Source: an uncultured Bacteroidota bacterium
Lineage (GTDB): Bacteria; Bacteroidota; Bacteroidia; Chitinophagales; Chitinophagaceae
Length of the DNA: 64,000 nucleotides
Direction of reading: 5' to 3'
NCBI GenBank assembly: GCA_902826165.1
Contig: CADEDV010000006.1
Coordinates: forward strand, 10,270 to 74,269
Numbering within the stretch: the first letter of the stretch is position 1; every line of letters begins with the position of its first letter. Shown here in pieces: positions 1-64,000 of the stretch. The notes below the pieces were generated by a model. That model was not told where the DNA came from. It worked only from the letters and a program-made list of their open reading frames with translations, and did no database searches. Both the position numbers and the translations under genes were made by a program.

Positions 1-109
1 TACCGCTCTGAGGGTATTGCTGTTATTCCAACTTTTTTGTTCCTATGCACTATAAAACATTGCAGCAAATTAGTATTTTACGAAGCTAAATATTCCCCCA
101 CCCATTCCT

Positions 110-1537
110 ATGGTATTCGCAAGCCTGGTCTTTCTCTTCCTTTTCCTGCCGCTATGCCTGATGCTGTATTACAGCAGCAAAAATCCAAAATGGCGAAACT
201 GGGTGCTTATCATTTTTTCACTGGCCTTTTATGGCTGGGGAGAGCCAAGATGGATTTTTTTACTGATCCTTTCCTCCTTTATAGACTGGGGCAATTCTAT
301 TTTTATAGATAAACACAGGGGTACCAAATGGGCAAAGATCGGGGTAATATTTACCGTTTGTTTTAACCTGGCCTTACTGGCTCTTTTTAAATACGATAAA
401 TTTTTGGTGGATCAGCTGAATGCTGTTTTGGGAACTTCTTTTACGGCCACCGGTTATGCACTACCACTGGGTATTTCTTTCTATACCTTTCATACTATTT
501 CTTACGTGGTGGATGTGTATCGCGGAGATATAAAAGCGCAACGGAATTTTCCTGATTTTTTAATGTATGTATCCCTCTTCTCCTCCTTAGTAGCCGGGCC
601 TATTATCCGGTATGCCCATGTAGAAAAAGAAATTTATGGAAGAAAAGAGAATCTTACTGATTTCAGTTTAGGTGTATCCCGTTTTTGTATCGGCCTGTTT
701 AAAAAAGTGGTCATTGCCAATGTGGCGGCTGAACTGGTGCGAAAATACATGGGCGATAACCAACATCCGTTAAGTATGTTAGAACTGGCTAATCTTTCCA
801 GCCTCGAAGCCTGGGTGGGTCTTGTCATGTTTGCGATCCAGATCTATTTTGATTTTTCCGGTTATTCTGATATGGCCATCGGGCTGGGAAGAATGTTTGG
901 GTTTCATTTCCGGGAGAACTTTGATTATCCTTATATCTCCAGGTCAATTGGTGAATTCTGGCGACGCTGGCATATATCGCTGGGCAGTATTTTCAGGGAC
1001 TATGTGTATATTCCCTTAGGTGGTAACAAAAAGAGGGGCTATCTCAATTTGTTCATCGTCTGGTTCCTTACTGGTATGTGGCATGGGCCCAGCTGGAATT
1101 TTATTTTCTGGGGCTTATACTTCTTTCTATTCATTTCGCTGGAAAGGGCATTCCTATTAAAGGCATTGGAAAAATTACCGGCATTCTTTTCGCATGTCTA
1201 TGCATTGGCGGTTATTATTCCCGGATGGGTGATTTTTTATTTCACAGATACCAAAATACTGATCGCTTATGTAGAAAAATTGTTTTCCTTCAGGGCGGGG
1301 CCCAACGGTAATATGGAAGTGATGAATACACTTACGGAGCACCTGTTCTGGTTACTGCTGGCAATCGTTCTTTGCATGCCGGTTTACCATTCCGTAAAAA
1401 AATGGGTGGAGAAAAAAACCAACCGTATTACCTGGTATGATACCGTCACGATTGGTTTTAATATGGTATTATTAATTGTTTGTGTGGCCCAACTGGTGGG
1501 CAAAAGTTATAACCCGTTTATCTATTTCAGGTTTTGA
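110..1537 (+). CDS. MBOAT-family membrane O-acyltransferase (AlgI/DltB-like)
   Basis: 475 aa polytopic membrane protein. Carries MBOAT-type motifs (FWRRWHISLG, GGNKK, TGMWHG with the conserved His). ATG at 110. Followed 26 nt later by the DHHW partner gene. Confidence 0.9.
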   Translation: MVFASLVFLFLFLPLCLMLYYSSKNPKWRNWVLIIFSLAFYGWGEPRWIFLLILSSFIDWGNSIFIDKHRGTKWAKIGVIFTVCFNLALLALFKYDKFLVDQLNAVLGTSFTATGYALPLGISFYTFHTISYVVDVYRGDIKAQRNFPDFLMYVSLFSSLVAGPIIRYAHVEKEIYGRKENLTDFSLGVSRFCIGLFKKVVIANVAAELVRKYMGDNQHPLSMLELANLSSLEAWVGLVMFAIQIYFDFSGYSDMAIGLGRMFGFHFRENFDYPYISRSIGEFWRRWHISLGSIFRDYVYIPLGGNKKRGYLNLFIVWFLTGMWHGPSWNFIFWGLYFFLFISLERAFLLKALEKLPAFFSHVYALAVIIPGWVIFYFTDTKILIAYVEKLFSFRAGPNGNMEVMNTLTEHLFWLLLAIVLCMPVYHSVKKWVEKKTNRITWYDTVTIGFNMVLLIVCVAQLVGKSYNPFIYFRF

Positions 1538-1562
1538 GCAATAAACAATATGAAGTCAGGAT

Positions 1563-2831
1563 ATGAGCGAAGTTGTAAATAAAAGAATTCATCTGGTCAA
1601 TGTCATCATTTTCTGCGCAGTGTTATTACTGGGCGGGATTGCTTTATTGGCTATGAAAAAAGGAACAGAATCTGAAATGGAAAACCGGAAACTGGCCAGT
1701 TTCCCTGTTTATTCAGACAGTGCCTTGTGGAGTGGTGATTATTTCAGGAAAATAGATGAGTATTATTCGGATAATTTCCCCTTCCGGGATAAATGGATCA
1801 GTTTCTCCGGTTCTTTCAGGAATATTTTCGGGTATGAGTCCAGTGACATTACTATTTATAATCCTGCTAATAATGCTGAAGCCAACGAATCCCTTGGTGA
1901 TACAACAAAAAAAGTAAACAATGGTCCTTTGCCTGATGATGGTGCCACCGGGGAAGTGAAGAAAAGAGTTTTTGTTTTCAAGAACCGTGCTTTTGAAATG
2001 TTTGGTGGTGGCGAAGCGATGGGTAAATCGTATGCGAATGTGATCAACTCGTATAACCGTTTAAATTTACCAGGCTTGCAAGTATATAACTTAGTAATAC
2101 CCGTAGCACTGGAATTTGAACTCACGGAGAAGTATAAAAAATTACAAAAGCCGAATCGTCCTGCTATTGAAAATATATATAATCACCTTGATTCGAATAT
2201 CAAAAAGGTTTGGGCTATTGATGAGCTAAGGAACCACCGGGAAGAATATATTTATTTCAATACAGACCACCACTGGACAAGTCTTGGGGCTTATTATGCG
2301 TATCGTGCCTTTTGTGAAACAGCGGGTATGACTGCTGTTTCGCTGGATACTGTTCCCTCGAAAGTAAAGCAAACGTTCCTCGGGTCGCTGTACCGGTTAA
2401 CAAGAGATCTGAAACTGAAAAGTAACCCTGATTCTGTCCGGTATTATAAATTCAGGGATTCGGTGAACTTTTATATCGGCAGTACAGCTAAACTGGGCGT
2501 ATGGACCAAATCAAAAATGTATGGGGAGGGTGCAAGTGGGTCCAATAGCTATTCTGTATTCCTGCAGGGAGATCTCCCGGTTGTGAAAATGGAAACACAG
2601 CATAAGAATGACAGAAAGATCCTGATGATAAAAGAATCCTATGGAAATGCTTTTGCGCCTTTCCTCATTAATAATTTTGAAAAAGTAGTGGTGGTTGACC
2701 AGCGGTATTATACCGGCAACCTGGTGGAATTACTAAAATATGAAGGCATCACCGACCTGTTATTCATCAATAATATTTTTGCGGCACATACTCCCTTCCA
2801 TATCGATAAGATCAAGGGATTGAAAAAGTAG
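1563..2831 (+). CDS. DHHW-motif protein (AlgJ/AlgX-like SGNH-fold partner of MBOAT acyltransferases)
   Basis: 422 aa with an N-terminal TM anchor. Has a literal FNTDHHWTSLGAYYAY motif and KESYGNAF near the C-terminus. Sits directly downstream of the MBOAT gene. Confidence 0.75.
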   Translation: MSEVVNKRIHLVNVIIFCAVLLLGGIALLAMKKGTESEMENRKLASFPVYSDSALWSGDYFRKIDEYYSDNFPFRDKWISFSGSFRNIFGYESSDITIYNPANNAEANESLGDTTKKVNNGPLPDDGATGEVKKRVFVFKNRAFEMFGGGEAMGKSYANVINSYNRLNLPGLQVYNLVIPVALEFELTEKYKKLQKPNRPAIENIYNHLDSNIKKVWAIDELRNHREEYIYFNTDHHWTSLGAYYAYRAFCETAGMTAVSLDTVPSKVKQTFLGSLYRLTRDLKLKSNPDSVRYYKFRDSVNFYIGSTAKLGVWTKSKMYGEGASGSNSYSVFLQGDLPVVKMETQHKNDRKILMIKESYGNAFAPFLINNFEKVVVVDQRYYTGNLVELLKYEGITDLLFINNIFAAHTPFHIDKIKGLKK

Positions 2832-2832
2832 A

Positions 2833-3273
2833 TCAGAGTTGAAGATTCTTTCTTACCCAGGCCACAGTAGGCCTTAGCTCGTTATTGTATTTATCCCCGG
2901 TAGCATATTTAGAATACTTTAGAAAATCGTAATAGGTTCCTTTGGGGTGTTTTGTTTTCCATTTAGGATAACGTTTATCCTGCCATTTTTTATAATAAGC
3001 AATGCAGGCAGAATCGGAGGTAAATTTCAGGCATTTATTCCCCTTAATATAAAACCCAAAAAGGTTATGATAACGCAGACAGCAGTTCTTACAACTGAGC
3101 CAGCCTGTTTCCTGGATACTTTGGGCGATCACAAAATCAGCTTCCTGGATGCCGGCCGCTTTAATGGCATTGTATAAAGCCTGAATTTTGGGCTTATTGG
3201 ATTTTTGAGAAAACCCTTCCTGAAGGCAAAGTAAAAGAAGAACAGCCAGTAATAATTTCTTCATGCAGTTCAT
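2833..3273 (-). CDS. secreted glucosaminidase-domain protein (GH73/FlgJ-like muramidase domain)
   Basis: 146 aa with a signal peptide (KKLLLAVLLLLCL). Motif IAQSIQETGW...YHNLFGF is typical of the glucosaminidase domain. Confidence 0.6.
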   Translation of the reverse strand: MNCMKKLLLAVLLLLCLQEGFSQKSNKPKIQALYNAIKAAGIQEADFVIAQSIQETGWLSCKNCCLRYHNLFGFYIKGNKCLKFTSDSACIAYYKKWQDKRYPKWKTKHPKGTYYDFLKYSKYATGDKYNNELRPTVAWVRKNLQL

Positions 3274-3389
3274 TTTTGATAAGCAATGGGTTGGTTCGTT
3301 TTCTAAGGAAAAATTTTAAGTTCGCTAAATATACAAAAACCGCACCCTTTTTAGAGATTCCTTTACTTTGCATAAATCAACAAACAGAT

Positions 3390-4082
3390 ATGAGCACAAG
3401 GTTAGTCGTGGATGGTCAAAACCAGTTGCTGGAAACAAGGGAACCCGGTTTTCCTGAACAACCGGCTCCTTTACGTATAGGTGCAACTGTCATTTCATAT
3501 ATTTTTCATCCTTTATTCATACCTGTATATATTTCCTGGTTTCTTGTAACAATACAACCTCATCTTTTTGCCAGTTTTACTCCTACGGAAAAGATCATTA
3601 CTGTATTCCGCTTCTTTATCATGTACAGTTTTTTCCCATTGGTTACAATATTACTGGCGAAAGCACTAGGTTTTTTACAAAGCATTTACCTGAAAACACA
3701 GAAAGAAAGGGTCATCCCTTATATAGCATGTGGTATCTATTATTGGTGGATGTGGAATGTGTTGCGCAACCAGCCTGAATTTTCCAGGGAGATTGTAATG
3801 CTTTCAATGGCAATCTGGATCGCTGCCAGTCTTGGATTGTTAGCTAATATCACTATGAAGGTAAGTATGCATGCTATTTCCATGGGAGTTATGGTCACTT
3901 TTATCATGCTGCTCGGTCTGTCTCACCCTGATGGGTATGGCATTTATATTTCCGTTGCACTTATTCTAACCGGGCTTGTTTGTACAGCTCGTTTTGTAGT
4001 TTCCGATCATTCACAAAAAGAGGTTTATACCGGTCTGTTGGTGGGGATAGTGTCCCAACTAATCGCCAATTGGGTGTCCTGA
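3390..4082 (+). CDS. polytopic membrane protein of unknown function
   Basis: The ORF 3276-4082 begins at TTG. The first ATG (3390, MSTRLVV) precedes about 6 hydrophobic helices. I recognised no family motif. Confidence 0.55.
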   Translation: MSTRLVVDGQNQLLETREPGFPEQPAPLRIGATVISYIFHPLFIPVYISWFLVTIQPHLFASFTPTEKIITVFRFFIMYSFFPLVTILLAKALGFLQSIYLKTQKERVIPYIACGIYYWWMWNVLRNQPEFSREIVMLSMAIWIAASLGLLANITMKVSMHAISMGVMVTFIMLLGLSHPDGYGIYISVALILTGLVCTARFVVSDHSQKEVYTGLLVGIVSQLIANWVS

Positions 4083-4185
4083 GAAAAAAAATCCAAAAAA
4101 TATTAGTTTTTATTTGCTAAATGATTTAGTTTCGTCCTCCCGTCAAAATTTTGGGGCGGGCCACCTGTAAAACCTAATTTTGGCA

Positions 4186-5217
4186 ATGGCTAAATCAGAA
4201 AAAACTACCGATATGTCAACGAACAACGAAAAAATGAAAGCGTTAAAGCTTACCATGGACAAGATCGAAAAGGATTTTGGTAAAGGAAGTGTGATGCTGA
4301 TGAATGAGAAATCCGGCGATGTACAGGAAGTCATTTCAACCGGCTCAATCGGGCTTGATGTGGCACTTGGTATTGGCGGCCTGCCAAAAGGAAGGGTCAT
4401 TGAGATCTACGGACCTGAATCTTCTGGAAAAACAACTGTAGCCACCCATGTTATTGCCGAAGCACAGAAGAAAGGTGGTATGTGTGCAATCATCGATGCG
4501 GAGCATGCTTTCGACAGCAGCTATGCGCAGAAACTTGGTGTTGATGTTGATAATCTTTTGATATCGCAGCCTGATTATGGTGAACAGGCGCTGGAAATAG
4601 CCGACCGCCTGATCCTTTCTGGCGCCTTGGATGTGGTGGTGATCGACTCAGTGGCTGCCCTTGTTCCCAAAGGTGAGCTGGAAGGTGAAATGGGAGACAG
4701 CAAAATGGGTCTTCATGCCAGGTTAATGAGCCAGGCACTGAGAAAACTAACCGCAACTATTTCCAAAACAAATACGATCTGTATATTCATTAACCAGCTG
4801 AGAGAAAAGATCGGTGTTATGTTTGGTAACCCCGAAGTGACTACTGGTGGTAATGCACTGAAATTTTATGCTTCTGTCCGGTTAGATATCCGTCGTTCCA
4901 CCCAGATCAAAGATGGCGATGAGGCAATTGGTAACAGGGTAAAAGTAAAAGTGGTTAAAAATAAAGTAGCCCCTCCTTTCAGGGCGGCTGAGTTTGATAT
5001 CATCTTCGGGGAAGGTATTTCCAAGAATGGAGAGATCATTGACATGGGAACAGAATTGGGAATCGTCCAGAAAAGCGGAAGCTGGTACAGCTATAATAAT
5101 GATAAACTGGGCCAGGGCCGTGATGCCGTGAAGCAACTACTGGTGGATAATCCCGAGTTGGCTAAAGAAATTGAAGGGAAGATCAGGGAAAAGATCAAAG
5201 AAATGCAAACCGCCTAA
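4186..5217 (+). CDS. recA: recombinase RecA
   Basis: Walker [10 protein letters not shown], then [17 protein letters not shown] and [35 protein letters not shown]. First ATG at 4186 (the ORF track starts at TTG 4180). Confidence 0.97.
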
Positions 5218-5260
5218 TAATCGTTTTATTCGTTGCTTTTCAATGGGTTAGTAAGTAACA

Positions 5261-5292
5261 ACGTCCCGCCTCCGGCGGGACGTTTCATTTTC
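5261..5292 (+). terminator. intrinsic terminator after recA
   Basis: Perfect inverted repeat acgtcccgcc/ggcgggacgt (5261-5270 / 5274-5283) followed by a T-rich tract. Confidence 0.8.
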
Positions 5293-5397
5293 TTCACAAA
5301 TATTTCACTGTAAAATACTTAATCAATGTTTAAACATTGTATATTTGTGTTGCGCTTTTGAACTAACTAAAAAAAGATTCGTTTTACCACATACTAT

Positions 5398-5868
5398 ATG
5401 TCAACTCAAACAAACAAAAAGAGCCCCTGGCTGAAAAGGATATTATTCGGCGGTTTAGTCCTTGTATTGGCTGGGGCTGGCATCTATTGGTATATCGCCA
5501 CCGATACTTTCGCTGATACAAAAGACAGGAAATCTGCTTTTACCGTGGAGGCTGTTGATTTCATCCGTGAATTTCAGCAAAATGATAGTCTTGCCAATTT
5601 AAAATATCGTGAAAAAATTCTAACTGTTAATGGTACAGTTTCTGATTTAGAATCACCCGATACAGCAACTGTTAATGTAAAACTGATAGATACCACTTCT
5701 GGCAACTTTGCCATTTTTGCTTTCCAGGATCAGCATGTTGCAGAAGCTAAAAGCCTTAAGATTGGCGACAAGGTATCCATTAAAGGAAGTTGCAGCGGGG
5801 GAAGTCTTGACGGAATTCTTGAAGTAATAAAAATTGATTTTAAAAGAAGCGCTTTAAACAAACAATAA
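5398..5868 (+). CDS. membrane-anchored OB-fold (tRNA_anti-like) protein
   Basis: 156 aa with an N-terminal TM helix. The C-terminal segment KILTVNGTVSD...VKL...ISIKGSCSG resembles the OB-fold lipoprotein family. Assignment is from memory only. Confidence 0.55.
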   Translation: MSTQTNKKSPWLKRILFGGLVLVLAGAGIYWYIATDTFADTKDRKSAFTVEAVDFIREFQQNDSLANLKYREKILTVNGTVSDLESPDTATVNVKLIDTTSGNFAIFAFQDQHVAEAKSLKIGDKVSIKGSCSGGSLDGILEVIKIDFKRSALNKQ

Positions 5869-5897
5869 ATTAAACTATCACCCCAAAAAATAACCAA

Positions 5898-6443
5898 ATG
5901 AAAAAAACAATTCTATTTCTTTCTTTCGTGGCCCTGACTGGCAGCCTGTTCGCACAGAAAAAAACTACTACATCTGCAATTGTAAATTTTGATGCCAGTA
6001 CTGCTATTGATGCATTACCAAAAGCTGAAAATAAGACTGTAACGGCTGCAGTTGATACTAAAACCGGGACTGTTGCCTTTGAAGCAACTGTAAAAAACTT
6101 TGCTTTCACTAATCCAAGAATTCAAGAACATTTCAATGGTAAAGACTGGTTGAACTCTGATAACTTCCCTAAATTCACGTTTAAAGGAAAGATCGCTGAC
6201 CTGTCTAAAGTAAATTTCGCCAAAGATGGCTCTTACACTGTGCAGGTAACCGGTGACCTTACTGTCAAAGACGTAACAAAACCAGTTAGTACAGAAGTCA
6301 CTATCGTTGTGAGCGGTGGAACATTAAGTACGACAACGGCTTTTTCGATTAAACTAGCCGATTACGGTATCACCGGTATTCCTATTGATGCAGGCAAAGT
6401 TGCCAAAGAACCAAAGATCACTGTATCAGCAGAACTAAAGTAA
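5898..6443 (+). CDS. YceI-family periplasmic polyisoprenoid-binding protein
   Basis: 181 aa with a signal peptide. Motifs F.A..KNFAF, HFNGKDWLNSDNFPKFTFKG and GDLTVKDVTKPV are typical YceI-like lipocalin signatures. Confidence 0.8.
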   Translation: MKKTILFLSFVALTGSLFAQKKTTTSAIVNFDASTAIDALPKAENKTVTAAVDTKTGTVAFEATVKNFAFTNPRIQEHFNGKDWLNSDNFPKFTFKGKIADLSKVNFAKDGSYTVQVTGDLTVKDVTKPVSTEVTIVVSGGTLSTTTAFSIKLADYGITGIPIDAGKVAKEPKITVSAELK

Positions 6444-6471
6444 TAGTTTAGTTTATAGATATAAAACAAAG

Positions 6472-6500
6472 AACCTTACCTCCTGGTAAGGTTTTTTTAT
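6472..6500 (+). terminator. intrinsic terminator after the yceI-like gene
   Basis: Stem aaccttacc/ggtaaggtt with loop tcct, followed by tttttatttt. Confidence 0.85.
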
Positions 6501-6519
6501 TTTGCTATACCTTCGGATC

Positions 6520-6975
6520 ATGAGTATAAGAAAACTGGAAAGCCGGAAAAAAATTGCCCTAGTAGCCCATGATCATAAGAAGGCTGATCTTATTGATTGG
6601 GCAATCTATAATAAAAAAGTCCTGAACAAGCATCGCTTGTTTGCCACTGGTACTACAGGCATATTATTGGAAACTGCACTCGATCAGTCAGTGACCAAAT
6701 TTCTGAGTGGTCCACTGGGAGGAGACCAGCAGATAGGTGCCCAGATCGCCGAAGGAAAAATTGATGTGCTTATCTTTTTCTGGGATCCCATGGAGGCCCA
6801 GCCTCATGATCCGGATGTAAAAGCATTATTACGTCTTGCTGCTACTTATAATATCCCTGTCGCCTGTAACAGGGCCACGGCAGATTTTATGTTTACTTCC
6901 CCGCTGATGCATGAAGATTATGATGCGATACTACCCGACTACTCGGCCTATTCAAACAGGAAATTGAAAAAATAA
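6520..6975 (+). CDS. mgsA: methylglyoxal synthase
   Basis: IALVAHDHKK, ATGTTG, GPLGGDQQIGA and DPMEAQPHDPDVKALLRLA are hallmark MgsA motifs. ATG at 6520. Confidence 0.9.
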   Translation: MSIRKLESRKKIALVAHDHKKADLIDWAIYNKKVLNKHRLFATGTTGILLETALDQSVTKFLSGPLGGDQQIGAQIAEGKIDVLIFFWDPMEAQPHDPDVKALLRLAATYNIPVACNRATADFMFTSPLMHEDYDAILPDYSAYSNRKLKK

Positions 6976-6976
6976 T

Positions 6977-9367
6977 TTATTCACCCAGTATTTTTTCGAT
7001 ATGTACTAATTTACCATTTACATCAAATCCTTCTATTATCACCCTGTATTTCTTACTTACATCATTATTGTAAAACCTGATAGTTACCGTTTTTGTATCT
7101 GAATCGGTATAAACATCCGGGCTCCAGTAAAGTGTTCTCCGCCGGTCAGTTATTTGTGAATTATTCCCATTATTAGAATAATCTGGATTATAAAACTCCC
7201 TTACAATTGAATATCCGTTACTGGTAAAATATTCCAGCTTATCGATTTGCTGGCCATTATCTTTTTTCTTTGTATAAACAGCAATAGCCCCTCCGGGTGA
7301 ACCACTACCGACACCAACAAAACCAGCCTCGTAATATTTCACCAGTGCAATTTCATCAACTCTTAATGATCGCAGCTGGCTTGCATCAGCCGGTGCCTCA
7401 TCAATGAAAACCCCAACTGCCCATTTTTGTCCTGTTCCAAGACTGAAATTTTTCCTGCTTACAAACCTGTTTCCCTGTAATTCCACATGTGTAATACTAT
7501 TCCGGATCCAATCCATAACATTTAGTGATTTATCGTTTGCCGGAAGGTTGATATTATCCAGATTGACTTTACCCGGAGCCCTGAAAACTCCGGTCGTGTA
7601 TTTCTCATTTACTACATCAAAAGGCTTCTTCGCTGTTTTAGATTCAACAGTAACATTGGCAAGCTCCTTTATTTTTCCCCTGTTTCTCATCCACTCATAC
7701 TGCTCTTTTACTGCTTTATTTAAATTATCGGGATAAAAATGAAGATACACTGTATTATCGGGTAAGGATAGCTCCCCGGTGATCGGATCAGTATGAATTT
7801 TTACCGGTTTTTGTTTCCCTTGTGGATTAGAATACACATAAAAGAAATTGGCTTTCCCATTAAAGGCAGCCGAATCAATCTCAAACCTGCCATCCTGTGC
7901 TACTGGTATCTCGTAACTCTGGGAAGTAGAGTCCTCATTTTCCTGGTAAATACTCAATTTACCTCCGGAGACATGTTGTTTATCCTGTTCTTCATTCACA
8001 ACCCCGGTAACCGACAGCAAGTAAGGTTCATTTGTCTTTTTTACTTTCAAATTTCCTGTCAGTAATTCTTTCCAGTTGAATCGCACCCAGCCATGTGTCA
8101 GCATCAGGTTATCCATAGCAAGAGCTGCTGTATCACCGGTTCCTTCAAAATACCAGCCGGGGTTATGTATATATCCTTTCAGATCGCCGGATAATAAAAA
8201 GGCTGACCAGATACTTTCTTTGTCTTCACTGCCATCAGTAGATGCATCAGTGACCGCTACGGAAAGACTTCTTTGTATAGAAGCGGGAAAATTAATATCA
8301 AATGAATTCATTGCTCTTTTAGCACTGTCATGCTTTACGGTATTGATATTTCCAGCAGAGATATATTCCCTGTTATTAACAAAAGAAAGACGTTCAGCTA
8401 AAGGAAGCCCGTCTTTATTGAAAACCGTAAAATGAAGTATCCCTGACGGCAGGCTATCTGTTAAGACATGTCCTTTTACTGACATGTAATTATCAAATGC
8501 AATATCGGTCTCGTTAACGACCTGGTTATTCATTACGCCTACCAATGTAATATTCTCAAAATTGGATTTACCATTTACACTTCTTGATACTGTAAAAGCT
8601 ATGCCACCCGGTTCATCCTGGATTTTTAAGTTGATCCCTGAACTTATCACTTCAGGTAAGTTAAAAGAATGAATATTACCATTGTAATCTATCTCTGCTT
8701 TGTATTTTTTTGAAAGTTGTGGTTTGAACTGAACCCGGCCGATACCATCATGATATGACTTAAAAGAAGCTATTGTAGTTCCTTCTTCATTACGGATCAC
8801 CCCGTTAATTTCAACAGGATTGCCGCCTGCATCCGTTGCCTTAAAGGCAACAACCGTCAGCAAGCCGTCCACAAGATTTCCACTTTCCGGGAAGAACTGT
8901 ACTTTAATATCCTGTGGAGCTGGGATGATTTTCCCTGCAACAGATGGGTTATAGATATAAATATTCTTCCGGTAAATAAAATCACTCCCATATGTCTGCA
9001 TACCTGCAGTGGTTGCAATAAAATAGTAATTACCCTGTGGCAGGGAGTCCGGCAAATCAATATTTCCTTTTGCCGCTGCTCCCGTTACCGGGTATTTCTT
9101 TTCAGCAATTGTATGGCCTTTATCATCAACCAAACGGATATAGAAATTCGAACTTATTCCGCTTGGCAAACCATTACTCGAAAAATAGGCTTTAAACCAC
9201 ATGGTCTCCCCGGCGATATAATTTTCCTTATCATAGTGAATAAATATCTTTTCAGCAGGAAACTCTGCAGCTAATACAGCAAGCACTGAGTCTCTTTTTT
9301 GAGTGAGCCCTTTTATCCCGGTACTGCATAAAAGCAACAGCAAAAAGATTAGCCTGGTATTTCTCAT
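6977..9367 (-). CDS. large secreted protein with an N-terminal MG2-like domain and a C-terminal TonB-plug-like segment
   Basis: 796 aa with a signal peptide. IFIHYDKENYIAGETMWFKAYF...LPQGNYYF resembles alpha-2-macroglobulin MG2 domains. The C-terminal VDEIALVKYYEAGFVGVGSGSPGGAIAVYTKKKD resembles a Plug/CarboxypepD-associated motif. Confidence 0.6.
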   Translation of the reverse strand: MRNTRLIFLLLLLCSTGIKGLTQKRDSVLAVLAAEFPAEKIFIHYDKENYIAGETMWFKAYFSSNGLPSGISSNFYIRLVDDKGHTIAEKKYPVTGAAAKGNIDLPDSLPQGNYYFIATTAGMQTYGSDFIYRKNIYIYNPSVAGKIIPAPQDIKVQFFPESGNLVDGLLTVVAFKATDAGGNPVEINGVIRNEEGTTIASFKSYHDGIGRVQFKPQLSKKYKAEIDYNGNIHSFNLPEVISSGINLKIQDEPGGIAFTVSRSVNGKSNFENITLVGVMNNQVVNETDIAFDNYMSVKGHVLTDSLPSGILHFTVFNKDGLPLAERLSFVNNREYISAGNINTVKHDSAKRAMNSFDINFPASIQRSLSVAVTDASTDGSEDKESIWSAFLLSGDLKGYIHNPGWYFEGTGDTAALAMDNLMLTHGWVRFNWKELLTGNLKVKKTNEPYLLSVTGVVNEEQDKQHVSGGKLSIYQENEDSTSQSYEIPVAQDGRFEIDSAAFNGKANFFYVYSNPQGKQKPVKIHTDPITGELSLPDNTVYLHFYPDNLNKAVKEQYEWMRNRGKIKELANVTVESKTAKKPFDVVNEKYTTGVFRAPGKVNLDNINLPANDKSLNVMDWIRNSITHVELQGNRFVSRKNFSLGTGQKWAVGVFIDEAPADASQLRSLRVDEIALVKYYEAGFVGVGSGSPGGAIAVYTKKKDNGQQIDKLEYFTSNGYSIVREFYNPDYSNNGNNSQITDRRRTLYWSPDVYTDSDTKTVTIRFYNNDVSKKYRVIIEGFDVNGKLVHIEKILGE

Positions 9368-9515
9368 GTCTGGCTGTTTATTGTAAATATAAATTGTTAC
9401 CCGGGCAAGTTACTATATCAAAATGATGACCGGTATGAGTTTAGTTACCCGGGCCTTACCGGGTTTTCCTGCTATCCTTTCACTAAATAGTCTGCATTCG
9501 CATTAACTTTGGCTG

Positions 9516-11555
9516 ATGTCTTTTAAACTCTATGCTCCATTTCCCCCTGCCGGCGATCAGCCAGGTGCCATTCACCAGCTGACAGAAGCTGTTATACAGG
9601 GTGAAAAATACCAGACACTGCTGGGTGTAACAGGTAGTGGTAAGACTTTCACCATTGCCAATGTCATACAGAATACGCAACGGCCCACGTTAGTCCTGAC
9701 CCATAATAAAACGCTGGTAGCTCAGTTATATGGTGAATTCCGGCAGTTCTTTCCTGAAAATGCGGTTGAATATTTTGTCTCCTACTATGATTACTACCAG
9801 CCGGAAGCTTATATGCCGGTTAGTGATGTATATATTGAAAAAGATCTCAGTATCAATGATGAGCTGGATAAATTAAGGTTAAGGGCCACTTCCAGCTTAT
9901 TGAGTGGCCGCAGGGATATCATTGTAGTTGCTTCCGTGAGCTGTATATATGGTATGGGAAACCCTACCGATTATGAAAACGGGATCATCCGTATTAATAA
10001 AGGACAGCAAATTTCAAGACAGGGCTTTTTGCACTCGTTGGTTAATTCCCTTTATAACAGGACAACGCTGGAATTTAACCGGGGCACCTTCCGGGTAAAA
10101 GGTGATACTGTTGATATCAACCTTCCTTATGTTGATTACGGATACAGGATCACCTTCTTTGGAGATGAGATCGAGGAAATTGAAAGCATAGAAGTTATTA
10201 CCGGGAAAAGGATCGGGAAAATGGAGAATGCCGCTATTTTTCCTGCTAACCTGTATGTGGCTCCCAAGGACATCATGCAGCAGGTGATCTACGAGATACA
10301 GGATGAAATGACTGCACAGGTCGAATATTTTAAGAATACCGGGAAATTCATCGAAGCACAGCGGCTGAAAGAAAGAGTGGAATATGATCTTGAAATGATC
10401 AAAGAACTGGGTTATTGCAGTGGTATTGAAAATTACTCCCGTTTTTTTGACCGCAGAAGACCCGGTACCCGGCCATTCTGTTTGTTGGATTACTTCCCTA
10501 AAGATTTCCTGATGGTCATTGATGAAAGTCACCAGACCATTCCCCAGGTAAGTGGGATGTATGGTGGCGACAGAAGCCGGAAACTCATATTGGTTGACTA
10601 TGGCTTCCGTTTACCCTCTGCCTTAGATAACCGCCCGTTGAATTTTCATGAATTTGACTCCTTATTAAACCAAACCATTTTTGTTTCTGCTACGCCGGAT
10701 GATTTCGAGTTAGAAAAAACCGGCGGTGTGGTGGTGGAGCAGGTCGTCCGTCCAACAGGACTGCTTGATCCTCCCATACAGATCCGGCCCAGCGTAAACC
10801 AGATCGATGACCTGCTGGATGAGATTGATAAAACAGTGAAGAAAGGTGACAGGGTGTTGGTAACGACTTTGACAAAAAGGATGGCTGAAGAGATGGACAA
10901 ATACCTTCACCGTATTAATATCAAATCAAAATATATCCACAGCGAGGTTGATACATTGGAACGGGTGGAAATTCTCAGAGAATTAAGATTAGGCACTATC
11001 GACGTATTGGTGGGAGTAAACCTGTTGCGGGAAGGATTGGACCTGCCGGAAGTTTCTTTAGTTGCCATTCTGGACGCAGACAAAGAAGGTTTTCTGCGGA
11101 ATGAAAAATCGCTGACACAAACTGCGGGCCGGGCAGCCAGGAATGTAGATGGCTTTGTTATTTTCTATGCAGATAAAATGACAGAGAGTATGCAGAAAAC
11201 AATAGATGAAACAAACCGCCGCCGTGAAAAACAGGTCGCTTATAATATAGAACACAATATCACCCCCAGAACCGTAAAGAAAAGTAAAGAGCAGGTATTT
11301 GCACAAACATCAGTGCTTGATATCAAAGGATATGACCCCGCCAATCCTTATGCTATTGCCCCGGATGAAGATCTTGTTACTATTGCGGCGGAAGAGCAAA
11401 CAGAGTATAAAACGATACCACAGGCAGAAAAAGCTATTCAAAAAATTAAAAAGGAAATGGAGAAAGCCGCACGGGATCTTGACTTTATGGAAGCAGCCCG
11501 CCTTCGTGATGAGATGTTTTCCCTGCAAAAAAAACTGGAAGAGATGAAAAAATAA
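9516..11555 (+). CDS. uvrB: excinuclease ABC subunit B
   Basis: GVTGSGKTF Walker A, DESH box, helicase motifs (LVTTLTKRMAEE, VGVNLLREGLDLPEVSLV) and a C-terminal UVR domain (MEAARLRDEM). Confidence 0.97.
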   Translation: MSFKLYAPFPPAGDQPGAIHQLTEAVIQGEKYQTLLGVTGSGKTFTIANVIQNTQRPTLVLTHNKTLVAQLYGEFRQFFPENAVEYFVSYYDYYQPEAYMPVSDVYIEKDLSINDELDKLRLRATSSLLSGRRDIIVVASVSCIYGMGNPTDYENGIIRINKGQQISRQGFLHSLVNSLYNRTTLEFNRGTFRVKGDTVDINLPYVDYGYRITFFGDEIEEIESIEVITGKRIGKMENAAIFPANLYVAPKDIMQQVIYEIQDEMTAQVEYFKNTGKFIEAQRLKERVEYDLEMIKELGYCSGIENYSRFFDRRRPGTRPFCLLDYFPKDFLMVIDESHQTIPQVSGMYGGDRSRKLILVDYGFRLPSALDNRPLNFHEFDSLLNQTIFVSATPDDFELEKTGGVVVEQVVRPTGLLDPPIQIRPSVNQIDDLLDEIDKTVKKGDRVLVTTLTKRMAEEMDKYLHRINIKSKYIHSEVDTLERVEILRELRLGTIDVLVGVNLLREGLDLPEVSLVAILDADKEGFLRNEKSLTQTAGRAARNVDGFVIFYADKMTESMQKTIDETNRRREKQVAYNIEHNITPRTVKKSKEQVFAQTSVLDIKGYDPANPYAIAPDEDLVTIAAEEQTEYKTIPQAEKAIQKIKKEMEKAARDLDFMEAARLRDEMFSLQKKLEEMKK

Positions 11556-11710
11556 CGATTCGTAGTTTTACGAACAGATCTAAAGTAATTCTTCTCTATT
11601 TTAACAAATACCATCATCCAATTCTTGCACATCGTACTACGGGGGTCTATCTTAGCCTTAGAGAAACCGAATAATCCAATAATTGTAAAAACCGAATAAA
11701 TCCAATATTT

Positions 11711-11947
11711 ATGAAAAGACGTGTCCGCAAAATCGTAAACTTTTTTGCCTTCAACCTCCTGTTCTTCGCTCTATACCTGAATTTCATTCACAAAGATAAA
11801 GTGGCCGTTGCTGACCCCGGAGCTCAACGTAATGTTGCTGCTTTCAGTGGTACTGTACTGGTGGAAAATCCTTCAGAATACCTGAATAAGAATACCATTA
11901 CAGCACAGCCTGCTATCAAGAATGAGGAAGATAACACCGTGAATTAA
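11711..11947 (+). CDS. small membrane-anchored hypothetical protein
   Basis: 78 aa with a basic N-terminus and one TM helix. It stands alone between uvrB and polA and is followed by its own hairpin terminator. Confidence 0.45.
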   Translation: MKRRVRKIVNFFAFNLLFFALYLNFIHKDKVAVADPGAQRNVAAFSGTVLVENPSEYLNKNTITAQPAIKNEEDNTVN

Positions 11948-11997
11948 TTTTTTTTCTCTACATAAGTCTCTTAAGCAAAGCAGTTAGTTTATACAAT

Positions 11998-12024
11998 ATA
12001 CCCCGCCGTTCCCGGCGGGGTATT
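11998..12024 (+). terminator. hairpin terminator upstream of polA
   Basis: Stem ataccccgccg/cggcggggtat with loop ttcc. The T-tract is weak (tatttgtgcttt). Confidence 0.6.
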
Positions 12025-12070
12025 TGTGCTTTGTACGCATCATAGCTGCTGAAAACATTAACTTAGCAGC

Positions 12071-14926
12071 ATGGCAAAAAAAGTATTCCTCCTCGACGCT
12101 TTTGCGCTGGTGTTTCGTGCATATTATGCACTGATAAGAAACCCCCGCCTTACTTCAAAAGGCAAAAATACCAATGCACAGTTTGGTTTTACCAATGCAT
12201 TGGTGGACCTGATCAAAAACCAGAACCCCTCCCATATGGCGGTATGCTTTGACACCGCTGCTCCTACCGAACGTCATACAGATTTTGAAGATTATAAGGC
12301 CAACCGGCAGGAAGCACCTGAAGATATACTGGCTGCCATACCTGATATAAAAGCTATCATCCGTGGGTTTAATATCCCGGTAGTTGAACTGGATGGTTAT
12401 GAAGCGGATGATGTGGTGGGGACCCTGAGTAAGCAAGCCGAAAAAGCCGGTTACGAGGTATATATGGTTACGCCAGATAAAGACTATGGCCAGTTGGTAT
12501 CTGAAAAAATAAAAATATACAAACCCGGCTACCAGGGTGGTGATGCAGAAATCCTGGGACCAGAAGAAGTATGTGCAAAATGGAATATCAAAGAGGTATC
12601 GCAGGTCATAGATATTCTCGGGTTGATGGGTGATGCTGTTGATAATATCCCCGGTATCCCTGGTGTTGGTGAAAAGACCGCAGCAAAACTATTAGCTGAG
12701 TATGGTACATTAGAAAACGCTTTAGCCAATGCAGATAATATCAAAGGTGCTTTAGGTGAAAAAGTTCGAAAAGGAAAAGAGTCAGCGATCTTATCCAAGA
12801 AATTAGCCACCATTATTACTAACGTACCGGTGGAGTTTCACGAAGAGGATTTTAAACTGAAAGACTGGGATAAAGAAAAATTAAAAGAAGTGTTCGGTGA
12901 ACTTGAATTCAAAACGCTGGGTAAGCGATTACTTGGTGATGATTTTTCCTTATCAACCCCTTCAAAGGGTGTAGTCGATAAAGAAATACCCCAGGGTGTT
13001 CAAACAGATTTGTTTGGAAATATAGTGGAGCCGGTTAAAAGTGAAAGTAAAAATCAACCCATTGTTGACGATGACGATGATACAAGAGATGGGTTAACTG
13101 TTGATAAAAACATTACTAACACGTCGCATAAATATGAAGCGGTGGAAGGTGATTCAGCCATAAAAAAATTAGTGGCCGAATTAAAGAAGCATACCGAGAT
13201 CTGCTTTGATACAGAAACCACCGGTATTGATGCTAACGATGCAGAGCTCGTTGGGCTCAGCTTCTCTGTGACACCCGGTGAAGGCTATTATGTGCCCTGC
13301 CCAACTGACCAGGAAAAAACAAAAACCATACTGGCTCATTTTTCTCCCCTTTTCGCAGATAAGAAAAAGATATGGATCGGGCAGAATACTAAATATGACC
13401 TGTTGCTGTTAAAATGGTATGGTATAGAAATAGCCGGTGATCTTTTCGATACGATGCTTGCACATTATGTGATCGAACCTGATGGTAAAAGAAGTATGGA
13501 CCTCCTGAGTGCCAAATACCTGGGTTATGAGCCCGTCCATATTGAAGAACTGATTGGGAAGAAAGGCAAGACCCAAGGGAATATGCGGGATGTGGAATTG
13601 GAAAAGATAAAAGAATATGCTTCAGAAGATGCAGACATTACCCTCCAGTTGAAAAATGTATTTACCCCGCTCCTTAAAAAAAGAGAAGTAGAAAAAGTGT
13701 TTAACGAAGTAGAGAATCCATTAGTGAAGGTGCTGGTGGATATGGAATATGAAGGGATCAAAGTGGATATTAATTTCCTGGGTGATTATTCCAAAGAACT
13801 GGAAAAGGATGCAAAAAAAGCCGAAGAGAGTGTGTATAAACAGGCTGGCGTACGTTTTAACCTGGCATCCCCCAAACAACTCGGTGAAGTATTATTTGAT
13901 AAACTAAAACTGGACCCCTCTGCCAAGAAAACAAAAACCGGGCAATACCAGACCGGCGAGGATGTGCTATTAAAGCTTGCAGCTAAAGGTCACCAGATCG
14001 TAGATGATATTTTAGCATTTCGTGAACTGACCAAGCTGAAATCAACCTATGTAGATTCTTTACCGGAACTGATCAATAAAAAAACAGGAAGAGTTCACAC
14101 TACTTATGGCCAGGCTGTGGCCGTCACCGGCCGGTTAGCCAGCAATAATCCCAACCTGCAGAATATACCAGTAAGAACAGACAGAGGCAGGGAGATCAGG
14201 AAGGCCTTTATTCCCAGGGATAGTAAATATATTTTATTATCTGCTGACTATTCTCAAATTGAATTGAGAATAGTTGCTGCTATCAGTGGTGATACCAATA
14301 TGTGTGAAGCCTTCCGGAAAGGAACAGATATTCATACTGCCACAGCGGCACGGGTGTACAATATTCCGGAGGCTGAGGTAACTAAAGAAATGCGTTATAA
14401 AGCCAAGAGTGTAAACTTTGGTATCATTTACGGGCAGGGAGCTTTTGGTCTTGCTGATAACTTAGGTATATCAAGAACAGAAGCCAAAGAGATCATTGAT
14501 AATTATAAAAAAGAGTTCCCCGGCATTCAAAAGTATATGGACGATACGATCAATTTTGCCCGGGAGCATGGATATGTGCAAACACTGATGGGAAGAAAAC
14601 GCTGGTTAAAGGATATCAATTCTGCCAATTTTACGGTTCGTGGTTTTGCAGAACGAAATGCAATCAACTCACCGATACAGGGCACAGCAGCCGATATGAT
14701 CAAATTAGCCATGCAAAAAGTGCATGCCGCCATGAAAAAAGAAAAAATGCAAAGCCGGATGATCCTGCAGGTGCATGATGAATTGGTTTTTGATGCATTG
14801 AAATCAGAAGCAAAAGAATTGAAGCCCCTGATCATTGAGAATATGCAGATCGCATTGCCGTTGCCGTATGATGTTCCGGTTATTGCAGAATGCGGGCAGG
14901 GAGATAACTGGCTCGAAGCACATTAA
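12071..14926 (+). CDS. polA: DNA polymerase I
   Basis: 951 aa. Contains a 5'-nuclease domain (LLDAFALVFRAYYA, GYEADD), a 3'-5' exonuclease domain (ICFDTETTG) and polymerase motifs A/B/C (DYSQIELR, RYKAKSVNFGIIYG, QVHDELV). Confidence 0.97.
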   Translation: MAKKVFLLDAFALVFRAYYALIRNPRLTSKGKNTNAQFGFTNALVDLIKNQNPSHMAVCFDTAAPTERHTDFEDYKANRQEAPEDILAAIPDIKAIIRGFNIPVVELDGYEADDVVGTLSKQAEKAGYEVYMVTPDKDYGQLVSEKIKIYKPGYQGGDAEILGPEEVCAKWNIKEVSQVIDILGLMGDAVDNIPGIPGVGEKTAAKLLAEYGTLENALANADNIKGALGEKVRKGKESAILSKKLATIITNVPVEFHEEDFKLKDWDKEKLKEVFGELEFKTLGKRLLGDDFSLSTPSKGVVDKEIPQGVQTDLFGNIVEPVKSESKNQPIVDDDDDTRDGLTVDKNITNTSHKYEAVEGDSAIKKLVAELKKHTEICFDTETTGIDANDAELVGLSFSVTPGEGYYVPCPTDQEKTKTILAHFSPLFADKKKIWIGQNTKYDLLLLKWYGIEIAGDLFDTMLAHYVIEPDGKRSMDLLSAKYLGYEPVHIEELIGKKGKTQGNMRDVELEKIKEYASEDADITLQLKNVFTPLLKKREVEKVFNEVENPLVKVLVDMEYEGIKVDINFLGDYSKELEKDAKKAEESVYKQAGVRFNLASPKQLGEVLFDKLKLDPSAKKTKTGQYQTGEDVLLKLAAKGHQIVDDILAFRELTKLKSTYVDSLPELINKKTGRVHTTYGQAVAVTGRLASNNPNLQNIPVRTDRGREIRKAFIPRDSKYILLSADYSQIELRIVAAISGDTNMCEAFRKGTDIHTATAARVYNIPEAEVTKEMRYKAKSVNFGIIYGQGAFGLADNLGISRTEAKEIIDNYKKEFPGIQKYMDDTINFAREHGYVQTLMGRKRWLKDINSANFTVRGFAERNAINSPIQGTAADMIKLAMQKVHAAMKKEKMQSRMILQVHDELVFDALKSEAKELKPLIIENMQIALPLPYDVPVIAECGQGDNWLEAH

Positions 14927-14935
14927 TCTTCAAAC

Positions 14936-15688
14936 ATGAATTGGTCACTTTATTTTAAGGATGTACAAATAATCGGCAGCCGCTATTTACTGATTGCCAG
15001 TATTGCCTTCTTCATTTGGTATGTGGTACTGCGGAAATTGATCAGTTCTAAAAAAATTCAGCAGCGGTTTCCAAAATTCAATGATTATATAAGAGAGATC
15101 GGGTTTTCAATTGCCACTATATTCATTATGGCCTTTATTCCGGCTATTGTCCTTGGCAGCCCGGAATTATCAAAACATACAAAGTTCTATACTGATATTG
15201 ATCAGCAAGGAAAACTGTATTTCTTTCTTGCCTTCCCGGTAATGGCCTTCCTGCATGACACTTATTTTTACTGGATGCACCGGTTGATGCATCACCCCCG
15301 GGTATTTAAATGGGTTCACCTTATTCATCATAAATCGGTTAACCCAAGCCCCTTCGCCGCTTATGCTTTTCATCCACTGGAAGCAATTGTGGAAGCCGGA
15401 ATATTCCTTGTTTTTGTATTTACTATTCCTGTCCATCTCTTTCACCTCCTGTTCTTCTTTTTATTTATGATCATCTATAATGTGTATGGGCACCTGGGCT
15501 GGGAGCTTTATCCAAAAGGCTTCAGTAAACACTGGTTGGGAAAATGGATCAATACCTCTGTGAACCACAACCTGCACCACCAGTATTTTAAGGGCAACTA
15601 TGGGCTATACTTCCTGTTCTGGGACCGGATGATGGGTACGATCAGGAAAGACTATGATGAAAAATTTGATGAAGTGAAGAACAGGTGA
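14936..15688 (+). CDS. sterol desaturase / fatty acid hydroxylase family membrane protein
   Basis: Histidine boxes HRLMHH, HLIHHKS and HNLHHQ within a multi-TM protein. Confidence 0.85.
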   Translation: MNWSLYFKDVQIIGSRYLLIASIAFFIWYVVLRKLISSKKIQQRFPKFNDYIREIGFSIATIFIMAFIPAIVLGSPELSKHTKFYTDIDQQGKLYFFLAFPVMAFLHDTYFYWMHRLMHHPRVFKWVHLIHHKSVNPSPFAAYAFHPLEAIVEAGIFLVFVFTIPVHLFHLLFFFLFMIIYNVYGHLGWELYPKGFSKHWLGKWINTSVNHNLHHQYFKGNYGLYFLFWDRMMGTIRKDYDEKFDEVKNR

Positions 15689-15758
15689 TCATTATCCGTC
15701 TTTATTATTACCAAAGTCATAAATTTTACTTTTCTTATCTTCTTAAGTTTGCACTCTT

Positions 15759-16412
15759 ATGCAGCCTGTAATCTATTATTGTTATGACGCTTATTGTGGC
15801 TGGTGCTATGGCTTTAGCCCTGTGATCAAGCAAATAGCGGAAGAGTATAAAGACAAAATATCATTTGAAGTACTGTCGGGAGGGATGATTCCAGCAGGAA
15901 ATCCCCGTCCCATTGCTGCAACTGCCAGCTATATCAGTGAGGCTTATCACCGGGTGGAAGAAATAACAGGTATCAAATTCGGTCCTGATTATCTCTGGCA
16001 TATTTTCAATCCCGGTGAAAGCGATTGGTTTCCACACTCAGAAAAAGCTGCTATTGCCATGTGTATCTTCAAAGAGATACTCCCTGATCAACAAGTAGCA
16101 TTTGCGGCTGATCTTCAATATAGTTTGCATTTTGAAGGACGTGACCTGACCGATAATGAAGCATACCGGCATTTACTGGAAAAATATTCTATACCCGGAG
16201 AAGAGTTTTACAGCAAAATGAACAGTGAAGCCTATAAGGAGAAAGCATTGTATGAATTTGCTTTGTGTAAGCAACTCCAGGCGACAAGCTTTCCCCAGGT
16301 ATTGATGCAGGTAGCTGAACAAAGATTCTATCTGCTTACCAAAGGCTACACCGATCATGAAACATTAAATAATCGGATACAGTCCGTATTAACAGAAATA
16401 AACAATTTATGA
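15759..16412 (+). CDS. DsbA-like thioredoxin-fold protein
   Basis: N-terminal CGWCYG (CxxC) motif at the position typical of DsbA-family/FrnE-like proteins. 217 aa with no signal peptide. Confidence 0.65.
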   Translation: MQPVIYYCYDAYCGWCYGFSPVIKQIAEEYKDKISFEVLSGGMIPAGNPRPIAATASYISEAYHRVEEITGIKFGPDYLWHIFNPGESDWFPHSEKAAIAMCIFKEILPDQQVAFAADLQYSLHFEGRDLTDNEAYRHLLEKYSIPGEEFYSKMNSEAYKEKALYEFALCKQLQATSFPQVLMQVAEQRFYLLTKGYTDHETLNNRIQSVLTEINNL

Positions 16413-17326
16413 TACTTACGATCACACTTAATCCTTGTATTGATAAAAGCTCAAGAGTAGAAAAATTCAAACCCGAAAGCAAGTTGCGTTGTACTGAGGT
16501 AGTGAATGAACCCGGAGGCGGTGGCATCAATGTGAGTAAAGCTTTGCAAAAATTAGAAACTCCTTCTGTGGCTTTATTCCCAGCCGGGGGGCATAATGGA
16601 AATATGCTGTGTTCCTTATTAAAGGATGAGAATATTCTGTTTCATGCTGTGGATACAAAACTGGAAACAAGAGAGAACTGGATCGTATTGGAAACTTCAA
16701 CTAATAACCAATATCGTTTTACATTCCCGGGTAAGGAAGTATTGGAAGAAACAATTAAATCACTGGTTGACCAGATCCGTTCTTTTGCACCAACCTATGT
16801 TGTAGCCAGCGGGAGCTTACCTCCGGGACTCCCTGATTATTTCTACGGCCTGATCGTTAAAAATGCAGCCGCCGTCGGTGCCAAATGTATTGTGGATACC
16901 AGTGGCCCTGCTTTGCAAGCATTGAAAGGTAAACATGCATATATGATCAAACCCAATATTGGTGAGTTATGTAAAATGCTGAATGTGGAGTGGCTGGATA
17001 AAGAGGAAGTACCCGATGCTGCGCAACAGGCGATAAGAGATGGTTTTGCTGAAATAATTGTTGTTTCTATGGGGCATCTGGGCGCCTGGATGGTAAGCGA
17101 GGATAAAAGATATTTTGTGGATGCGCCACCGGTAGAAAAGAAAAGCACTGTTGGTGCCGGAGATAGTATGGTGGCTGGTATCACCTATTCTTTACAAAAA
17201 GGAAAAACATTAAGAGAGGCAATTCGCTTTGGCGTGGCTTGTGGTAGTGCAGCAACCATGAACGATGGAACTCAACTTTTTAATAAGAGTGACGCAGAAA
17301 AATTATATGCAGCCATCAATGAATAA
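16409..17326 (+). CDS. PfkB-family sugar kinase (1-phosphofructokinase/hexose kinase type)
   Basis: TLNPCIDK start, GGGGINVS, and C-terminal GAGDSMVAG and ACGSAAT motifs of the ribokinase/PfkB superfamily. ATGA overlap with the upstream gene. Confidence 0.85.
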   Translation: MILTITLNPCIDKSSRVEKFKPESKLRCTEVVNEPGGGGINVSKALQKLETPSVALFPAGGHNGNMLCSLLKDENILFHAVDTKLETRENWIVLETSTNNQYRFTFPGKEVLEETIKSLVDQIRSFAPTYVVASGSLPPGLPDYFYGLIVKNAAAVGAKCIVDTSGPALQALKGKHAYMIKPNIGELCKMLNVEWLDKEEVPDAAQQAIRDGFAEIIVVSMGHLGAWMVSEDKRYFVDAPPVEKKSTVGAGDSMVAGITYSLQKGKTLREAIRFGVACGSAATMNDGTQLFNKSDAEKLYAAINE

Positions 17327-17329
17327 AGA

Positions 17330-17707
17330 ATGAAAAAAGATATTTCAAACAGGGAAGACCTGTTATTGCTGGTCACCCTGTTTTATGAAAAGCTGTTAGC
17401 AGATAATTCTATTAATTACATCTTTACGGATGTGGCTAAGATTGATCTTTCTCATCACTTACCTGTCCTGGTTGATTTCTGGGATTCCGTTTTATTCCAG
17501 TCGGATACGTATCATAAAAATGCCATGCAGCCTCACATAACTTTGCACCGGCAGTCGCCATTACAAAAGCATCATTTTGAAACCTGGCTCCGCTACTTTA
17601 AAGAATCTGTTGATGAATTATTTGAAGGAGAAACAGCATTCGTTGCCAAAGAAAGGGCAACCAGTATTGCCACGGTTATGCAGATAAAGACCATCCAGCT
17701 TTCCTGA
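17330..17707 (+). CDS. truncated hemoglobin (group III-like)
   Basis: 125 aa. Pattern LV..FY..L......F.......HL..L..FW......Y........H..L.......F..WL..F is typical of 2-on-2 globins. Confidence 0.7.
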   Translation: MKKDISNREDLLLLVTLFYEKLLADNSINYIFTDVAKIDLSHHLPVLVDFWDSVLFQSDTYHKNAMQPHITLHRQSPLQKHHFETWLRYFKESVDELFEGETAFVAKERATSIATVMQIKTIQLS

Positions 17708-17804
17708 TTTTTTCTTTCATCCTTTAAAATTCCGGTTTCGTCGGAATATTTTGCAGCTCTCTTTAAGGTAATTAGTATCTTCTCCCTCCAAAATAATACT
17801 TAAT

Positions 17805-18464
17805 ATGAAACGAATTACCTTATTATGCTGTGCAACAGCTTTCCTGGTTTTTTCCTGCAACAATGAAAAAAAAACAGATGAAGCCAAAACTGAAGCCACT
17901 GCAAACACTGAAACAGTAGCATCAAGCCCTGCTGGGCCGCCAGATTCAGCTGCACAAGCTGAAATGATGAAAGCATGGATGGATTTTGCCACACCCGGGC
18001 CAGAACATGCATGGATGTCGAAACATGCAGGTACATGGATAGCCGATTCAGTTTTGCAATGGATGGATCCTTCTCAGCCCCCTACAGTATCAAAAGCTAC
18101 AGATGTGGTGACCATGGCGGTAAATGGTCTCTACCAGATGACAGATTTTTCAAGTACTATGATGGGGCAGCCCATGCAGGGGCATGGTATAATGGGATTT
18201 GATAAAATGAAGAAAAAGTTTGTTCTTTCCTGGATAGACAATATGGGTTCCGGCATTGTGCGGATGGAAGGTAGTTATGATGAAGCCACCAAAACACTGA
18301 GTATGGCAGGAAAACAATCAGACCCCGGTATGAAAGCAGAAACAGATATTCGCCAGGAATTAAAGTTCCATGATGATAATAGTTATACTATGTCGATGTA
18401 TGGCACAGGTCATGATGGTAAGGAAGCTAAATTCATGGAAGGGATTTTTAAACGAAAGAAATAA
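17805..18464 (+). CDS. lipoprotein, DUF1579-like
   Basis: Lipobox LVFSC. The central region PGPEH..M....G.W, then FDKMKKKFVLSWIDNMGSG, resembles the DUF1579 family (from memory). Confidence 0.6.
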   Translation: MKRITLLCCATAFLVFSCNNEKKTDEAKTEATANTETVASSPAGPPDSAAQAEMMKAWMDFATPGPEHAWMSKHAGTWIADSVLQWMDPSQPPTVSKATDVVTMAVNGLYQMTDFSSTMMGQPMQGHGIMGFDKMKKKFVLSWIDNMGSGIVRMEGSYDEATKTLSMAGKQSDPGMKAETDIRQELKFHDDNSYTMSMYGTGHDGKEAKFMEGIFKRKK

Positions 18465-18477
18465 AAAACTGATTCAG

Positions 18478-18510
18478 CAAAAACCCCGGGTATGCCGGGG
18501 TTTTATTTTA
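18478..18510. terminator. bidirectional hairpin terminator between convergent genes
   Basis: Stem aaaccccgg/ccggggttt with loop gtatg, flanked by an A-run and a T-run. Confidence 0.8.
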
Positions 18511-19386
18511 TTATTCCTTTTTTGTTTTCTCCATCGGCAGTTTTTCATCCCTGCTCCACTCCTGCATACTGCCATCATATACTTTCATCTTATAACCCAG
18601 GCTGCGTCCTGCCAGGTAGTCCACACAGGCAGTTTGCCCGATAAAACAATACACTACCACCTCCTTGCTTTTATCCGGCACTACTGTAGTGAAATTTTTT
18701 TCCACTATAGAAACCGGCTTGATGCTGTTCGTGGAATCTACCATATCCGGGAAAGGAATATTTTTGGCACCGCTGATATGACCATCTCTCGGGTTGCCGG
18801 TCGGGTCACCATCATACCAGCGTTTAGCCCTTGCATCCACCACTTCAGATGATTTTGTATTCAAGGCATTGAGGACATAGTCTTTATCCACCAGCGTACC
18901 TGTTGTAGTTGCCACATAATTTCCTTTTTTAAATGCTGCCGGCCTATTGGTCACAGTATAACCCGCTCTTTTCCATGCTTCAATGCCTCCATTCAAAAAT
19001 GAAACCATTCCTTTCAGGCCAAAATGTTCCAATGTCATAAACATCCTGGCAGCAATAGTTACATCGCTGCCTCTATGACAAATTACAATTTTTGAATTTT
19101 TATTAATTCCTAGCTCCTGCAACACCTTTGTTGCTGTTTTAGCATCCGGAGCATACATACTGCCTTCCGGTTTATCAAATGCCAGCCAGTCGGGCCAGAG
19201 AAAACGGGAGCCTTCGATATGCTCTTTGTCATAATCCGCCTTTATCACAAAGCCTGTGTACAGGATCACCAGATCTGGGTCTTTCATATTTTCATTCAAC
19301 CATTGCGCAGAAACAATAACCGGTTGTTGTGCTTTGGTAATGAAAACGAACAGGAACAAAAGAATGGTTAAACCAATATTTTTCAT
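18511..19386 (-). CDS. tandem-rhodanese sulfurtransferase (periplasmic)
   Basis: Two rhodanese domains, with an active-site-like loop YCFIGQTA in the second. Signal peptide from MKNIGLTILLF (ATG at 19386). Confidence 0.8.
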   Translation of the reverse strand: MKNIGLTILLFLFVFITKAQQPVIVSAQWLNENMKDPDLVILYTGFVIKADYDKEHIEGSRFLWPDWLAFDKPEGSMYAPDAKTATKVLQELGINKNSKIVICHRGSDVTIAARMFMTLEHFGLKGMVSFLNGGIEAWKRAGYTVTNRPAAFKKGNYVATTTGTLVDKDYVLNALNTKSSEVVDARAKRWYDGDPTGNPRDGHISGAKNIPFPDMVDSTNSIKPVSIVEKNFTTVVPDKSKEVVVYCFIGQTACVDYLAGRSLGYKMKVYDGSMQEWSRDEKLPMEKTKKE

Positions 19387-19476
19387 AACTGCAGGTTTAT
19401 ATAGTAAGTTACAAATCCCCAATGCCTCCTTACTTTTCTATTTGACAAAAGGTGAATCAGGCTTCCCGACCGGTAG

Positions 19477-21465
19477 TTATAAATTTATAATATGTGCAGT
19501 ACCGCCTGTTTCCGTCACGAGGAGCCGTTTACCGTCATTTGAAAAGGAAACGGTATACAGCTCATGTTCAAAACCAAACAACGTCAGCGTATTGATACCT
19601 TTTTCAACATCCCAGAATCGTAGTGTACGATCGTAGGATGCTGTAACGGCGATTGGTAAAGAAGGATGAAAAGCAGCACCATACACCCATTTGGTATGGC
19701 CTTTCAACGAAAGGCTTTTTTTCTTTTTCAAATTCCAGGCAAAGACCTCTGCATTACCACTGGTAAGCAAATAGTTTCCATCTGCAGATGCAGCCATATT
19801 GAATATGGTTGTACCACTTTGCAGGCTGTCAGTAATCGACCAATTTTCTGATGATATAATTTTAATTTTCCCGTCCACACAGCCTGCGTAAATATGTTTA
19901 CCGTCAGGAGAAAATTTAACGGTAAAAGGATTACCGGTATTTGAAACAATTTTATAAGCTGTAGTGTCTGTAGTATTCCAAAAACGAATGGTATTATCGG
20001 CAGCTGTTACAAACAGGTCGAGTTTTCTATTGTAATCCATTCCGTAAATAATGCCTGAATGCCCTTTTCCGGTTATTTGCCGTTTACCCGTTGTTGTGTT
20101 GTAGATAATGAGATTTCTATAGCCCGTTGCCAGATATTGCCCATCAGAAGAAAAGGCGGCAGCAAAAGCAGAAAGACTGTCTAAAAATAACATCGGCTTA
20201 CCGCTACTCATGCTGTATAATGCAAGGTGCCTGTCGCTATTCACAGGGGCCATCCATTTTCTATCTGGGGAAACAGGAGCATTCCATGGGCCTATCACAC
20301 TTGCCCTGAAACTCATTTCCCCGGGAGCTCTTATATCCCAGATTTTAATAGTATTATCAGCAGAAGTAGTATAAATTTTAGTACCGTCAGGATGCCAGGT
20401 AAGCTGGTTAATGCCGGCAAGATGACCCCTGAATGTAAGCAGGTTCCTTCCAGTACTTGTTTCCCATACTTTCAGCAGCCCATCATCGCTGACGCTGGCA
20501 AAACTTAATCCATCGGGAGAAAAACGGGTACCATTCACCCATTCTTTATGTCCCAGCCACGATTCAATAACATACATCAATTTGCCATCCAGAGTATTCA
20601 GCATTCTTATTTTATTATCCTTTCCGCCCTGCACAACATATTTATTATCCGGGCTCACATCCATGCTTTGTACTGCAGTATAATAATCAAATTCCCGCAT
20701 GTCGTAATTCCAGTCGGTGCCTCCAGATACGAGATCATGCTGCTTGATTTGAAAACCCCATGTACCCGTATACAATTTCTTATTATCAGCAGAGAATTTT
20801 ACTGCCGAGGCCGGATGATCGTCTGTATCAAAGCGCTTTATTAAAGCACCGGTTTGTACATCCAGTACTTTTGCAAAACCCTGTACCCCTTTGGCGCCTC
20901 TTTCCCAGGATACAACTCCAAGCATTTTACCATCCGTGCTGAACTTACATTGGTAAATACCCTGTTTAAATTCGCTATTGTAATTCCGGGTTTCATTCCC
21001 GGTTGCCACATCCCATAAGCGGAGTGATTTATCTGTTGATCCGCTTACCAGAAATTTTCCATCAGGTGAAAAATCGAGGGTGGTTACCTGTCCCTTGTGT
21101 AATTCAATTTTCCGGATCAGCTGGTAAGTATTCGCATCCCAAATGATGATAGCATTATCTGCAGACCCGGTAGCCAGCAACTTGCCATCTTTACTCACTG
21201 CAATACTCACCACTGTCTTGCTATGCCCGGTTATGGTATATACACTCCGGTCGGTTCTTGCATATAACAGTTCCCATTCAAATGTTCTTTTTCCGGCAGG
21301 AACAGCTAATAATATTCTTTGGGCTTCGCCTGTCTGGTTATGCCGATAATAGGCTTCCGCTGTTTTTAGCCGGGTGAGGTAAAGCTCATCAATTTCCTTT
21401 TTCTTTTGGGCTGTGGAGAATAACGGGCAAAGTGAGAATATCAGTATTAAAAAACTATATCGCAT
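19477..21465 (-). CDS. secreted WD40-repeat protein (double beta-propeller) with an N-terminal TPR-like segment
   Basis: 662 aa with a signal peptide and more than 12 WD40-like units (e.g. GHSKTVVSIAVSKDGKLLATGSADNAIIIWD, SLRLWDV, TIKIWDI, TLRFWDV). Confidence 0.85.
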   Translation of the reverse strand: MRYSFLILIFSLCPLFSTAQKKKEIDELYLTRLKTAEAYYRHNQTGEAQRILLAVPAGKRTFEWELLYARTDRSVYTITGHSKTVVSIAVSKDGKLLATGSADNAIIIWDANTYQLIRKIELHKGQVTTLDFSPDGKFLVSGSTDKSLRLWDVATGNETRNYNSEFKQGIYQCKFSTDGKMLGVVSWERGAKGVQGFAKVLDVQTGALIKRFDTDDHPASAVKFSADNKKLYTGTWGFQIKQHDLVSGGTDWNYDMREFDYYTAVQSMDVSPDNKYVVQGGKDNKIRMLNTLDGKLMYVIESWLGHKEWVNGTRFSPDGLSFASVSDDGLLKVWETSTGRNLLTFRGHLAGINQLTWHPDGTKIYTTSADNTIKIWDIRAPGEMSFRASVIGPWNAPVSPDRKWMAPVNSDRHLALYSMSSGKPMLFLDSLSAFAAAFSSDGQYLATGYRNLIIYNTTTGKRQITGKGHSGIIYGMDYNRKLDLFVTAADNTIRFWNTTDTTAYKIVSNTGNPFTVKFSPDGKHIYAGCVDGKIKIISSENWSITDSLQSGTTIFNMAASADGNYLLTSGNAEVFAWNLKKKKSLSLKGHTKWVYGAAFHPSLPIAVTASYDRTLRFWDVEKGINTLTLFGFEHELYTVSFSNDGKRLLVTETGGTAHIINL

Positions 21466-21466
21466 A

Positions 21467-22408
21467 CTATTTCATTGAAATAAAAAAAGGCTGCACTTTT
21501 CTTCTCCAGTCATTGGTGAGCTGCCGGAGATTTGTACCATCAGCATTAATGAGATAAATATCATTGTTCCTCATTCCTTTCTTTCTGCCAGTAAAGGCGA
21601 TTTGTTTTCCATCAGGAGAAAAGCTGCAGGAGGTCTGATCGATATTATCTGTTCTTATTAATGGTTTAATTTCACTGCCATCCATATTCATCACCATCAG
21701 CCGGTAAGCACCTTCCCAAAACCCTGAAAAAACGATCCGTCCGTCAGGGGCGATAAGGGGGCTGCTGGCCCGTAACACATTGGCTGTTGTATCAGGGTTA
21801 TAGGTAAGTCTCTTCAGGCCGGTTCCGTCAGTATTGATGCTATAAATCTCAAACTCTGCCCAGCTTTTGGGATTCCTGTCCCTGTTACTTCGAAAGATTA
21901 TTTTACTGTCATCGGGAGCAAAAACAGGTTCAAGGTCAATAGCTGTATCATTGGTAACTTGTTTTTTTATAGAGCCATCTTCATTGAACAAAAAAATATC
22001 GTATTGTAATTTTGCAGCCCCGGGAGGTTTGTGGGAAAAACCAGCAGTATATAAATTCAGTTTACTGCTGAAATCAATATCCTGGTACAAGCCCCTGGCA
22101 TCAAAAAGAAATTTTTCTTCCTTCGTTTTTATATCATAGTTGTATAATCCGGGTTGTTTCCCTGAACTGTCCTTACCTACCTGGAACCAATATTTGGATC
22201 CTGAAGCCATTACCATCCAGCCGGAACCTGAATAATCAATGATTGATTTATCCCTTTTGCCATTCATCTTCATCAGGTGAATAGAATTTTCAGCAGTTAC
22301 CGTATCATGCCAAAGCACATAGGCAATTCTCCAGTTTTTTTCCTGTGAAAACGTAACCTGTACTATCAGTAATAAAAAAGCCGTTAGTAGATTTCTCATT
22401 ATAAACAT
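21467..22408 (-). CDS. secreted TolB-like (PD40) beta-propeller protein
   Basis: 313 aa with a signal peptide and repeated PD40-type motifs (FAPDDSKIIFRS, SPDGKQIAFT, IYLINADGTNLRQLT). Its stop lies 1 nt from the WD40 gene start. Confidence 0.75.
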   Translation of the reverse strand: MFIMRNLLTAFLLLIVQVTFSQEKNWRIAYVLWHDTVTAENSIHLMKMNGKRDKSIIDYSGSGWMVMASGSKYWFQVGKDSSGKQPGLYNYDIKTKEEKFLFDARGLYQDIDFSSKLNLYTAGFSHKPPGAAKLQYDIFLFNEDGSIKKQVTNDTAIDLEPVFAPDDSKIIFRSNRDRNPKSWAEFEIYSINTDGTGLKRLTYNPDTTANVLRASSPLIAPDGRIVFSGFWEGAYRLMVMNMDGSEIKPLIRTDNIDQTSCSFSPDGKQIAFTGRKKGMRNNDIYLINADGTNLRQLTNDWRRKVQPFFISMK

Positions 22409-22423
22409 AATGCAACCCCATTT

Positions 22424-22993
22424 TTAACCTGCCTGCTCATACGCCTGCTTTATCCAGTCAAATAATTCTTTTCCGATCAATTTTTCGTCTTCTACTTTAA
22501 TCCGGTGAGTACACATGGCATTCCAGCTTCCAGCGGCAGTGGCCATCCCAGACGGAGCCACTCCTTTAATATTTAATCCCACATCTAACCGGTCTTTGGT
22601 AGAGGGTTGAATCAGTGCAAATTGTTTTTTTCTCCTCAAGCTGACATAGGCTTTCTTTGGCGCCATTTCTACATCTTTTCCCAGCTTGTTTACTTCGGAC
22701 ATTATTTTATCATACCAGGGCTTCAGGTTTTCTTTGCCTTTGTATTGCTCCGCAATCCAATCGGTATCATTCTCCGGGGCGCCAGCATGAGATTGTTTGG
22801 CAAAATGTACAATCGTGTTTGCATTGCCATGGGTAAAGCCGTGTTTTTCTTTTAAGAAAATAACCAACTCCCCATGCTTAGTAAACCCGGATTTATTGAC
22901 GATGTCAATCCATTGTTGCAGTGTCTTGCCGGTATTTTTTTCAATATTGGCTATCTGGGTTTGAATGGCCTTATCAATTGATTCGTTAGTCAT
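22424..22993 (-). CDS. DUF4287/DUF5655-like protein
   Basis: 189 aa. The N-terminal IEKNTGKTLQQWIDIV...KHGELV..LK..HG..HG.AN resembles DUF4287. Assignment is from memory. Confidence 0.55.
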   Translation of the reverse strand: MTNESIDKAIQTQIANIEKNTGKTLQQWIDIVNKSGFTKHGELVIFLKEKHGFTHGNANTIVHFAKQSHAGAPENDTDWIAEQYKGKENLKPWYDKIMSEVNKLGKDVEMAPKKAYVSLRRKKQFALIQPSTKDRLDVGLNIKGVAPSGMATAAGSWNAMCTHRIKVEDEKLIGKELFDWIKQAYEQAG

Positions 22994-23007
22994 AAATAAT
23001 TTTAGCT

Positions 23008-23394
23008 TTAGTCACATTTATTTACTGCAATGCCATAAGGGTAAACCTTTGCAAGCATTATTTTATTTTTTACCGCCGGGTCATCCATCATAAATTGTAA
23101 AGCTTCTTTCTCATCCTTTGCATAGAAAATAACCAGTCCTTTCATGTCTGGATCACTCAGAGGAAGTTCCATTCTGCCGGCCAGTACCACAATGCCAGTT
23201 GTTTTCATTTTCATAAGTCGCTGAAAATGCTCTCCGACAACTGCCTGATCCTGCTGTGTCCAATTAGATTCCGTTTTAAATTTTTCTGCCAGGGTGAGTA
23301 CACCCAGCCACTCTTTGGGTTTTGTTTTAGTGCTGTCCTGAGCCAAAGATTGAAAGCTAATAAAAAGCGTAGTGATAAAGATTAAATTTCTCAT
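23008..23394 (-). CDS. secreted YciI-like protein
   Basis: 128 aa with a signal peptide. The H...L.......G....AG.....L.....DDP layout resembles the YCII family. Support is weak. Confidence 0.45.
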   Translation of the reverse strand: MRNLIFITTLFISFQSLAQDSTKTKPKEWLGVLTLAEKFKTESNWTQQDQAVVGEHFQRLMKMKTTGIVVLAGRMELPLSDPDMKGLVIFYAKDEKEALQFMMDDPAVKNKIMLAKVYPYGIAVNKCD

Positions 23395-23401
23395 TGTCCT
23401 G

Positions 23402-23872
23402 TTATTTTTTCTTCCGGCTGTCTTTCAGGTTGGTTTCATACATTTCAATCCAGCTTTCTACCGTTATTTTAGAAGCCAGTTCCCCAATTACATCAAACGG
23501 AATGTCTTCCACTTTTTTATAGCGGATGCAGCTTTTACCCATATCTAATTTTTTGGGTGATGCTTTAGCATGTGCCTCCTGGAACCATTTCAGCAGTTTG
23601 GGATCCGCATAGATACCCATATGGTAAAGATTAATGGAATTCTTCTGTGAAGCAAGTCCCATAAACGGAAGCGGGTCCTTTGGATTGCAATGATAACCGG
23701 CCGGGTAAATACTGTGCGGCACACTCCAGCCCATCATGCCATATCCCATTCCCTCCTGAAAACCTTTAGGTAAATTTTTTTTAATTACTGACCGAAGTTT
23801 TGCTATGGCCTTCTGCCTGTCTTCTGGTAATTCGGCCAGGTAAGTATCTACGGTTGCCGCTTTCGATTGCAT
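23402..23872 (-). CDS. DUF1801-like protein
   Basis: 156 aa. The N-terminal VDTYLAELPEDRQKAIAKLRSVI is typical of the YdhG/DUF1801 family. Confidence 0.6.
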   Translation of the reverse strand: MQSKAATVDTYLAELPEDRQKAIAKLRSVIKKNLPKGFQEGMGYGMMGWSVPHSIYPAGYHCNPKDPLPFMGLASQKNSINLYHMGIYADPKLLKWFQEAHAKASPKKLDMGKSCIRYKKVEDIPFDVIGELASKITVESWIEMYETNLKDSRKKK

Positions 23873-23920
23873 AACAAAAAATTTAGAAACTTAAAGTACA
23901 AAAAAAGCCAGATCAATCTC

Positions 23921-24268
23921 TCACTTCTTTTTCCTCCTTGTCGCCCTGGCAATCTTGTTATACTCAAGGGCATGGTTGATCCAGTATTCCAGTTTTCTTT
24001 TGGTATTGAGTTCGTCAATATCTACAAAAACAAATCCTTTCATGACTTTCCCGGTAAAATCCATTGGTCTGCACCCTTTTTTTTTCATTACCTCATCAAA
24101 CTTAGCGGGATCAAGCCGCACCATCAATCGGTCCTTTTCAACACCCACACACATTTTTTCATTGACCATAAAACATAGACCACCAAACATTCGTTTCTCC
24201 TCCACATTTACTTGTGTCAGAGAAATCATCTCCCTTACCCGGTCAGCTAAATTCTCATTATAACTCAT
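23921..24268 (-). CDS. TfoX N-terminal-domain protein
   Basis: 115 aa. LADRVRE......V.EKRMFGGLCFMVN.KMC.GV resembles the TfoX_N domain. Confidence 0.65.
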   Translation of the reverse strand: MSYNENLADRVREMISLTQVNVEEKRMFGGLCFMVNEKMCVGVEKDRLMVRLDPAKFDEVMKKKGCRPMDFTGKVMKGFVFVDIDELNTKRKLEYWINHALEYNKIARATRRKKK

Positions 24269-24271
24269 CTT

Positions 24272-24775
24272 TCAGGAATTAAGTACTTGCTGAAGATTTT
24301 CATTTTTATTCCGCAGATCAATACCCCCTTCATATAATGATTTCATATTAGCCAGGTAAAAGGTCCAGCCTGTTTTGCAGCCTACATGCCATGTAAGTCT
24401 TCCGCTTTCATCATCCGGGATATTTTCCTGTGCCAATTCCACGATATTCTCTTCATTTTCTTTATAAATTCTGACAGAACAATTGCCGGCTTTTCCAAAA
24501 CTAAATTGAATAAAATCCTGCCCGTTGCAATCGAGAATAGTACCATACTCAGTTGTTTCATCAGGCCATCCATGCCAACGCCAGGTATAACTGTCTCCTT
24601 TAGCAACCCGCTCCTTATTTCCCCTTATGATACTATCTGGTGTTTTATACTCAGATAATCGCAGGAACCAATATTCCATCCCTGAACGGGTAGCCCATGC
24701 ATCATAGAGCTCTTTTCCTGCTGCATTGATATTGATGCGGATGATAAAACGGCTCCAATCTGTGGTAGTTGCCAT
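24272..24775 (-). CDS. SRPBCC-superfamily protein (AHSA1/START-like)
   Basis: 167 aa. Pattern I.I.A....LYDAW......YWF......G..Y.W.W resembles the activator-of-Hsp90-ATPase-homolog-like domain. Confidence 0.6.
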   Translation of the reverse strand: MATTTDWSRFIIRININAAGKELYDAWATRSGMEYWFLRLSEYKTPDSIIRGNKERVAKGDSYTWRWHGWPDETTEYGTILDCNGQDFIQFSFGKAGNCSVRIYKENEENIVELAQENIPDDESGRLTWHVGCKTGWTFYLANMKSLYEGGIDLRNKNENLQQVLNS

Positions 24776-24786
24776 AACGTTCCTTT

Positions 24787-25167
24787 TTATTGAGGAATAC
24801 TGTGCAGACCGATACGATTTCCTTCTGTGTCAATGATCACCGCCATATTTCCATACTCCGGGGATATCTCTGTTTTAGGCATCATGATCTTACCCCCGGC
24901 TGCTTCCACTTTATCAAGTATATTTTGCAGATCAGGGTTTCCGTTCAGGTAGATCAGCGGGCCATCTGTTGCGGAAGGCTTGTGAAAACCACCACTATCC
25001 ACCAATGCGCCGCCTACTCCCATCATATCATCTATTGGAAACATTCGCATTTTAATATCAGGCAGATCAAGGGGGTTAAGCTTTATGCCAAATATGGTTT
25101 CGTAAAAAGTAGTAGCCCTGTTAAGATCTGTTGTGCCGATCTCAAACCAGCTGATCGCATTTTTCAT
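24787..25167 (-). CDS. VOC/glyoxalase-family protein
   Basis: 126 aa. WFEIGTTDLNRATTFYETIFG and the C-terminal D.EGN.IGLHS are typical of vicinal-oxygen-chelate fold proteins. Confidence 0.75.
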   Translation of the reverse strand: MKNAISWFEIGTTDLNRATTFYETIFGIKLNPLDLPDIKMRMFPIDDMMGVGGALVDSGGFHKPSATDGPLIYLNGNPDLQNILDKVEAAGGKIMMPKTEISPEYGNMAVIIDTEGNRIGLHSIPQ

Positions 25168-25183
25168 ATTTCTTATTTTAAAT

Positions 25184-25699
25184 TTATAACGGAGTTTTTG
25201 TTTCTTTTAAACCCTTGCTTTGCAGGTATTCCAGTAATTCTCTCGCATCATCTCCTCCCCGCTGTGCATGATGCAGTAAGGTTAATCCATGGGGACCCCT
25301 TGCTGAAAGGTATTCCGGGAATAGCTCGAGGTAGGGTTTTACCACCTGTGTTTTACCCAACATCGTGAGCACAAACATGTTTGCCCTGGCTCCCAGCCTG
25401 ATCAGGTAGTTAGCAATCTCTTTATTCCCCACATGCCCTGCTCCTTCTACTGCAGTTTCAAAATCCCCGCCACCCAGGTCCCATGTTGCATATAGCAAAG
25501 TGGGGAATTCTGCCAACATGGATTTTACTTTCTCCAGGTTATTATGCCCGGCGCCTACAAATTCTTTTACTTTTTCAGCAGGGAGTGGGTCTGCCTTTGA
25601 CGCTATTGCCATTTGCTGTGCCGGCAACCAGCCAGGGACAGTAATGATACCAGCTGTACTTAAAGCAGCTTTTGTAAGAAAGTTTTTTCGGTTCATCAT
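25184..25699 (-). CDS. exported ankyrin-repeat protein
   Basis: 171 aa. N-terminal Tat-like/Sec signal (NRKNFLTKAALSTAGI) followed by ankyrin-type repeats (AVEGAGHVGNKEIANYLIRLGA, LTLLHHAQRGGDD). Confidence 0.6.
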   Translation of the reverse strand: MMNRKNFLTKAALSTAGIITVPGWLPAQQMAIASKADPLPAEKVKEFVGAGHNNLEKVKSMLAEFPTLLYATWDLGGGDFETAVEGAGHVGNKEIANYLIRLGARANMFVLTMLGKTQVVKPYLELFPEYLSARGPHGLTLLHHAQRGGDDARELLEYLQSKGLKETKTPL

Positions 25700-25765
25700 T
25701 TTTTCTTTTAAGTTCCGAAAAACTAAAGACAGATATCAACCGCCTGTCATATTAAGTAGACTATT

Positions 25766-26296
25766 TTACTGAGCCGCTGGCTTTTTCCGCCTGTACTCCA
25801 GGTCGTATTCAGTGACCCAACTCATTCCATTATCCTTTGATATTTCACCCAACTGCCTGACTTTATTCATATCAAGATCAAAAAAAGTTAGCCGGCGAAT
25901 AGCCAGTGTGTCCCTGGAAAAAGAAAAGGGTTTTGTTAGCAAAATGATCCTTTTGTTATCAAATTTTCCTTCCAGGTATTCAGTACTCCCGCCTGTATTA
26001 TCCACCCAGGTCTGTTGCCATTGTTTTGTAACGGCATTATAGGTATTAAAGCTCTTCCCGGCAAAACGCAGACCACGATTAACCGAGGCGCTGGTCCATT
26101 CTTCCAGTATGATACAGCTATCAAGCACCAGGCTTATTTTGCTATCGCCTGCTTTTTGCCCATTCTTTCCAAACGCCTCCCATTCACCTATCCAGAAATC
26201 AAACTGCCGGTAAACAGGGTTACTGCAGGGAAGCTGTTGCGCAGCCATCGTTTTTACAAGACAAAAGGCCACAATTAGGAGAATAAAATTTTTCAT
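25766..26296 (-). CDS. secreted hypothetical protein
   Basis: Signal peptide begins at MKNFILLIVAF (ATG 26296). The F.FWIGEWE motif suggests a DUF1579/lipocalin-like fold. Support is weak. Confidence 0.5.
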   Translation of the reverse strand: MKNFILLIVAFCLVKTMAAQQLPCSNPVYRQFDFWIGEWEAFGKNGQKAGDSKISLVLDSCIILEEWTSASVNRGLRFAGKSFNTYNAVTKQWQQTWVDNTGGSTEYLEGKFDNKRIILLTKPFSFSRDTLAIRRLTFFDLDMNKVRQLGEISKDNGMSWVTEYDLEYRRKKPAAQ

Positions 26297-26351
26297 ATTT
26301 TTTACATAAAGACCGCTACACAGTTGATTTTGCTGGTTCATTTATCCCTGA

Positions 26352-26786
26352 TTATCGCCATACACCAATAATAGCCCCCATAAGTGTTAATGCCACTAAC
26401 AGGTAACCACCATTAATAAATATATAGCTCGCTGACTTATGTTCAAATAAACCAACAATAGCGATACCACAAAATGGCCAGATACCAGAGAGAAAACCAG
26501 CAATAGCTCCCCAGGTAATATCGGTTTTTTGAGCACAGTTCCCTGTACATTCGGCTGGTGTATCTGCAAGATACATGGCCAGGTTAACTGCCATAAGTAA
26601 TGACAGTATAAAAGCGATGCCGTAGATTTTCGTGGCATTACCCTTTTTTACATCCTCTACCGTCATCCTGTTCTCACTCATCCAGGCATTACCAAATAAG
26701 GCAGGAGAATACCAAACGCCACCCAATACAAATGCAGAGATACCGGCTACTAATACAGCCAACCAGTTAATTGAAGACATGTCCAT
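26352..26786 (-). CDS. DUF1761-like membrane protein
   Basis: 144 aa with 4 TM helices. INWLAVLVAGISAFVLGGVWYSPALFGNAWM is typical of DUF1761. Confidence 0.6.
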   Translation of the reverse strand: MDMSSINWLAVLVAGISAFVLGGVWYSPALFGNAWMSENRMTVEDVKKGNATKIYGIAFILSLLMAVNLAMYLADTPAECTGNCAQKTDITWGAIAGFLSGIWPFCGIAIVGLFEHKSASYIFINGGYLLVALTLMGAIIGVWR

Positions 26787-26877
26787 AATAAGTGCTTTAG
26801 TTTATAACAGATGTTGTGATTCTAAACTAATTTCTAAACTTTACAGCACAAACGAAAGGCGAACCAAGCCGAAAAAA

Positions 26878-27948
26878 ATGCCGATAAAGGCCAGCAGTAT
26901 AGCGACAAAGCTTTTCAGCCAGCGGGAAAAGATAAATGATCTGGGTATCCGGGTCATCCTGGTTCCGTTCTTTGGTATAGCCATTCCACTGATTACCCGC
27001 ATGGTGCCGCATAACCAATTTACCAACTGGGAGATAAAATTTTCTTACCTCTACACTATCCTGATAGCGTTTGTGATTTATGAAGGGTCAAGGTTTTTAC
27101 ACTTCACACTGCGTACTTATTTTGACTGGTTTAATAAGCCGGTAAAAAAGATCGTCGCCCTTGTCATAACAATCCCCTTCTATTGTGTGCCTGTCAGTAT
27201 GCTGATGCTCGTGGGCTGGTACCATTTGTTCATGAATGGCATTGTTGACTGGAAAACTGTAAAACTCACTTCGTTGATTATTTTAATTGCTGTTTTCTTC
27301 CTGGTGAATCTTTATGAGACTGTCTTCCTCATCAGGGATTTAGCGAATGACCGGGTAACACAGGAACAACTGGAAAGAGCAAAAGCAGAAGCGGAGCTGG
27401 AGGCGCTTAAAAACCAGATCGACCCTCATTTTATTTTCAATTCGCTGAATACTCTCAGCCATTTGATTGATGATAAGCCTGAAAAGGCCCGGTTGTTTAA
27501 TGATAATCTTGCAGATGTCTATCGTTATATTCTACAAAACAAAGCCCGGGATTTAGTGCTACTCCGGGAAGAAGTCAATTTCCTGGAAAGTTATTTCCTT
27601 TTATTAAAGATTCGCTTTGAAAATGCTGTACAAATGCAAATAACAATACCTGAAGAAGCTATGGACCAATACCTGGTACCGCCCATTTCCCTGCAAATCC
27701 TGGCAGAAAATGCGATTAAGCACAATGAATTTTCAGAAGTTACTCCTTTGCTTTTTAAGGTCGAGATAAAAAATGAGGAGCTGATAATACATAACCCGGT
27801 ACGGAAAAAAACATTGCGGAGAGCTTCTTCCAAGATCGGGTTACAAAATCTGAAAGAAAGATATAAGCTGATCACCAACCAGGAAATTATTATTAAAGAA
27901 GAAGAAAATGACTTTACTGTAACATTACCTGTTTTAAAAATTACATAA
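26878..27948 (+). CDS. LytS/YehU-type sensor histidine kinase
   Basis: Membrane N-domain, then H-box LKNQIDPHFIFNSLNTL and N-box ENAIKHN (His_kinase/HATPase). The ORF-track start 26632 overlaps the opposite-strand gene, so the ATG at 26878 is preferred. Confidence 0.85.
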   Translation: MPIKASSIATKLFSQREKINDLGIRVILVPFFGIAIPLITRMVPHNQFTNWEIKFSYLYTILIAFVIYEGSRFLHFTLRTYFDWFNKPVKKIVALVITIPFYCVPVSMLMLVGWYHLFMNGIVDWKTVKLTSLIILIAVFFLVNLYETVFLIRDLANDRVTQEQLERAKAEAELEALKNQIDPHFIFNSLNTLSHLIDDKPEKARLFNDNLADVYRYILQNKARDLVLLREEVNFLESYFLLLKIRFENAVQMQITIPEEAMDQYLVPPISLQILAENAIKHNEFSEVTPLLFKVEIKNEELIIHNPVRKKTLRRASSKIGLQNLKERYKLITNQEIIIKEEENDFTVTLPVLKIT

Positions 27949-27949
27949 T

Positions 27950-28705
27950 ATGCGAGCTGTTATCATTGAAGATGAAAAACCTGCGGCTGAAAAATTAATC
28001 AAGGCCATACAAAAAACTCAATCAGCAATAGAGGTTGTAGCGGTATTAAATAGTATTAAAACATCTGTGGACTGGCTGCAAGAAAACCCAATGCCAGATC
28101 TTTTGTTTATGGACATAGAATTAAGTGATGGTCTTTCATTTAAAATATTTGAAAAAGTAAATATCAGCAGCCCGGTTATTTTCTGCACCGCTTTTGACGA
28201 ATACTGGCAGGAAGCCTTTGAACACAACAGTATTGATTACTTATTAAAGCCAGTAAAGCAGGATAAGCTGGAAACTGCCTTAAATAAATACGATAAATTA
28301 AAACAGCATTTTGCCTCCAGCTTTCAACACCTGATGCAATGGCAGCAGCAACCTGCCGGAACAGGCTACAAAAAAAGATTTCTGGTGAAAAGGGGCGTTG
28401 ATTATATAACAGTCAGAACAGAAGATATTGCTTATTTCTATGCCACTCACAAGCTGGTTTGTATGGTCGATAATAAAAACCAGAAATTTATTCTGGACCA
28501 ATCACTGGCAGATATTGAAAAACAATTGGATCCTTTACAATTTTACCGGGTCAACAGGAAATACCTGGTACAGCTTACCGCTATCAAAAAGATCAAAACC
28601 TATCCAAAGAGTAAACTACAACTGGAAATAGAGCCGGTTGTTAATGAAGAGGTGATCGTAAGCCAGGAAAATGTATCGGCTTTCAAAGAATGGATGGGTA
28701 GTTGA
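27950..28705 (+). CDS. LytTR-family response regulator
   Basis: Receiver domain (IIEDE, phospho-acceptor in LLFMDIELSD, LLKP) plus a C-terminal LytTR DNA-binding domain (FYRVNRKYLV). Confidence 0.9.
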   Translation: MRAVIIEDEKPAAEKLIKAIQKTQSAIEVVAVLNSIKTSVDWLQENPMPDLLFMDIELSDGLSFKIFEKVNISSPVIFCTAFDEYWQEAFEHNSIDYLLKPVKQDKLETALNKYDKLKQHFASSFQHLMQWQQQPAGTGYKKRFLVKRGVDYITVRTEDIAYFYATHKLVCMVDNKNQKFILDQSLADIEKQLDPLQFYRVNRKYLVQLTAIKKIKTYPKSKLQLEIEPVVNEEVIVSQENVSAFKEWMGS

Positions 28706-28845
28706 ACTATAAATGTGTTAATGATGCACACTTATATAAGTTCCACACGGGGAATTAGCCATATTTCAATCCGCTGAAAAGAATAATTCACCAACGAGCT
28801 TGTGTAATTTTTTTACCGGCATCATCTATAGGCAAATACTTGCTT

Positions 28846-31185
28846 ATGCAACAGCAAATGCTGCGCCTTGATCCCCGCTATTTTCAGGTTATTTTCCAGA
28901 TTATTTTTTTAAGCTATGGAATACTGATCCTTGGCTGGGAAGCTGATTGGCAACATATTAGTATCAGTATTGCCGGCTGCCTATTGTTTCAGTATGCAGC
29001 TGATTCGATAAAAGCAAAAAGACTGTTGAAGCCCCATGAATTTGACCGCTGGGGCTTCAGTGTTTTGATCAGTGCCATGAGTTTGTGTCTTTTACTGAAA
29101 ACAAACAGCTGGTCAGTCAGCCTGTTAGCAGCATTTTTAACTGTTGCATCTAAGTATGTTTTTCGCTGGAACCAAAAACATATTTTCAACCCATCAGCCT
29201 TTGGTATCGTGGCCTGTTTATTTTTTACCAATGATGCCTGGCTGAGCCCGGGACAATGGGGTAGTGATACCGTTATATTCTTTACTGTTATCACATTGGG
29301 AACGATCGTTGTAACAAGAGTGCAGAAGTTGGACATTTCTTTAGCTTTTCTTTTCACTTTCATAGGTCTTTTATACTGGAGACAGGTTTATGTACTTGGC
29401 TGGCCCATGGATCATTTTATACATTCTGTCAGTACAGGCAGTCTTTTATTGTTTACCTTTTTTATGATCAGCGACCCGAGAACATCACCCAATCATCCGC
29501 TGGCAAGAATACTCTGGGCAGTATTGATAGCTGTTGCTGCCTTTTACCTCGCTGCTTTTAAATGGAAGTATAATACTCCCATCTGGATATTGGTTGCAGC
29601 AGCTCCGCTGGTTCCTTTATTAGATAAAATTTTTAAATCGAAAAACTTTAGTTGGTCTCCTGCTGTGCTATCGTTCTCATTCATTTTAAAACTAAAACAT
29701 ATAGTCATGAAGCCAATTTTGAAAAAAGGAGCTGCGGTGATCATCCTCACCGCCATGATCGGGCACGAAGCCGCTGCATTCTGCGGCTTCTATGTCAGCA
29801 AAGCAGATGGAACGCTGAAGAACAAAACTTCACAGGTCATCCTGGTGCGGGACGGCAACCGGAACGTGATCACAATGTACAATGATTTTAAAGGCAACCT
29901 GAAAGATTTTGCCATGGTGGTGCCTGTGCCGGTGGTGCTACAGAAAAAAGATATTAAAGTGGTTGACCAGTCCATTTTTAATACTCTAAATGAATATAGT
30001 AAACCAAGGCTGGTTGAATATTATGACCAGAACCCATGTAACCGATATATGGAGGACAAATTAAGTGGAAGTGTGCCCGGCCTTCAGCTAAATGAGGTCG
30101 TCGTAACAGGTTATGGTACAGCCAAGCGAAAAGATCTGGGTGTAAGAGTCGAAGCTAAATACCTTGTTGGCGAATATGATATACTTATTCTTAGCGCTAA
30201 AGAAAGTTCTGGGTTAAAAACCTGGCTGGATGAAAATGGGTATAAAATCCCTGCTGGTGCTGATGAGGTACTGGAACCTTATATCAAAAGCAACCTGAAA
30301 TTTTTTGTGGTAAAAGTCAACGAGGAAGAAAAGAAAAAACTGCCCGGTAATTTTCTTCGCCCGTTACAGATCAGTTTTACATCCCCAAAGTTCATGTTAC
30401 CCATTCGCCTGGGTATGGCGAATGCAGATGGCGACCAGGATATGATCGTATATGCCTTTACTAAAAAAGGAAGAATAGAAGCAACCAACTACAGGACACT
30501 TTCATTACCCACTTCCAAGAATGTCCCCTTGTTTGTAAAAAATAACTTTGGAAATTTCTATGCTAACCTTTTCCAGCATCAATGGAGTAAAGAAGGAAAA
30601 GCATTAGCCATGCTGGAATACGCCTGGGATGTGAGTCCGAAGAATTATGTGAAGTGTGACCCCTGTGTGGCTACTGCACCTTCAACACAAGACCTTGTGC
30701 AAGCTGGTGTATGGTGGATCAACCGCGACTGGAATGATTACAGCGACGTGGATGATAACGAAGACCTTGATTATTCAGATAATGTTTATTTTACCCGCCT
30801 GCATGTACGTTACAACCGGGATAAGTTTCCGCAGGACCTGGTGTTCCAGGTTACACCCAATACAGAGAGCTACCAGGCGAGATATATTATCACACATCCC
30901 GCTACCGGCGACTTTAATTGTGATGCCGGTAAAAAATACCTGAAGGATTTGAAGCAACGCCGTTCCGATGAAATGGAAATGCTGGCTTATTTAACCGGTA
31001 ACACCTATAAAGACTGGGATGTGGTGCTGAATGAGGAAGAAGAAAAATTCATTCCCGCAGAGGCAGGATATGCATCAGTTGCTGAAACGATTACTGATCA
31101 GCCTAAAAGAAATAACACACTATTGTTTGCTACTATTGGTGTAATGGGCGTGGTGTCATTGATCGGGTTCAGGCAACGAAGCTGA
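28846..31185 (+). CDS. RnfD/NqrB-like membrane domain in frame with an exported DUF2330-like domain and a C-terminal TM anchor
   Basis: Residues about 1-285 are polytopic, with FNPSAFG and MISDPRTSP motifs (NQR2/RnfD/RnfE-like). An internal ATG at 29707 opens a signal-peptide-like segment (MKPILKKGAAVIILTAMIGHEAAAFCGFYVSK), followed by about 490 aa of soluble domain and a terminal TM helix with basic tail. No stop codon separates the two parts. Confidence 0.7.
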   Translation: MQQQMLRLDPRYFQVIFQIIFLSYGILILGWEADWQHISISIAGCLLFQYAADSIKAKRLLKPHEFDRWGFSVLISAMSLCLLLKTNSWSVSLLAAFLTVASKYVFRWNQKHIFNPSAFGIVACLFFTNDAWLSPGQWGSDTVIFFTVITLGTIVVTRVQKLDISLAFLFTFIGLLYWRQVYVLGWPMDHFIHSVSTGSLLLFTFFMISDPRTSPNHPLARILWAVLIAVAAFYLAAFKWKYNTPIWILVAAAPLVPLLDKIFKSKNFSWSPAVLSFSFILKLKHIVMKPILKKGAAVIILTAMIGHEAAAFCGFYVSKADGTLKNKTSQVILVRDGNRNVITMYNDFKGNLKDFAMVVPVPVVLQKKDIKVVDQSIFNTLNEYSKPRLVEYYDQNPCNRYMEDKLSGSVPGLQLNEVVVTGYGTAKRKDLGVRVEAKYLVGEYDILILSAKESSGLKTWLDENGYKIPAGADEVLEPYIKSNLKFFVVKVNEEEKKKLPGNFLRPLQISFTSPKFMLPIRLGMANADGDQDMIVYAFTKKGRIEATNYRTLSLPTSKNVPLFVKNNFGNFYANLFQHQWSKEGKALAMLEYAWDVSPKNYVKCDPCVATAPSTQDLVQAGVWWINRDWNDYSDVDDNEDLDYSDNVYFTRLHVRYNRDKFPQDLVFQVTPNTESYQARYIITHPATGDFNCDAGKKYLKDLKQRRSDEMEMLAYLTGNTYKDWDVVLNEEEEKFIPAEAGYASVAETITDQPKRNNTLLFATIGVMGVVSLIGFRQRS

Positions 31186-31224
31186 TAGCATAATGTTCAC
31201 TATGAAAGTTCATACACATAAAAA

Positions 31225-31250
31225 AGCCCCGGTTTCATAAAACCGGGGCT
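31225..31250. terminator. bidirectional hairpin terminator
   Basis: Stem agccccggtt/aaccggggct with loop tcataa, preceded by an A-run and lying between convergent genes. Confidence 0.75.
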
Positions 31251-31279
31251 TATAATTACCATTAGCCCTAAAACGTTTT

Positions 31280-31678
31280 TTAGTTACGGCCTCCGCCACC
31301 CGGGCCACGCCTTGGATTCATAGCTGGCTCAATATCATTTTTCCAGATGGTGAATTTATCATCCCCTAATAACACTTTTAATTCTTTATCCCTTCCATCT
31401 GTAATCGGCTGCATCCTATCACGCAATACCTGCATATCGGGGCGTTCGCCACCACTCATCAATTCTTGTCTTACTGCATCCTGCTTGCGGTAAAAACTTG
31501 CAAACACGGTATCTATCTGGGCCTGTTTGGCTGCATCTAAATGAAAGGCACTATCCAGCTTTTGGTGAACTATCGCCACTCTTTCTTCAACAGTACGGCG
31601 GAAACCACCACCCGGCTGTGCATTAACGCTGATGAATCCTGCCATTATAAATGCAAGGAACAGAACTTGTTTTTTCAT
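31280..31678 (-). CDS. periplasmic helical protein (Spy/CpxP- or DUF4890-like)
   Basis: 132 aa with a signal peptide, Gly-rich ends (QPGGGFRR, RRGPGGGGRN) and a helical core. It is the last gene of the ECF sigma operon. Confidence 0.5.
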   Translation of the reverse strand: MKKQVLFLAFIMAGFISVNAQPGGGFRRTVEERVAIVHQKLDSAFHLDAAKQAQIDTVFASFYRKQDAVRQELMSGGERPDMQVLRDRMQPITDGRDKELKVLLGDDKFTIWKNDIEPAMNPRRGPGGGGRN

Positions 31679-31722
31679 GTTGTTATTTGTGTTTTGTGTG
31701 ATTAAACGATGTGAAAGTTACT

Positions 31723-32238
31723 TTAGTTTTTTTTAGGCTCAGCCGCGGGTTCACCTCTTTTCATTTGCTTGCCCATTTTTTTGAACATCCTGAAAATAGC
31801 CGAATCATACTTTACAGCCTGCGCCTGGTCCTTGCATAACGCCCTGACATTTTTAAAATGATTGAATGTCTGCAAGTCCAGTGCTTTTTGTTTTTGTGCA
31901 ATTATATCGGCCACACTATTCACAACAGAGTCGCTGATCCCCGGGTTTGTCATCAACCGGAACAAGCTATCTTTTGCTTTCCGCATTTCATCGAACATGG
32001 GTTTTACTGTTTTCTCCTGCAAATCTTTCAGTTGTTTATATTGTACGATCTGCTCATCAGTAAACCCGGCTTCTTTCTGTAGCATATCTATCACCATACC
32101 GGCTCTTTTTTCCTGGGTGAAACGGTTTCGCTCAACTGGTTTCTTAAACCATAAGAAATAAGCCAGCACAGCAATATTCGTCAGCAATAAAACTACAATG
32201 ATGAAGACCAGGTTTTTATTTCGGGATGTAGTACTCAT
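31723..32238 (-). CDS. membrane-anchored Spy/CpxP-like periplasmic protein
   Basis: 171 aa with an N-terminal TM helix and repeated L..EQ/L..KQ-type helical segments. ATGA overlap with the upstream anti-sigma-like gene. Confidence 0.5.
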   Translation of the reverse strand: MSTTSRNKNLVFIIVVLLLTNIAVLAYFLWFKKPVERNRFTQEKRAGMVIDMLQKEAGFTDEQIVQYKQLKDLQEKTVKPMFDEMRKAKDSLFRLMTNPGISDSVVNSVADIIAQKQKALDLQTFNHFKNVRALCKDQAQAVKYDSAIFRMFKKMGKQMKRGEPAAEPKKN

Positions 32239-32585
32239 GGACGGTCGATGTTTTCATAATCAAAACTACTGTTAGTAGCCAGCACATATTCATTATCAGT
32301 TACCAGCTGTTCTGTTTGATCGGCTACAAAGCCTCCATTGGTGGTTGTTACATCCTGGCGCAACACCATAAAGGCATTAACCAGCAGGATAACAAAAAGG
32401 CCCGCAATAACAACAACCGGCCGGGAAATGAATGAACCCATGGTTTCCCATATCGTTTTTTCATTGCGTTGCAGCCGGCCTGTCAACCGGGTATAGAAGA
32501 ACGGTTGTGGTTCAGCCCGCTGAATGCCATCAAGGCTTTCAAGGGTTTCCTGTACTTTTTTGTCAATGTCGGGTCTCATTTTCAT
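32235..32585 (-). CDS. putative anti-sigma factor (single-pass membrane protein)
   Basis: 116 aa with a single central TM helix. Lies immediately downstream of the ECF sigma gene. The call is positional. Confidence 0.5.
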   Translation of the reverse strand: MKMRPDIDKKVQETLESLDGIQRAEPQPFFYTRLTGRLQRNEKTIWETMGSFISRPVVVIAGLFVILLVNAFMVLRQDVTTTNGGFVADQTEQLVTDNEYVLATNSSFDYENIDRP

Positions 32586-32626
32586 ATTCGTTTAGTTTGA
32601 CGTTGGCTGGTCTCTAAAACCTGTGC

Positions 32627-33199
32627 CTATTCTTTGTCTTTATAATAATCTTCCAGCTTCTTTTTCAGGTTGGTCTTGGCCCGGTGCATCAGCGATTCCA
32701 CCGAAGACACTGTAGTCTCCATTACCTCCGCAACTTCCTGATAACTAAGGCCATCTACCTTATGAAGAGTGAAGGCGACCCGCTGGTTTCCTGGCAGCTC
32801 TGCGATAGTTTTAAACAATGTAGCTGCTTTTTCCTTTTTATCCAATACCACCCCGGGATGATTAAAATCAGGTGGATTGACCACTACTTCGCTGTCTTCT
32901 CCAAAAAGGCTCCGGACAAACCCGAAACGCTTCTTGCGTTTCTTCCTCCGTTCATGGTCCAATGCCTTGGCAATAGTAATCCGGTACAACCAGGTAGAGA
33001 ACTTGGACTCCCCTTTAAAAGAACCAACCGACTGGTACACCTGTACAAAGGTTTCCTGCGCTATATCTTCCGCATCTTCGGCATTTTGTACAATACCCAA
33101 AGCTGTGTTGTAGACCATGTTTTGCCAGGTCTCAACAATAGTTTTAAAAGCGGATTCATCTCCCTGCTTCAGTTGTTCGACTAATATCCTTTCATCCAA
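32627..33199 (-). CDS. ECF-type RNA polymerase sigma-70 factor
   Basis: Region 2 (AEDIAQETFVQVY, FSTWLYRI) and region 4 (LPGNQRVAFTLHKVDGLSYQEVAEVMETTVSSVESLMHRAK). Confidence 0.9.
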   Translation of the reverse strand: MDERILVEQLKQGDESAFKTIVETWQNMVYNTALGIVQNAEDAEDIAQETFVQVYQSVGSFKGESKFSTWLYRITIAKALDHERRKKRKKRFGFVRSLFGEDSEVVVNPPDFNHPGVVLDKKEKAATLFKTIAELPGNQRVAFTLHKVDGLSYQEVAEVMETTVSSVESLMHRAKTNLKKKLEDYYKDKE

Positions 33200-33279
33200 G
33201 CGTTGCGTTTTTAGCAGGCAACGATATTACGCAAATTTTCTATTGAACAGGTTGGCTTTGGTAATAATATTGCTATTGA

Positions 33280-36132
33280 TTAAAACATGGGCATACGATC
33301 TCTTCTCTCCTGGTTATTGGAAGCTTTGGCTTTGCCAAAATTCTTTAAACTATAAGCGAAGGTCATCATGAAGTATTGTTTCAGCACCAGGTTCTGTACA
33401 TCCTGCACATATGAATCACCCACCGTTCTCGTGATACTCTGGTTTTGTTTTAACAGATCAAAGACAGTCAGTTTCAATTCACCTCTCCTGTCTTTCAGGA
33501 ATTTTTTTCCAACCCCCGCATTCCATAACCAGAAACTCTGGTTGAATCCCTCTGATAAACCACTGTAGGTTTGATTACTGATATCATTCTGCAGGAACCA
33601 GCCGGATTTCGATAACAGGTTTAACTGCACACCTGCCGATTGGGTTATATAATTCTGATTCAGCTGCGGTTGTACTGTATTTTTTACAGTATTAAAATTC
33701 GCATTGTATGATACATTGAAGTCGATCCGTTCGCTGATATTGCTCGCAATAACAATTCCGGTACTATAGGTGTAAGTGTTAGAAACAGTGCTTACATTAT
33801 TTACCAGGCCGGGTACTTTACTATAGGTAAATCCGGCATTCAGGTTCACATTTGATTTAATGAATTTAATGGGTTGGCCATAGGTAAAGAATGAACGGAA
33901 ACTCCAGTAACCGTCCAGGTTCACCGGTTTAGTGATCTGTGATCCTTTGTACAAGACAATACCGGGTGCCAGCAATGAATCTGTTGCGGCCGTATAGGTA
34001 GCATTAGCGACATAGTCATTAGCTCTTTGCACAAAGACATTGGCAAAAAGACTTTGCCCCTTTTGGGTGTTGGTATACGTGTAACGGCCTGATAATGTAT
34101 GTGTGTATTGCTGATCCAGTTCCGGGTTACCGGTACTCATTCGTAACTGGTTGCTATTATCGATCACATTCTGTAATTGATTGACCGATGGGGCATTGAC
34201 TGAACCCCGGTAGAATAAACGGATATTACTGCGGGCTGATAATTTCCTGCGAAACTGAATATTGGACAGCAGATTAGAAAAACTCCTGTCTACGGCTGCA
34301 ATCTCCGGGAATACCTGGTCACTTTTCAGGGATGAATTTTGATAACTGACACCTACGGAAAATTGATTATCCCTGTCACCAATCCGGTAAGTGATCCCTC
34401 CGTTCTGTGTATTATATGTATTATCAAACTTGTTGGAAAGAGTGGTATCAAAGATGGAATATTTACCGCCCACCTCATCAAACTGGTAGGTCACTTTATC
34501 CGCTTTATTCGTGGTAAATGATGGATTGAAGTTGAATTGTAACTGTCCTTTTTTACCAACCGGTTCCGTATAAACAATATTGGTGGAAATCGTCCGACCA
34601 CTGGTCTTGTTATCGGAATATTGCTGCAGCGAGTCGTTCACATTACCGCTGTTATAGTATTTATTAACTGACTCAACATAGGTTTCACCTGATCTTTCAT
34701 TAAAACTGGTATTCAGGTTCAGCGAGATCATTCTTCCTCTTTTAGCAAAGGCGTGGCGATATAAAATATTATTATTGAAATTATATCCTGAGTTCAATGT
34801 ATTTGTCCTGCTGTTTGATTCGCTTTGAAGACCCGTCAGCAGGTCATAGTAGCTGGCGCTGCTGATAACACTCCGGTTATCATTTTTCTGGAAACTGATA
34901 TTGGGTGTTATGATAATTGTATTCGATGAGTCGATCTTGTACTCCATCCGGAAATTGATCCGGTGATTATAATTACTGACTTTAGTAAGGGAAGTATCAT
35001 CCAGGAATAAAGTAGAGTCTGCTTTTACAAATGATTGTGTACCCGAGAACCTGTTATTATCGGTGTTGCTGTTATTAAAGAAATAGCTTCCGCTTACATC
35101 GATCTTTGAGCCCCATTTATCCGAATAGTTGATGCCTATTGCATTGGTTTTGCTGATACCGCTTTGCTGGCCCACCACGAAATTATCACTGCCGCCTCTA
35201 AAATTTCCACCACCACGGTTAGCACCTCCGCCCCTGTTACCACCACCACGATTACCGCCGCTGCTGCTGGTAAGGCCCAACAGATCCTGTGAGCCAAAAT
35301 TTTGCTGGTTAATATTGTTTGTCAGGCCGACTAAGGAAATACGGCGGTTGTTTTTAAAGAAGCTCATATTACCACCCGCCTGGTACCTGCTGTCTGTACC
35401 GATTCCGGCATATACCCGGCCAAACTGTCCATTACTTATACCTGATTTGGTAATAATATTAAGAGCCCGTTGCGAATTGCCATCATCCACCCCGGTGAGT
35501 TGTGCCTGATCACTCAACCTGTCAAACACCTGTATCTTATCCACTACTTCGGAGGGAAGATTTCTTAAAGCAGCCGAAGCATCATCCCCAAAAAAATCCC
35601 GGCCATCAATCGTCACTTTTCTTACCTGCTCGCCTTGTGCGGTCACTGTTCCGTCCCTGTCAACAGTGATACCCGGCATTTTCTTTACCAGGTCTTCCAC
35701 CGTTGCATCCGGGTTTACTTTGAACTGGCTTGCATTATATTGTGTAGTATCTCCTTTTTGTTGTGCGGGCGGCACTTTTGATATCACAGTTACACCTCCA
35801 ATCTCCCTGGTTGACTTGGGAACAAATAAAGAACCGAGATCAACATTAGGAATTGAATCGGTAACATCGGCGAATTGTTTGAAATTCTCATAGCCGATAA
35901 AACTTATTTGTAAAGTATAAGAACCTACAGATACGTTACTAAAAAGGAAATCGCCTTTACTGTCTGAAATCACATTATAGCGGTTCATTGAATCTTTGAC
36001 AGACCGCAACTGAAGCGTGGCTCCGGCCAGTGGCTTATTATCAATGAGGTCCAGCAATTTTCCTTTAATACTTTGAGCCTGAACTATTACCGTGAATACT
36101 ATCAGCACCAACAGGAACAGAATTTTCCGCAT
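33280..36132 (-). CDS. outer-membrane beta-barrel protein (TonB-dependent-receptor-like, CarboxypepD_reg N-domain)
   Basis: Signal peptide from MRKILFLLVL (ATG 36132). Has a CarboxypepD_reg-like domain (IKGKLLD...LAGATLQL), a plug-like segment (DLVKKMPGITVDRDGTVTAQGE) and a long alternating beta-strand region ending in an aromatic residue (MF). Confidence 0.8.
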   Translation of the reverse strand: MRKILFLLVLIVFTVIVQAQSIKGKLLDLIDNKPLAGATLQLRSVKDSMNRYNVISDSKGDFLFSNVSVGSYTLQISFIGYENFKQFADVTDSIPNVDLGSLFVPKSTREIGGVTVISKVPPAQQKGDTTQYNASQFKVNPDATVEDLVKKMPGITVDRDGTVTAQGEQVRKVTIDGRDFFGDDASAALRNLPSEVVDKIQVFDRLSDQAQLTGVDDGNSQRALNIITKSGISNGQFGRVYAGIGTDSRYQAGGNMSFFKNNRRISLVGLTNNINQQNFGSQDLLGLTSSSGGNRGGGNRGGGANRGGGNFRGGSDNFVVGQQSGISKTNAIGINYSDKWGSKIDVSGSYFFNNSNTDNNRFSGTQSFVKADSTLFLDDTSLTKVSNYNHRINFRMEYKIDSSNTIIITPNISFQKNDNRSVISSASYYDLLTGLQSESNSRTNTLNSGYNFNNNILYRHAFAKRGRMISLNLNTSFNERSGETYVESVNKYYNSGNVNDSLQQYSDNKTSGRTISTNIVYTEPVGKKGQLQFNFNPSFTTNKADKVTYQFDEVGGKYSIFDTTLSNKFDNTYNTQNGGITYRIGDRDNQFSVGVSYQNSSLKSDQVFPEIAAVDRSFSNLLSNIQFRRKLSARSNIRLFYRGSVNAPSVNQLQNVIDNSNQLRMSTGNPELDQQYTHTLSGRYTYTNTQKGQSLFANVFVQRANDYVANATYTAATDSLLAPGIVLYKGSQITKPVNLDGYWSFRSFFTYGQPIKFIKSNVNLNAGFTYSKVPGLVNNVSTVSNTYTYSTGIVIASNISERIDFNVSYNANFNTVKNTVQPQLNQNYITQSAGVQLNLLSKSGWFLQNDISNQTYSGLSEGFNQSFWLWNAGVGKKFLKDRRGELKLTVFDLLKQNQSITRTVGDSYVQDVQNLVLKQYFMMTFAYSLKNFGKAKASNNQERRDRMPMF

Positions 36133-36294
36133 AAGATTTATAATTACAGTTATTGGACGTCTATAAACAGGCAAACCTTCGTAACCACCACAGTTGACGG
36201 GAATAACGGCATTTTAGCGAGAAGGTTTACTATAATATCCTCATTTCCCGGAACTAAAGTATCTTGCAGCTCCTTAATAATTATTTAAACGTAT

Positions 36295-36870
36295 ATGGAG
36301 TACAGTAAACTTGTTGCCGTAACCGGTTTGCCCGGTTTGTTTGAGCTGATCAATAGTAAAAATGACGGGGCCATTGTTCGCTCCCTGGAAGACCAAAGCA
36401 CCCGTTTTGTGTCAAATCGTATTCACCAGTTTTCGCAATTGGAAAGCATCGAGGTGTATACCGTTCGTGATAACGTGAACCTGGTAGATGTTTTTAATGC
36501 GATGGATAAAGCTGGCATTGCTTTGCCGGATGATAAAGATGCAGCGGCTGTAAAAAAATATTTCGAGAAAGCATTTCCTGATATGGATTTCGAAAGGGTG
36601 TATAACAGCGATATGAAGAAAATGGTGAAGTGGTTCGCTGTTTTGAAAAAGAATAATATCGAGATCAAACTGACAGAGTTCCCTGAAGAAGAGATGGAGG
36701 AAGTAAAAGAAGAAGTAGTTGTGGCAGAAGAAAAAAAGCCGGCGAAGAAAGCAGCAAAGAAAAAAGAAGTAACAGAAGATGTTGCTGAAGAAAAACCAGC
36801 CAAAAAGAAGGCTGCTAAAGCTGATACAGAAGAAGCCCCCAAGAAAAAAGCAGCTCCTAAAAAGAAATAA
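36295..36870 (+). CDS. DUF5606-like protein with a histone-H1-like Lys/Ala-rich tail
   Basis: 191 aa. N-terminal LVAVTGLPGLFELI...RSLED resembles DUF5606 (from memory). The C-terminal 48 aa are AKK/PKK repeats. Confidence 0.6.
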   Translation: MEYSKLVAVTGLPGLFELINSKNDGAIVRSLEDQSTRFVSNRIHQFSQLESIEVYTVRDNVNLVDVFNAMDKAGIALPDDKDAAAVKKYFEKAFPDMDFERVYNSDMKKMVKWFAVLKKNNIEIKLTEFPEEEMEEVKEEVVVAEEKKPAKKAAKKKEVTEDVAEEKPAKKKAAKADTEEAPKKKAAPKKK

Positions 36871-36944
36871 GCAAACTTATTTTCATAACCAAGCTACCGG
36901 CTCCGGGCATTTGCCCGTGTTTGTAGCTTGTTCTTTTTATTATC

Positions 36945-38678
36945 ATGATCATGAATACTGCCGCAGTGATACAAAAGTTACCCCGTCATTTTTTACCCGC
37001 TGACTTTGTGGTAAAAGATTGGGCCACCCTGGAACCTTATTTTAAAAACCTGGATGAAAGAGTTATCAACTCTTTAACGAGCCTGGAACAATGGCTCAAA
37101 GATGCCAGTGAACTGGAAGCTGTTATCAGCGAGGATGCTTGCTGGAGACAGATCCGCATGACCTGCGATACAGAAAATAAAGAACTGGAAGAAGCATTCA
37201 CGTTCTTTATGATGGAGATACAACCACAGGTCCAGCCCTGGTCAGATAAGTTGAATAAGAAACTGCTGGATTGCCCTTTTACCAAAGAACTTGATCCGGA
37301 AAAATATTTTACCTACCTGCGGAATGTAAAAAAGAATATTGACCTGTTCCGGGAAGCCAATATTCCCATCCAGGCCGACCTGAATGTGATGCAGCAACAG
37401 TTTGGCGTAATTGCCGGAAAAATGACCGTGCAGGTAAACGGCCAGGAATACACCCTGCAACAAGCCGCTAAGTTTTTAGAGGACCCCAACAGGGAGTTAA
37501 GAGAAGAAGTGTACCGTAAGATCAACGACCGGAGATTAGCGGATAAAAAGCAGTTGAATGATCTGTATTCAAACCTGCTGAAGAAACGTCACCAGGTGGC
37601 ATTGAATACAGGCTTTACCAATTACCGTGATTTTCGTTTTGCTGAACTGGGTCGCTTTGATTACAGCAAAGAAGATTGTTTCCAGTTTCATGAAGCGGTC
37701 AAACTTCATGTAATGCCGCTGGTGAACCTGATCTATGAAGCAAAAAAGAAAAAACTGGGTCTTGATAGCCTGCGACCCTGGGATGTGGAAGCAGAACCAG
37801 CCGGTATACAACCACTCCGCCCTTTTAAAACCGGAGAAGAGCTTACAGAAAAGACCATTGCCTGTTTCTCCAAACTGCGTCCCTTTTTTGCGGAGTGTTT
37901 GCAACAAATGAAAGCCATGGGCCACCTGGACCTGGAAAGCAGGAAAGGAAAAGCACCGGGCGGATATAATTGCCCATTGGCTGAAAGTGGCGCCCCCTTC
38001 ATTTTTATGAATGCAGCCGGCCAGTTGGATGATGTGACGACCATGGTTCACGAAGGTGGTCATGCTATTCATTCCTTTTTATCGCATGACCTGGAACTGA
38101 ATGGCTTCAAAGAATACCCTACCGAAATAGCAGAAGTGGCCAGTATGAGTATGGAACTCTTCAGCATGGACCACTGGGACGTGTTTTTTGATAGTGAAGA
38201 AGAATTGCTAAGAGCCAAGGAACAGCAACTGGAAAGGGTGATCACTATTTTTCCCTGGATCGCAACCATTGATAAATTCCAGCATTGGGTGTTTGAAAAT
38301 CCCTGGCACACTGAGGAAGAAAGAGCTGCAAAGTGGCTAACTATACTGGATGAATTTTCTTCACCCGTCATTGATTTTTCCGGGCTGGAAGAATATCGCC
38401 GTTATGGCTGGCAAAGGCAACTGCACTTGTTTGAAGTTCCCTTTTATTACATTGAATATGGTATAGCACAACTGGGAGCCATCGGTCTCTGGATGCAGTA
38501 TAAGAAAAACCCGAATGCTGCTGTGGAGAATTATATCAAAGCATTGGACTTGGGCGGCACCCGAACACTACCGGAATTATTCGGAGCGGCCGGCCTTCGT
38601 TTTGACTTTTCCCCTGCACATATCAGTAAATTAATGGGGTTTGTACAGGAGGAAATGCTTGCTTTAGCAAAATCTTAG
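36945..38678 (+). CDS. M3-family oligoendopeptidase (PepF-like)
   Basis: 577 aa with zinc motif HEGGHAIH and downstream EIAEVASM (Glu ligand). Overall PepF-like length. Confidence 0.85.
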   Translation: MIMNTAAVIQKLPRHFLPADFVVKDWATLEPYFKNLDERVINSLTSLEQWLKDASELEAVISEDACWRQIRMTCDTENKELEEAFTFFMMEIQPQVQPWSDKLNKKLLDCPFTKELDPEKYFTYLRNVKKNIDLFREANIPIQADLNVMQQQFGVIAGKMTVQVNGQEYTLQQAAKFLEDPNRELREEVYRKINDRRLADKKQLNDLYSNLLKKRHQVALNTGFTNYRDFRFAELGRFDYSKEDCFQFHEAVKLHVMPLVNLIYEAKKKKLGLDSLRPWDVEAEPAGIQPLRPFKTGEELTEKTIACFSKLRPFFAECLQQMKAMGHLDLESRKGKAPGGYNCPLAESGAPFIFMNAAGQLDDVTTMVHEGGHAIHSFLSHDLELNGFKEYPTEIAEVASMSMELFSMDHWDVFFDSEEELLRAKEQQLERVITIFPWIATIDKFQHWVFENPWHTEEERAAKWLTILDEFSSPVIDFSGLEEYRRYGWQRQLHLFEVPFYYIEYGIAQLGAIGLWMQYKKNPNAAVENYIKALDLGGTRTLPELFGAAGLRFDFSPAHISKLMGFVQEEMLALAKS

Positions 38679-38804
38679 TGAAAATACCCAGAAAGTGGTA
38701 CGGTTGAAATTTCAGAAATTGAAAACGAGACACTATTTTTGATTCAGCAAATGAGATAATAACAAACTAATTATAAAATAGCTACTAATCAGAGCCTTAA
38801 CCTT

Positions 38805-38840
38805 AAGTCCCGATGTTTCTACACCGGGGCTTATTTTTTA
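38805..38840 (+). terminator. hairpin terminator after pepF-like gene
   Basis: Stem aagtcccg/cggggctt (one mismatch), 12-nt loop, followed by atttttta. Confidence 0.5.
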
Positions 38841-38849
38841 CACGAAGGT

Positions 38850-39266
38850 CTATTTACAATTCTTACAAATTCCTTCCGCCACTACTTCAATATGCGAAGA
38901 AGTATACCCCTTGGGTAATTTCAATTCAGGAGTAACCACATCATCCAGGCAGTATGTGATACTACATTTGGTACATACAAAATGAACATGATGATCATGA
39001 TGGTGGCCTTCTTTACAATCATCTTTACATAAAGCATAACGGATAGAATTATCAGCCGTAGGTATTGTATGGATGATCCCCTTCTCAACAAATGTCTGTA
39101 GCGTTCTGTAGACTGTAACCCGGTCAAATTTTTCCCCGGCTCTTTTTTCAATATCACCGTGTGCCAGGGCACCAGGTTGCTCCAGGAACAAGCCCAGTAT
39201 CTTTTCCCGGCTGCCGGTGATACTGAGACTATTGTTTTTCAATATTTCTTTTACATCCTTTACCAT
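38850..39266 (-). CDS. Fur-family metalloregulator
   Basis: Winged-helix segment (TVYRTLQTFVEKGI), His-rich metal site (EGHHHDHHVHFVC), and CxxC pairs (CTKC, CKNC). Confidence 0.85.
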   Translation of the reverse strand: MVKDVKEILKNNSLSITGSREKILGLFLEQPGALAHGDIEKRAGEKFDRVTVYRTLQTFVEKGIIHTIPTADNSIRYALCKDDCKEGHHHDHHVHFVCTKCSITYCLDDVVTPELKLPKGYTSSHIEVVAEGICKNCK

Positions 39267-39275
39267 AAAAAGTTT

Positions 39276-39869
39276 TTACTTTTTAAGTTGCCTTTTTATC
39301 TGCCTGATCAGTGCTTCCACTTCGCTATCCTTCAGGCCATCATATATTTTTTTCACTTTGCCTTGCTTATTAACCAATGCCCAGAATTGCGTATGTAAAA
39401 AATCATCCGCAACCGTCTTCAAATTATTCACAGGATCATCAATGGTGTAACTAACCCTGGCCATGTTATATAAACTATCTTTCCGGCCTGTCAGGAATAT
39501 CCATTGATTGGTGTTCACCTTCATCGAGTCCGCATATTTTTTTAATACAGGCACAGAATCAACTTCAGGCATGCAGGTATGCGAAAGGATCAGGAAATCT
39601 TTTTCGTCTTTGAATGCATCATACACTTTCCGCATATTACTGTTCATCTTTGGACAAATACCTTTGCAGGTGGTAAAAAAATACTCTGCCACATAAACCT
39701 TCCCTTCCACATCCTTATTGGTCACCATCTTGCCATCCTGGTTCAAAAAAGCAAACGGCATTACATCAGAAATCGTATCATTCCGGCTGATCCACGGACT
39801 TATCACCAGGTAAAAAATAATGATCAATCCCACAAAAAACGCTGTATAAAGGCCCTGCTTTTTAGTCAT
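39276..39869 (-). CDS. SCO1/SenC-family copper chaperone/thiol-disulfide oxidoreductase
   Basis: N-terminal TM anchor, CKGICP (CxxxC) motif and a downstream conserved His (ILSHT). Lies 9 nt upstream of the fur-like gene. Confidence 0.85.
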   Translation of the reverse strand: MTKKQGLYTAFFVGLIIIFYLVISPWISRNDTISDVMPFAFLNQDGKMVTNKDVEGKVYVAEYFFTTCKGICPKMNSNMRKVYDAFKDEKDFLILSHTCMPEVDSVPVLKKYADSMKVNTNQWIFLTGRKDSLYNMARVSYTIDDPVNNLKTVADDFLHTQFWALVNKQGKVKKIYDGLKDSEVEALIRQIKRQLKK

Positions 39870-39951
39870 AACAATAGAATGAGCTGCAAAGTTAACGAGC
39901 CTTCAATGATTTTACCGGTTTCAAAAAGACTTGATCAAAGATTTTGCAACT

Positions 39952-40374
39952 ATGTTGCTTTTTGTTATTTTTGCCCTCCTCATGAAATTAAAAATCAATT
40001 GGGATGCATTGGGTATTGGGGCCTCATTGGCTTGCGCCATTCACTGTGCCTTATTGCCCCTGTTCATGAGCAGCCTGCCCTTATTTGGTATTAATATAAT
40101 TGACAATCTCGCATTTGAGGCCGGGATGATCGTTCTGGCGTTCCTGATTGGCACCTATGCTCTCTTTCATGGTTTCCGGAAACATCATCATAGCTGGTTC
40201 CCCTTTTTACTATTTATAGCTGGTTTTGCCTGCCTGGTATTGAAACAGTTTTTTATCCATTATGCTACCTGGTTACTGATCCCCGCTGTAGTCTTTATTG
40301 TTGCCGCCCATCTGATCAACTACCGTTCCTGCCGAATTCATGACCATGCCCATGCGGATGATTGTAATCACTGA
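39952..40374 (+). CDS. MerC-like membrane protein
   Basis: About 140 aa with 4 TM helices. N-terminal LACAIHCALLPL motif as in MerC. C-terminal His/Cys-rich tail (CRIHDHAHADDCNH). Start is uncertain (39952 or 39982). Confidence 0.6.
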   Translation: MLLFVIFALLMKLKINWDALGIGASLACAIHCALLPLFMSSLPLFGINIIDNLAFEAGMIVLAFLIGTYALFHGFRKHHHSWFPFLLFIAGFACLVLKQFFIHYATWLLIPAVVFIVAAHLINYRSCRIHDHAHADDCNH

Positions 40375-40412
40375 TCCTTTTCTTTTGCTAACTTGACCAT
40401 TAAATTGATTGT

Positions 40413-40835
40413 ATGAAATCAACTTTTCTTGCTATCCTGCTTGCCTTTTCGCTTGTAAGTGCTGCACAATCTACAGATGAAAAGGCTATACGGAATTTAT
40501 TGGCTGAACAAACAGCAGCCTGGAACCGCGGCGATATTGAAAGTTTTATGACCGGCTATTGGAAAAATGATTCGCTGATGTTTATTGGTAAAAGCGGCGT
40601 CACGTATGGCTGGACCAATACACTGAATAACTATAAAAAAGGGTATCCCGATACAGCGGCTATGGGCCAACTCGCTTTCACCCTTATTAAAGTGGAAAAG
40701 ATTTCCCGGAAATATTTCCAGGTAGTGGGGAAATGGTTTTTAAAAAGAAGTATTGGTGATGTAGGTGGTCATTATACGTTATTACTCCGCAAAATAAACC
40801 GTAAATGGGTGATCGTAGCTGATCACAGCAGTTAA
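40413..40835 (+). CDS. secreted SnoaL/DUF4440-like (NTF2-fold) protein
   Basis: Signal peptide, then IRNLLAEQTAAWNRGDIESFM and the C-terminal W.IVADHSS pattern. Confidence 0.65.
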   Translation: MKSTFLAILLAFSLVSAAQSTDEKAIRNLLAEQTAAWNRGDIESFMTGYWKNDSLMFIGKSGVTYGWTNTLNNYKKGYPDTAAMGQLAFTLIKVEKISRKYFQVVGKWFLKRSIGDVGGHYTLLLRKINRKWVIVADHSS

Positions 40836-41239
40836 CCGGCCTGTTGTAACTCTCTTTGCTGTAATTTTTCAAAAACAAAATGGGATACCACCAATCCTAT
40901 CGACGAGAAAATGATATCATTATAGTCAAATGTTCTTCCGAAAAAGGGTATCCGTTGCAAGTACTCATTCACGATCAGCATCCCGAACCCCATCAGACAA
41001 ACCAGCCGCAGATCATAGGATGATTGTATCCTGAATATTCTAGCTACCAGGAAATTTCTTCCGCTGAAGAACCAGTAAGCCCCAAAAGGAATTAGGAATG
41101 AACCTAGCAGGTTCGGAGCAATACCGAGAAAAAACTTCCCTTCATCCCACAGGTGCAGGGGACGAATGAGAAACTTGATTGCCCAGATGATCAAAGCACC
41201 AATTATTACAAAGTTCCGGCTGGTTTGTTTCAGGTACAT
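40832..41239 (-). CDS. 4-TM membrane protein of unknown function
   Basis: 135 aa and hydrophobic. Has a 4-nt convergent overlap with the preceding gene. No motif recognised. Confidence 0.45.
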   Translation of the reverse strand: MYLKQTSRNFVIIGALIIWAIKFLIRPLHLWDEGKFFLGIAPNLLGSFLIPFGAYWFFSGRNFLVARIFRIQSSYDLRLVCLMGFGMLIVNEYLQRIPFFGRTFDYNDIIFSSIGLVVSHFVFEKLQQRELQQAG

Positions 41240-41335
41240 GCTGATTGATAATAAGTTCCTAAAATACAGATTTTTGTCCTTGACATTATCCGTACTGAAA
41301 GGTATTTTATGTTTTACGAAACAGGGAGTTAAAAG

Positions 41336-41560
41336 TTACTTATTCCAGGTACGATAGAGATAAACCACAAGCCAGGCAAAGCTGCCTGTTAAAACAATGT
41401 AGAAAATGATAGTGTAGATAACAGGTTTTCCATTACTAAAAGCCAGTCCGAAATACAAGCCGGCCGTAGCCATGATCATCAGCCACAAGAGGGTTATTGA
41501 AATAGAATTCATGATCTTCTTGAAAAAACTTTTGATTTCCGGGTCCCAGCCTTGTTCCAT
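41336..41560 (-). CDS. small 2-TM membrane protein
   Basis: About 74 aa from ATG 41560 (MEQGWDPEIKSFF), with two hydrophobic helices. Lies downstream of the GH25 gene. Confidence 0.4.
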   Translation of the reverse strand: MEQGWDPEIKSFFKKIMNSISITLLWLMIMATAGLYFGLAFSNGKPVIYTIIFYIVLTGSFAWLVVYLYRTWNK

Positions 41561-41620
41561 GCGGTCGGTTTTAGTAAAAACCAAGTTACAGTAATTCAAC
41601 AAGGCCGGTGAGGTAAAGTT

Positions 41621-42391
41621 CTATTTGATCAGCAGATTTCTAAATTCCACCGAGTCTCCGCTAAAAACATTGAAGTCAACCTTGGAGGTAATACCATTTA
41701 CATTGCCTGCATCATTGTGCTGCCAGAAAGCCCAGCCCCGGTTGATACGGGGTTGCTGTTCCTGGTAATAGTGTGCCACCCATAGCGGGTAACTGTCAAA
41801 ATCACTGCCGAGATTTCGTTTGTAAAAATCCACATTGGTATAAATGACAGGCTTAACGCCATAATAATTTTCTACTACGGTCAGCCATTCGATCAATTCC
41901 TTTTTGAGTTGTGCGGGAGATGTCCCGTTGAGTTGCTCAATATCCAGTACCGGAGGCAGGTCGCCGGGTTCCAGCTCCACTTTATCAATAAAATTCTCCG
42001 CCTGCAGCTTTCCATCTTTAGAAGGAATAAAAAAATGATAGGCCCCCCGTATAATATCATTGGCCCTTGCCTTTTTCCAATTCCTTTTGAATTGCGGGTC
42101 AGTATTTCCAATCCCTTCGGTTGCTTTGATGAAAGCAAACCCGAGTTGAATATCCTCCACTTTCATTGCTTTCACTTCTTCCCAGGCGATCATGTGCTGG
42201 TAACGGGAAACGTCAATGCCATGGATAGCATAGGTAGTAGGAATAGCTATTCCGAATTCGGGATAGCGGGTAAATTTTGCTTTACGATAGTTAAGCCATT
42301 GGAAAAACATCCAGGACCCTGCTGCCATACCACACAAAATGAGCAGAACCAATATGAATCGGGTGAGTTTTTTCTTCTGTCGGGCAGTCAT
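41621..42391 (-). CDS. membrane-anchored GH25 lysozyme (muramidase)
   Basis: N-terminal TM anchor, then GIDVSRYQ, FAFIKATEG and YHFF motifs of glycoside hydrolase family 25. Confidence 0.85.
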   Translation of the reverse strand: MTARQKKKLTRFILVLLILCGMAAGSWMFFQWLNYRKAKFTRYPEFGIAIPTTYAIHGIDVSRYQHMIAWEEVKAMKVEDIQLGFAFIKATEGIGNTDPQFKRNWKKARANDIIRGAYHFFIPSKDGKLQAENFIDKVELEPGDLPPVLDIEQLNGTSPAQLKKELIEWLTVVENYYGVKPVIYTNVDFYKRNLGSDFDSYPLWVAHYYQEQQPRINRGWAFWQHNDAGNVNGITSKVDFNVFSGDSVEFRNLLIK

Positions 42392-42485
42392 GAAAGGGGC
42401 TTGCAGCTATTTTTATTATTGGCAACAAATATAAACCGCCGCAAACTGGAAAACGGTTAATTCATAATAATTAAAGCTTGCTGTT

Positions 42486-43280
42486 TTATTCTATCACATC
42501 CTGTAATAACAAGGCCGTACAGGCGTTGGCTAATAAAAACCTTTCTTCGGCTGAACTCTTTCCTAAAAAAACCATTCCCCTGTTGATAAATGAAACAGCC
42601 GCCACAGATCTCCCTTGCGCATCCCGGAACTCAAAACCAATAGAGCCAGCCAGTATGTTACCCGGCTTCCCCTTTATTTCCATTTTTGTTACCGGAACGA
42701 TTGAATAATACTCCGTCCTGCTTTTGGCCAGGTAACCGACATATTCTTTAGGCCTGGCTTGCGAAAGCTGGTTATCAATCACCATTTCCCAGGGACGGGC
42801 ATCCTTATCTGATGTGAATATTTGCACATAATAGTTATTGGAAGACGCACTTCCGATACCCAGGATATCTAACCCGATATTCAGCAGGCTGTTGGGATTC
42901 TTGCCAATCTCCAGTGCTTTAGCATTGAATCTTGAAACGCAATACACTTCTGACAGGTTCTTAGTATCTGCCAGGTTAAAACGGATTGTTTGTTTTCGGT
43001 TGATATATTCGGTCGAAATAATATTGACCCATTCCTGTTGTGTCGTACCTCCATATCCAATTCCGTTCCGGTACGAACTGCCCTTTGTTCAGGAACGTTT
43101 GATCTGCGTGGTGGCATATTCGCCAAAACTCATTTTTTGTTTAATGCGGGTTCCGTCTTTTCCTTTGACGATATATTCATCATGGTTGGTTTTCAGCTCA
43201 TCACTGACAACCATTTTACCCGGTGCACAACTGCTGATTAAAATTATTACGATCAAAAAGATGGAGGAGAAACTCTTCAT
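42486..43280 (-). pseudogene. lipoprotein gene interrupted by one in-frame TGA (43089-43091)
   Basis: ORFs 43089-43280 (lipobox ILISSC) and 42486-42947 are in the same frame. My translation of the 47 intervening codons shows no other stop, which gives a 264-codon frame with a single TGA. Confidence 0.55.
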
Positions 43281-43547
43281 AAACTGTTTTTACTAATGAC
43301 AACAAAGATGCGGCTTGATCCTGTTAAGATTTATTAACAATGCTGTCATTCATCATATTGATGACATGAACTGTGTAAAACCGGCGACAAAACGACCAAC
43401 CGGATCTATTGAGTGACCAACTCATTTTATCTGCGGGTTGGACTTGTCTGCCTTGTATAAGCTGTAGTTTATCCAAAAGCAAAATTTTTCTTTCTGGTGT
43501 ACAATAGTTTTAGCAAATACTTTTTAATAACAGTTAAACTTTTAACT

Positions 43548-43892
43548 ATGAAGCAGTATTTCAAAACAATGATGGCAGTCGTAGTACTGGCCTTTATTTC
43601 ATTTTCGGCTTTCGCACAGGATGAACAGCCTGTTATCCCCAAATGGGTGTCTGATAAAGGCTATTGGGTCATTGAAAGCAATATCAAAGAACCGCTCAAT
43701 CATGTTATCCGGTTTTATAATAACGATAACGTATTACTATACAAAGAAGCTGTTAACGGCGTTAAACTGAATCCCGAAAAAAGAGCAATCAGGATGAAGC
43801 TAAAAAAAGTGCTGGAAGCGTCTGTTGTTGCCTGGGAGCAGAAAAAAGTAACGGAAGAGAATAAAAATTACGTTGCAGCTATCCTGAAATAA
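43548..43892 (+). CDS. small secreted hypothetical protein
   Basis: Signal peptide MKQYFKTMMAVVVLAFISFSAFA from ATG 43548. Followed by a hairpin. Lies upstream of the second LytS/LytTR pair. Confidence 0.5.
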   Translation: MKQYFKTMMAVVVLAFISFSAFAQDEQPVIPKWVSDKGYWVIESNIKEPLNHVIRFYNNDNVLLYKEAVNGVKLNPEKRAIRMKLKKVLEASVVAWEQKKVTEENKNYVAAILK

Positions 43893-43915
43893 GCATAAGG
43901 ATCAGTTTTCAAAGC

Positions 43916-43950
43916 AACCCTGCAGCAATTTGGCTGCGGGGTTCTTTCGC
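43916..43950 (+). terminator. hairpin terminator
   Basis: Stem aaccctgcagc/gctgcggggtt (one mismatch), loop aatttg. The T-tract is weak. Confidence 0.45.
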
Positions 43951-44047
43951 TAAAAACCGTTTGTCGCCTAAAAATGACCGTATGACGATATTACAAAACC
44001 ACCGTATACAAAAGGAGCCGGGGCTTCGTAATTTTATAACTGTTCAC

Positions 44048-45193
44048 ATGCAGCAGTATCCCTTCATATTCTCCGATGAAAGAAAATATCGCATCAGACG
44101 CCACCTTTATTTCTGGTTGTTCTGGTGGGTCTTTTTCAGTTTATTGTATGCCTATACTGCCGGGCTGAACTTGTTGCCCGATTCCCGCCGGTTGCCGGTA
44201 TCCACTGTTAACTCGATCTTTTTCATGGCACCTCATATGTTTTTGTCGTATTCACTGATGTACTTCGTGGTTCCGCAGTTTATACTTAAAGGAAAATATA
44301 AGTCGGGTGCTGCCCTTGTACTCCTGCTTTTTTTCGTTACTGCTTGCTTCTCCGCTGTGGTGGGAATGTATTTTCTTCCCGGGATCAGGGCCTGGCTTTT
44401 CCCCTATAATACTTCACACCCGGACAATGCCACTTTTTTCCTTTCATTGCTCGGCGGATTGCGGGGTGCTATCACCATCGGGGGACTGGCTGCATCCATC
44501 AAACTGATGAAATACTGGTATGTAAAAGAGCAACGAAACCTGCAATTACAAAAAGAGAATGTGGAAGCCCAGTTACAATTACTCAAAGCCCAGGTGCATC
44601 CACATTTTTTATTCAATACTTTAAATAATATCTATTCGTACACACAGAACACCGCCCCGGTGGCCGCTAAAATGGTAACAGGGTTATCGGACCTGCTCCG
44701 CTTCATGCTGTATGAATGTAACCAGCCGCTGGTTCCTTTGGCCAAAGAGTTAAAAATGATACAGGATTATATCAGCCTCGAAAAAATCCGGTATGGCAAC
44801 AAACTGGAGTTACATCTCGATCTGCCTGACGACACAAACGATACTCATATTGCACCATTACTGCTGCTACCCTTGGTAGAAAACTGTTTTAAACATGGCA
44901 CCAGTAATATGATTGAGCAGCCCTGGGTGAATTTACAAATTAGCCTCCGGGGAACACAGATGCAGATGAAGCTGATGAACGGAAAAACAAATCAGGCATC
45001 AAAAGAAACAGCCAGTACCGGAATAGGAATAAAAAATGTAGAAAAAAGGTTAGCATTGCTGTATCCCGGCAAGCATGAATTGAATATCCTGAATGAACAA
45101 GATGTCTTTATTATTAACCTGAAAGTGGAACTGGAATATCAAAAAAGTAGCTCCCCCATAAATACAACCAAACAGGAAATGGCGCATGCCTGA
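44048..45193 (+). CDS. LytS/YehU-type sensor histidine kinase (second copy)
   Basis: Multi-TM N-domain, H-box LKAQVHPHFLFNTLNNI, N-box ENCFKHG and G-box GIGIKNV. Start is uncertain (43982 or 44048). Confidence 0.8.
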   Translation: MQQYPFIFSDERKYRIRRHLYFWLFWWVFFSLLYAYTAGLNLLPDSRRLPVSTVNSIFFMAPHMFLSYSLMYFVVPQFILKGKYKSGAALVLLLFFVTACFSAVVGMYFLPGIRAWLFPYNTSHPDNATFFLSLLGGLRGAITIGGLAASIKLMKYWYVKEQRNLQLQKENVEAQLQLLKAQVHPHFLFNTLNNIYSYTQNTAPVAAKMVTGLSDLLRFMLYECNQPLVPLAKELKMIQDYISLEKIRYGNKLELHLDLPDDTNDTHIAPLLLLPLVENCFKHGTSNMIEQPWVNLQISLRGTQMQMKLMNGKTNQASKETASTGIGIKNVEKRLALLYPGKHELNILNEQDVFIINLKVELEYQKSSSPINTTKQEMAHA

Positions 45194-45902
45194 TTCAATG
45201 ATCATAAAATGCCTGGTAGTCGACGATGAGCCTCCTGCAAGGGAGATCATCCGCCGCTACATTGAACAAATGCCCACACTGGAGCTGGTGGCAGAGTGTG
45301 CCAATGCCATCCAGGCTTTTACTGTTTTACAACAACAACCTGTTGATCTTATGTTTTTAGATATCAGGATGCCGCAGTTAAATGGGAATGATTTTTTGAA
45401 AACACTGAAAAATCCGCCGAAAGTAATTTTCACCACCGCCTATACCGAATATGCGTTAGAGGGCTATGAATTGGATGTGGTGGATTACCTGATGAAGCCT
45501 ATTCCCTTTGACCGGTTTTTAAAAGCAGTGAATAAAGCATTTCAACATACTGCTGCAAAACAAGAAGGGTTACAGGTAAATGAAGAAAAAAAATCCGAAT
45601 CCTTTGTGTATTTCCGGGCCGACCGGAAGATGGTGAAAGTAATGCTGCAGGATATTCTTTATATCGAAAGCATGAAGGATTATATAAAAGTAATGACGGC
45701 TGCAGGGACCATCATTACCAAACAATCTATCAGCTCGGTGGAAGCTATGTTACCGGAAAAAGATTTTGTAAGGGTGCACCGCTCGTACATCGTTTCCCTG
45801 GATAAAATAAAAACCTTCACTTCCGAACTGATTGAAATAGAGAAAGCTGAGATCCCGATTGGGAAATTATACCGGAATGCTGTACTGAAAATGCTTGGAT
45901 AG
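45186..45902 (+). CDS. LytTR-family response regulator (second copy)
   Basis: Receiver domain (CLVVDDE, LMFLDIRMP, YLMKP) plus LytTR domain (FVRVHRSYIVSL). Its start overlaps the kinase stop by 8 nt. Confidence 0.9.
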   Translation: MPDSMIIKCLVVDDEPPAREIIRRYIEQMPTLELVAECANAIQAFTVLQQQPVDLMFLDIRMPQLNGNDFLKTLKNPPKVIFTTAYTEYALEGYELDVVDYLMKPIPFDRFLKAVNKAFQHTAAKQEGLQVNEEKKSESFVYFRADRKMVKVMLQDILYIESMKDYIKVMTAAGTIITKQSISSVEAMLPEKDFVRVHRSYIVSLDKIKTFTSELIEIEKAEIPIGKLYRNAVLKMLG

Positions 45903-45904
45903 TT

Positions 45905-48268
45905 TTATTCCAATATCCGCAGCTTCGCATAGTTCAGCATGATCTTCTTCTCCCCATTATGCTCAAATTTTACAGTGGCAATTGGGTTATGTGCCGCCCC
46001 TTCCATCTTTAATACTTCTCCAAAGCCAAATTTCTGGTGTTCCACTTTTTGGCCTGCCTGGAGATTAGAGGTATCACTGGCAACAAAATCAGCAGAAGGT
46101 TTATGCTCGACTACTTTGGCATAGGTTGTTTTAGGCGGCAGGTAAGACGGGGTTTCTTTTTTAGCCGACGGTCTTTCATTGAAATAAGTTCCGGATTGTT
46201 TGCTTACGGCTCCAGATTCGCCATCATCTGTTCCTTTCATGCGGTTAAAGGCCGAACCTTTGCTCCAGTTACTGCCTCCCTGGTTCTTGGACCCGCCGCC
46301 GGCAAAACTCCGGTCCAGCTGATCCTGCGGCAACTCTTCAATAAAGCGGCTGGCTTCATTCTGTATCAGCGACCCAAAACGATACCTTGTATTCGCATAG
46401 GTCAGCCATAAACGGCTCTTTGCTCTTGTAATGGCAACGTAGAATAATCTTCTTTCTTCTTCCAGTTCTTCTCTTGTATTAATGCTCATCCCGCTTGGAA
46501 AAAGCATTTCCTCCAGGCCGGCTACAAAAACACATTCAAACTCCAATCCTTTAGCGGCATGTACCGTCATCAGTTTCACCACATCTGCATTAGGATCTTT
46601 CTCATCCGCATCTGTCAGCAAAGTGATCTGTTGCAAATAGGCAGCCAGACTTTTATCGCCGACTTCTCCATCTTCTTCGTTCATCGGTGTCTCGATCCAT
46701 TCTTTAATAGAGTTAAGCAACTCCTGGATATTCTCATATCTCGCAACACCTTCTGTCGATTTATCGTTGAACAGCTCTTTTACAATATTGGTTTGCTTAC
46801 CTACATGAAAAGCCAGTTCATAAGCATTATTTTTCTCCAGCATACTCTGGAAACTGCGGATCATCAGTACAAAATTCTCAATCGCTTCAAGAGTACCTGC
46901 CCTGAAGCCTGCCTGCTGCGCCTGTTCCAATGCCGCCCACATCGGAATATTATTCGTGTTGGCATATAATACCAGCTTATCAATGGTTGTCTTCCCTATT
47001 CCTCTTGCCGGAAAATTGATGATCCGCTTTAATGCTTCCTCATCATTGGGATTGACCACCATTCGCAGGTAGCCGATAAAATCTTTGATCTCTTTACGCT
47101 GGTAAAAGCTGATACCGCCATAAATAATATAGGCAATACCCATGCGGCGCAAACTTTCCTCAAAAGCCCGGCTTTGTGCATTCGTGCGGTAGAGAATAGC
47201 AAATTCCTTGTTGGCATAATGATTCCGGAGTTTTTGTTCCTGTATAGAGTCGGCAACAAATTTTCCTTCCTCATTATCCGTCATGGTACGGATGAGTTTG
47301 ATCTTTTCACCAGTGCTGTTATCTGTCCACAGTGATTTTGGTATCTGCCCTTTATTATTCTTGATGATCTCGTTGGCAACATTCAAGATGGTTTGTGTGC
47401 TGCGGTAATTTTGTTCCAGTTTGATCACCGCCACATCATCATAATCTTTCTGGAATTGCAAAATATTCTGGATCGTGGCACCGCGAAAACTATAGATACT
47501 CTGTGCATCATCACCCACCACGCAAATGTTCTCATGCTGGGCGGCCAGTAATTTCATGATCTCGTACTGGGCCGGGTTGGTATCCTGATACTCATCGATC
47601 AGGATATAGCGGAACTTGGATTGATAATTCACCAGTGCTTCCGGGTGTTCTTTCAATAATCGGTACATCTGATACAGCAGGTCATCAAAATCCATGGCCC
47701 CGTTCTTGAAACAACGCTTATAATAAGCATCATAAATAGTGGCAATAGCAGGGCGGTTGGCCCGCATATCTTCCTGCTGGATATGATAATCATTTCTGTA
47801 TTCATCGGGCCCCACCAGTGCATTCTTTGCTGATGAGATCCTGTTGTAAACAGTATTGGGTTTGTAATGTTTATCATCCAGGTCCAGCTCATTGATCACT
47901 GTTTTCACCACACTCTTGGCATCGTCCGTATCATAGATCGTAAAACTGTTGGGATAGCCGAGCCGGTGTGCTTCTTTTCGCAATATCCTGGCAAATACAC
48001 TGTGAAAAGTACCGATATACAAATTCCTTGCTTCGCTGTTGCCAAGTATATGCTCAATTCTTTCCTTCATTTCCTTCGCTGCCTTATTGGTAAAGGTCAG
48101 CGCCAGTATCCGGAATGCATCCACGCCCAGTCCCATCAGGTGGGCGATCCGGGTGGTAAGCACTTTTGTTTTCCCGCTGCCAGCCCCGGCCACGATCATC
48201 AACGGTCCTTCTGTATGTAATACGGCTTCTTTCTGCCGTTCATTCAATCCACTTAGATAATCTCTCAT
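45905..48268 (-). CDS. UvrD/PcrA-type ATP-dependent DNA helicase
   Basis: 787 aa. Motifs AGAGSGKT, TFTNKAA, DEYQDTN, GDDAQSIYSFRGA, YRSTQ and VHAAKGLEF, plus a C-terminal Tudor-like tail (GQKVEHQKFGFGEV). Confidence 0.95.
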   Translation of the reverse strand: MRDYLSGLNERQKEAVLHTEGPLMIVAGAGSGKTKVLTTRIAHLMGLGVDAFRILALTFTNKAAKEMKERIEHILGNSEARNLYIGTFHSVFARILRKEAHRLGYPNSFTIYDTDDAKSVVKTVINELDLDDKHYKPNTVYNRISSAKNALVGPDEYRNDYHIQQEDMRANRPAIATIYDAYYKRCFKNGAMDFDDLLYQMYRLLKEHPEALVNYQSKFRYILIDEYQDTNPAQYEIMKLLAAQHENICVVGDDAQSIYSFRGATIQNILQFQKDYDDVAVIKLEQNYRSTQTILNVANEIIKNNKGQIPKSLWTDNSTGEKIKLIRTMTDNEEGKFVADSIQEQKLRNHYANKEFAILYRTNAQSRAFEESLRRMGIAYIIYGGISFYQRKEIKDFIGYLRMVVNPNDEEALKRIINFPARGIGKTTIDKLVLYANTNNIPMWAALEQAQQAGFRAGTLEAIENFVLMIRSFQSMLEKNNAYELAFHVGKQTNIVKELFNDKSTEGVARYENIQELLNSIKEWIETPMNEEDGEVGDKSLAAYLQQITLLTDADEKDPNADVVKLMTVHAAKGLEFECVFVAGLEEMLFPSGMSINTREELEEERRLFYVAITRAKSRLWLTYANTRYRFGSLIQNEASRFIEELPQDQLDRSFAGGGSKNQGGSNWSKGSAFNRMKGTDDGESGAVSKQSGTYFNERPSAKKETPSYLPPKTTYAKVVEHKPSADFVASDTSNLQAGQKVEHQKFGFGEVLKMEGAAHNPIATVKFEHNGEKKIMLNYAKLRILE

Positions 48269-48393
48269 AATAATATTTTAACCCTGCAGCAACACAAGGG
48301 TTACGCATGCTGCGAAATTACAGTTTGTGAAGATGATAATTTTTTGAAGTTGAAGCTTGCCGGAAGTTTTTATACACAGGCGAAAGGGAGAAC

Positions 48394-49947
48394 TTATTTT
48401 TTTCGTTTGCTTTCCATGTATTTTTCATGGATCACCTTGCTCATGGATTTATTATAGACTTTACTTTCCAGCCAGGAGATGATATCCAGGTAAGCAAAAG
48501 CCCTGGTTTCAAAACGGTTCTTCTCCAGGTGTTTGATCTTGCCGAGAAATTTTTCCAGTTCCGGTTTTATTTCCCGGTTAGATACTGCCAGTGATTTCCG
48601 GAAAAATTTAAAGATCTCCTGTTCCACCACGGTCAGGTTTTCCATTTTTGCAAAGAACCGGTAGACAGAACGGCTTAAAGGTTCCATCAGTTCCATATTA
48701 CCCAGTTCATAATGCGCCAACAGGTGTTGCAGGCGGGCATAACATTGCAGGTCCGTACGCAGGTTGCCAGTTTCATTGATGATACCCTGCAGGTAATCAA
48801 TACAGGTACTGTAATCACCACTGCCGAAATAGAGTGTGGCAATTTTATAATTCAGGACCATGATACGATGAGGATCGAGGAACAGATCATATTGTTCCAG
48901 TTTTTCCTCAATGTCCGGCACGATCTTCAGCCCTTCTTTGAAAGTACCTGTCATAAAATGCAGGTTGATCTTTCCTGTGCTGATATACACAAATGCCTGG
49001 GTACGAAAGTTATCATGATCCTGTACCCGGCTGGTTTGTGCAAACTGTTCAAATTTTTTCAGCGTTTTATCGAACTCCCGGTAATTACGCAGGTCAAAAT
49101 GTGCATTCAATAAATAATGCAGGCCTTTGATATAATGACTTGTTTCCACCCGTATCATCAGCGGGTTAGCATCAAAGAGATCGATCCATTTTTGTGCATA
49201 GCGATAATATTGCAAAAAATCCTGGCGGATAAATGCGTACCAGCAATAGCTCTGGTACAGGTACATTTTTTCATAGAAACCAGTAACCAGGTGTGCATCA
49301 GCCGGCAAATGTTCCTGCATGAATTTTTTTACTCCCGCCTCATCCCTTTTATTTCTTGCGTGGCCATGCTGCGTGAACCAACTGAACAACAAGAGAGAAA
49401 GGTTGCTCAATCTTGATACCACATCAATATGACGGCTTACATCATTAGCCTCAATGGCCAGCTGTTCCACCCGGTCGTGCATACTACGGGTAATATGTAA
49501 TCCTTCAATCCTTTTTTCTAATGAAATGACCTGGGTAAGGAAATTATATTTCTGATTATTTCTGGCAATATCTTTTACCCTGTCCAGTATACGCAGGCTT
49601 TGCATAAACAGCCCCTTTTTATATAGTATATGTGCATAGTCAAATTGCTCGTTTAGCTGCAGGTCAAGACTATCAGCACTTTTTAGCAGACGGAGACTGG
49701 CCAGCAGTTCTTTGTACAAATGGCTCTTTAAATTCGCCAGCTGTGGCTTCTGAATACCGGGTAGTTTTTTAAATAACAATTTTTCATCATATTCCTTCAA
49801 CTTATCTAAAGCATCGAAAAGTTTGACGATTTTAAGGTCTTCCCGGGCTGAACTGCGGGTGATATAGAGCTTGAAATGGCGTTTTTCTGCCTTTTCCAAT
49901 GATTTTACTAACTGAAATAATATATCCGTGGGACGGTTGGGCATCAT
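48394..49947 (-). CDS. conserved-looking all-helical hypothetical protein (TPR-like)
   Basis: 517 aa with no signal peptide. The sequence looks predicted-helical throughout by eye. No catalytic motif recognised. Confidence 0.55.
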   Translation of the reverse strand: MMPNRPTDILFQLVKSLEKAEKRHFKLYITRSSAREDLKIVKLFDALDKLKEYDEKLLFKKLPGIQKPQLANLKSHLYKELLASLRLLKSADSLDLQLNEQFDYAHILYKKGLFMQSLRILDRVKDIARNNQKYNFLTQVISLEKRIEGLHITRSMHDRVEQLAIEANDVSRHIDVVSRLSNLSLLLFSWFTQHGHARNKRDEAGVKKFMQEHLPADAHLVTGFYEKMYLYQSYCWYAFIRQDFLQYYRYAQKWIDLFDANPLMIRVETSHYIKGLHYLLNAHFDLRNYREFDKTLKKFEQFAQTSRVQDHDNFRTQAFVYISTGKINLHFMTGTFKEGLKIVPDIEEKLEQYDLFLDPHRIMVLNYKIATLYFGSGDYSTCIDYLQGIINETGNLRTDLQCYARLQHLLAHYELGNMELMEPLSRSVYRFFAKMENLTVVEQEIFKFFRKSLAVSNREIKPELEKFLGKIKHLEKNRFETRAFAYLDIISWLESKVYNKSMSKVIHEKYMESKRKK

Positions 49948-50097
49948 TACAAATTTATCCTGAAATACAGTACCAGTAAGGGTTTTTAAAAAAAATACCG
50001 GTTTTAGACATCATGAAACCCGTCTCATCTTGGCTTGAATAGGCTGTTTACAGCCCTTAATTTTGTTGTACAAAGCTGAAGGGCTTCATAAAGCAAG

Positions 50098-50232
50098 GCA
50101 ATCGTTAGAAGGAAATAGCAAGTCGTCAGAGGTCCAAAAGCAGCAAACAGATACTACTTTATTAAGATTTTCATATGGCAAGCAATCGTTAGAGGTCAGT
50201 CCGTTTCTACGGAAGGGCCTTTTTTCTTTTAA
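50098..50232 (+). ncRNA. candidate small RNA / regulatory leader with a triplicated motif and terminator-like hairpin
   Basis: gcaatcgttaga occurs at 50098-50109 and 50182-50193, with a variant gcaagtcgtcaga at 50118-50130. A hairpin tccgt-ttct-acgga (50200-50213) is followed by ccttttttctttt. The region is otherwise gene-free for 439 bp. Confidence 0.25.
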
Positions 50233-50386
50233 AGGCATGCTAAAGTAAGATTTTATTAACAGCTGCAAAACATATTAGCAGGTTTTTTTATTTTCTCTAC
50301 TCTTTCTGCCCATTTGATGGATAGCTTCAATTTCGGGGATACATTCAGCAAAAACTGATTATTTATCTTCACGCCAAAACAACCCC

Positions 50387-50875
50387 ATGGCTATCCGCAT
50401 CTTCATCACCGGCGGCACCTTCGATAAAGAATATAATGAAATTACAGGTCAGCTTTATTTCAATGACACTCATATGCATGACCTGCTGGAAATGGGACGC
50501 AGTAAGGTTCCGGTAGAGATCAGGACACTGATGATGATCGATAGCCTGGAAATGACCGATGAGGACCGTGAGCTGATCGCTTACCAATGCAATCAGTGTG
50601 ACGAAGAAAAGATCGTTATCACGCATGGCACGGATACAATGGCCATGACGGCTAAATTATTGGCAGAAAAAGTAAAAGATAAAACGATCATACTGACCGG
50701 GGCGATGATTCCTATTAAATTTGGTAGCTCGGATGGCTTATTTAACCTCGGTAGTGCATTAGCTTTTGCGCAAACACTATCTCCCGGTGTTTACGTGGCC
50801 ATGAATGGACGTTATTTCAATTGGGATAATGTGCGGAAGAATAAACAAACGGGGATGTTTGAAGAGATAAAATGA
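50387..50875 (+). CDS. short single-domain asparaginase-family protein
   Basis: 162 aa. ITGGTFDK (compare the TGGTI catalytic Thr motif) and ITHGTDTM motifs of the asparaginase N-domain. Confidence 0.7.
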   Translation: MAIRIFITGGTFDKEYNEITGQLYFNDTHMHDLLEMGRSKVPVEIRTLMMIDSLEMTDEDRELIAYQCNQCDEEKIVITHGTDTMAMTAKLLAEKVKDKTIILTGAMIPIKFGSSDGLFNLGSALAFAQTLSPGVYVAMNGRYFNWDNVRKNKQTGMFEEIK

Positions 50876-50898
50876 TTAGCGAAAGAATACTAAAAGAA

Positions 50899-50923
50899 AA
50901 GGCGGTACAGGTTGTACCGCCTT
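50899..50923. terminator. bidirectional hairpin terminator
   Basis: Stem aaggcggtaca/tgtaccgcctt with a short loop, flanked by A- and T-rich tracts between convergent genes. Confidence 0.75.
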
Positions 50924-50949
50924 TCTTATTAACCATTAAAACTATACCA

Positions 50950-51861
50950 CTATTTTTTCAGGCTCAGGCTCCTGTTAATAGTAAAGCCAAAAGCAAGGTT
51001 ATGAAAATCAAGTTTACTGCTGTTTCGTGCCAGCTGATCGATATTAGAGGAGCTGGTAGTGTTACCAATATAGAACTGGAATAAGTGACCACCGGTATTG
51101 AATTCCATACCTACAGAAAGCAGGTCGGGTTTGTAATTCACGATATTACCGTTTTTATCCAGCAGGTTCTCATACATATTGAACTGGCGGGCATATTCAA
51201 ACGTGATATTCTTGTTAGCAGTCAGCTTATATTTTCCGCCAAGGCCCATAGAGAATACAGAATTACTGTTGTTGATGCCATAAGGGACCACATTAAAGTA
51301 AACCAATGTTGGCATTAACTGCAGGGAAAATTTATCAGAGAACTTACGGGCTACCAATAACTGGTGCATGAAAGAATATTTATTCCATCCGAGAGAAACA
51401 GAAGCATCTTTGGCAGCATTTACGTTGAACATAGAATACCAGCCCACAGATACAGGAATATTTTTCGCACCGGTTTGCTGGCGCAGAATTTTGAATTTAG
51501 CAAAGCCTTCAAAACGTGACCTTCCGGCAGCAGCTAATCCCAGGTTCATATAAGGGGTGGGAGAGTAATCAAATGACAGATATGTATACGCAAGACCGGA
51601 GTTTAAACCCAGTAAACCAGCCATATTATCCTGTGTGGAACCACCTTCGGGCCACAAGGGGCTGAAATGGTGAGATATTAAGAACTGGAGACTTCCTTTA
51701 CTTACGATCTCCGTACTCTGCATATTAATGATCCGGGTAGAATTGAAAGTGGCCCGGGTAAATTTTTGTTTAGGAGCTTCTGTAGCTTCGGGAGTATCCT
51801 GTGCAATGGTAGTTGCCCAACAACCCAATCCTAAAACGAGAAGCGAAAATATTTTTTTCAT
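50950..51861 (-). CDS. small outer-membrane beta-barrel protein (DUF5777-like)
   Basis: 303 aa with a signal peptide. Alternating-hydrophobicity strands run throughout, and GGHLFQFYIGNT lies near the C-terminus. The family name is from memory and needs an HMM check. Confidence 0.65.
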   Translation of the reverse strand: MKKIFSLLVLGLGCWATTIAQDTPEATEAPKQKFTRATFNSTRIINMQSTEIVSKGSLQFLISHHFSPLWPEGGSTQDNMAGLLGLNSGLAYTYLSFDYSPTPYMNLGLAAAGRSRFEGFAKFKILRQQTGAKNIPVSVGWYSMFNVNAAKDASVSLGWNKYSFMHQLLVARKFSDKFSLQLMPTLVYFNVVPYGINNSNSVFSMGLGGKYKLTANKNITFEYARQFNMYENLLDKNGNIVNYKPDLLSVGMEFNTGGHLFQFYIGNTTSSSNIDQLARNSSKLDFHNLAFGFTINRSLSLKK

Positions 51862-51907
51862 AAAACCTGTTTTATTTTTAAAACAATCTTTTTCTTAATG
51901 ATACTAA

Positions 51908-52525
51908 TTACTGGGGTTGCCCCTGGTTGATCCACTCTTTGAATTTATTGATGGTACAAGTGGTAAGACTTAATGCGCCACCGGGGTGTCCCTGGCTACC
52001 ACCACTGTTCATAATAGTAGTAAGAACAGTTTTCTCAGCCACCATTTTATTATAATCCAATGCTACTGCGATACCACCATGGCAGGTAGATCCTTTACAA
52101 CTGGTATTATAGATCGGTAAAATATCTACTGTATAACGCAGGCTACCACTTACAGTACAACCAGCACCATCATCATAAGGATCTCCCTGGTCAATCCATT
52201 GCTTAATGATGTTCTTCTCATTAGGAGCAAAATCAATAGCACCACCACCTGGGTGAATACCGCCTTCCACCCATGCTTTAAAAACAGATACACGGGAAAG
52301 AATCGCATCATAAAATACCGTATCAAAATGAGAGAATTGTACAGCCCTGGTGGCTATACCATTATTATGACATCCGCAGGGCCCGGCTGTAATGATGGGT
52401 GCCACTTCACTTCTGAAGGATACCCGCGGTAAGGCAATAATATCTTCTTTATTCTGGTAACAGGATGACAGCGCATAAACGATCATCGTGGTCATCATTG
52501 CTGTTATTAATATTTTTGTTTTCAT
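51908..52525 (-). CDS. lipoprotein with two Planctomycete-cytochrome-c-like (PSCyt1-like) domains carrying non-canonical Cys motifs
   Basis: Lipobox ALSSC. Domain 1 is APIITAGPCGCHNNG...IIKQWIDQG. Domain 2 is ILPIYNTSCKGSTCHGG...FKEWINQG. No CXXCH is present. Confidence 0.6.
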   Translation of the reverse strand: MKTKILITAMMTTMIVYALSSCYQNKEDIIALPRVSFRSEVAPIITAGPCGCHNNGIATRAVQFSHFDTVFYDAILSRVSVFKAWVEGGIHPGGGAIDFAPNEKNIIKQWIDQGDPYDDGAGCTVSGSLRYTVDILPIYNTSCKGSTCHGGIAVALDYNKMVAEKTVLTTIMNSGGSQGHPGGALSLTTCTINKFKEWINQGQPQ

Positions 52526-52557
52526 AAACCTGTAGTTTTTTGTAATGATTGATTGGG

Positions 52558-53748
52558 TTAGCGTCTGATGATGTTTCCTGTTTTCCTGTATTTGAAAATA
52601 CCGGCATTATTGACACCATATTTCCACACATCCGGCACATTAGGATCAGCAAAGTACCAGGCTTTGATCAGGGCCACTTCATGCGGTTTCAAACCACCAT
52701 CTCCATATGCCATATCACCCTGGTGTGATGATGCAAATACGCCAGTAGATGGGTTTGCCAGCACTACTGTTGAATCAACTCTTGACACCATAGAGCTTGT
52801 TACATTCAGATAATTTGCTCTTGCATAATATTGTGTAAGCGTTACAGGATCTGTATATTGAACAGATGAATTACTCCTGGCACTTTTCGGATACATAATA
52901 TCCATCAGTATATCATCATAATTCTGCAGAGGTCCTCTTGTACTGGAAGCAGAACGTGGAGTGGTAAGAGTTTTCCAGGGCCTGAAACTTGCATTAGCAA
53001 TAGTATCCCCATAGAATTTTTTTACACTGTCTTTATAAGAGGTCCATACCTGGTTCAATAATGTTTGATTGGAAACCTGGCAGTATAACGTAACGGAACC
53101 AGTAACGGGGTTGATATAAGTAAAGGTGCTGGTATCCGCTGTGGTCAATGGCCCAAACAAACCTTTCCTGGCCCATCCACCGGTAGCCGTTGCCTGGTTA
53201 TGACAATTGGCAGATCCGCAACCATCTGCAATAAGCCTGATAGCGGCTGGTCTGAAATCGGCCAGATCAGGTCTTTCTTTAGCACCATTTAATATCCAGT
53301 TATAAATAAGGCCTTTGTCAGAAGTATTCAATTCATGATTGGAAGCAACAGGGGGCATTGCTTTATCAAAATCATTGGTAGTGATGAACTCCCACAATTT
53401 GCTTCCCTGGGGATTGCCCGGAGTCACATACTTCATGATCTCAGCATAAGTATCAAACTTAGGTGCGATAGGGCCACCATGACAGTTAGAAGTACCGCAG
53501 TACTCATGAATAACAGTTTGTACACCCCGGTATTTGATAACGTCATTTACATCTGGCGTAAGATCAGAAGGGCTTACGGTGTTGCTTTCATAAAACGAAG
53601 CATAGACAGTTGAGTCAGCAGAACCCGTAAAAGACCTGTTAAGGCCTTTTACAATATCTCCTGATTTCGTACACTGGAAAACGGTAGTTGCGAGAAACAC
53701 ACCACAAACAAAGAGAACCACCGTTTGAATAGCTGAAACCTTTTTCAT
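52558..53748 (-). CDS. lipoprotein with PSCyt1-like domains bearing C-x4-CH motifs
   Basis: Signal/lipobox TVFQC. VIHEYCGTSNCHGGP...PGNPQGSKLWEFI...MPP...LIYNWILNGA follows the PSCyt1 pattern. A second CGSANCH is followed by a roughly 200-aa insertion, then GDMAYGDGGLKPHEVALIKAWY. Confidence 0.6.
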   Translation of the reverse strand: MKKVSAIQTVVLFVCGVFLATTVFQCTKSGDIVKGLNRSFTGSADSTVYASFYESNTVSPSDLTPDVNDVIKYRGVQTVIHEYCGTSNCHGGPIAPKFDTYAEIMKYVTPGNPQGSKLWEFITTNDFDKAMPPVASNHELNTSDKGLIYNWILNGAKERPDLADFRPAAIRLIADGCGSANCHNQATATGGWARKGLFGPLTTADTSTFTYINPVTGSVTLYCQVSNQTLLNQVWTSYKDSVKKFYGDTIANASFRPWKTLTTPRSASSTRGPLQNYDDILMDIMYPKSARSNSSVQYTDPVTLTQYYARANYLNVTSSMVSRVDSTVVLANPSTGVFASSHQGDMAYGDGGLKPHEVALIKAWYFADPNVPDVWKYGVNNAGIFKYRKTGNIIRR

Positions 53749-53830
53749 AAAAAGCTAGTTTAACTTATTGAAATGTTGATGCTGATAAGAACTCATCTTT
53801 AAAATGCAATGTCAAAACTATCCCGGTGTA

Positions 53831-53961
53831 GTTGACAGTCTCATGACAAGAGACTGTTTGAAATATGACTTTAGTCACACAAGCTCCTAATGATAATCAA
53901 GATCAATGCATTTGTGACTTATCTCACTTAGAATCTTGACTCCTGTCATGAGAATGTCAAC
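53831..53961. promoter_or_regulatory. nested inverted repeats in the divergent promoter region
   Basis: gttgacagtctcatgaca (53831-53848) and tgtcatgagaatgtcaac (53944-53961) are reverse complements with one mismatch. An internal 8-bp palindromic hairpin acagtctc/gagactgt lies at 53835-53857, and tagtcaca/tgtgactt half-sites lie between. Confidence 0.4.
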
Positions 53962-54017
53962 GACTCATAAATAAGTTGCATTGTCTTTTACATTCTATAA
54001 ACACAAACCGGTTATAT

Positions 54018-54245
54018 ATGGGAAACAATAAGAAACCAGGTAACAAATCCCGCCGGGATTTTTTATCCCTCTTCATTTCAGCTGATAAAAAAACAGCCCC
54101 TGCTGAAATGGTAAAAATGCTGACAGCAGATGGCAAACTGGTTGAAGTAGACAAAGCTGTTCTGGATGAACTCACTAAGAAGCAGAAGGCTACAAATCAA
54201 CAAATTTTTGACTGGATGAAAAACCCTTCTAAAGAAAACAGCTGA
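54018..54245 (+). CDS. small protein with a twin-arginine-like N-terminus, paralogous to the N-terminal region of the adjacent FeS protein
   Basis: 75 aa from ATG 54018. KSRRDFLSLF...VKMLTADGKLVEVDKAVL parallels KGRRDFIKTA...VKLLSPNGEIVEIDSAYL in the next gene. Confidence 0.5.
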   Translation: MGNNKKPGNKSRRDFLSLFISADKKTAPAEMVKMLTADGKLVEVDKAVLDELTKKQKATNQQIFDWMKNPSKENS

Positions 54246-54278
54246 TAACCCTAATGCTCCTTATTAATAATAAGCACC

Positions 54279-55247
54279 ATGAAACAAGAAGAAATAAATG
54301 ACAAAGGCCGCCGGGATTTTATCAAGACTGCTGCTATCGCAACAGTTGCAGCTACTGCCTGTGGCAGCCTGGCTTGTTCCTGCTCTTCAAAAAAAGCAAC
54401 TACAGGAGATAAGGTAAAACTCTTATCACCCAACGGAGAGATCGTAGAGATCGACTCTGCCTACCTGAAACATGAGGAACATATGGCCATTGTCTCCAAA
54501 CTGGAAGCCAGGGAAGGTATTGCCGGTAAAAAATTCGTGATGGTGGTGGACCTGGCCAGTTGCAAAAATGCAAGAAGCTGCGTCAGTGCCTGTCAGAAAT
54601 GGCACTATCGTCCGAAAGAAACCGAATGGCTGACTGTAAAACTTTTACAGGATAGTGAAAAAGCGGCCCCTTACTGGTTCCCCAAACAATGCTTCCATTG
54701 TGACAACCCTCCTTGCGTAAAGGTTTGTCCCGTTGATGCCACTTTCAAAAGACAAGATGGTCTTGTATTGATAGATAATGAACGTTGTATTGGCTGTAAG
54801 TTCTGTATGGCAGCCTGCCCCTACTCTACCCGTGTATTTAACTGGGATGAACCCGATCAGCCTTTTGATATAAGAAGTTTGACCTCTAACCCCGAAACGG
54901 GTATTCCTGCTAAAGTGGGTACCGTGGAGAAATGTGATTTCTGTCCTGATCGTGCCCGGGAAGGCCTGCTCCCGCCTTGTGTGGAAGCTTGTCCTAATGG
55001 CGTATTCTATTTTGGAGATGAAAATGAAGATACGGTCAGCAATGGTCTTGAAACAGTCAGCTTCAGCCAATTGATCAAAGACAGGGCAGCTTACCGCTAC
55101 CAGGAAGAGCTTGGTACCAAACCAAGGGTCTATTACCTGCCGCCAAAAGACAGGGCATTCCCTGTGGAAAAAGGATACCAGGATGCTGATTCAGCTATCA
55201 AGGAAAGATTTAAAGATTACAAGGATCTGCTTGAAGCAAAAGAATAA
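54279..55247 (+). CDS. Tat-exported 4x[4Fe-4S] ferredoxin-type subunit (NrfC/PsrB/DsrO-like)
   Basis: Tat signal GRRDFIKTAAIATVAA. Cys clusters are CKNARSCVSAC, CFHCDNPPCVKVCP, CIGCKFCMAACP and CDFCPDR...CVEACP. Confidence 0.9.
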   Translation: MKQEEINDKGRRDFIKTAAIATVAATACGSLACSCSSKKATTGDKVKLLSPNGEIVEIDSAYLKHEEHMAIVSKLEAREGIAGKKFVMVVDLASCKNARSCVSACQKWHYRPKETEWLTVKLLQDSEKAAPYWFPKQCFHCDNPPCVKVCPVDATFKRQDGLVLIDNERCIGCKFCMAACPYSTRVFNWDEPDQPFDIRSLTSNPETGIPAKVGTVEKCDFCPDRAREGLLPPCVEACPNGVFYFGDENEDTVSNGLETVSFSQLIKDRAAYRYQEELGTKPRVYYLPPKDRAFPVEKGYQDADSAIKERFKDYKDLLEAKE

Positions 55248-55286
55248 GCAAACCCATTCTTCAACTTTCTCAATGAATACTTAATT

Positions 55287-56627
55287 ATGGAACTCAATAC
55301 ATATCAACAGGAAGCTTTCGATTATCAGCGTAAGAATATCGAAACATATGGCAAAAGAGCCTGGGGCTGGACCATCTTTTATGTGCTCTGCATTCTCGTG
55401 GGCTTATACGCATTATACCTGCAGATTGCCAAAGGACATGGTGTAACAGGAATGAGAGACAATGTGGTTTGGGGTCTGTTCATCGTCAACTTTATCTTCT
55501 TTATCGGGCTCAGTTATGCAGGTGCCATCATTGCCGGTATCCTTCACTTATCCAAAGTAACCTGGGGTAAACCCATTATACGGCTTGCCCAGTTCATGAC
55601 ACTGATCTCCGTGATCGTAGGACCGATTTTTATTCTGCTTTGTGTGGGCCGCTTTGACAGGATGCACCATTTATTTATTTATCCAAGAATACAATCCCCA
55701 CTTACCTGGGATGTGATGGCTGTTGTTACCTTCTTTGCGGGTAGTGTCCTGTTTCTTTACCTGGCACTTATTAAAGATTTCTCTGTGTACCGTGATGCCA
55801 AACTGGATATTCCGAAATGGAAACAAAAATTGTATAAGATACTTGCATTAGGTTATCGTGGCGCTGCCAGCCAGAAAAGACACTTACTGATCTCGCAAAA
55901 CCTGATGGCGATCATCATGATCCCGCTGTCCATTGTTGTTGCCTCTATTCTTTCCTGGATATTTGGTATGACATTGAGGCCAGGCTGGCACAGTACTATC
56001 TTCGGACCTTACTTTGTTTTAGGGGCTGTTTATTCTGGTTGTGGTTTGCTGATCGTGGCCATGTGGTTTTACAGGAAAATGTACAAACTGGATTATTATT
56101 TTACAGACCGCCATTTTAAATACCTCGGGTATATTATGCTGGTGCTGGCCGCCGGTTATGGTTATTTTACTTTCTCCGAATATTTTACCGGTTGGTTTGG
56201 CTCCGAAAAATGGGACAGCGAACTGATCCATAAATTATTCAGCCCTGCTGAGTATGGCTGGTGGACATTCTTTGCCAATTTCGCGGGCATCGTATTACCG
56301 ATTGCTATTGTTGCTATTCCTGCCACCCGAAAACCAGGTCCTATCACGTTAGTGGCATTCATTATGGTAATCGCCATGTGGATAAAACGTTACCTCATCA
56401 TTGTTCCTACACTGGAAACAACTTTATTACCAATGCAGGATACCAGAGCAGAGTATGTAAAATATGCTGCCACCTGGCCTGAATGGGCATTGACCATTGC
56501 AGGTATTGCCACTTTCCTGCTATTCTTTACCGTGATGTCAAAATTTGTAACAGTTGTACCGGTTTCCGGGTTAGAAGATACACATACACATCATGAACAA
56601 CACCAGTTACAACACGAACATCATTAA
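55287..56627 (+). CDS. NrfD/PsrC-family integral membrane quinone-interacting subunit
   Basis: 446 aa with about 10 TM helices. The N-terminal WG...F.....G.......Q...G...TGM...V.WGL.I..F.FFIG.S.AG pattern is typical of NrfD/ActC/HmcC. The C-terminal tail is His-rich. Confidence 0.9.
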   Translation: MELNTYQQEAFDYQRKNIETYGKRAWGWTIFYVLCILVGLYALYLQIAKGHGVTGMRDNVVWGLFIVNFIFFIGLSYAGAIIAGILHLSKVTWGKPIIRLAQFMTLISVIVGPIFILLCVGRFDRMHHLFIYPRIQSPLTWDVMAVVTFFAGSVLFLYLALIKDFSVYRDAKLDIPKWKQKLYKILALGYRGAASQKRHLLISQNLMAIIMIPLSIVVASILSWIFGMTLRPGWHSTIFGPYFVLGAVYSGCGLLIVAMWFYRKMYKLDYYFTDRHFKYLGYIMLVLAAGYGYFTFSEYFTGWFGSEKWDSELIHKLFSPAEYGWWTFFANFAGIVLPIAIVAIPATRKPGPITLVAFIMVIAMWIKRYLIIVPTLETTLLPMQDTRAEYVKYAATWPEWALTIAGIATFLLFFTVMSKFVTVVPVSGLEDTHTHHEQHQLQHEHH

Positions 56628-56668
56628 GCAACAAACCAGGAAAGTACAACCTGCTAAAAAGATAGTAT

Positions 56669-57622
56669 ATGAAACAAGCAATAACTAAAATAACCAGCCC
56701 GGGATTGACCAGGCAACTGTTATTATTTGCAGGAGTCATTTTGTGTTTATTGTCTGCAGCCCCGGCTATTGCGCAAGCTGACAGCACTGCACAACAACCC
56801 GCAGCAGAAGCTCCTGTTGCTGAAGAAGAAGAACTGATATCACCATCTGTTGAATTGATCAGTATTCAGAAAGCTGATAAATCTGTTGATCTTAAGATAG
56901 CCGTTAAAGCAAAGATTGAGAAAAAGATGCGGAAAATGTACGGCCTTAAGGTCAATGTTTTCCAGGTCACTGACTCTGCAGAACAGGAACTCGGCTCTGT
57001 AATTACCGACAGGAATGGCCTGGCTGTTTTTACTGTAAAACCAGAACAAGTTGTTGCTAACGCAGAAGGAATGCTTCATTTCAAAGCAGTACTGGGTCCT
57101 GTTAAAAAAATGGAAAGTACGGAAGGAGAAGTAACTGTGAAAAGAGCATTGCTCACCATCACCCCGGTAAAAGAAGATTCATTGTATTCTGTACAAGTAA
57201 AACTGGTTGATCTTGCTACGGGTGAAGAAACTCCTGTTCCTGAAGCAGCCCTTGGTATTTTTGTTAAACGTTCCTTCAACCCGTTAAAAATCGGGGAGAT
57301 TACCACCGATGAGAATGGTGAAGGCAGTTCTGAAATAGCTAATAATCTGCCCGGTGATGCCAAAGGAAATATCACCCTGCTGGCCCGGCTGGATGAAAAT
57401 GAAACGTATGGTAACCTGGAAGCTGCCGTTGTTCAGCAATGGGGCTTGCCTGTATCGGATAAAATTGAAGATCAGCCAAGAGCTTTATGGAGCTCACATC
57501 CTCCATTGTGGATGTTGATCACTTTTATTATCTTAATGCTGGCTGTGTGGGGACACTATATTGTGATTGTTTACGAATTATTCAGGTTAAGAAAAGAACA
57601 GCCGCATGCAACCAACGTATAG
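56669..57622 (+). CDS. exported repeat protein with a C-terminal TM anchor (Ig/CarboxypepD_reg-like repeats)
   Basis: Signal peptide, acidic linker, and about three beta-rich repeats (TDRNGLAVFTV, TDENGEGSSEI). Terminal TM is HPPLWMLITFIILMLAVWGHYIVIVY. Confidence 0.5.
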   Translation: MKQAITKITSPGLTRQLLLFAGVILCLLSAAPAIAQADSTAQQPAAEAPVAEEEELISPSVELISIQKADKSVDLKIAVKAKIEKKMRKMYGLKVNVFQVTDSAEQELGSVITDRNGLAVFTVKPEQVVANAEGMLHFKAVLGPVKKMESTEGEVTVKRALLTITPVKEDSLYSVQVKLVDLATGEETPVPEAALGIFVKRSFNPLKIGEITTDENGEGSSEIANNLPGDAKGNITLLARLDENETYGNLEAAVVQQWGLPVSDKIEDQPRALWSSHPPLWMLITFIILMLAVWGHYIVIVYELFRLRKEQPHATNV

Positions 57623-57653
57623 TATAACTCTATCTATTTAATAAGCAAAATCA

Positions 57654-58064
57654 ATGAAAATGAAAAAGAATGTAATTGTTATGATAGCTGGCCTATTTGC
57701 TATCGGTTTACTGGCCTTTGTGCCCAAAAACAACACACAGGACCCCTGGCCTGTTCCTGATGCAGCCAAAAACAAAACCAACCCGCTGAAAGGAAATGCA
57801 GAATCTGTTGCAGATGGAAAAACACTCTATAACCAGCATTGCAAATCCTGCCATGGTACAAAAGGTAAAGGTGATGGCCCTAAAGCTTCCCAGTTAGATA
57901 CGGATTGCGGCGATTTTACAAAAGCTTCCTTCCAGTCGCAAACCGACGGAGCCCTTTTCTATAAGACATTTGAAGGACGTAAAGACATGCCTGCCTACAA
58001 AAAGAAAATTCCTGATGCAAATGACATCTGGGCAATCGTAAATTATATGAGGACCTTGAAATAA
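57654..58064 (+). CDS. class I monoheme c-type cytochrome
   Basis: Signal/anchor peptide, canonical CKSCHG heme motif and a distal Met candidate (RKDMPAY). 136 aa. Confidence 0.85.
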   Translation: MKMKKNVIVMIAGLFAIGLLAFVPKNNTQDPWPVPDAAKNKTNPLKGNAESVADGKTLYNQHCKSCHGTKGKGDGPKASQLDTDCGDFTKASFQSQTDGALFYKTFEGRKDMPAYKKKIPDANDIWAIVNYMRTLK

Positions 58065-58082
58065 ATAATTGTTTCAGTTATT

Positions 58083-58110
58083 AAAACCACTCCACGGAGT
58101 GGTTTTTTTA
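58083..58110 (+). terminator. intrinsic terminator after the cytochrome c gene
   Basis: Stem aaaccact(c)/(g)agtggttt followed by ttttttatt. Confidence 0.8.
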
Positions 58111-58197
58111 TTATTCCTGTACCTGCCGCTGACCGTATATATATTTTTGTATGCTGCTAATGGTCACAGCCACTACATTTATACCCGGCTATCATTT

Positions 58198-59046
58198 ATG
58201 CAGCATATTGAATTTTTTCATACCGACCACTTCGAAACAAACTACCACCGGGTGCCGCCACCGGCTGCGCTCAACCATTTCATTGATTTTTTCTGGGAAA
58301 CCAAATTTGGTCCGTTGTGGAAAGAATATCCTAAAGGTTTTTCCGATGCACAGTTTCCGAATATCGGTTACACCTATATCATTAACCTGGGTACCCCTTT
58401 CATTATGCAGGTGGCTGATAAGAAATTCAGCATGAAGACCGATTGTTTTTTACCCCGGTATAATGCCATTGAATGTTTTCATAAACCAGGCAATCATTTA
58501 TTCGGTATCAAGTTCCGTGTTTCCCCGGTACTCTACGAGAAGAAGATCAACTTTGCAGAATATAAAAGTTATATTTTTCCTCTCAGTTATTTACTGGATC
58601 ACCTTATCATTAATAAGATCAAAAAAGCCAGCTCCTTTACTGAAAGAATGGTTATTGTGTCTGATTATTTTACCAGCCTGCTGCATAAACAGGAGGGCTC
58701 TTTACAACAGGTCAATATTGTCAGTAGCATTATGGAACGTTGCATCCGGGAAAATGATTTTACGGTTTCATTAGAAAAATTAGCCGCCCGCCACAATATA
58801 TCGGTTCGTACCCTGCAACGTTATTTTGAGACCTGTACCGGCATCAGCACCAAGCAGGCTTTGCAGGTGATGCGGATCCGCAAAGCCACTGCTCATCTTG
58901 CCGGTTCACCCGGTGATTTTCATTATTCTTTATACAATTATTACGACCATAGTCATTTTTATAAACACCTGAAACAATTCCTGCAAAAAAATACATTGAA
59001 GAACCTGCAGCCGCACCTGGAATTGTTGAAAACATTGCATCGTTGA
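58198..59046 (+). CDS. AraC-family transcriptional regulator
   Basis: C-terminal double HTH (ISVRTLQRYFETCTGISTKQALQVMRIRKA). The ATG at 58198 lies downstream of the terminator, and the ORF-track start 58069 would include that terminator. Confidence 0.8.
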   Translation: MQHIEFFHTDHFETNYHRVPPPAALNHFIDFFWETKFGPLWKEYPKGFSDAQFPNIGYTYIINLGTPFIMQVADKKFSMKTDCFLPRYNAIECFHKPGNHLFGIKFRVSPVLYEKKINFAEYKSYIFPLSYLLDHLIINKIKKASSFTERMVIVSDYFTSLLHKQEGSLQQVNIVSSIMERCIRENDFTVSLEKLAARHNISVRTLQRYFETCTGISTKQALQVMRIRKATAHLAGSPGDFHYSLYNYYDHSHFYKHLKQFLQKNTLKNLQPHLELLKTLHR

Positions 59047-59122
59047 ATTTTTTCCGTCAGGCAGTTTCCCCGAACAAGATCCCTGTAATAGCTGTTCAAT
59101 AAATGTCCTATTTTAGACGTCT

Positions 59123-60721
59123 ATGCTGCAGGATAATATCTTACTCGTCATTTCCTTGTTTTTCGGGATCGCTTTTCTCGTGATGCTGAGCGAAAAACTG
59201 AAGATATCTTACCCGATACTATTGGTCATCAGCGGATTACTGATCAGCTTAGTACCGGGTATCCCATCTATCAGTTTACATCCTGATCTTGTTTTCCTGA
59301 TCTTTTTGCCGCCATTGCTGTATGCAGCAGCCTGGAATACTTCCTGGAGTGATTTCTGGAAGATGAAACGGCCCATTAGCCTGCTGGCTTTCGGGCTGGT
59401 GATCTTTACTTCAGCTGCAGTAGCATTTGTATCCAATGCGATCATTCCTGATTTTCCATTAGCCTACGGCTTTTTATTAGGCGGTATTATTTCACCACCA
59501 GATGCTGTTGCCGCCACCTCTGTATTACAGGGATTAAAAGTGCCCAAAAGGGTAGTCGCTATTTTAGAAGGCGAAAGCCTGGTGAATGATGCATCCAGTT
59601 TGATCGTATTTCGTTTTGCATTGGCAGCCATCATCACCGGCCAGTTTCATTTAGGAGAAGCGGCACAGAATTTTGCGCTTGTGGTGTTCATGGGCATTGC
59701 TATTGGCCTGGCCATAGCTTATATCGTTTACATTATTCATCGTTTTTTTCCCACCACAGCCAGCATTGATGCAGCACTGACGCTTATCACTCCTTATATT
59801 ATGTATGTCGCAGCAGAACATTTTCATTTCTCCGGTGTCTTATCCGTTGTAAGTGGGGGCCTGTTTCTTTCCTTCCGTTCCAATGAAATGTTCACCTATG
59901 AATCCCGTTTATCCATTAACGGGCTTTGGGACACCCTGGTATTCCTGCTGAATGGATTTGTATTTATCCTGATCGGCCTGCAACTGCCGGTTATTGTTGA
60001 TGGTTTGGGTAATTATTCCACCGGTGAAGCTATTTTGTATGCCGTGATCATCAGCTTGCTCACCATCGTCATCCGTATCATCTGGGTATTTCCCGGTGCG
60101 TATATACCAAGATGGTTATTTAAAAGTATCCGTACTAACGAAGGGCCCCTCAACTGGAAAACAGTTTTCTTAGTAGCCTGGAGTGGCATGCGGGGTGTTG
60201 TTTCACTTGCCTCTGCACTGGCGGTGCCATTGACCTTATCCGGTAATGAAGCGTTTCCGCACCGTAACCTGATCCTCTTTATTACATTTATCGTAATACT
60301 GTTTACATTGGTATTACAGGGATTGAGCCTGAAACCTTTGATCCGCATTTTAAAGATCGAAGTAAATGAAAAAGAATCTGAAAAATTACAGGGACTGGCA
60401 TTAAGGATCCGGCTGGCCGAATCAGTGCTTTCCTATTTAGATACCAATTACCCGGAAGAGACACAAAATCATGACACCTATAAACGGGTGCGGGACCGCT
60501 ACGAAAGAATGATAGAGATCACCAAACGAAAGCTCGAAACAGATGAAGCAGAAGATGAAGAAGCTTCTTTTTTACCTCATTACCGGCAAATGCTGTTAGA
60601 GCTGGTCCATATCAGGCGGAGAGAATTGAACTATGTGCGGCACAAAGGTGAATACAGTGAAGAGCTGATACGGGACCGTGAATGGGAACTTGACCTGGAA
60701 GAAGCAAGATTGAATGGATAA
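59123..60721 (+). CDS. Na+/H+ antiporter (CPA1/NhaP-type) with a cytoplasmic helical tail
   Basis: 532 aa with about 12 TM helices. Motifs GGIISPPDAVAA and ESLVNDA are typical of the CPA1 family. Confidence 0.9.
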   Translation: MLQDNILLVISLFFGIAFLVMLSEKLKISYPILLVISGLLISLVPGIPSISLHPDLVFLIFLPPLLYAAAWNTSWSDFWKMKRPISLLAFGLVIFTSAAVAFVSNAIIPDFPLAYGFLLGGIISPPDAVAATSVLQGLKVPKRVVAILEGESLVNDASSLIVFRFALAAIITGQFHLGEAAQNFALVVFMGIAIGLAIAYIVYIIHRFFPTTASIDAALTLITPYIMYVAAEHFHFSGVLSVVSGGLFLSFRSNEMFTYESRLSINGLWDTLVFLLNGFVFILIGLQLPVIVDGLGNYSTGEAILYAVIISLLTIVIRIIWVFPGAYIPRWLFKSIRTNEGPLNWKTVFLVAWSGMRGVVSLASALAVPLTLSGNEAFPHRNLILFITFIVILFTLVLQGLSLKPLIRILKIEVNEKESEKLQGLALRIRLAESVLSYLDTNYPEETQNHDTYKRVRDRYERMIEITKRKLETDEAEDEEASFLPHYRQMLLELVHIRRRELNYVRHKGEYSEELIRDREWELDLEEARLNG

Positions 60722-60732
60722 CACAAATAAAA

Positions 60733-60768
60733 AAACGTCATCACTACACAGCGATGACGTTTTTTTAT
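60733..60768. terminator. bidirectional hairpin terminator
   Basis: Stem acgtcatc/gatgacgt flanked by aaaaaa and ttttttt, between convergent genes. Confidence 0.8.
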
Positions 60769-60783
60769 TCCCTACTATTATAA

Positions 60784-61683
60784 TTATCCGCCGTTACCGT
60801 TTGGTTCCAGCAGTTTGAAGAACTGGTCAAGCTGCGGCAGGATCACAATTCTTGTTCTGCGGTTAGCTGCTTTGCCTGCTTTCGTACTGTTATCAGCAAC
60901 CGGTTTATATTCTCCTCGACCGGCTGCGGCCATCTTAGCCGGATCAAGGCCATATTGCTTTTGCAACATTTTTACAATCGTGGTAGCTCTTTTCACACTC
61001 AGGTCCCAGTTGTCAGCTAATACACCGCCGCCAACATACGGTACATTATCGGTATGACCTTCCACCATAAACTCTATATCAGGCTGGTTCTTTAATACTG
61101 CTGCTACTTTTCCCAATACCGTTTTTGCCTGGCTGGTTACTTCATATTTACCGCTTTTGAAAAGCAGCTTGTCAGAAATATCAATATATACCACCCCTTT
61201 ATCTACTTTGATATTGATATCCTCGTCATCCATATTGCCAACAGCCCCCTTCAGGTTCATCACCAATGCCATATTCAATGAATCTTTATGTGCCATTTGC
61301 TGCTGCAGGGTTTGTATATAAGCATCCTTAGCGCCGATATTTTCCATGGATTTCCTGATACTTTCCGCCTGTGAAGTGGAGATCACCGAAAGATCTTCAA
61401 GCTGCTTTAGTGCAGACGTATTATTCGCTTTCAGGAAATCAACTTGCTTATTCAGGTCACTGATCTTGTTATTGAGGCTGGCATTATCGCCTTCCAATGT
61501 TGTTTTTTGCCGGCCTAATTCTGCTTTAGCATCATTACAATTGTTCAGGTCGCCCTGCAACTGCGTTTGTTTGGATTGCAGGGATTGTATTTCTGCCTGT
61601 GCTGTTTTGAATTTCTTACTGCTGACACAGGAGAATAATAACAGGGAGGAAGCCGTGGCTACCATTACCAGGTTTAATTTCAT
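60784..61683 (-). CDS. OmpA/MotB-domain lipoprotein with an N-terminal coiled coil
   Basis: Lipobox LLLFSC, about 100 aa of heptad-like Q/L/N-rich sequence, and a C-terminal OmpA_C domain (VEGHTDNVP, NWDLSVKRA, NRRTRIVI). Confidence 0.85.
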   Translation of the reverse strand: MKLNLVMVATASSLLLFSCVSSKKFKTAQAEIQSLQSKQTQLQGDLNNCNDAKAELGRQKTTLEGDNASLNNKISDLNKQVDFLKANNTSALKQLEDLSVISTSQAESIRKSMENIGAKDAYIQTLQQQMAHKDSLNMALVMNLKGAVGNMDDEDINIKVDKGVVYIDISDKLLFKSGKYEVTSQAKTVLGKVAAVLKNQPDIEFMVEGHTDNVPYVGGGVLADNWDLSVKRATTIVKMLQKQYGLDPAKMAAAGRGEYKPVADNSTKAGKAANRRTRIVILPQLDQFFKLLEPNGNGG

Positions 61684-61883
61684 ACAACTTACTTTAAGTG
61701 AAAGAATGGTTTTAGTAAATTACGTTTTACTGCCTTAACAGGGATCAAAGTTAAATCGCCCTGCAGTTTTTTCCGCTGGCAGTTTGTTAATTATTTTATC
61801 CGTAAAATCATGCTGTCTCCTGCAGAGCAGATTAGTTTTTAATTAAAATCGGCCAGCTTCCCGGCAATTCTTATTTTTAATCC

Positions 61884-63110
61884 ATGGCAACAAATCGTAA
61901 AGCGGCGATCGGGTTTATTTTTATAACCCTGTTGGTGGATGTAATGGGATGGGGCCTGATCATCCCGGTGATGCCCAAGCTGATTGCCGAGCTGAAAAAC
62001 ATTTCCATTAATGAAGCCAGTGCCTATGGTGGTTTACTGCTTTCTTCTTTTGCCATCACCCAGTTCTTATTTGCACCGGTTATCGGTAACCTGAGTGATA
62101 AATATGGACGAAGACCTGTACTCCTTTTTTCATTATTGGGTTTTGGTATTGATTATATCATCTTAGCCTTAGCCCCCAACTACGGATGGTTATTCGTGGG
62201 CCGGGTGATTGCCGGCATCACAGGTGCCAGCTTTACTACCGCAGCTGCTTATATTGCTGACATCAGTACAGCCGAAACAAGAACCAAAAATTTTGGAATG
62301 ATAGGTGCCGCATTCGGGCTTGGTTTTGTAATTGGCCCTGCACTGGGCGGGCTGCTGGCCGGTTTAGGTACCCGGGCTCCTTTCTATGCCGCAGCTACTT
62401 TGTGTTTGCTCAATACACTGTATGGTTATTTCGTATTACCCGAATCCCTGCCCAAAGAAAACCGCCGGGCTTTTGAATGGAAAAAAGCAAATCCCTTTGG
62501 TTCCCTGCAATTTTTACGACATACCCCCGGCATTGGTAAAATGGCATTATGCTTTTTCCTGATCTACCTCGCCTCACAGGCAGTACAGGGCAACTGGAGT
62601 TTCTTCACCATCCATCGCTTCGGCTGGAAAGAAAGTATGGTGGGTATTTCGCTGGCTGTTGTTGGCGTATTAGTGGGTGCTGTCCAGGCAGGATTGACGA
62701 GAGTGATCAATCCTAAGATTGGTAACACCAATAGTATTTATGCCGGGTTACTTTTATATACTCTCGGCCTGCTCTTATTTGCTTTCGCTTCGCAAACCTG
62801 GATGATGTTTGCCTTCCTTATTCCTTATTGTTTGGGTGGTATTGCTAATCCTTCCCTGCAGGCTACGATTGCCACGTATGTGGCCCCGAACCAGCAGGGA
62901 CAATTGCAGGGGGCATTGACGAGCCTGATGAGCCTAAGCACCATCATCGGGCCGCTGATCATGAATAATCTCTTCACTTACTTCACCAGCGATAAGGCCC
63001 CGTTTTATTTCCCCGGTGTGTCATTTCTCCTCGGTGCACTGTTTATGCTGACCAGTGCTGTAATTGCATTTCTTATTCTGCATAAGAAAAAGGATCCCGT
63101 TGCGGCATAA
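61884..63110 (+). CDS. MFS transporter (TCR/TetA-like, 12 TM)
   Basis: Motif A GNLSDKYGRRPV and motif C-like GPALGGLL. 408 aa. Confidence 0.85.
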   Translation: MATNRKAAIGFIFITLLVDVMGWGLIIPVMPKLIAELKNISINEASAYGGLLLSSFAITQFLFAPVIGNLSDKYGRRPVLLFSLLGFGIDYIILALAPNYGWLFVGRVIAGITGASFTTAAAYIADISTAETRTKNFGMIGAAFGLGFVIGPALGGLLAGLGTRAPFYAAATLCLLNTLYGYFVLPESLPKENRRAFEWKKANPFGSLQFLRHTPGIGKMALCFFLIYLASQAVQGNWSFFTIHRFGWKESMVGISLAVVGVLVGAVQAGLTRVINPKIGNTNSIYAGLLLYTLGLLLFAFASQTWMMFAFLIPYCLGGIANPSLQATIATYVAPNQQGQLQGALTSLMSLSTIIGPLIMNNLFTYFTSDKAPFYFPGVSFLLGALFMLTSAVIAFLILHKKKDPVAA

Positions 63111-63302
63111 AGCCGGATTGTCAGCCCGGCGTCAGCTGGCCCCTGTTTTACTAATTAAAATCATACAAACGGGTGACCATAAGCAGCACTTTAGATAAAG
63201 CAATTTTCCACTTTTACAGTACTGAAATGATCGTTCAATAATTCAGTTCTAACGGTTGCCCGCCCTTTTTGTAAATTCCTTTTCTATTTAAAGAATTATT
63301 TT

Positions 63303-64000
63303 ATGTTACAACAATCCAACTTTTTTGCAGTGGAAGCTGCACCCGCACGGGCAGAACTCGAAACATGGGTCAAGCAAATTGCCGCTTTATGTGAAGCCGA
63401 TTCCGTTCACTGGTGTGATGGCTCCCAACAAGAATATGATGCGCTTTGCCAGCTCCTGGTGAAGAAAGGAACATTTATTGCCCTGAACCCGGAAAAACGT
63501 CCGAACAGCTTTGCCTGTTTCAGTGATCCAAGCGATGTGGCCAGGGTAGAAGATAAAACCTTTATCTGCAGCCGTCGTAAAGAAGACTCCGGTCCCACCA
63601 ACAACTGGATGGCCCCGGATGATATGAAAAAGAAACTCCATGTTCTGCTGACCGGCAGCATGAAAGGCCGCATTTTATATGTGATACCTTTCTGTATGGG
63701 ACCTTTAGGTTCTCCCTTTGCCCGTTATGGAGTACAGATCACCGATTCAGAATATGTAGCAGTAAATATGCGCATCATGACCCGTATGGGACAAGATGTG
63801 TTACCTTACCTGCATAAAAAGAGCTATGTAAAATGCCTGCATACAGTTGGGGCTCCTTTGCAAGGCAGTCAAAAAGACAACAGCTGGCCTTGTAACCCTG
63901 ATGTAAAATATATTTCTCATTTCCCCGAAGAAAGACTCATCATTTCTTACGGTAGCGGGTATGGTGGTAATGCATTGATGGGTAAAAAATGTTTTGCGCT
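63303..64000 (+). CDS. pckG: phosphoenolpyruvate carboxykinase (GTP), 5' partial
   Basis: Not in the ORF track because no stop falls in the window. My translation from ATG 63303 gives ...[14 protein letters not shown]...GPTNNWMAP...[13 protein letters not shown]...[18 protein letters not shown], which are hallmark GTP-PEPCK motifs. It runs off the window end. Confidence 0.93.

Follow-up and report, generated by a model that had tools for sequence, protein, structure and literature searches.

RnfD and NqrB, the membrane proteins described by PF03116 and represented by the chains 8rbq_D, 9eri_D, 7zc6_D and 7xk3_B, carry the motifs K-H-x-F-N-P and F-F-M-x-(S/T)-D-P-x-T-x-P, and a periplasmic loop in which a threonine within an SGAT motif is flavinylated. 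Apart from the full Rnf and Nqr operons, Nqr/Rnf-like two-subunit systems have been described in which an NqrB/RnfD-like subunit without this threonine bears a cytosolic NqrF-like NAD-binding domain (PF00175) and has as its partner a flavinylated NqrC/RnfG-like FMN_bind protein that is extracytoplasmic and membrane-anchored, in ApbE-linked clusters (Meheust et al., 2021, PMC8238504; Huang et al., bioRxiv 10.1101/2024.03.13.584918). The locus described here lies in the window, the whole 64-kb stretch of DNA that was analysed, and encodes in a single open reading frame a domain with the membrane fold and both motifs of RnfD and NqrB, followed by an exported domain of PF10092 (DUF2330 domain-containing protein in NCBI and UniRef). 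It resembles the two-subunit systems in combining a threonine-less RnfD/NqrB-like subunit with a membrane-anchored extracytoplasmic partner away from full Rnf/Nqr operons; unlike them, it has no PF00175 domain, FMN_bind domain or flavinylation motif in the fused protein, and no ApbE among the neighbours in the window or in related loci.

The layout of the gene also has a described parallel. Bradyrhizobium japonicum fbcH reportedly encodes a cytochrome b/c1 polyprotein precursor that is split at an internal signal peptide, with the cleavage demonstrated experimentally. Both cases have one reading frame that runs from a polytopic membrane protein through an internal Sec-type signal peptide to an exported, C-terminally anchored protein, and in both the two products are found as separate genes elsewhere. 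Cleavage is predicted for the RnfD-like/DUF2330 fusion, whereas it was observed for FbcH, and the RnfD-like/DUF2330 family differs further in keeping an internal ribosome-binding site and in flipping repeatedly between fused and split forms. Databases already give the architecture of PF03116 joined to PF10092 as a precomputed annotation of thousands of proteins; what is new in this analysis is the study of the junction, with its retained start, its signal peptide and the recurrent toggling. A full-text literature search found no paper mentioning 'DUF2330', the 2021 survey of Nqr/Rnf-like systems (PMC8238504) makes no mention of it, and no solved structure is linked to it by sequence.

A conserved in-frame fusion of two genes

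The open reading frame listing gives a single frame on the plus strand that ends at 31185 and starts at TTG 28840 or ATG 28846 (781 or 779 aa); the ATG is favored because the homologues are 779 aa long with 100% coverage. Pfam searches of the fused protein at E<=1 returned PF03116 (residues 1-287) and PF10092 (residues 309-667) only, with no stop codon between them, and the window holds one copy of each domain. The in-frame fusion that the earlier note had read from the sequence is therefore borne out, and the details it had picked out are all present in the translation: HIFNPSAFG, SDPRTSP, Met288 at ATG 29707, the segment KPILKKGAAVIILTAMIGHEAAA leading into FCGFYVSK, VVPVPVV (residues 358-364), and the C-terminal transmembrane helix with its RQRS tail (Table 1).

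The junction has the exact look of two genes minus a stop codon, as would be expected of a sequencing or assembly error or of a recent, inconsequential stop loss in a dying locus; beyond this appearance, such an artefact has only its prior possibility in its favor. Logan contigs from four different studies span positions 29400-30000 with no indels and no stop-creating substitutions, so the stop or frameshift that the earlier note thought resequencing might reveal does not appear. The same unbroken frame is found in over 100 homologues that were assembled independently and are 79-97% identical, fused homologues number in the thousands across several phyla, and both halves are strongly conserved, with many invariant columns in an alignment of 98 fusions of 45% mean identity. 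These observations refute an artefact or a decaying pseudo-fusion, to which we assign a negligible probability. The frame is a real and conserved fusion, in which the two genes of a widespread, self-contained envelope module are joined in frame.

Table 1. Coordinates of the features of the fused gene and its flanks in the window.
Feature	Position	Strand	Details
Conserved TGTGTAATTTTTTT box	28801..28814	+	~45 nt 5' of start
Whole fused ORF	28846..31185	+	779 codons plus stop; alternative TTG start at 28840
RnfD/NqrB-fold polytopic membrane domain, trimmed, without covalent-FMN loop	28846..29706	+	Residues 1-287; Pfam, Foldseek, family HMM
KHIFNPSAFG motif	29179..29205	+	HIFNPSAFG is residues 112-120; K/H/N/P invariant in 98 multi-phylum fusions
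WLSPGQWG loop	29239..29262	+	Residues 132-139; W132, W138, G139 invariant
SDPRTSP motif	29470..29490	+	Residues 209-215; D210, P211, P215 invariant; counterpart of RnfD F-x-x-TDP-x-TSP block
A/T-rich patch just 5' of internal ATG	29677..29706	+	80% A+T, 99th percentile of gene; encodes basic cytoplasmic linker ...FILKLKHIV
Retained start and Sec-type signal peptide (predicted) of former second gene	29707..29778	+	Met288, n-region KPILKK, ~12-residue h-region, c-region HEAAA
Extracytoplasmic DUF2330 body	29779..31113	+	Invariant Cys313, Cys398, Cys604/Cys607 (CDPC), Cys692; Pfam, alignments, AF2
Invariant FCGFY, predicted mature N-terminus of DUF2330	29779..29793	+	Residues 312-316
Variable disordered loop after Cys398	30046..30138	+	Residues 401-431; only hypervariable part of the domain
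Invariant CDPC motif	30655..30666	+	Residues 604-607
C-terminal TM anchor and basic RQRS tail	31114..31182	+	TM residues 757-775
12-bp GC-rich hairpin between convergent genes	31224..31251	.	Probable bidirectional terminator

The N-terminal part is a trimmed RnfD-fold membrane domain

The N-terminal part matches PF03116 with E=7.6e-13 and 48.9 bits (cut-off 27.7), the best stretch covering only profile positions 172-295 of 296. Scores against the NCBIfam models fall far under their cut-offs (rnfD, TIGR01946, 21.2 versus 207 bits; nqrB, NF003756, 14.2 versus 414 bits), and the RnfD-like family HMM made in this analysis gives the domain 397 bits. A Foldseek search with the AF2 model identified the RnfD fold (8rbq_D, E 3.4e-7, TM 0.66; 7zc6_D, TM 0.64; 9eri_D, TM 0.61), and NqrB chains in the same search reached a TM of ~0.43. 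The RnfD/NqrB-like character suggested by the earlier note is thus supported by both the profile and the fold.

The domain departs from RnfD and NqrB at the periplasmic loop that carries the flavinylated threonine, where it is ~75 residues shorter and where the invariant WxSPGQWG takes the place of the loop. The HMM alignments skip this region (they pass from nqrB profile position 214 to rnfD profile position 208 and beyond), leaving only residues 136-149 for the loop, and the entire fused protein contains neither SGAT nor any other form of the [ST]G[AS][ST] flavinylation motif; the earlier note had asked whether the flavinylation-type Thr/Ser is conserved, and it is gone together with its loop. 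The 98 aligned fusions have no invariant cysteine in this domain. Genes for Rnf (ABCGE) or Nqr (ACDEF) subunits and for ApbE are absent among the window neighbors and in ~170 related loci, and the obligate partner of the domain is instead DUF2330. The N-terminal part is, then, a trimmed membrane protein of RnfD/NqrB fold from which the covalent-flavin loop has disappeared and near which no Rnf/Nqr partners are encoded, and names such as "RnfD subunit" or "NqrB" on genes of this kind mislead.

The C-terminal part is an exported DUF2330 domain

As the earlier note had proposed, the C-terminal part belongs to DUF2330; it is a full-length, high-scoring member of PF10092 (E=2e-68, 231 bits against a cut-off of 24.7, profile positions 3-278 of 279), and the DUF2330 family HMM made in this analysis scores it at 785 bits. 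Profile HMMs thus support both halves of the fusion, with the fold search adding support for the RnfD-like one. All of the family hallmarks are found in the window protein, namely AxA followed by FCGFY after the signal peptide, DFAxVVPVP, APRLVEY..PC, FMLPIRLG, CDPC and TRLHxRY, and they are invariant or almost so in alignments A1, A2, A4 and A5. The body is modelled by AF2 with a pLDDT of 83.7 and a pTM of 0.83; the variable loop has a pLDDT below 50 in both models and no consensus in the alignments. The domain is an exported protein whose predicted mature N-terminus is FCGFY; it has five invariant cysteines, a single hypervariable loop that is disordered, and a tether to the membrane, the C-terminal end differing within the family between a transmembrane helix, a MYXO-CTERM-like tail and a WWxKLW amphipathic end. 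The family comprises 4,784 clusters at 50% identity. Some stand-alone homologues carry the JGI label 'enediyne biosynthesis protein E5'; no literature on an enediyne/UnbU membrane link was found.

The module is found fused and split

The Bacteroidota species loci were retrieved with an alignment of 12 sequences, and neighbors were examined in sets of 84 and 87 loci. Both Pfam domains are present in every one of the best 120 full-length matches (775-790 aa), and a profile of divergent fusions retrieved 7,980 more fused proteins, among them proteins of Nitrospira moscoviensis, Thermoanaerobaculia, Vicinamibacterales and Thermodesulfobacteriota, so that the fused architecture extends to thousands of proteins in Bacteroidota, Nitrospirota, Acidobacteriota and Thermodesulfobacteriota. 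Most relatives have the two halves as neighboring genes with coupled translation, and stand-alone RnfD-like genes have a DUF2330 gene directly downstream. The earlier note had left it to orthologous loci to decide whether one gene or two is typical, and both forms occur: an RnfD-like partner lies directly upstream of DUF2330 in 77 of 78 informative Bacteroidota species loci, fused in 18 and split in 59, while 80 metagenome loci gave 37 fused and 40 split cases and 2 at contig edges.

The split loci show how little separates the two states. The genes of a pair overlap or lie <=30 nt apart in 76 of 97 split loci; in 39 of the 97 they share a frame, and in 31 of those 39 a single stop codon stands between them. 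The syntenic Terrimonas locus (L002) has a stop in frame with the second gene. On the tree, the distribution of fused and split forms needs at least 12 changes of state, of which 7 or more fall on well-supported branches, and the clade around the window consists of 7 rows, all fused. These data show that the fusion arose when the stop codon that separated two genes with coupled translation was lost, and that the state has flipped many times in evolution. Fused and split forms should be annotated as one orthologous module, the fused form serving as a natural "Rosetta stone" that points to two proteins working together. Across several phyla of bacteria from soil, freshwater and wastewater, nitrifiers such as Nitrospira included, DUF2330 nearly always comes with a flavin-less RnfD-like membrane protein.

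The junction retains the start and export signals of the second gene

The earlier note had also seen what looked like an independent signal peptide opening at codon 288, and the segment does fit the layout of one. Residues 288-311 read MKPILKK, GAAVIILTAMIG and HEAAA, with F following, in keeping with the basic n-region, hydrophobic region of ~7-15 residues and small uncharged residues at -1 and -3 of a Sec signal peptide; the same layout is found in stand-alone DUF2330 genes and in 238 of 239 fusions. A methionine occurs 15-38 aa before FCGF in 110 of 119 non-Bacteroidota fusions (18 of 119 in a control window) and in all 120 of the Chitinophagaceae set (3 of 120 in the control window), and small residues occupy -1 and -3 in 118 of 119 and 120 of 120, respectively. 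The hydrophobic core of the fusions has a median of 13 uncharged residues and is not longer than that of stand-alone signal peptides. In other phyla, a Shine-Dalgarno-like motif lies 4-10 nt 5' of the internal ATG in 7 of 7 fused genes, and in ~19 of 23 further fused genes against 22 of 580 other in-frame ATGs (3.8%). The joint therefore keeps the complete start kit of the second gene, with its methionine, basic n-region, core of signal-peptide length, AxA site and a leader that is A/T-rich in Bacteroidota and a Shine-Dalgarno sequence in other phyla.

Each of the three readings of the junction offered by the earlier note is thus partly true: the fusion is genuine, given the conserved fused homologues in several phyla; a stop was lost, as the Terrimonas locus and the 31 loci one stop codon away indicate; and the sequences of a nested internal start and signal peptide are retained.

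One protein or two

From the retained start apparatus we infer that the fusion is probably cleaved by signal peptidase, also translated from the internal start, or both, and that the cell probably ends up with two proteins from the fused gene. Insertion of the full-length product would leave the linker on the cytoplasmic side, the internal signal peptide would export DUF2330, and signal peptidase I would cut after Ala311, between AAA and FCGFY; DUF2330 would probably be made separately as well, from Met288. Cleavage and internal initiation would each yield two mature polypeptides identical to those of the split pair, and because either route would do so, gain or loss of the stop would be nearly neutral; two products from one frame would, if true, explain the frequent fusion and fission at this locus. 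The module would then be a clear bacterial example of a polyprotein that an internal signal peptide resolves and that keeps an internal ribosome-binding site in parallel.

The fusion could alternatively be stable and uncleaved, the signal-like segment acting as a permanent transmembrane linker within one polypeptide whose DUF2330 domain is periplasmic with a helix at both ends, and the methionine, Shine-Dalgarno motif and AxA being relics or retained for other reasons. Entire clades are fused, including the one around the window, interacting partners commonly become fused in evolution, and in the AF2 model the segment forms a helix after the membrane domain, with low confidence at the junction and at FCGFY. 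At least 5 Bacteroidota fusions (L017, L018, L019, L033, L060) lack the internal methionine in the n-region; the covalent fusion must therefore be at least a viable precursor, and internal initiation is not universal. The alanine at -1 is >=90% conserved in the 98-fusion alignment, beyond what is usual for signal peptides, and may belong structurally to an AFCGFY motif rather than to a cleavage site. A core of ~12-13 residues is, however, short for a stable transmembrane helix, small residues at the cleavage positions are almost universal, the combination of Shine-Dalgarno motif and ATG is found in ~80% of non-Bacteroidota fusions, far above the background, and the frequent return to the split state argues that the covalent link is dispensable. 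We regard a stable fusion as possible but doubtful. The explanation that we favor, with somewhat better than even confidence, is a stop-loss fusion of an envelope module whose joint retains start and export signals and would give two mature products, with a low-confidence guess of docking and cysteine chemistry as its function.

Possible functions of the module

That guess, made by analogy and held with low confidence, is that the RnfD-derived subunit may serve as a membrane dock or conduit for a tethered DUF2330 that would perform cysteine-based chemistry in the periplasm. It is grounded in analogy, in the invariance of the cysteines and in a weak resemblance of fold (TM 0.24-0.37); candidate chemistries would be thiol or redox transfer via flavin or quinone held non-covalently, or a covalent reaction of the N-terminal cysteine and the variable loop like that of P35.

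A more specific rival, compatible with either reading of the junction, is an Nqr/Rnf-like extracytoplasmic electron-transfer module in which electrons would pass, across the membrane or along it, from non-covalent flavin or quinone in the RnfD-like domain to the DUF2330 cysteines (CDPC, FCGFY). The fold of the N-terminal domain, the invariant CxxC and three other invariant cysteines of DUF2330, and the precedent of complexes pairing a threonine-less NqrB/RnfD-like subunit with an extracytoplasmic partner (bioRxiv 10.1101/2024.03.13.584918; PMC8238504) are all consistent with it. Against it, the fused protein has no cytoplasmic donor domain (no NqrF-like PF00175 match), the DUF2330 partner has no FMN_bind domain or flavinylation motif, ApbE, rnf and nqr genes occur in 0 of the ~170 loci examined, the membrane domain offers no invariant cysteine, and the five cysteines of DUF2330 may be plain structural disulfides. 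We consider this reading rather unlikely.

Fold searches with DUF2330 point in a different direction. P35 and P49 were the top and only family in both the PDB (1p35, 1i4e, 1i3s; E 1e-3 to 5e-3, probability 0.94-1.0) and BFVD (entomopoxvirus P35, P49 and granulovirus P35; E 1.5e-4 to 2e-2), with TM scores of 0.24-0.37 and an rmsd of 9-15 Å. In baculovirus P35, the acyl-enzyme is captured by Cys2, and the P35/P49 fold is known from viruses only. DUF2330 could by comparison be a P35-like suicide substrate or covalent trap at the inner membrane, its hypervariable loop being cut by a protease or other enzyme and the N-proximal cysteine of FCGFY then trapping the acyl-enzyme, with the RnfD-like subunit no more than a membrane dock. 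Two independent structure libraries return the same family, and, like P35/P49 (1p35, 1i4e), DUF2330 has a cysteine as the second residue of its predicted mature form and a single flexible loop that is exposed, its lone disordered stretch (mature residues 91-120) lying roughly where P35, an inhibitor of caspases, has the reactive-site loop that carries D87 (PMC7863939). The TM scores are nevertheless under the usual same-fold threshold, and a sequence signal is absent, with no P35 Pfam family at E<=1 in the fused protein and nothing relevant when the DUF2330 profile was run against all PDB sequences. The P35 cysteine becomes the true N-terminal residue, whereas in DUF2330 a phenylalanine precedes it. 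DUF2330 is also larger (~445 versus ~300 aa), exported and membrane-tethered, with four further invariant cysteines, and the obligate RnfD-like partner would be left without a reason. A PBP1C neighbor, of interest since PBP1C is the classic partner of bacterial alpha-2-macroglobulin, was seen once only (L088), with no recurrence in 87 diverse loci, and the analogy was rejected. The models thus suggest a weak resemblance to baculovirus P35, with homology not established, and we hold the covalent trap to be improbable. It is equally a long shot that the pair forms an undescribed inner-membrane machine, in which a dock without the flavin loop would present a cellular relative of the P35/P49 fold as a covalent trap or acyl-transfer device and the fused genes would encode 'one ORF, two proteins' precursors; if true, an internal signal-peptidase site would resolve the precursor together with an internal ribosome-binding site.

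Neighboring genes and transcription signals

No neighbor other than the RnfD-like/DUF2330 partner is conserved in the sets of 84 and 87 loci. Upstream of the fused frame lie a PF06580 His_kinase gene (26872-27948) and a Response_reg plus LytTR regulator gene (27950-28705), so the position downstream of a LytS/LytTR pair given in the earlier note is correct; the pair is not a conserved neighbor, being found at 6 of 84 and 3 of 87 loci, and at the syntenic Terrimonas locus the regulator is on the other side and strand. We therefore rejected it as a functional partner.

A cluster of ECF sigma, anti-sigma and Spy-like genes lies convergently downstream at ~22-24 Chitinophagaceae-type loci and at one locus of a distant lineage (L088). 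We note it in passing as a candidate regulator; no promoter motif common to the ECF sigma operon and the RnfD-like gene was found, and the adjacency is not clearly above chance in ECF-rich phyla.

The only RNA runs, from relatives in soil, contained 7% of the sequence words. A conserved promoter-like box of its own, TGTGTAATTTTTTT, appears to precede the fused gene; it is kept 5' of the RnfD-like gene in the window and at six other loci (L005, L011, L020, L023, L039, L048), with or without a LytTR gene upstream, and is probably a Bacteroidota sigma-A -7-type promoter element. At the other end, the GC-rich hairpin that separates the convergent genes probably acts as a bidirectional terminator and closes the transcription unit.

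The fused gene and its junction

The window holds one open reading frame (ORF) that joins an RnfD-like half to a DUF2330 half; the existence of homologues exactly 779 aa long at 100% coverage speaks for the ATG start over the upstream TTG. The earlier note had described this ORF from the sequence alone, and its observation is confirmed: the translation contains both motifs named for the first half, the internal methionine at the codon claimed, the signal-like segment MKPILKKGAAVIILTAMIGHEAAA followed by FCGFYVSK, and a C-terminal transmembrane (TM) helix with a basic tail. Pfam supports the DUF2330 assignment (PF10092, 231 bits against a cut-off of 24.7) and the RnfD-like assignment (NQR2_RnfD_RnfE/PF03116, 48.9 bits against 27.7), and identifies the upstream two-component pair as a PF06580 histidine kinase and a Response_reg+LytTR regulator. 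Contigs spanning the junction from four independent metagenome studies (wastewater, sludge and plant-associated) carry neither stop nor frameshift, with no indels and no stop-making substitutions, and confidence in the genetic architecture is high. The interpretation offered in the earlier note was likewise supported, except for two elements: the S/T-G-A-S/T motif of the flavin site that it implied is absent from the protein, and the LytTR regulator to which it linked the gene is found at only 6/84 and 3/87 loci.

Features of the fused gene and of related loci
Feature	Sequence	Position	Strand	Remark
Fused gene	window	28840 (TTG) or 28846 (ATG) to 31185	+	779 aa from ATG
HIFNPSAFG	window protein	residues 112-120		
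Residues left in place of the FMN loop	window protein	residues 136-149		~14 residues
SDPRTSP	window protein	residues 209-215		
Met288	window	ATG 29707	+	internal start codon
DUF2330 (PF10092)	window protein	residues 309-667		
FCGFY	window protein	residues 312-316		
Weakly modelled segment	window protein	residues 401-431		
C-terminal TM helix	window protein	residues 757-775		followed by RQRS
Segment spanned by junction contigs	window	29400-30000		
Upstream block	window	23921-26786	-	TfoX_N-like, AHSA1-like, glyoxalase, DUF1579 and DUF1761 genes
Downstream cluster, convergent	window	31280-36174	-	Spy-like protein, PF13801 Metal_resist/LTXXQ-like protein, small anti-sigma-like membrane protein, ECF sigma factor, CarboxypepD_reg+OMP_b-brl_3 barrel
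Counterpart of upstream block	L002 (Terrimonas sp.)	464-5645		
Fused gene, then stand-alone DUF2330 paralogue	L088 (non-Bacteroidota contig)	3001-6811		paralogue of 448 aa
DUF2330 gene	L071 (Bacteroidota)	4001-5242		no RnfD-like ORF within 4 kb upstream

Spread of the fusion and partnership of the two halves

All of the best 120 full-length relatives (79-97% identity, 775-790 aa, Chitinophagaceae-type) carry both Pfam domains. A representative-library search with the DUF2330 half returned 4,784 clusters at 50% identity, and the fused form also turns up in several divergent clusters (41-54% identity); a profile built from divergent fusions matched 7,980 further proteins, whose source names include Nitrospira moscoviensis, other Nitrospirota, Thermoanaerobaculia and Vicinamibacterales (both Acidobacteriota), and Thermodesulfobacteriota. 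The fusion is a standard architecture, and the window gene is an ordinary member of this already catalogued arrangement. With the N-terminal half alone as query, many stand-alone RnfD-like proteins of ~281-297 aa were recovered, and in three of these cases the gene that follows encodes DUF2330 and overlaps or begins no more than 15 nt further on.

On the question left by the earlier note of whether one gene or two is typical, orthologous loci show both forms, of which the split form, with two adjacent genes, is the commoner. An RnfD-like ORF lies directly upstream of the DUF2330 domain, on the same strand, at 77 of the 78 informative loci (59 split, 18 fused) from 80 organism-labelled species genomes, all Bacteroidota; 80 metagenome loci recovered through the non-Bacteroidota profile include 37 fused and 40 split cases, plus 2 at contig ends. 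The two parts are essentially obligate partners. The single Bacteroidota exception, L071, may represent either a second paralogue or a rearrangement of the locus.

Origin of the fusion

In the syntenic Terrimonas locus L002 the first gene ends in a TAA that lies in the reading frame of the second (...TILQ*NKHLFMKRKMKK), and the window counterpart reads ...FILKLKHIVMKPILKK without interruption. The block upstream of the module in the window is syntenic with L002. That genome has the module in split form, with the His_kinase/LytTR pair on its opposite side, which indicates local rearrangement together with stop loss within the family. Across split loci, the second ATG overlaps the first stop or lies no more than 30 nt from it in 76/97; the two genes share a frame in 39/97, with a single stop codon between them in 31 of these 39. 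A maximum-likelihood tree built from the DUF2330 domain (97 rows, including 15 stand-alone representatives of other lineages labelled split without a neighbour check) requires at least 12 changes of the fused/split label, with at least 7 forced by well-supported branches and about six independent changes inside the Bacteroidota clade alone. The window sequence belongs to a small clade made up entirely of fusions, and split relatives are close by. The fused gene of L007 (CALSAT010000012.1), a metagenome-assembled genome titled 'Bacteroides fragilis', is 82% identical to that of the window and nests in the Chitinophagaceae clade; the bin is probably mislabelled or contaminated.

The junction retains the start and signal peptide of the second gene

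The main new result is that the junction keeps the start of the second gene. Stand-alone DUF2330 genes encode a typical Sec signal peptide at their start, with ALA/ASA/AFA|FCGFY at its end, and this entire segment is kept in the fusions. Among non-Bacteroidota fusions, 110/119 have a methionine 15-38 residues ahead of FCGF (control window: 18/119), as do 120/120 of the Chitinophagaceae set (control: 3/120); the residues at -1/-3 are small in 118/119 and 120/120, respectively. A Shine-Dalgarno (SD)-like motif lies 4-10 nt before the internal ATG in 7/7 non-Bacteroidota fused genes fetched (ccaAAGGAGgttctcATG in N. moscoviensis; AAAGGAG and AAAGGAGG in two others), and under a strict definition in 6/7, compared with none of ~98 other in-frame ATGs. 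In metagenome loci, ~19/23 non-Bacteroidota fusions have this SD and ATG combination, against 22/580 (3.8%) of other in-frame ATGs. Bacteroidota are not known to rely on SD motifs; in the window, the 30 nt before the internal ATG are 80% A+T, which places them at the 99th percentile when all 30-nt stretches of the gene are ranked. By a rough heuristic, the hydrophobic core of the fusions spans 13 uncharged residues at the median, which does not exceed the core length of stand-alone signal peptides and is short for a TM helix that stays in the membrane. Three proteins (P0241, P0242, P0246) have two DUF2330 domains in tandem, and a separate signal-like helix plus AFCGFY stands ahead of each; DUF2330 paralogues can thus also be fused in frame and keep their internal signal peptides.

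By the positive-inside rule, the basic linker (K264, K266, K283, K285, K289, K293, K294) would be cytoplasmic; the internal signal peptide would then run from inside to outside and expose AAA|FCGFY to signal peptidase I. Cleavage, joined by internal initiation where the methionine is kept, would give the two mature polypeptides that the split pair also yields, and from this predicted topology we judge such an outcome the most likely for the window ORF. Our confidence in processing or dual translation is moderate, somewhat better than even. The main rival reading is a stable fusion that stays uncleaved. At least five Bacteroidota fusions (L017, L018, L019, L033, L060) lack the methionine and keep the core and A-x-A, which indicates that a covalent precursor is viable and that internal initiation is not universal. 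Cleavage at an internal signal peptide has a precedent: the cytochrome b/c1 polyprotein encoded by fbcH of Bradyrhizobium japonicum is processed in this way. If two products do arise either way, the stop codon would be nearly neutral, which would explain the frequent changes between fused and split forms.

Neighbourhood and transcription unit

Beyond family-level synteny, no other conserved neighbour was found in the related loci compared, and in three other phyla the fused gene stands alone among unrelated genes. A TGTGTAAT(T)TTTT box, which may represent the Bacteroidota -7 promoter element, is conserved ~45 nt upstream of the start with or without an upstream LytTR gene. Together with a strong hairpin 3' of the window ORF, it suggests that the ORF is its own transcription unit. 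The ECF sigma/Spy-like cluster adjoins the module in ~22-24 Chitinophagaceae-type loci, split and fused alike, and in the distant locus L088 an LTXXQ/small protein/ECF sigma trio again follows the fused gene. A PBP1C-type gene (Transgly+Transpeptidase+BiPBP_C) is located 5' of the fused gene in L088, with no recurrence in 87 loci.

The RnfD-like domain

The full-length AF2 model (pLDDT 79.5, pTM 0.80) is good except at the junction/FCGFY and one further segment. Its N-domain is modelled with the RnfD/NqrB fold, matching RnfD (8rbq_D) with an E value of 3e-7 and a TM-score of 0.66, and NqrB with a TM-score of ~0.43; urea/ammonium channels are weaker matches. Several results speak against an RnfD or NqrB orthologue, and this assignment was rejected: NCBIfam scores are low (21 bits against a cut-off of 207, and 14 against 414); the flavinylation motif is absent; in HMM alignments the ~75-residue FMN loop of NqrB/RnfD is reduced to a short remnant, its place occupied by an invariant WxSPGQWG; and no rnf, nqr or apbE genes lie nearby in any locus examined. 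Among described systems, the 'Nqr/Rnf-like' two-subunit complexes come closest: their NqrB/RnfD-like subunit, which lacks the flavinylated Thr, is equipped with an NqrF-like domain and has a flavinylated NqrC/RnfG-like protein as its partner (PMC8238504; bioRxiv 10.1101/2024.03.13.584918). The missing Thr is common to both; unlike these complexes, the module has neither the NqrF-like domain nor the flavinylated partner, and it is a distinct variant among RnfD/NqrB-derived two-part systems. Five stand-alone RnfD-like proteins (P0154, P0181, P0183, P0186, P0187) bear the JGI name 'enediyne biosynthesis protein E5', a hint that this trimmed group also includes the membrane protein of enediyne PKS cassettes.

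The DUF2330 domain

Modelled alone, DUF2330 is predicted with confidence (pLDDT 83.7, pTM 0.83), with one disordered, hypervariable loop; alignments show FCGF, C398, CDPC, C692 and several enzyme-like blocks to be invariant. The only structural relatives in the PDB and the viral BFVD are the baculovirus/entomopoxvirus proteins P35/P49 (E 1.5e-4 to 5e-3, probability 0.94-1.0, TM-scores only 0.24-0.37), and neither Pfam nor a profile search of PDB sequences gave a sequence-level link to P35. In P35, a Cys at position 2 traps a caspase thioester once an exposed loop has been cut (PMC7863939). In the predicted mature chain of DUF2330 the second residue is likewise a Cys, and the domain has just one flexible loop; these two parallels are suggestive and far from proof, and confidence in any specific biochemistry for the module is low.

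Several long, high-GC DUF2330 proteins (P0318, P0333, P0349, P0380, P0384) have added C-terminal regions, some ending in a Cys-containing tail, TM helix and basic stretch like MYXO-CTERM sorting signals, and in other family members a WWxKLW amphipathic tail replaces the TM helix; the membrane tether is thus interchangeable. The 931-aa protein P0398 joins DUF2330 to a different partner, PF08734 (GYD).

Follow-up and report, generated by a model that had tools for sequence, protein, structure and literature searches.

The divergent gene cluster described here combines a pared-down relative of alternative complex III, recognised as such by homology, with an outer-membrane cassette of a small β-barrel and cytochrome-like lipoproteins, and the two parts are held together by near-obligate synteny and by a shared putative operator. 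With moderate confidence, we propose that the locus consists of two co-regulated operons of Chitinophagales, which together encode an electron-transfer system leading from menaquinol to outer-membrane cytochromes. The cluster lies in a 64-kb window, by which we mean the whole stretch of DNA that was analysed. We found no description of this cluster's system in the literature, and its outer-membrane set, a small barrel with two lipoprotein cytochromes carrying unusual heme motifs, is so far undescribed.

Results

All nine open reading frames of the original prediction were borne out at their coordinates, and profile searches of the cluster's proteins against Pfam and NCBIfam allowed families to be assigned. 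The conserved unit comprises eight of the nine genes. The ninth encodes an AraC/HTH_18 regulator (58069-59046, +) that had been listed with the cluster; it is located after the plus-operon terminator, is found in the closest relatives only and stands outside the unit.

The plus arm begins with a small Tat-signal protein of ~75 aa (54018..54245, +; SRRDFL) that is real and conserved, being kept upstream of NrfC in related loci. Translation probably starts from the ATG at 54018, which gives the predicted intergenic length of 269 bp. The protein is a paralogue of the FeS subunit's N-terminal segment (BLASTP, E = 9e-7, with 34% identical residues over 56 aa). The FeS subunit itself is NrfC- or ActB2-like and Tat-exported (54279..55247, +; Pfam Fer4_11). 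Its top NCBIfam family is DsrO with 187 bits, which is under the 200-bit cut-off, and its PDB matches are PsrB (2vpw_B, E = 6e-29) and the C-terminal domain of ActB (6f0k_B, E = 8e-20). The original prediction had named a Tat-exported four-cluster ferredoxin; we counted 15 ligand cysteines, not 16, in a 3+4+4+4 arrangement, a pattern that points to three [4Fe-4S] clusters and one [3Fe-4S] cluster.

The gene at 55287..56627 (+) encodes an integral membrane subunit predicted to interact with quinol. It belongs to the NrfD family, as had been proposed (PF03916, E = 4.5e-26), and is more exactly ActC-like: it matches ActC structures in the PDB over the full length (6f0k_C, E = 2.7e-50; 8k9e_C, E = 1e-48; 6btm_C, E = 2e-40), while the same PDB sequence search gave no match to PsrC, and the score against NCBIfam DsrP was 76 bits with a cut-off of 350. 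A hydropathy scan revealed nine hydrophobic segments above the strict threshold and a likely tenth. The next protein (56669..57622, +) consists of an N-terminal signal peptide, an acidic disordered linker, two Ig-like β-sandwich domains and, at the C-terminus, a membrane helix in which WGHY is invariant. A Pfam search assigned it to no family, its AlphaFold2 model (pLDDT 77) contains the two Ig-like domains, and Foldseek returned generic Ig-like, macroglobulin and adhesin folds only; this Ig-domain subunit is specific to the present family. The arm ends with a monoheme class-I cytochrome c (57654..58064, +; Pfam Cytochrom_C, E = 7e-13) with a CKSCH motif, an N-terminal hydrophobic segment and a DMPAY motif that likely provides the methionine ligand. 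Its PDB matches are cytochrome c552 (E = 1e-18) and ActE (6f0k_E, E = 1e-9; 6btm_E, E = 3e-5).

By homology, the plus arm is a pared-down relative of alternative complex III with ActC-, ActB2- and ActE-like parts and not the orphan NrfCD module it had been taken for. Alternative complex III is a quinol:cytochrome c oxidoreductase, and its usual output is cytochrome c. The absence of a catalytic subunit was correctly noted before: the window's cluster contains no molybdopterin or multiheme gene. Neither kind of gene recurs within 6 kb of either cluster end in related loci.

The minus arm encodes an outer-membrane β-barrel of 303 aa with a signal peptide (50950..51861, −; DUF5777, Pfam PF19089, E = 1.4e-60). 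In the AlphaFold2 model (pLDDT 67) the barrel has 12 strands, and the top Foldseek TM-scores were obtained with 12-strand channels, namely the COG4313 channel 4rl8 (0.53), FapF (0.51) and the KdgM type (0.48). We rejected an MtrB-style sheath around a cytochrome, for which ~12 strands are too few compared with the 26 of MtrB. The original prediction is thus supported in part: the two arms are linked, but the Mtr-style porin-cytochrome picture is not transferable to a barrel of only ~12 strands. Without surface exposure of the lipoproteins, a barrel of the modelled size would offer electrons no obvious route over the outer membrane.

The first of these lipoproteins, lipo205 (51908..52525, −; 205 aa), contains two cytochrome c-like domains and has no Pfam match. 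In an alignment of 23 orthologues, CGCH(N) with HPGG and CKGxTCHGG with GHPGG are kept without variation. Using hhalign, both domains could be related to a family of small cytochrome c lipoproteins (domain 1, probability 94%, E = 1.4e-7; domain 2, probability 98%, E = 9.5e-13) whose own profile matches cytochrome c6 (E = 3e-6). At the lipobox cysteine, the protein reads CYQNKED. Surface exposure of the lipoproteins is suggested only by acidic residues behind the lipobox cysteine, which resemble a lipoprotein export signal. The second, lipo396 (52558..53748, −; 396 aa), carries two CX4CH motifs kept in 23 orthologues; its domain 1 is PSCyt1-like (24.4 bits against Pfam PSCyt1, cut-off 22), and a conserved AMPP could supply a methionine axial ligand.

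Both lipoproteins are class-I cytochrome c-like by profile homology, in agreement with the original prediction, but their motifs are three CX4CH and one CX1CH instead of CXXCH, so that none is canonical. In the alignment, CXXCH, CX3CH and CX4CH share one column, with Cys, Cys, His and Met-Pro invariant. We infer four putative hemes on the CX4CH and CX1CH motifs. The variants CX3CH, CX4CH and the contracted CXCK are documented heme-binding motifs (PMC11492766); CX1CH, in contrast to CXCK, is no documented heme motif.

DUF5777 barrels also occur in unrelated contexts, and in eight out of eight of these, cytochrome-like lipoproteins and a YceI protein are adjacent. The cytochrome lipoproteins of such cassettes are homologous to those of the window, and in one member of the family the DUF5777 part is fused to a Reeler domain and a CXXCH motif. 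As these other cassettes mostly contain YceI and lack NrfCD, the outer-membrane module is able to work without the inner-membrane module.

The two arms diverge from a control region of 269 bp (53749..54017) in which the sequence TGTCA-N6-TGTCA occurs twice as a mirrored pair, on the minus strand at 53833-53848 and on the plus strand at 53944-53959. Each site is located 12 nt upstream of a conserved TA-box, one per arm: CAAAACTA at 53813-53820 (minus-strand reading TAGTTTTG) and TAAGTTGC at 53972-53979. The window contains no match to the site besides this pair, with 0.13 matches expected, and of the 78 matches across 1.25 Mb of related loci, 77 fall within cluster promoter regions. Conserved blocks are visible in the alignment of the control region, and a site consensus was derived. 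Judged from these mirrored putative operator sites, the two arms are under shared control. The operator resembles Pho boxes. Terminator-like hairpins followed by a T run close both operons, with a 13-bp stem at 50897..50925 (−) and a 10-bp stem at 58083..58106 (+); the latter, ahead of the AraC gene, corresponds to the strong terminator that had been predicted after the plus arm.

Linkage was surveyed in loci retrieved via the Ig-domain subunit or NrfD, all from the single order Chitinophagales, and at least 1.5 kb of upstream DNA was required for the cassette count. A lipoprotein and DUF5777 cassette is located upstream of the module in 55 of 56 such loci, being of the window type in 45, of the EB_dh type in five and of both types in five. 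NrfD precedes the Ig-domain subunit in 81 of 83 loci, and the cytochrome c follows it in 88 of 89. With flanks of variable, unrelated housekeeping genes and with common operator sites, the divergent arms are co-conserved, a point that the original prediction had singled out for checking. The genome L120 has lipoprotein and barrel cassettes without NrfCD within 9 kb, and due to this exception we regard the link between the arms as strong, not obligate. The Saprospiraceae clusters have the NrfCD genes in one operon with the barrel and a cytochrome lipoprotein, all on one strand; genes for the heme lyase ResB/CcsA come next, along with those for an MtrC-like lipoprotein with six hemes and for another DUF5777 barrel.

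Discussion

We infer electron transfer across the envelope. In the proposed mechanism, the inner-membrane module would function as a minimal relative of alternative complex III that oxidises menaquinol and reduces cytochrome c. The ActC-like subunit would bind menaquinol, with the Tat-exported FeS subunit on the periplasmic face, and electrons might pass from menaquinol through the FeS clusters and cytochrome c to the outer-membrane cytochromes. There, at the outer membrane or the cell surface, the lipoprotein cytochromes could take up the electrons and hand them on to an acceptor. The DUF5777 barrel, too narrow for a cytochrome, would more likely anchor or organise the lipoproteins, or let a small substrate or product pass. 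The direction of electron flow is not readable from sequence. His/Met cytochromes are usually of high potential and fit poorly with the reduction of ferric minerals, which counts against the proposed outward chain.

We consider it unlikely that electrons flow in reverse, with the outer-membrane cytochromes oxidising an external or periplasmic donor, for example Fe(II), reduced humics or a compound of reduced sulfur or phosphorus. The electrons would then travel via cytochrome c and end either at a terminal oxidase or, by an uphill path through the ActBC-like module, in the menaquinone pool. The monoheme and diheme His/Met outer-membrane cytochromes do recall the iron oxidation chain of Cyc2 and Cyc1 (PMC10734462). 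The fusion of CXXCH, Reeler and DUF5777 is reminiscent of Cyc2, and the one notable PDB match of lipo396 is the iron oxidase FoxE, although not significant (E = 1.3). A role in neutrophilic iron oxidation has been proposed for clusters resembling alternative complex III. However, a downhill path to an oxidase needs no dedicated quinol module, yet this module is the most tightly linked part. To our knowledge, every characterised alternative complex III is a quinol oxidase, and these heterotrophic Chitinophagales have no evident need of reverse electron flow. More doubtful still is a plus arm that serves as an additional menaquinol:cytochrome c oxidoreductase feeding terminal oxidases, while barrel and lipoproteins are merely co-regulated and do something separate, e.g. 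uptake or binding of small nutrients or metals. The plus arm may be self-sufficient as a small alternative complex III, the barrel resembles channels for small solutes or hydrophobic compounds (COG4313, Tsx, KdgM), outer-membrane cassettes without NrfCD exist (L114-L122, L120), and a Pho-box-like operator would suit a nutrient-scavenging regulon. Nevertheless, linkage in 55 of 56 loci exceeds ordinary co-regulation, and the three cassette types (PSCyt-like, EB_dh with a small cytochrome, MtrC-like multiheme) are all heme-type and accompany the same NrfCD module, which is hard to account for without a redox connection.

We give little credence to the idea that the lipoproteins are degenerate cytochrome folds without heme, whose Cys-x-Cys-His motifs bind a metal or form redox-active disulfides with a redox state set by the NrfCD-cytochrome c module. 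All motifs in the cluster's two lipoproteins are indeed non-canonical, lipo205 has His-Pro-Gly-Gly where Met-Pro is expected, and the single sequences show no significant match to a PDB cytochrome. Against this stand the invariance of Cys, Cys, His and a distal Met or His, the canonical CXXCH in the same column of homologous domains of sister proteins, the established status of CX4CH as a heme motif (PMC11492766) and the ResB/CcsA heme lyase genes within the Saprospiraceae clusters. That the two arms are unrelated neighbours, brought together by chance or vertical synteny, has hardly any probability and is already contradicted by the comparative data. The sample comes from one order, Chitinophagales, and some of the synteny is hence inherited. 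But the flanks turn over while the eight genes remain together, the linkage is retained in divergent as well as co-directional layouts, cassette types are swapped or added at one position, and the operator is common to both arms.

Among known systems, the Cbp2D/Cbp2E-type extracellular redox proteins of Cellvibrio and Saccharophagus combine YceI-like and c-type cytochrome domains, a combination for which electron supply to surface enzymes has been proposed. The wider DUF5777 cassettes likewise bring together, outside the inner membrane, YceI-family proteins and small domains of the cytochrome c type, but with separate genes instead of a multidomain protein. They include a barrel and lack a carbohydrate-binding module, and YceI is absent from the cluster in the window. 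NosGH with NosC1/C2 (clade II nos) and DsrOP (DsrMKJOP) are NrfC/NrfD-type pairs without a molybdopterin subunit that pass electrons to periplasmic c-type cytochromes; the NosGH pair, like the NrfCD pair here, has neither a molybdopterin nor a multiheme partner. In NCBIfam, the cluster's proteins match DsrO and DsrP best, yet they score under the equivalog cut-offs (187 vs 200 and 76 vs 350); no DsrMKJ or nos genes are located near the window cluster, and its NrfD protein is nearer to ActC.

With the porin-cytochrome conduits (MtrCAB, MtoAB, PioAB, PCC3, Uet) and Cyc2, the locus shares a common plan: a quinone module in the inner membrane, a cytochrome in the periplasm, and an outer-membrane barrel with lipoprotein or surface cytochromes. 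One relative in Saprospiraceae even couples a DUF5777 barrel to a multiheme lipoprotein resembling MtrC, and as in Cyc2, one DUF5777 protein is fused to a CXXCH-bearing domain. In contrast, the parts of the cluster have no sequence homology to those systems. The barrel with its ~12 strands, compared with 26 in MtrB and 16 in Cyc2, would be unable to enclose a heme protein, and the lipoproteins have single-heme class-I-type domains with CX4CH and CX1CH motifs, not multiheme chains. With alternative complex III (ActABCDEF) of Bacteroidota, Rhodothermus and Chloroflexi, the cluster shares the full-length ActC-like NrfD subunit, the Tat-exported periplasmic FeS protein resembling the C-terminal domain of ActB with its 3+4+4+4 cysteines, and the ActE-like monoheme cytochrome c, through which electrons probably leave. 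Unlike alternative complex III, the plus-arm module has no pentaheme ActA, no molybdopterin-like ActB1 domain, no ActD and no second NrfD-like subunit (ActF). Its extra components are the membrane-anchored protein with a pair of Ig-like domains and the small Tat-signal protein, and it is genetically tied not to an oxidase but to an outer-membrane cassette.

Gene content and boundaries of the cluster

All nine open reading frames of the original prediction were found at the coordinates it had assigned to them, and HMM searches of Pfam and NCBIfam, of the kind it had proposed, gave the families listed here, with none for the products of 51908-52525 (−) and 56669-57622 (+). The minus arm encodes a DUF5777 outer-membrane barrel (50950-51861, −; Pfam E = 1.4e-60), the lipoprotein lipo205 (51908-52525, −), without a family match in either database, and the lipoprotein lipo396 (52558-53748, −), whose match to Pfam PSCyt1 lies slightly over the cut-off. 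The plus arm comprises a small twin-arginine protein, a Tat-signal polyferredoxin (54279-55247, +; here called the FeS protein), an NrfD-family protein (55287-56627, +; Pfam/NCBIfam), a subunit of 317 aa without a Pfam or NCBIfam family, here called the Ig-domain subunit (56669-57622, +), and a monoheme cytochrome c (57654-58064, +; Pfam/NCBIfam). For the small twin-arginine protein the ATG at 54018 is the most likely start, so that the intergenic region between the arms measures 269 bp, the size predicted for the shared promoter region. Terminator-like hairpins close the minus arm (50925-50897, −) and, in agreement with the predicted terminator, the plus arm (58083-58106, +). The AraC-type regulator (58069-59046, +; Pfam/NCBIfam), which had been counted as part of the cluster, has its ATG at 58198. 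Because the gene begins 3' of the terminator and is confined to the nearest relatives, we rejected AraC as a member and as the regulator of the cluster.

Linkage of the two arms in related loci

A genome scan with NrfD yielded 33 loci, all from metagenome-assembled genomes of Chitinophagaceae or Saprospiraceae, and a metagenome scan with the alignment of the Ig-domain subunit yielded 80 further loci. NrfD lies upstream of the Ig-domain subunit in 81 of 83 loci, and cytochrome c follows downstream of it in 88 of 89. Co-conservation of the two arms, proposed as a check by the original prediction, was borne out: of 56 loci in which 1.5 kb or more of sequence precedes the NrfC-NrfD-Ig-domain module, 55 carry a cassette of barrel and lipoproteins there. 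The divergent cassette of the window (lipo396, lipo205, barrel) is present in 45 of these 56 loci, a cassette of another composition in five, with its genes on the same strand (DUF5777 barrel, small CX4CH cytochrome and a lipoprotein with an EB_dh heme domain), and both types together in another five; one locus has neither. The flanks consist of housekeeping genes and differ from locus to locus. Barrel-anchored look-ups found the module in two of three cases. In the third case, L120 (GCA_032654705.1, JAULAZ010000003.1; 368-9918), the NrfCD module is absent within 9 kb, and three cassettes are present: the window type, the EB_dh type and one that combines a DUF5777 barrel with a small CX4CH cytochrome, a YceI-like lipoprotein and a polytopic membrane protein.

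Cassettes and modules vary in number. The locus L003, with 99% NrfD identity to the window, holds an extra 3-kb cassette (L003 positions 5916-8511) of EB_dh lipoprotein, small CX4CH cytochrome and second DUF5777 barrel between lipo396 and the small Tat-signal gene, and the same arrangement occurs in L012, L017, L041 and L049. As this cassette is present in the near-identical L003 and absent from the window, it represents a presence/absence polymorphism among close strains. In some loci a second, divergent copy of NrfC, NrfD and Ig-domain subunit is inserted between the first module and the common cytochrome c (L049 10979-14336; L099 5747-9010; also L043, L071 and L124), with identities of 55% for NrfC, 32% for NrfD and 25-32% for the Ig-domain subunit. 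In the Saprospiraceae loci L030 (7177-12186) and L029 (4980-9828) the operon runs on into ResB and CcsA, the System II cytochrome c synthase, and also encodes a six-heme lipoprotein of the MtrC/MtrF kind and a second DUF5777 barrel; ResB/CcsA may be a dedicated lyase for non-canonical heme motifs.

Two metagenome contigs (L037, ~9877-10001, and L054, ~10001) have the minus arm abutting the gene of the Ig-domain subunit. They lack NrfC, NrfD and the small Tat-signal gene, and their lipo396 or barrel gene is truncated; the junction reflects either a genuine deletion or an assembly error. In L092 (27-4354), genes for HD, HAD, DUF5690 and FAD-oxidoreductase proteins lie directly 5' of an EB_dh-type cluster and recall phosphonate utilisation, which may be coincidence because only one locus has this arrangement.

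Relationship of the plus arm to alternative complex III

Judged by homology, the plus arm is a reduced form of alternative complex III (ACIII, ActABCDEF). In phmmer searches of the PDB, the NrfD protein matched ActC over its full length (query residues 21-429), with E-values of 2.7e-50 for Rhodothermus 6f0k_C, 1e-48 for 8k9e_C and 2e-40 for Flavobacterium 6btm_C; ActF was matched weakly and PsrC not at all. A hydropathy scan of NrfD gave nine strong hydrophobic segments and one weaker one, consistent with the ten helices of ActC. The cytochrome c matches c552-type cytochromes as well as ActE in the PDB (6f0k_E, E = 1e-9; 6lod_E, 3e-7; 6btm_E, 3e-5). The FeS protein (322 aa, Fer4 domains only) has matches to PsrB and ArrB and, within ActB, solely to the FeS domain at the C-terminus (residues 797-966 of 1039). 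Since its first motif is without the second cysteine, it has 15 ligand cysteines in a 3+4+4+4 arrangement, which by analogy suggests one [3Fe-4S] and three [4Fe-4S] clusters, the set that is also reported for ActB.

At its N-terminus the FeS subunit has a segment to which the small Tat-signal protein is paralogous (34% identity over 56 aa, E = 9e-7). The last part of the Tat signal of this subunit is a conserved ACGSxxCSC stretch (54360-54385; NrfC residues 28-35) that could be a lipobox, in which case the subunit would be a Tat-exported lipoprotein. In the model of the Ig-domain subunit, a signal peptide and a disordered acidic linker are followed by two Ig-like sandwiches and, at the C-terminus, by a membrane helix that bears an invariant WGHY. 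Foldseek matched it to generic Ig-like, macroglobulin and adhesin folds only and to no known respiratory subunit. Sequence searches with the barrel and the Ig-domain subunit gave, among the matches listed, only close relatives (at least 58-66% identity) and thereby no annotation.

The original prediction had noted a missing catalytic subunit and was right in this respect: the window cluster contains no molybdopterin gene. In the related loci, clustering of the open reading frames within 6 kb of either cluster end revealed no recurrent molybdopterin catalytic subunit family and housekeeping families only, each in at most 25 loci (asparaginase-like, OmpA-like, MFS, PEP carboxykinase-like and methylmalonyl-CoA mutase-like). 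A Dsr identity was considered for the FeS and NrfD proteins, DsrO being the top NCBIfam match of the former. It was rejected because the scores lie under the NCBIfam cut-offs (DsrO 187.4 bits against 200, DsrP 75.8 against 350) and the partner genes DsrM, DsrK and DsrJ are absent from the window cluster.

Lipoproteins and barrel of the outer membrane

Canonical CXXCH is absent from both window lipoproteins. Lipo205 consists of two repeats with invariant CGCH(N) and HPGG in one and CKGxTCHGG and GHPGG in the other, and lipo396 has CX4CH twice, with AMPP after the first. Together they hold three CX4CH motifs and one CGCH, invariant in 23 orthologues. The repeats of lipo205 align with a family of ~125-aa lipoproteins (hhalign probability 94% and 98%), in which CXXCH, CX3CH and CX4CH share one alignment column, and the two Cys, the His and Met-Pro do not vary. 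The profile of this family matches cytochrome c6 (3dr0_A, E = 3e-6) and was the only query for the lipoproteins to reach significance in the PDB; single-sequence searches gave nothing significant (FoxE, E = 1.3; 4rlr, E = 0.76). On this profile evidence for lipo205 and the PSCyt1 match of lipo396, both lipoproteins are homologous to the class I cytochrome c fold, with putative heme. Heme motifs documented in the literature include CX3CH, CX4CH and a contracted CXCK (PMC11492766), but not CX1CH. The residues that follow the lipobox cysteine, CYQNKED and CTKSGD, resemble the Bacteroidota lipoprotein export signal and make exposure at the cell surface possible.

The barrel matches PF19089 (DUF5777) with 205 bits against a cut-off of 23.1, over profile positions 1-246 of 247. 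Its AlphaFold2 model (303 aa, pLDDT 67) has 12 strands, and the closest folds are channels of 12-14 strands (TM-score 0.53 for COG4313, 0.51 for FapF and 0.48 for KdgM-type), followed by Tsx and OmpG. Model and matches thus indicate a barrel far smaller than the MtrB-type sheaths.

The wider DUF5777 family

The DUF5777 family comprises 1016 clusters at 50% identity (E ≤ 0.001) and more than 7000 at 90% identity. New gene contexts were reached only with a profile of distant barrels, which gave eight contexts in about three independent synteny groups. In all eight the barrel has cytochrome-like lipoproteins and a YceI protein as neighbours, a multi-domain PSCyt1 protein occurs in seven and a small OB-fold protein in most; NrfCD occurs in none. 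This widespread cassette, seen on the Bacteroidota-like contigs L114-L119, L121 and L122, consists of a multi-domain PSCyt1 protein, a ~125-aa cytochrome c lipoprotein, a DUF5777 barrel, YceI and a tRNA_anti-like OB-fold protein, and on two of the contigs it adjoins a histidine kinase of the Y_Y_Y type and a LytTR response regulator. Among family members, P0242 (615 aa) is a tandem double DUF5777, and in the distant member P0304 (456 aa) the barrel is fused to a Reeler domain and carries a CXXCH motif (LNCTECH) at the N-terminus. The eight contexts and the P0304 fusion argue that pairing of the barrel with heme-type lipoproteins is general, and the link of the DUF5777 cassette to NrfCD is a specialisation of the Chitinophagales.

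Operator and regulation

The 64-kb window contains two copies of the motif TGTCA-N6-TGTCA, where 0.13 would be expected, at 53833-53848 (−) and 53944-53959 (+), that is, mirrored on opposite strands within the 269-bp intergenic region. Both sites are direct repeats that read TGTCATGAGA[A/C]TGTCA, and each is followed 12 nt downstream by a conserved TA-box, one of which, TAGTTTTG, fits the Bacteroidota -7 consensus TAnnTTTG. Of the 78 exact matches in 1.25 Mb of related loci, 77 fall within promoter regions of the cluster; the motif is absent from the YceI-type cassettes and from L120, and in L019 and L041 it is oriented differently with respect to the gene downstream. The site consensus, TGTCAT-[GA]A[AG]A[TC]-TGTCA, is near the Pho box of E. 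coli pstS, TGTCATAAAACTGTCATA (PMC10294691), a resemblance that, given the variable orientation of the sites, we take as a lead to possible PhoB-like control and no further. A Fur-box-like stretch in the intergenic region of the window, TAATGATAATCA, was dropped because it is not conserved in the intergenic alignment. The two-component systems of the window are of the LytTR type: pairs of a LytS-type histidine kinase and a LytTR response regulator lie at 26632-28705 and 43961-45902, the second ~5 kb from the cluster, and no evidence was found for a link between these pairs and the cluster.

Proposed function

The analysis established the composition and homologies of the cluster, its near-obligate synteny and a common operator; the route of the electrons is a proposal. 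Menaquinol would be oxidised at the ActC-like subunit, and electrons would move along the FeS clusters and via the monoheme cytochrome c to the outer-membrane lipoproteins with their four putative hemes. The barrel would anchor or organise the lipoproteins, or conduct a small substrate or product. Reverse flow, by which the system takes up electrons, is possible with the same components, as is a non-redox role of the outer-membrane cassette; the lipoproteins, with their CX4CH and CGCH motifs, may also have lost heme binding.

The outward route can be extended to a broader reading, to which we assign a low probability: DUF5777 barrels and lipoprotein cytochromes with variable heme motifs would form an unrecognised Bacteroidota-wide outer-membrane redox module, tied in Chitinophagales to menaquinone via a minimal ACIII-like complex and to a PhoB-like switch, which would send electrons to the surface under nutrient stress, for example for reductive dissolution of iron- or manganese-bound phosphate. 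If such a module exists, it would represent a new class of conduit for extracellular electron transfer, in aerobic heterotrophs that are abundant in soil and wastewater. Bacteroidota are the dominant polymer degraders of soil, freshwater and activated sludge. Electron transfer at or beyond the outer membrane is well described in Proteobacteria and Desulfuromonadia and, to our knowledge, almost undescribed in Bacteroidota.

The cluster is a testable candidate with an inner-membrane entry (mini-ACIII, the plus arm as a reduced relative of ACIII), a periplasmic carrier and an outer-membrane endpoint from a family that is very large and uncharacterised, DUF5777 together with PSCyt1-like lipoproteins. 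As a natural minimal version, mini-ACIII raises the question of which subunits suffice for quinol:cytochrome c activity, and class I domains with CX1CH, CX2CH, CX3CH and CX4CH bear on the specificity of System II maturation. Should the Pho-box-like operator be PhoB-dependent, respiratory electron flow would be connected with phosphorus scavenging.

Comparison with known systems

The literature searched contains no mention of DUF5777 and no published description of the YceI-type DUF5777 cassette; within it, the gene set of the cluster is not described in work on porin-cytochrome systems, ACIII, Chitinophagaceae, Saprospiraceae, YceI or the Pho regulon, and a review of the NrfD family has no module of this kind among those it covers. 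The parts are of known kinds, namely the ACIII/NrfCD family, class I cytochromes and small outer-membrane barrels. New are the way in which they are combined, the minimal architecture of ACIII, the heme motifs of variable length and the phylum-wide cassette of barrel and cytochromes.

In contrast to Psr, Ttr, Arr and Dms, the window cluster has no adjoining molybdopterin catalytic subunit. With ACIII it shares an ActC-type NrfD subunit and an ActE-like monoheme cytochrome c, whereas it is without ActA (the window cluster has no multi-CXXCH open reading frame that could encode the pentaheme subunit), the N-terminal molybdopterin-like ActB1 domain, which the FeS protein lacks, ActD and ActF (no second NrfD gene is found in it). 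It adds the Ig-domain subunit and the small Tat-signal protein, and the extra NrfD of some relatives belongs to a duplicated NrfC-NrfD-Ig-domain module and is not ActF. The original prediction had likened the topology to a porin-cytochrome conduit, a likeness that does not hold for the Mtr/Mto type: the barrel has 12 strands in the AlphaFold2 model, against the 20 or more of a large barrel that encloses a periplasmic multiheme cytochrome, and the window cluster has no decaheme gene. From Cyc2 the cluster differs in that the window barrel is without Cys-x-x-Cys-His and the lipoproteins are encoded by separate genes. Outside the window, the distant DUF5777 member P0304 does resemble Cyc2 in having a CXXCH-bearing domain fused to the barrel.

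Follow-up and report, generated by a model that had tools for sequence, protein, structure and literature searches.

Two open reading frames that would encode c-type cytochromes of unusual cysteine spacing lie on the minus strand of the window, by which we mean the whole 64-kb stretch of DNA analysed here:

52558..53748, minus strand: 396-aa protein, an ORF with an N-terminal signal/anchor and two predicted cytochrome c domains, the second of them interrupted
51908..52525, minus strand: 205-aa lipoprotein, an ORF made up of two predicted class-I-type cytochrome c domains

The 396-aa protein carries the motifs CGTSNCH (residues 84-90) and CGSANCH (residues 177-183), and the 205-aa protein carries CGCH (residues 50-53) and CKGSTCH (residues 143-149). 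The original prediction had pointed out these odd motifs and the lack of CXXCH, and both observations proved real. The pattern C..CH was absent from the two proteins and from their 240 homologues with at least 68% identity. The spacing was (4,4) throughout the set of 120 for the 396-aa protein and (1,4) in 119 of the 120 for the 205-aa protein. Only three C-x4-CH motifs were found in the window (six-frame ORFs of at least 100 aa; 27,684 aa), and they are beyond chance because all three fall in these two ORFs. The 396-aa protein had 883 homologues and 187 matches in a one-genome-per-species collection; among the 80 matches listed, all were from Bacteroidota, mostly Chitinophagaceae. For the 205-aa protein, 579 homologues were found. 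Cluster-name look-ups returned only "hypothetical protein" or generic cytochrome names.

Both proteins had been regarded as lipoproteins. This holds for the 205-aa protein, whose standard lipobox L-S-S-C22 is invariant. In the 396-aa protein the N-terminus is hydrophobic and the lipobox reads V-F-Q-C26, with Q25 and C26 invariant; because this lipobox is atypical, its lipoprotein status is uncertain. Read from the sequence alone, the signal or lipobox of each protein indicates export to the periplasmic side. The domains, with their cysteine motifs and candidate distal ligands, are located as follows:

53263..53562, minus strand: domain 1 of the 396-aa protein (residues 63-162), intact and class-I/PSCyt1-like
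53479-53499, minus strand: C84-x4-C89-H90 of this domain
53350-53358, minus strand: M131-P-P of this domain
52624..53256, minus strand: putative second, split domain of the 396-aa protein (approximately residues 165-375), seen as colinear hhalign pieces
53200-53220, minus strand: C177-x4-C182-H183 of this domain
52711-52713, minus strand: M346 of G-D-M346-A-Y-G
52178..52405, minus strand: domain 1 of the 205-aa protein (residues 41-116; hhalign P = 8.7e-10, probability 96.5%)
52367-52378, minus strand: the contracted C50-G-C52-H53 of this domain
52253-52255, minus strand: H91 of H91-P-G-G, which replaces MPP
51917..52123, minus strand: domain 2 of the 205-aa protein (residues 135-203; hhalign P = 2.9e-11, probability 97.2%)
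52079-52099, minus strand: C143-x4-C148-H149 of this domain
51986-51988, minus strand: H180 of H180-P-G-G, which replaces MPxG

The proposed homology to PSCyt1-type domains was borne out. Domain 1 of the 396-aa protein matched PF07635 (PSCyt1) with 24.4 bits against a gathering score of 22 (E = 4.6e-5). The match spanned residues 97-133 and profile positions 15-57, with the alignment beginning after the Cys motif. The same domain reached 102.9 bits with a profile made solely of domains of non-orthologous proteins, 195 in number. It also holds PGNPQGSKLW and W151-I-L-N-G, and C84, C89, H90, M131, P132, P133 and W151 were invariant in its family. The PSCyt1 layout had been ascribed to both proteins. 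It is present in this domain, but not in the two domains of the 205-aa protein, where PG..S.L and MPP are absent and HPGG is found, nor in domain 2 of the 396-aa protein, which has D-M-A-Y-G and A-W-Y-F. The site of CXXCH in PSCyt1 is filled by C-x4-CH or C-x-CH. PSCyt1 is usually joined in one protein by PSCyt2 (DUF1549) and PSD1 (DUF1553) domains, but according to Pfam neither protein has one of these. A distant representative, P0339, carries PSCyt2.

A profile of the domain family (A4), which the domains of the window match, aligned end to end with solved class-I cytochromes: FoxE (5mab, E = 7e-7), 7c90, QcrC (7rh5 and 6hwh), c6 and c551. In these alignments, C-x4-CH lay over CXXCH with a two-residue gap and MPP lay over M-P, so that the columns of the haem motif and of the distal ligand both coincided with those of the solved chains. 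In Pseudomonas c551, the Met of P-M-P-P-N is an axial ligand. The odd motifs are thus exactly at the CXXCH site of relatives and of solved class-I cytochromes, as the original prediction held. The PDB relatives all have CXXCH, and C-x4-CH and C-x-CH occur in no solved structure of this fold.

The best PDB match of the family profile was FoxE of Rhodobacter ferrooxidans SW2 (5MAB). PSCyt1 and FoxE share with our proteins the helix, Cys...Cys-His, PG.P..S.L, M-P-P and W-I-x-x-G-A, in full only with domain 1 of the 396-aa protein. They differ in having CXXCH rather than C-x4-CH or C-x-CH, and in having Met where the 205-aa protein has His. Unlike them, the proteins studied here have neither a PSCyt2/PSD1 partner domain nor a foxYZ-like neighbour, and the host belongs to Bacteroidota rather than to Planctomycetota or Alphaproteobacteria. 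With c551/c552, c6 and QcrC, the likeness lies in the full-length profile alignment; solved members of these groups all have CXXCH, and the relation is at the superfamily level because the E-values are weak (3e-4 to 0.03).

No significant Pfam match, and no PSCyt1 match at E <= 1, was obtained for the 205-aa protein. With the 195-domain profile used above, its domain 1 scored 13.4 bits and its domain 2 scored 27.4 bits. Domain 1 has W110-I-D-Q-G after HPGG, and C50, C52, H53 and H91 are invariant in its family. Domain 2 ends with W198-I-N-Q-G and aligns with monohaem cytochromes of 114-129 aa from related operons, which carry CXXCH and M-P-x-G and share its two extra Cys. These two residues, C123 and C190 in the 205-aa protein, probably form a disulfide. 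The exchange of Met for His is positional, with HPGG lying over the MPxG of the small CXXCH cytochromes. An hhalign comparison of the two protein families (A1 and A2) gave a single 55-column match with a probability of 8%, which we used only for the equivalence of MPP and HPGG. The best NCBIfam match of the domain family was the LIC11213 family lipoprotein of Leptospira (NF047812), which the representative P0250 matched with 109 bits against a cut-off of 100. The 396-aa protein is not a member of that family because it reached only 24.8 bits against the same cut-off of 100, and the 205-aa protein did not match NF047812.

Domain 2 of the 396-aa protein had been described as split by an insertion of roughly 200 aa. 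The split is modestly supported by hhalign, but the length was overestimated. C84 and W151 of domain 1 are 67 residues apart, compared with 187 residues between C177 and W364 of domain 2 (within L-I-K-A-W364, which follows G-D-M346-A-Y-G), so the inserted sequence amounts to about 120-125 aa, probably as two insertions. The hhalign pieces were colinear, at residues 172-189 (P = 3.6e-4), 269-284 (P = 0.036) and 334-364 (P = 2.8e-3). For the C-terminal half, a single-sequence HMM test did not attain significance: 116 of 2000 shuffled sequences scored at least as high as the real one. The split-domain reading thus has modest support, from profile-profile colinearity only. C177, C182, H183 and M346 are invariant in the family. 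Cys223 was considered as a distal ligand and discarded, since the distant orthologue in locus L082 lacks this residue, which is otherwise invariant among close homologues, and keeps the Met. AlphaFold2 models of the 396-aa and 205-aa proteins (38- and 39-sequence alignments) had mean pLDDT values of 46.8 and 48.2, too poor for inspecting a haem pocket.

Judged by these comparisons, three of the four domains are clearly class-I cytochrome c domains of the PSCyt1/FoxE/c551 type, and the fourth, the split domain 2 of the 396-aa protein, is weakly supported as a cytochrome c. The two proteins are most likely dihaem c-type cytochromes, haem being predicted. They would be composed of class-I monohaem domains (c551, PSCyt1 or FoxE type) on the periplasmic side, in which the Cys-Cys spacing changed and the proximal His and the distal ligand were retained. 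The 396-aa protein would then hold two His/Met haems (H90/M131 and H183/M346), and in the 205-aa protein both haems would have bis-His ligation (H53/H91 and H149/H180), with the contracted C-x-CH as the attachment of one. Both spacings have parallels elsewhere. A tetrahaem cytochrome of Kuenenia stuttgartiensis reportedly binds covalent haem through a contracted motif (Ferousi et al. 2019, J Biol Chem); it likewise has one residue between the cysteines, whereas its fold and its phylum are different. This motif is reportedly CXCH, but a review writes it as CXCK. The expanded CX4CH is a documented covalent haem motif, known from structures of tetrahaem cytochrome c3 and of hydrazine dehydrogenase (haem 3). 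Those proteins have multihaem class-III or HAO-type folds with packed bis-His haems, in contrast to the monohaem class-I fold found here.

It is also conceivable, although we consider it rather unlikely, that haem binding is confined to a part of the four sites. The well-preserved C-x4-CH sites in domain 1 of the 396-aa protein and domain 2 of the 205-aa protein would then be real haem sites, and the contracted site, the interrupted site or both would be haem-free, single-thioether or structural. The profile matches of the interrupted domain are fragmentary, the contracted domain gave the weakest full-domain score (the 13.4 bits mentioned above), and C-x-CH was found in just one further protein, P0311, among the 150 best representatives. 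However, the four key residues of each questionable site are invariant, and they are kept in the L082 orthologues apart from changes in spacing. The 396-aa orthologue in that locus has CGNCH at the motif site of domain 1 and CTAQCH (C-x3-CH) with N-M-A-Y-K in domain 2, and the 205-aa orthologue keeps CGCH, CAGGSCH and both HPGG. The hhalign probability of the contracted domain is also high. Besides, Ferousi et al. 2019 reportedly provide an experimental precedent for a contracted haem motif.

Expanded haem motifs had been called rare in the original prediction. Within this domain family, our survey of relatives showed C-x4-CH to be widespread. The 150 best representatives contained 260 domains, of which 147 had C-x4-CH and 62 had CXXCH; spacings of x1, x3, x5 and x7 were each seen once and x6 twice. 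The consensus of C-x4-CH in relatives was C-A-x-S-G-C-H. Nearly all of the 260 domains had Met at the MPP column, and one representative, P0246, had lost both Cys and the Met too. When the 396-aa family was left aside, 76 of the 133 representatives had C-x4-CH and CXXCH side by side in the same chain. By these counts C-x4-CH is common in Bacteroidota and stereotyped across the domain family, not specific to this locus. A literature search found nothing, among its 25 hits, on C-x4-CH in Bacteroidota or in class-I domains.

The two cytochrome genes belong to a conserved divergent cluster of eight genes in Chitinophagaceae. The arrangement was kept in about 60 of 81 loci, with variable flanking genes. 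The other features of the cluster in the window are:

50897..50925, minus strand: terminator-like hairpin (13-bp stem and T run) at the end of the minus-strand operon
50950..51861, minus strand: DUF5777 predicted outer-membrane beta-barrel, 303 aa, third minus-strand gene (PF19089, E = 1.4e-60)
53976..54245, plus strand: first plus-strand gene, a small ORF (75-89 aa) whose signal S-R-R-D-F-L is twin-arginine-like, kept in 69 of 81 loci
54279..55247, plus strand: periplasmic (TAT-signal) 4Fe-4S protein, 322 aa (Fer4_11, E = 1.4e-24), in 70 of 81 loci
55287..56627, plus strand: NrfD-family membrane subunit, ActC-like (Pfam NrfD, E = 4.5e-26), in 64 of 81 loci
56669..57622, plus strand: 317-aa protein in which Ig-like repeats lie between an N-terminal signal and a C-terminal transmembrane helix, in 63 of 81 loci
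57654..58064, plus strand: canonical class-I cytochrome c, 136 aa, CKSCH ... D-M-P, last plus-strand gene
58083..58106, plus strand: terminator-like hairpin (10-bp stem and T run) at the end of the plus-strand operon

The minus strand thus carries the two cytochromes and the DUF5777 barrel, and the plus strand an FeS/ActC quinol module resembling alternative complex III (ACIII), together with a canonical cytochrome c. The DUF5777 gene was next after the 205-aa gene in 76 of 81 loci, and in distant Bacteroidota operons it likewise follows related cytochromes. A PDB sequence search with the DUF5777 protein gave no match, and literature searches found nothing on DUF5777 and nothing relevant on YceI, cytochrome c and Bacteroidetes combined. 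The small ORF had no Pfam match, and the Ig-like matches of the 317-aa protein were all sub-threshold. The gene of the 136-aa cytochrome was directly downstream of the 317-aa gene in 59 loci, and its homologue in locus L001 matched Cytochrom_C and Cytochrome_CBB3. The 4Fe-4S protein resembled NrfC (2vpw_B, E = 6e-29), DsrO and the C-terminal part of ActB (6f0k_B, E = 8e-20). The best PDB matches of the NrfD-family subunit, the presumed quinol site, were ActC chains: 6f0k_C (E = 2.7e-50), 8k9e_C, 6lod_C and 6btm_C (E = 2e-40).

We compared this module with known complexes. Like ACIII, it has an ActC-type NrfD subunit and an FeS protein similar to part of ActB, with cytochromes c alongside. Unlike ACIII, the cluster lacks the pentahaem ActA, the molybdopterin-like ActB1 domain and ActF; its FeS protein has 322 aa compared with about 1000 aa in full-length ActB, its cytochromes are unrelated in architecture to ActA and ActE, and it includes a DUF5777 barrel instead. 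Neither a multihaem protein nor a second NrfD gene was found in the cluster. A true ACIII was rejected for the missing ActA, full-length ActB and ActF, despite the ActC subunit. A DsrMKJOP-type module was also rejected, with scores of 187.4 against a cut-off of 200 for DsrO and 75.8 against 350 for DsrP; among the neighbouring genes there were no homologues of DsrJ, DsrM or DsrK.

A dedicated lyase had been expected for the expanded motif. We rejected one encoded in the cluster, as no neighbouring gene of the conserved cluster has a CcsA/ResC-like domain in Pfam. A special lyase seems unnecessary because this cluster has no lyase-like gene and because the two spacings are so often mixed in one chain; the cluster also encodes the CKSCH cytochrome. 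Haem would rather be attached by the general cytochrome c machinery of the organism, with the System II apparatus as the assumed maturation route for C-x4-CH.

On the grounds of homology, motif position, residue conservation and gene linkage, we think it likely that both proteins are c-type cytochromes of class-I domains with altered Cys spacing and retained ligands, matured by the general machinery and linked to menaquinone. That the haem is covalently attached, and which residues are its axial ligands, we infer. The pair probably has a role in an electron path, because it is co-inherited with the DUF5777 barrel and lies divergent from the ACIII-like module. Linkage suggests that this path would connect the menaquinone pool with a periplasmic, outer-membrane or external redox partner, in whichever direction electrons may flow and wherever they may end.

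A more specific proposal is that these non-canonical cytochromes form the periplasmic or surface wire of an undescribed trans-envelope redox system of Bacteroidota, passing electrons between the menaquinone pool and a partner in the outer membrane or outside the cell. Lipoprotein cytochromes with such domains would act jointly with the DUF5777 barrel, accompanied elsewhere by YceI and an OB-fold lipoprotein and here by the mini ACIII-like quinol module. We regard this as speculative and improbable. If true, C-x4-CH, C-x-CH and the exchange of Met for His would tune the potential or exposure of the haems along the path.

The original prediction had also raised the possibility that haem was lost, leaving degenerate cytochrome folds in which the Cys pair and His form a disulfide or a Zn, Cu or Fe site, as in a redox-sensor or metal-handling lipoprotein. 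The lack of CXXCH in both proteins and all 240 homologues, and the Met to His exchange in the 205-aa protein, would fit such a change, as Cys/His-rich sites can bind metals; residues 172-191 of the 396-aa protein even gave a sub-threshold match to the AZUL zinc domain (E = 0.025). That match, however, is far under its 23.8-bit threshold. The same columns are CXXCH in relatives and in solved cytochromes, the distal-ligand column remains Met or His, 76 of 133 representatives join a C-x4-CH domain to a CXXCH domain, haem attachment to CX4CH is proven, and the neighbouring genes encode respiratory electron-transfer proteins. Because neither the two Cys nor the His nor the distal ligand (Met or His) ever varies, haem loss is decidedly unlikely, and we retain the reading as dihaem cytochromes. 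The weakest alternative, that the motifs arose by chance in unrelated proteins with a spurious resemblance to PSCyt1, could appeal to the marginal and partial Pfam match of the 396-aa protein and the lack of one for the 205-aa protein, but it is refuted by the 102.9 bits from an independent profile, hhalign P-values of 1e-9 to 1e-11, the complete conservation of the motifs and the confinement of the three C-x4-CH motifs of the window to these two ORFs.

Counts of cytochromes that search for CXXCH only would miss both proteins and many of their Bacteroidota relatives, which matters for Chitinophagaceae of activated sludge and freshwater. The spacings from x1 to x7 on one simple class-I fold make up a natural motif series, which could show what the haem-attachment machinery of Bacteroidota accepts and in what way the haem is tuned by Cys spacing and distal ligand. 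Tight linkage with DUF5777 barrels, and in this cluster also with an ACIII-like quinol module, points to an unstudied redox module of the envelope. The cluster is carried by a cultured bacterium, Ferruginibacter sp. SUN106 (L067).

The original prediction placed two lipoproteins with cytochrome-c-like domains at 51908-53748. Both ORFs were found, on the minus strand, with a third ORF in the same row and a divergent operon on the plus strand.

52558-53748, minus strand, 396-aa ORF
51908-52525, minus strand, 205-aa ORF
50950-51861, minus strand, 303-aa ORF, third in the row after the 396-aa and 205-aa ORFs
50897-50925, terminator-like hairpin at the end of the minus-strand operon
53976-58106, plus strand, divergent operon including its closing hairpin
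57654-58064, plus strand, canonical CKSCH cytochrome c gene
58083-58106, terminator-like hairpin at the end of the plus-strand operon

As had been claimed, neither protein contains the canonical haem motif CXXCH. The 396-aa protein has CGTSNCH (residues 84-90) and CGSANCH (177-183), and the 205-aa protein has CGCH (50-53) and CKGSTCH (143-149). Among six-frame ORFs of at least 100 aa in the entire window (27,684 residues), C-x4-CH occurred three times, always in these two ORFs, and the sole credible CXXCH lay in the small cytochrome gene at 57654-58064. We surveyed 240 homologues (120 per protein, 68-98% identity). The spacing was (4,4) in 120/120 relatives of the 396-aa protein and (1,4) in 119/120 relatives of the 205-aa protein, and CXXCH was present in 0/240. 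Invariant residues were C84, C89, H90, M131-P-P, W151, C177, C182, H183 and M346 in the close family of the former, and C50, C52, H53, H91-P-G, C143, C148, H149 and H180-P-G-G in that of the latter.

The proposed homology to PSCyt1 (PF07635) was borne out for the 396-aa protein, which scored 24.4 bits against a gathering score of 22, with a match spanning only residues 97-133, downstream of the motif. The 205-aa protein had no significant Pfam match. Domain 1 of the 396-aa protein was made into a profile (A3), which retrieved 754 proteins at E <= 0.001 from 1.84 billion cluster representatives. A second profile, of 195 domains all from non-orthologues of the query, gave 102.9 bits on domain 1. 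In the 205-aa protein it gave 27.4 bits on the C-terminal and 13.4 bits on the N-terminal domain, for which profile-profile comparison returned probabilities of 97.2% (P = 2.9e-11) and 96.5% (P = 8.7e-10), respectively. Compared with solved structures, a family profile of 30 sequences (A4) matched class-I cytochromes over the whole domain, including FoxE (5mab, E = 7e-7), 7c90, the QcrC subunits 7rh5 and 6hwh, and cytochromes c6 and c551/c552. C-a-t-s-g-C-H was aligned over C-x-x-C-H with a two-residue gap, and the M-P of the solved chains fell under the family M-P-P. Because of these matches, with motif and M-P both aligned, the domains are assigned by sequence to class-I cytochrome c. In Pseudomonas c551 the axial ligand is the Met of P-M-P-P-N, and the conserved Trp lies on the C-terminal helix; the domains here have the same layout. 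Hydrazine synthase alpha and PccH, both with CXXCH, were aligned over the first helix and motif. An expanded or contracted motif was seen in none of the solved relatives matched.

The second domain of the 396-aa protein had been described as split by an insertion of about 200 aa; the added sequence amounts to about 120-125 aa and is probably divided between two insertions. Profile-profile comparison of the family recovered three colinear pieces, at residues 172-189 (P = 3.6e-4), 269-284 (P = 0.036) and 334-364 (P = 2.8e-3); the C-terminal half was not significant in a single-sequence test. M346 is likely to be the distal ligand, since it is kept in the distant orthologue at another Bacteroidota locus, L082 (N-M-A-Y-K), where C223 is absent. 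Cys223 (window 53080-53082) is a lone cysteine within the inserted region, invariant in the close family. The lipobox is also atypical: V-F-Q-C26 (window 53671-53748), with Q25 and C26 invariant, and V-Q-C at this site in the distant orthologue. Possible readings are a lipoprotein whose -1 residue is unusual and a protein held by its signal anchor.

The C-terminal domain of the 205-aa protein was aligned with monohaem cytochromes of 114-129 aa, which are the second gene in related operons. Where these have CXXCH and M-P-[QK]-G, the window protein has C-x4-CH and H-P-G-G; an additional pair of cysteines, C123 and C190 in the 205-aa protein, is common to both. In the N-terminal domain, too, the MPP column is occupied by H-P-G-G. 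We infer bis-His ligation of both predicted haems. The N-terminus of this lipoprotein (window 52460-52525) reads C-Y-Q-N-K-E-D, and those of the small cytochromes at loci L083, L085 and L087 read C-Y-Y-D-N-E-E. We take this acidic stretch behind the lipid Cys to resemble the surface-export signal of Bacteroidota lipoproteins.

We also surveyed how widespread the odd spacing is, using 260 domain matches in the best 150 of the 754 representatives. C-x4-CH was found in 147 and CXXCH in 62, proportions skewed in favour of C-x4-CH by its presence in the search profile. Spacings x1, x3, x5 and x7 occurred once each and x6 twice, and the MPP column was Met in nearly all. Outside the 396-aa family, the consensus was [SAT]-[NS]-C-[AGT]-x-[ST]-G-C-H-[DNG], and 76 of 133 representatives combined C-x4-CH and CXXCH in one chain, usually in the order (4,2) or (4,4,2); 17/133 had x4 alone and 36/133 x2 alone. 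Named relatives were from Bacteroidota, Bacteroidales, Bacteroidia, Flexibacter and Sphingobacteriales, and one C-x4-CH member is named 'c-type cytochrome domain-containing protein' by NCBI. At L082, the orthologue of the 396-aa protein has CGNCH and CTAQCH at its two sites, and that of the 205-aa protein has CGCH and CAGGSCH with both HPGG motifs. Spacing therefore changes at a site whose position is fixed, and the two cysteines, the His and the distal ligand are retained, the pattern expected of a haem attachment site. In P0246, a 157-aa cluster representative related to domain 1 of the 396-aa protein, Phe and Ile replace both cysteines and I-P-P replaces M-P-P, with His retained; either a derivative without haem or a sequence defect may explain this.

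The best reading is that the 396-aa and 205-aa proteins are two predicted dihaem c-type cytochromes whose attachment motifs are non-canonical. Haem would be attached to both by the general cytochrome c machinery; neither the conserved cluster nor any other scanned ORF of the window contained a cytochrome c lyase gene. A contracted one-residue motif has reportedly been seen in an anammox tetrahaem cytochrome. CX4CH, though rare, is accepted as a haem motif, with examples in cytochrome c3 and hydrazine dehydrogenase. Three things appear to be undescribed: the stereotyped C-x4-CH that a monohaem class-I fold carries across Bacteroidota, a pair of proteins that both lack any canonical motif (including C-x-CH plus His for Met), and the gene cluster itself; we found no paper on them in the literature searched, which left out most subscription journals.

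In a collection with one genome per species, the 396-aa family occurred at 187 places. The 80 loci listed were all from Bacteroidota, mostly labelled Chitinophagaceae, Ferruginibacter or 'Chitinophaga'; nearly all were MAGs, and one cultured strain, Ferruginibacter sp. SUN106, was included. Across 81 loci compared, gene order was conserved and the flanks variable, and missing genes were mostly where contigs end. On the minus side, the 396-aa gene was followed by the 205-aa gene (77/81) and DUF5777, a predicted outer-membrane beta-barrel (76/81). The plus side comprised a small TAT-signal ORF (69/81), an NrfC-like FeS protein (70/81), an NrfD-like subunit (64/81), a 317-aa protein (63/81) and a 136-aa CKSCH cytochrome c (59/81). 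The 4Fe-4S protein is NrfC-like and also similar to the C-terminal part of ActB (ActB2), and the 317-aa protein is Ig-like with a C-terminal TM helix. The nearest relative of the NrfD-family protein was ActC of alternative complex III (6f0k_C, E = 2.7e-50), but ActA, ActB1 and ActF are absent from the cluster; DsrO and DsrP models scored below cut-offs. The plus-strand operon has the appearance of a reduced relative of alternative complex III. The 396-aa and 205-aa cytochromes would probably lie in an electron path with this ACIII-like quinol module and the DUF5777 barrel.

A 162-aa ORF at 50387-50875 (plus strand) matches only the N-terminal domain of asparaginase. It adjoins the cluster in only 28/81 loci, at variable distances, and therefore lies outside the conserved unit. 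An AraC-type (HTH_18) regulator directly after the plus-strand operon (58069-59046, plus) is not conserved with the cluster. Elsewhere in the window are an SCO1/SenC copper chaperone (39276-39869, minus), a GH25 lysozyme-like protein (41621-42391, minus) and a LytTR-type two-component pair (43961-45902, plus).

Distant relatives of the two cytochromes form a recurring Bacteroidota operon, on which we found no literature.

L083, 7001-10439, recurring operon
L085, 6001-8858, recurring operon
L087, 6001-9296, recurring operon
L088, 582-3981, recurring operon
L090, 5001-7726, recurring operon

Its order is a PSCyt1-like cytochrome (C-x4-CH with or without CXXCH), a 114-129-aa CXXCH cytochrome, DUF5777, YceI and a tRNA_anti-like OB-fold protein, the last seen where the contig reaches (that of L088 stops before it). 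In the L082 variant, a 375-aa and 208-aa orthologue pair is followed by YceI and then DUF5777. Between the two operons of the L001 genome lies a second DUF5777 module (7136-9709), with an EB_dh (haem-b-type) lipoprotein of 405 aa, a 131-aa C-x4-CH cytochrome (CNNSGCH ... P-M-P) and DUF5777. Because this module holds EB_dh and the 131-aa cytochrome, DUF5777 barrels pair with various haem proteins.
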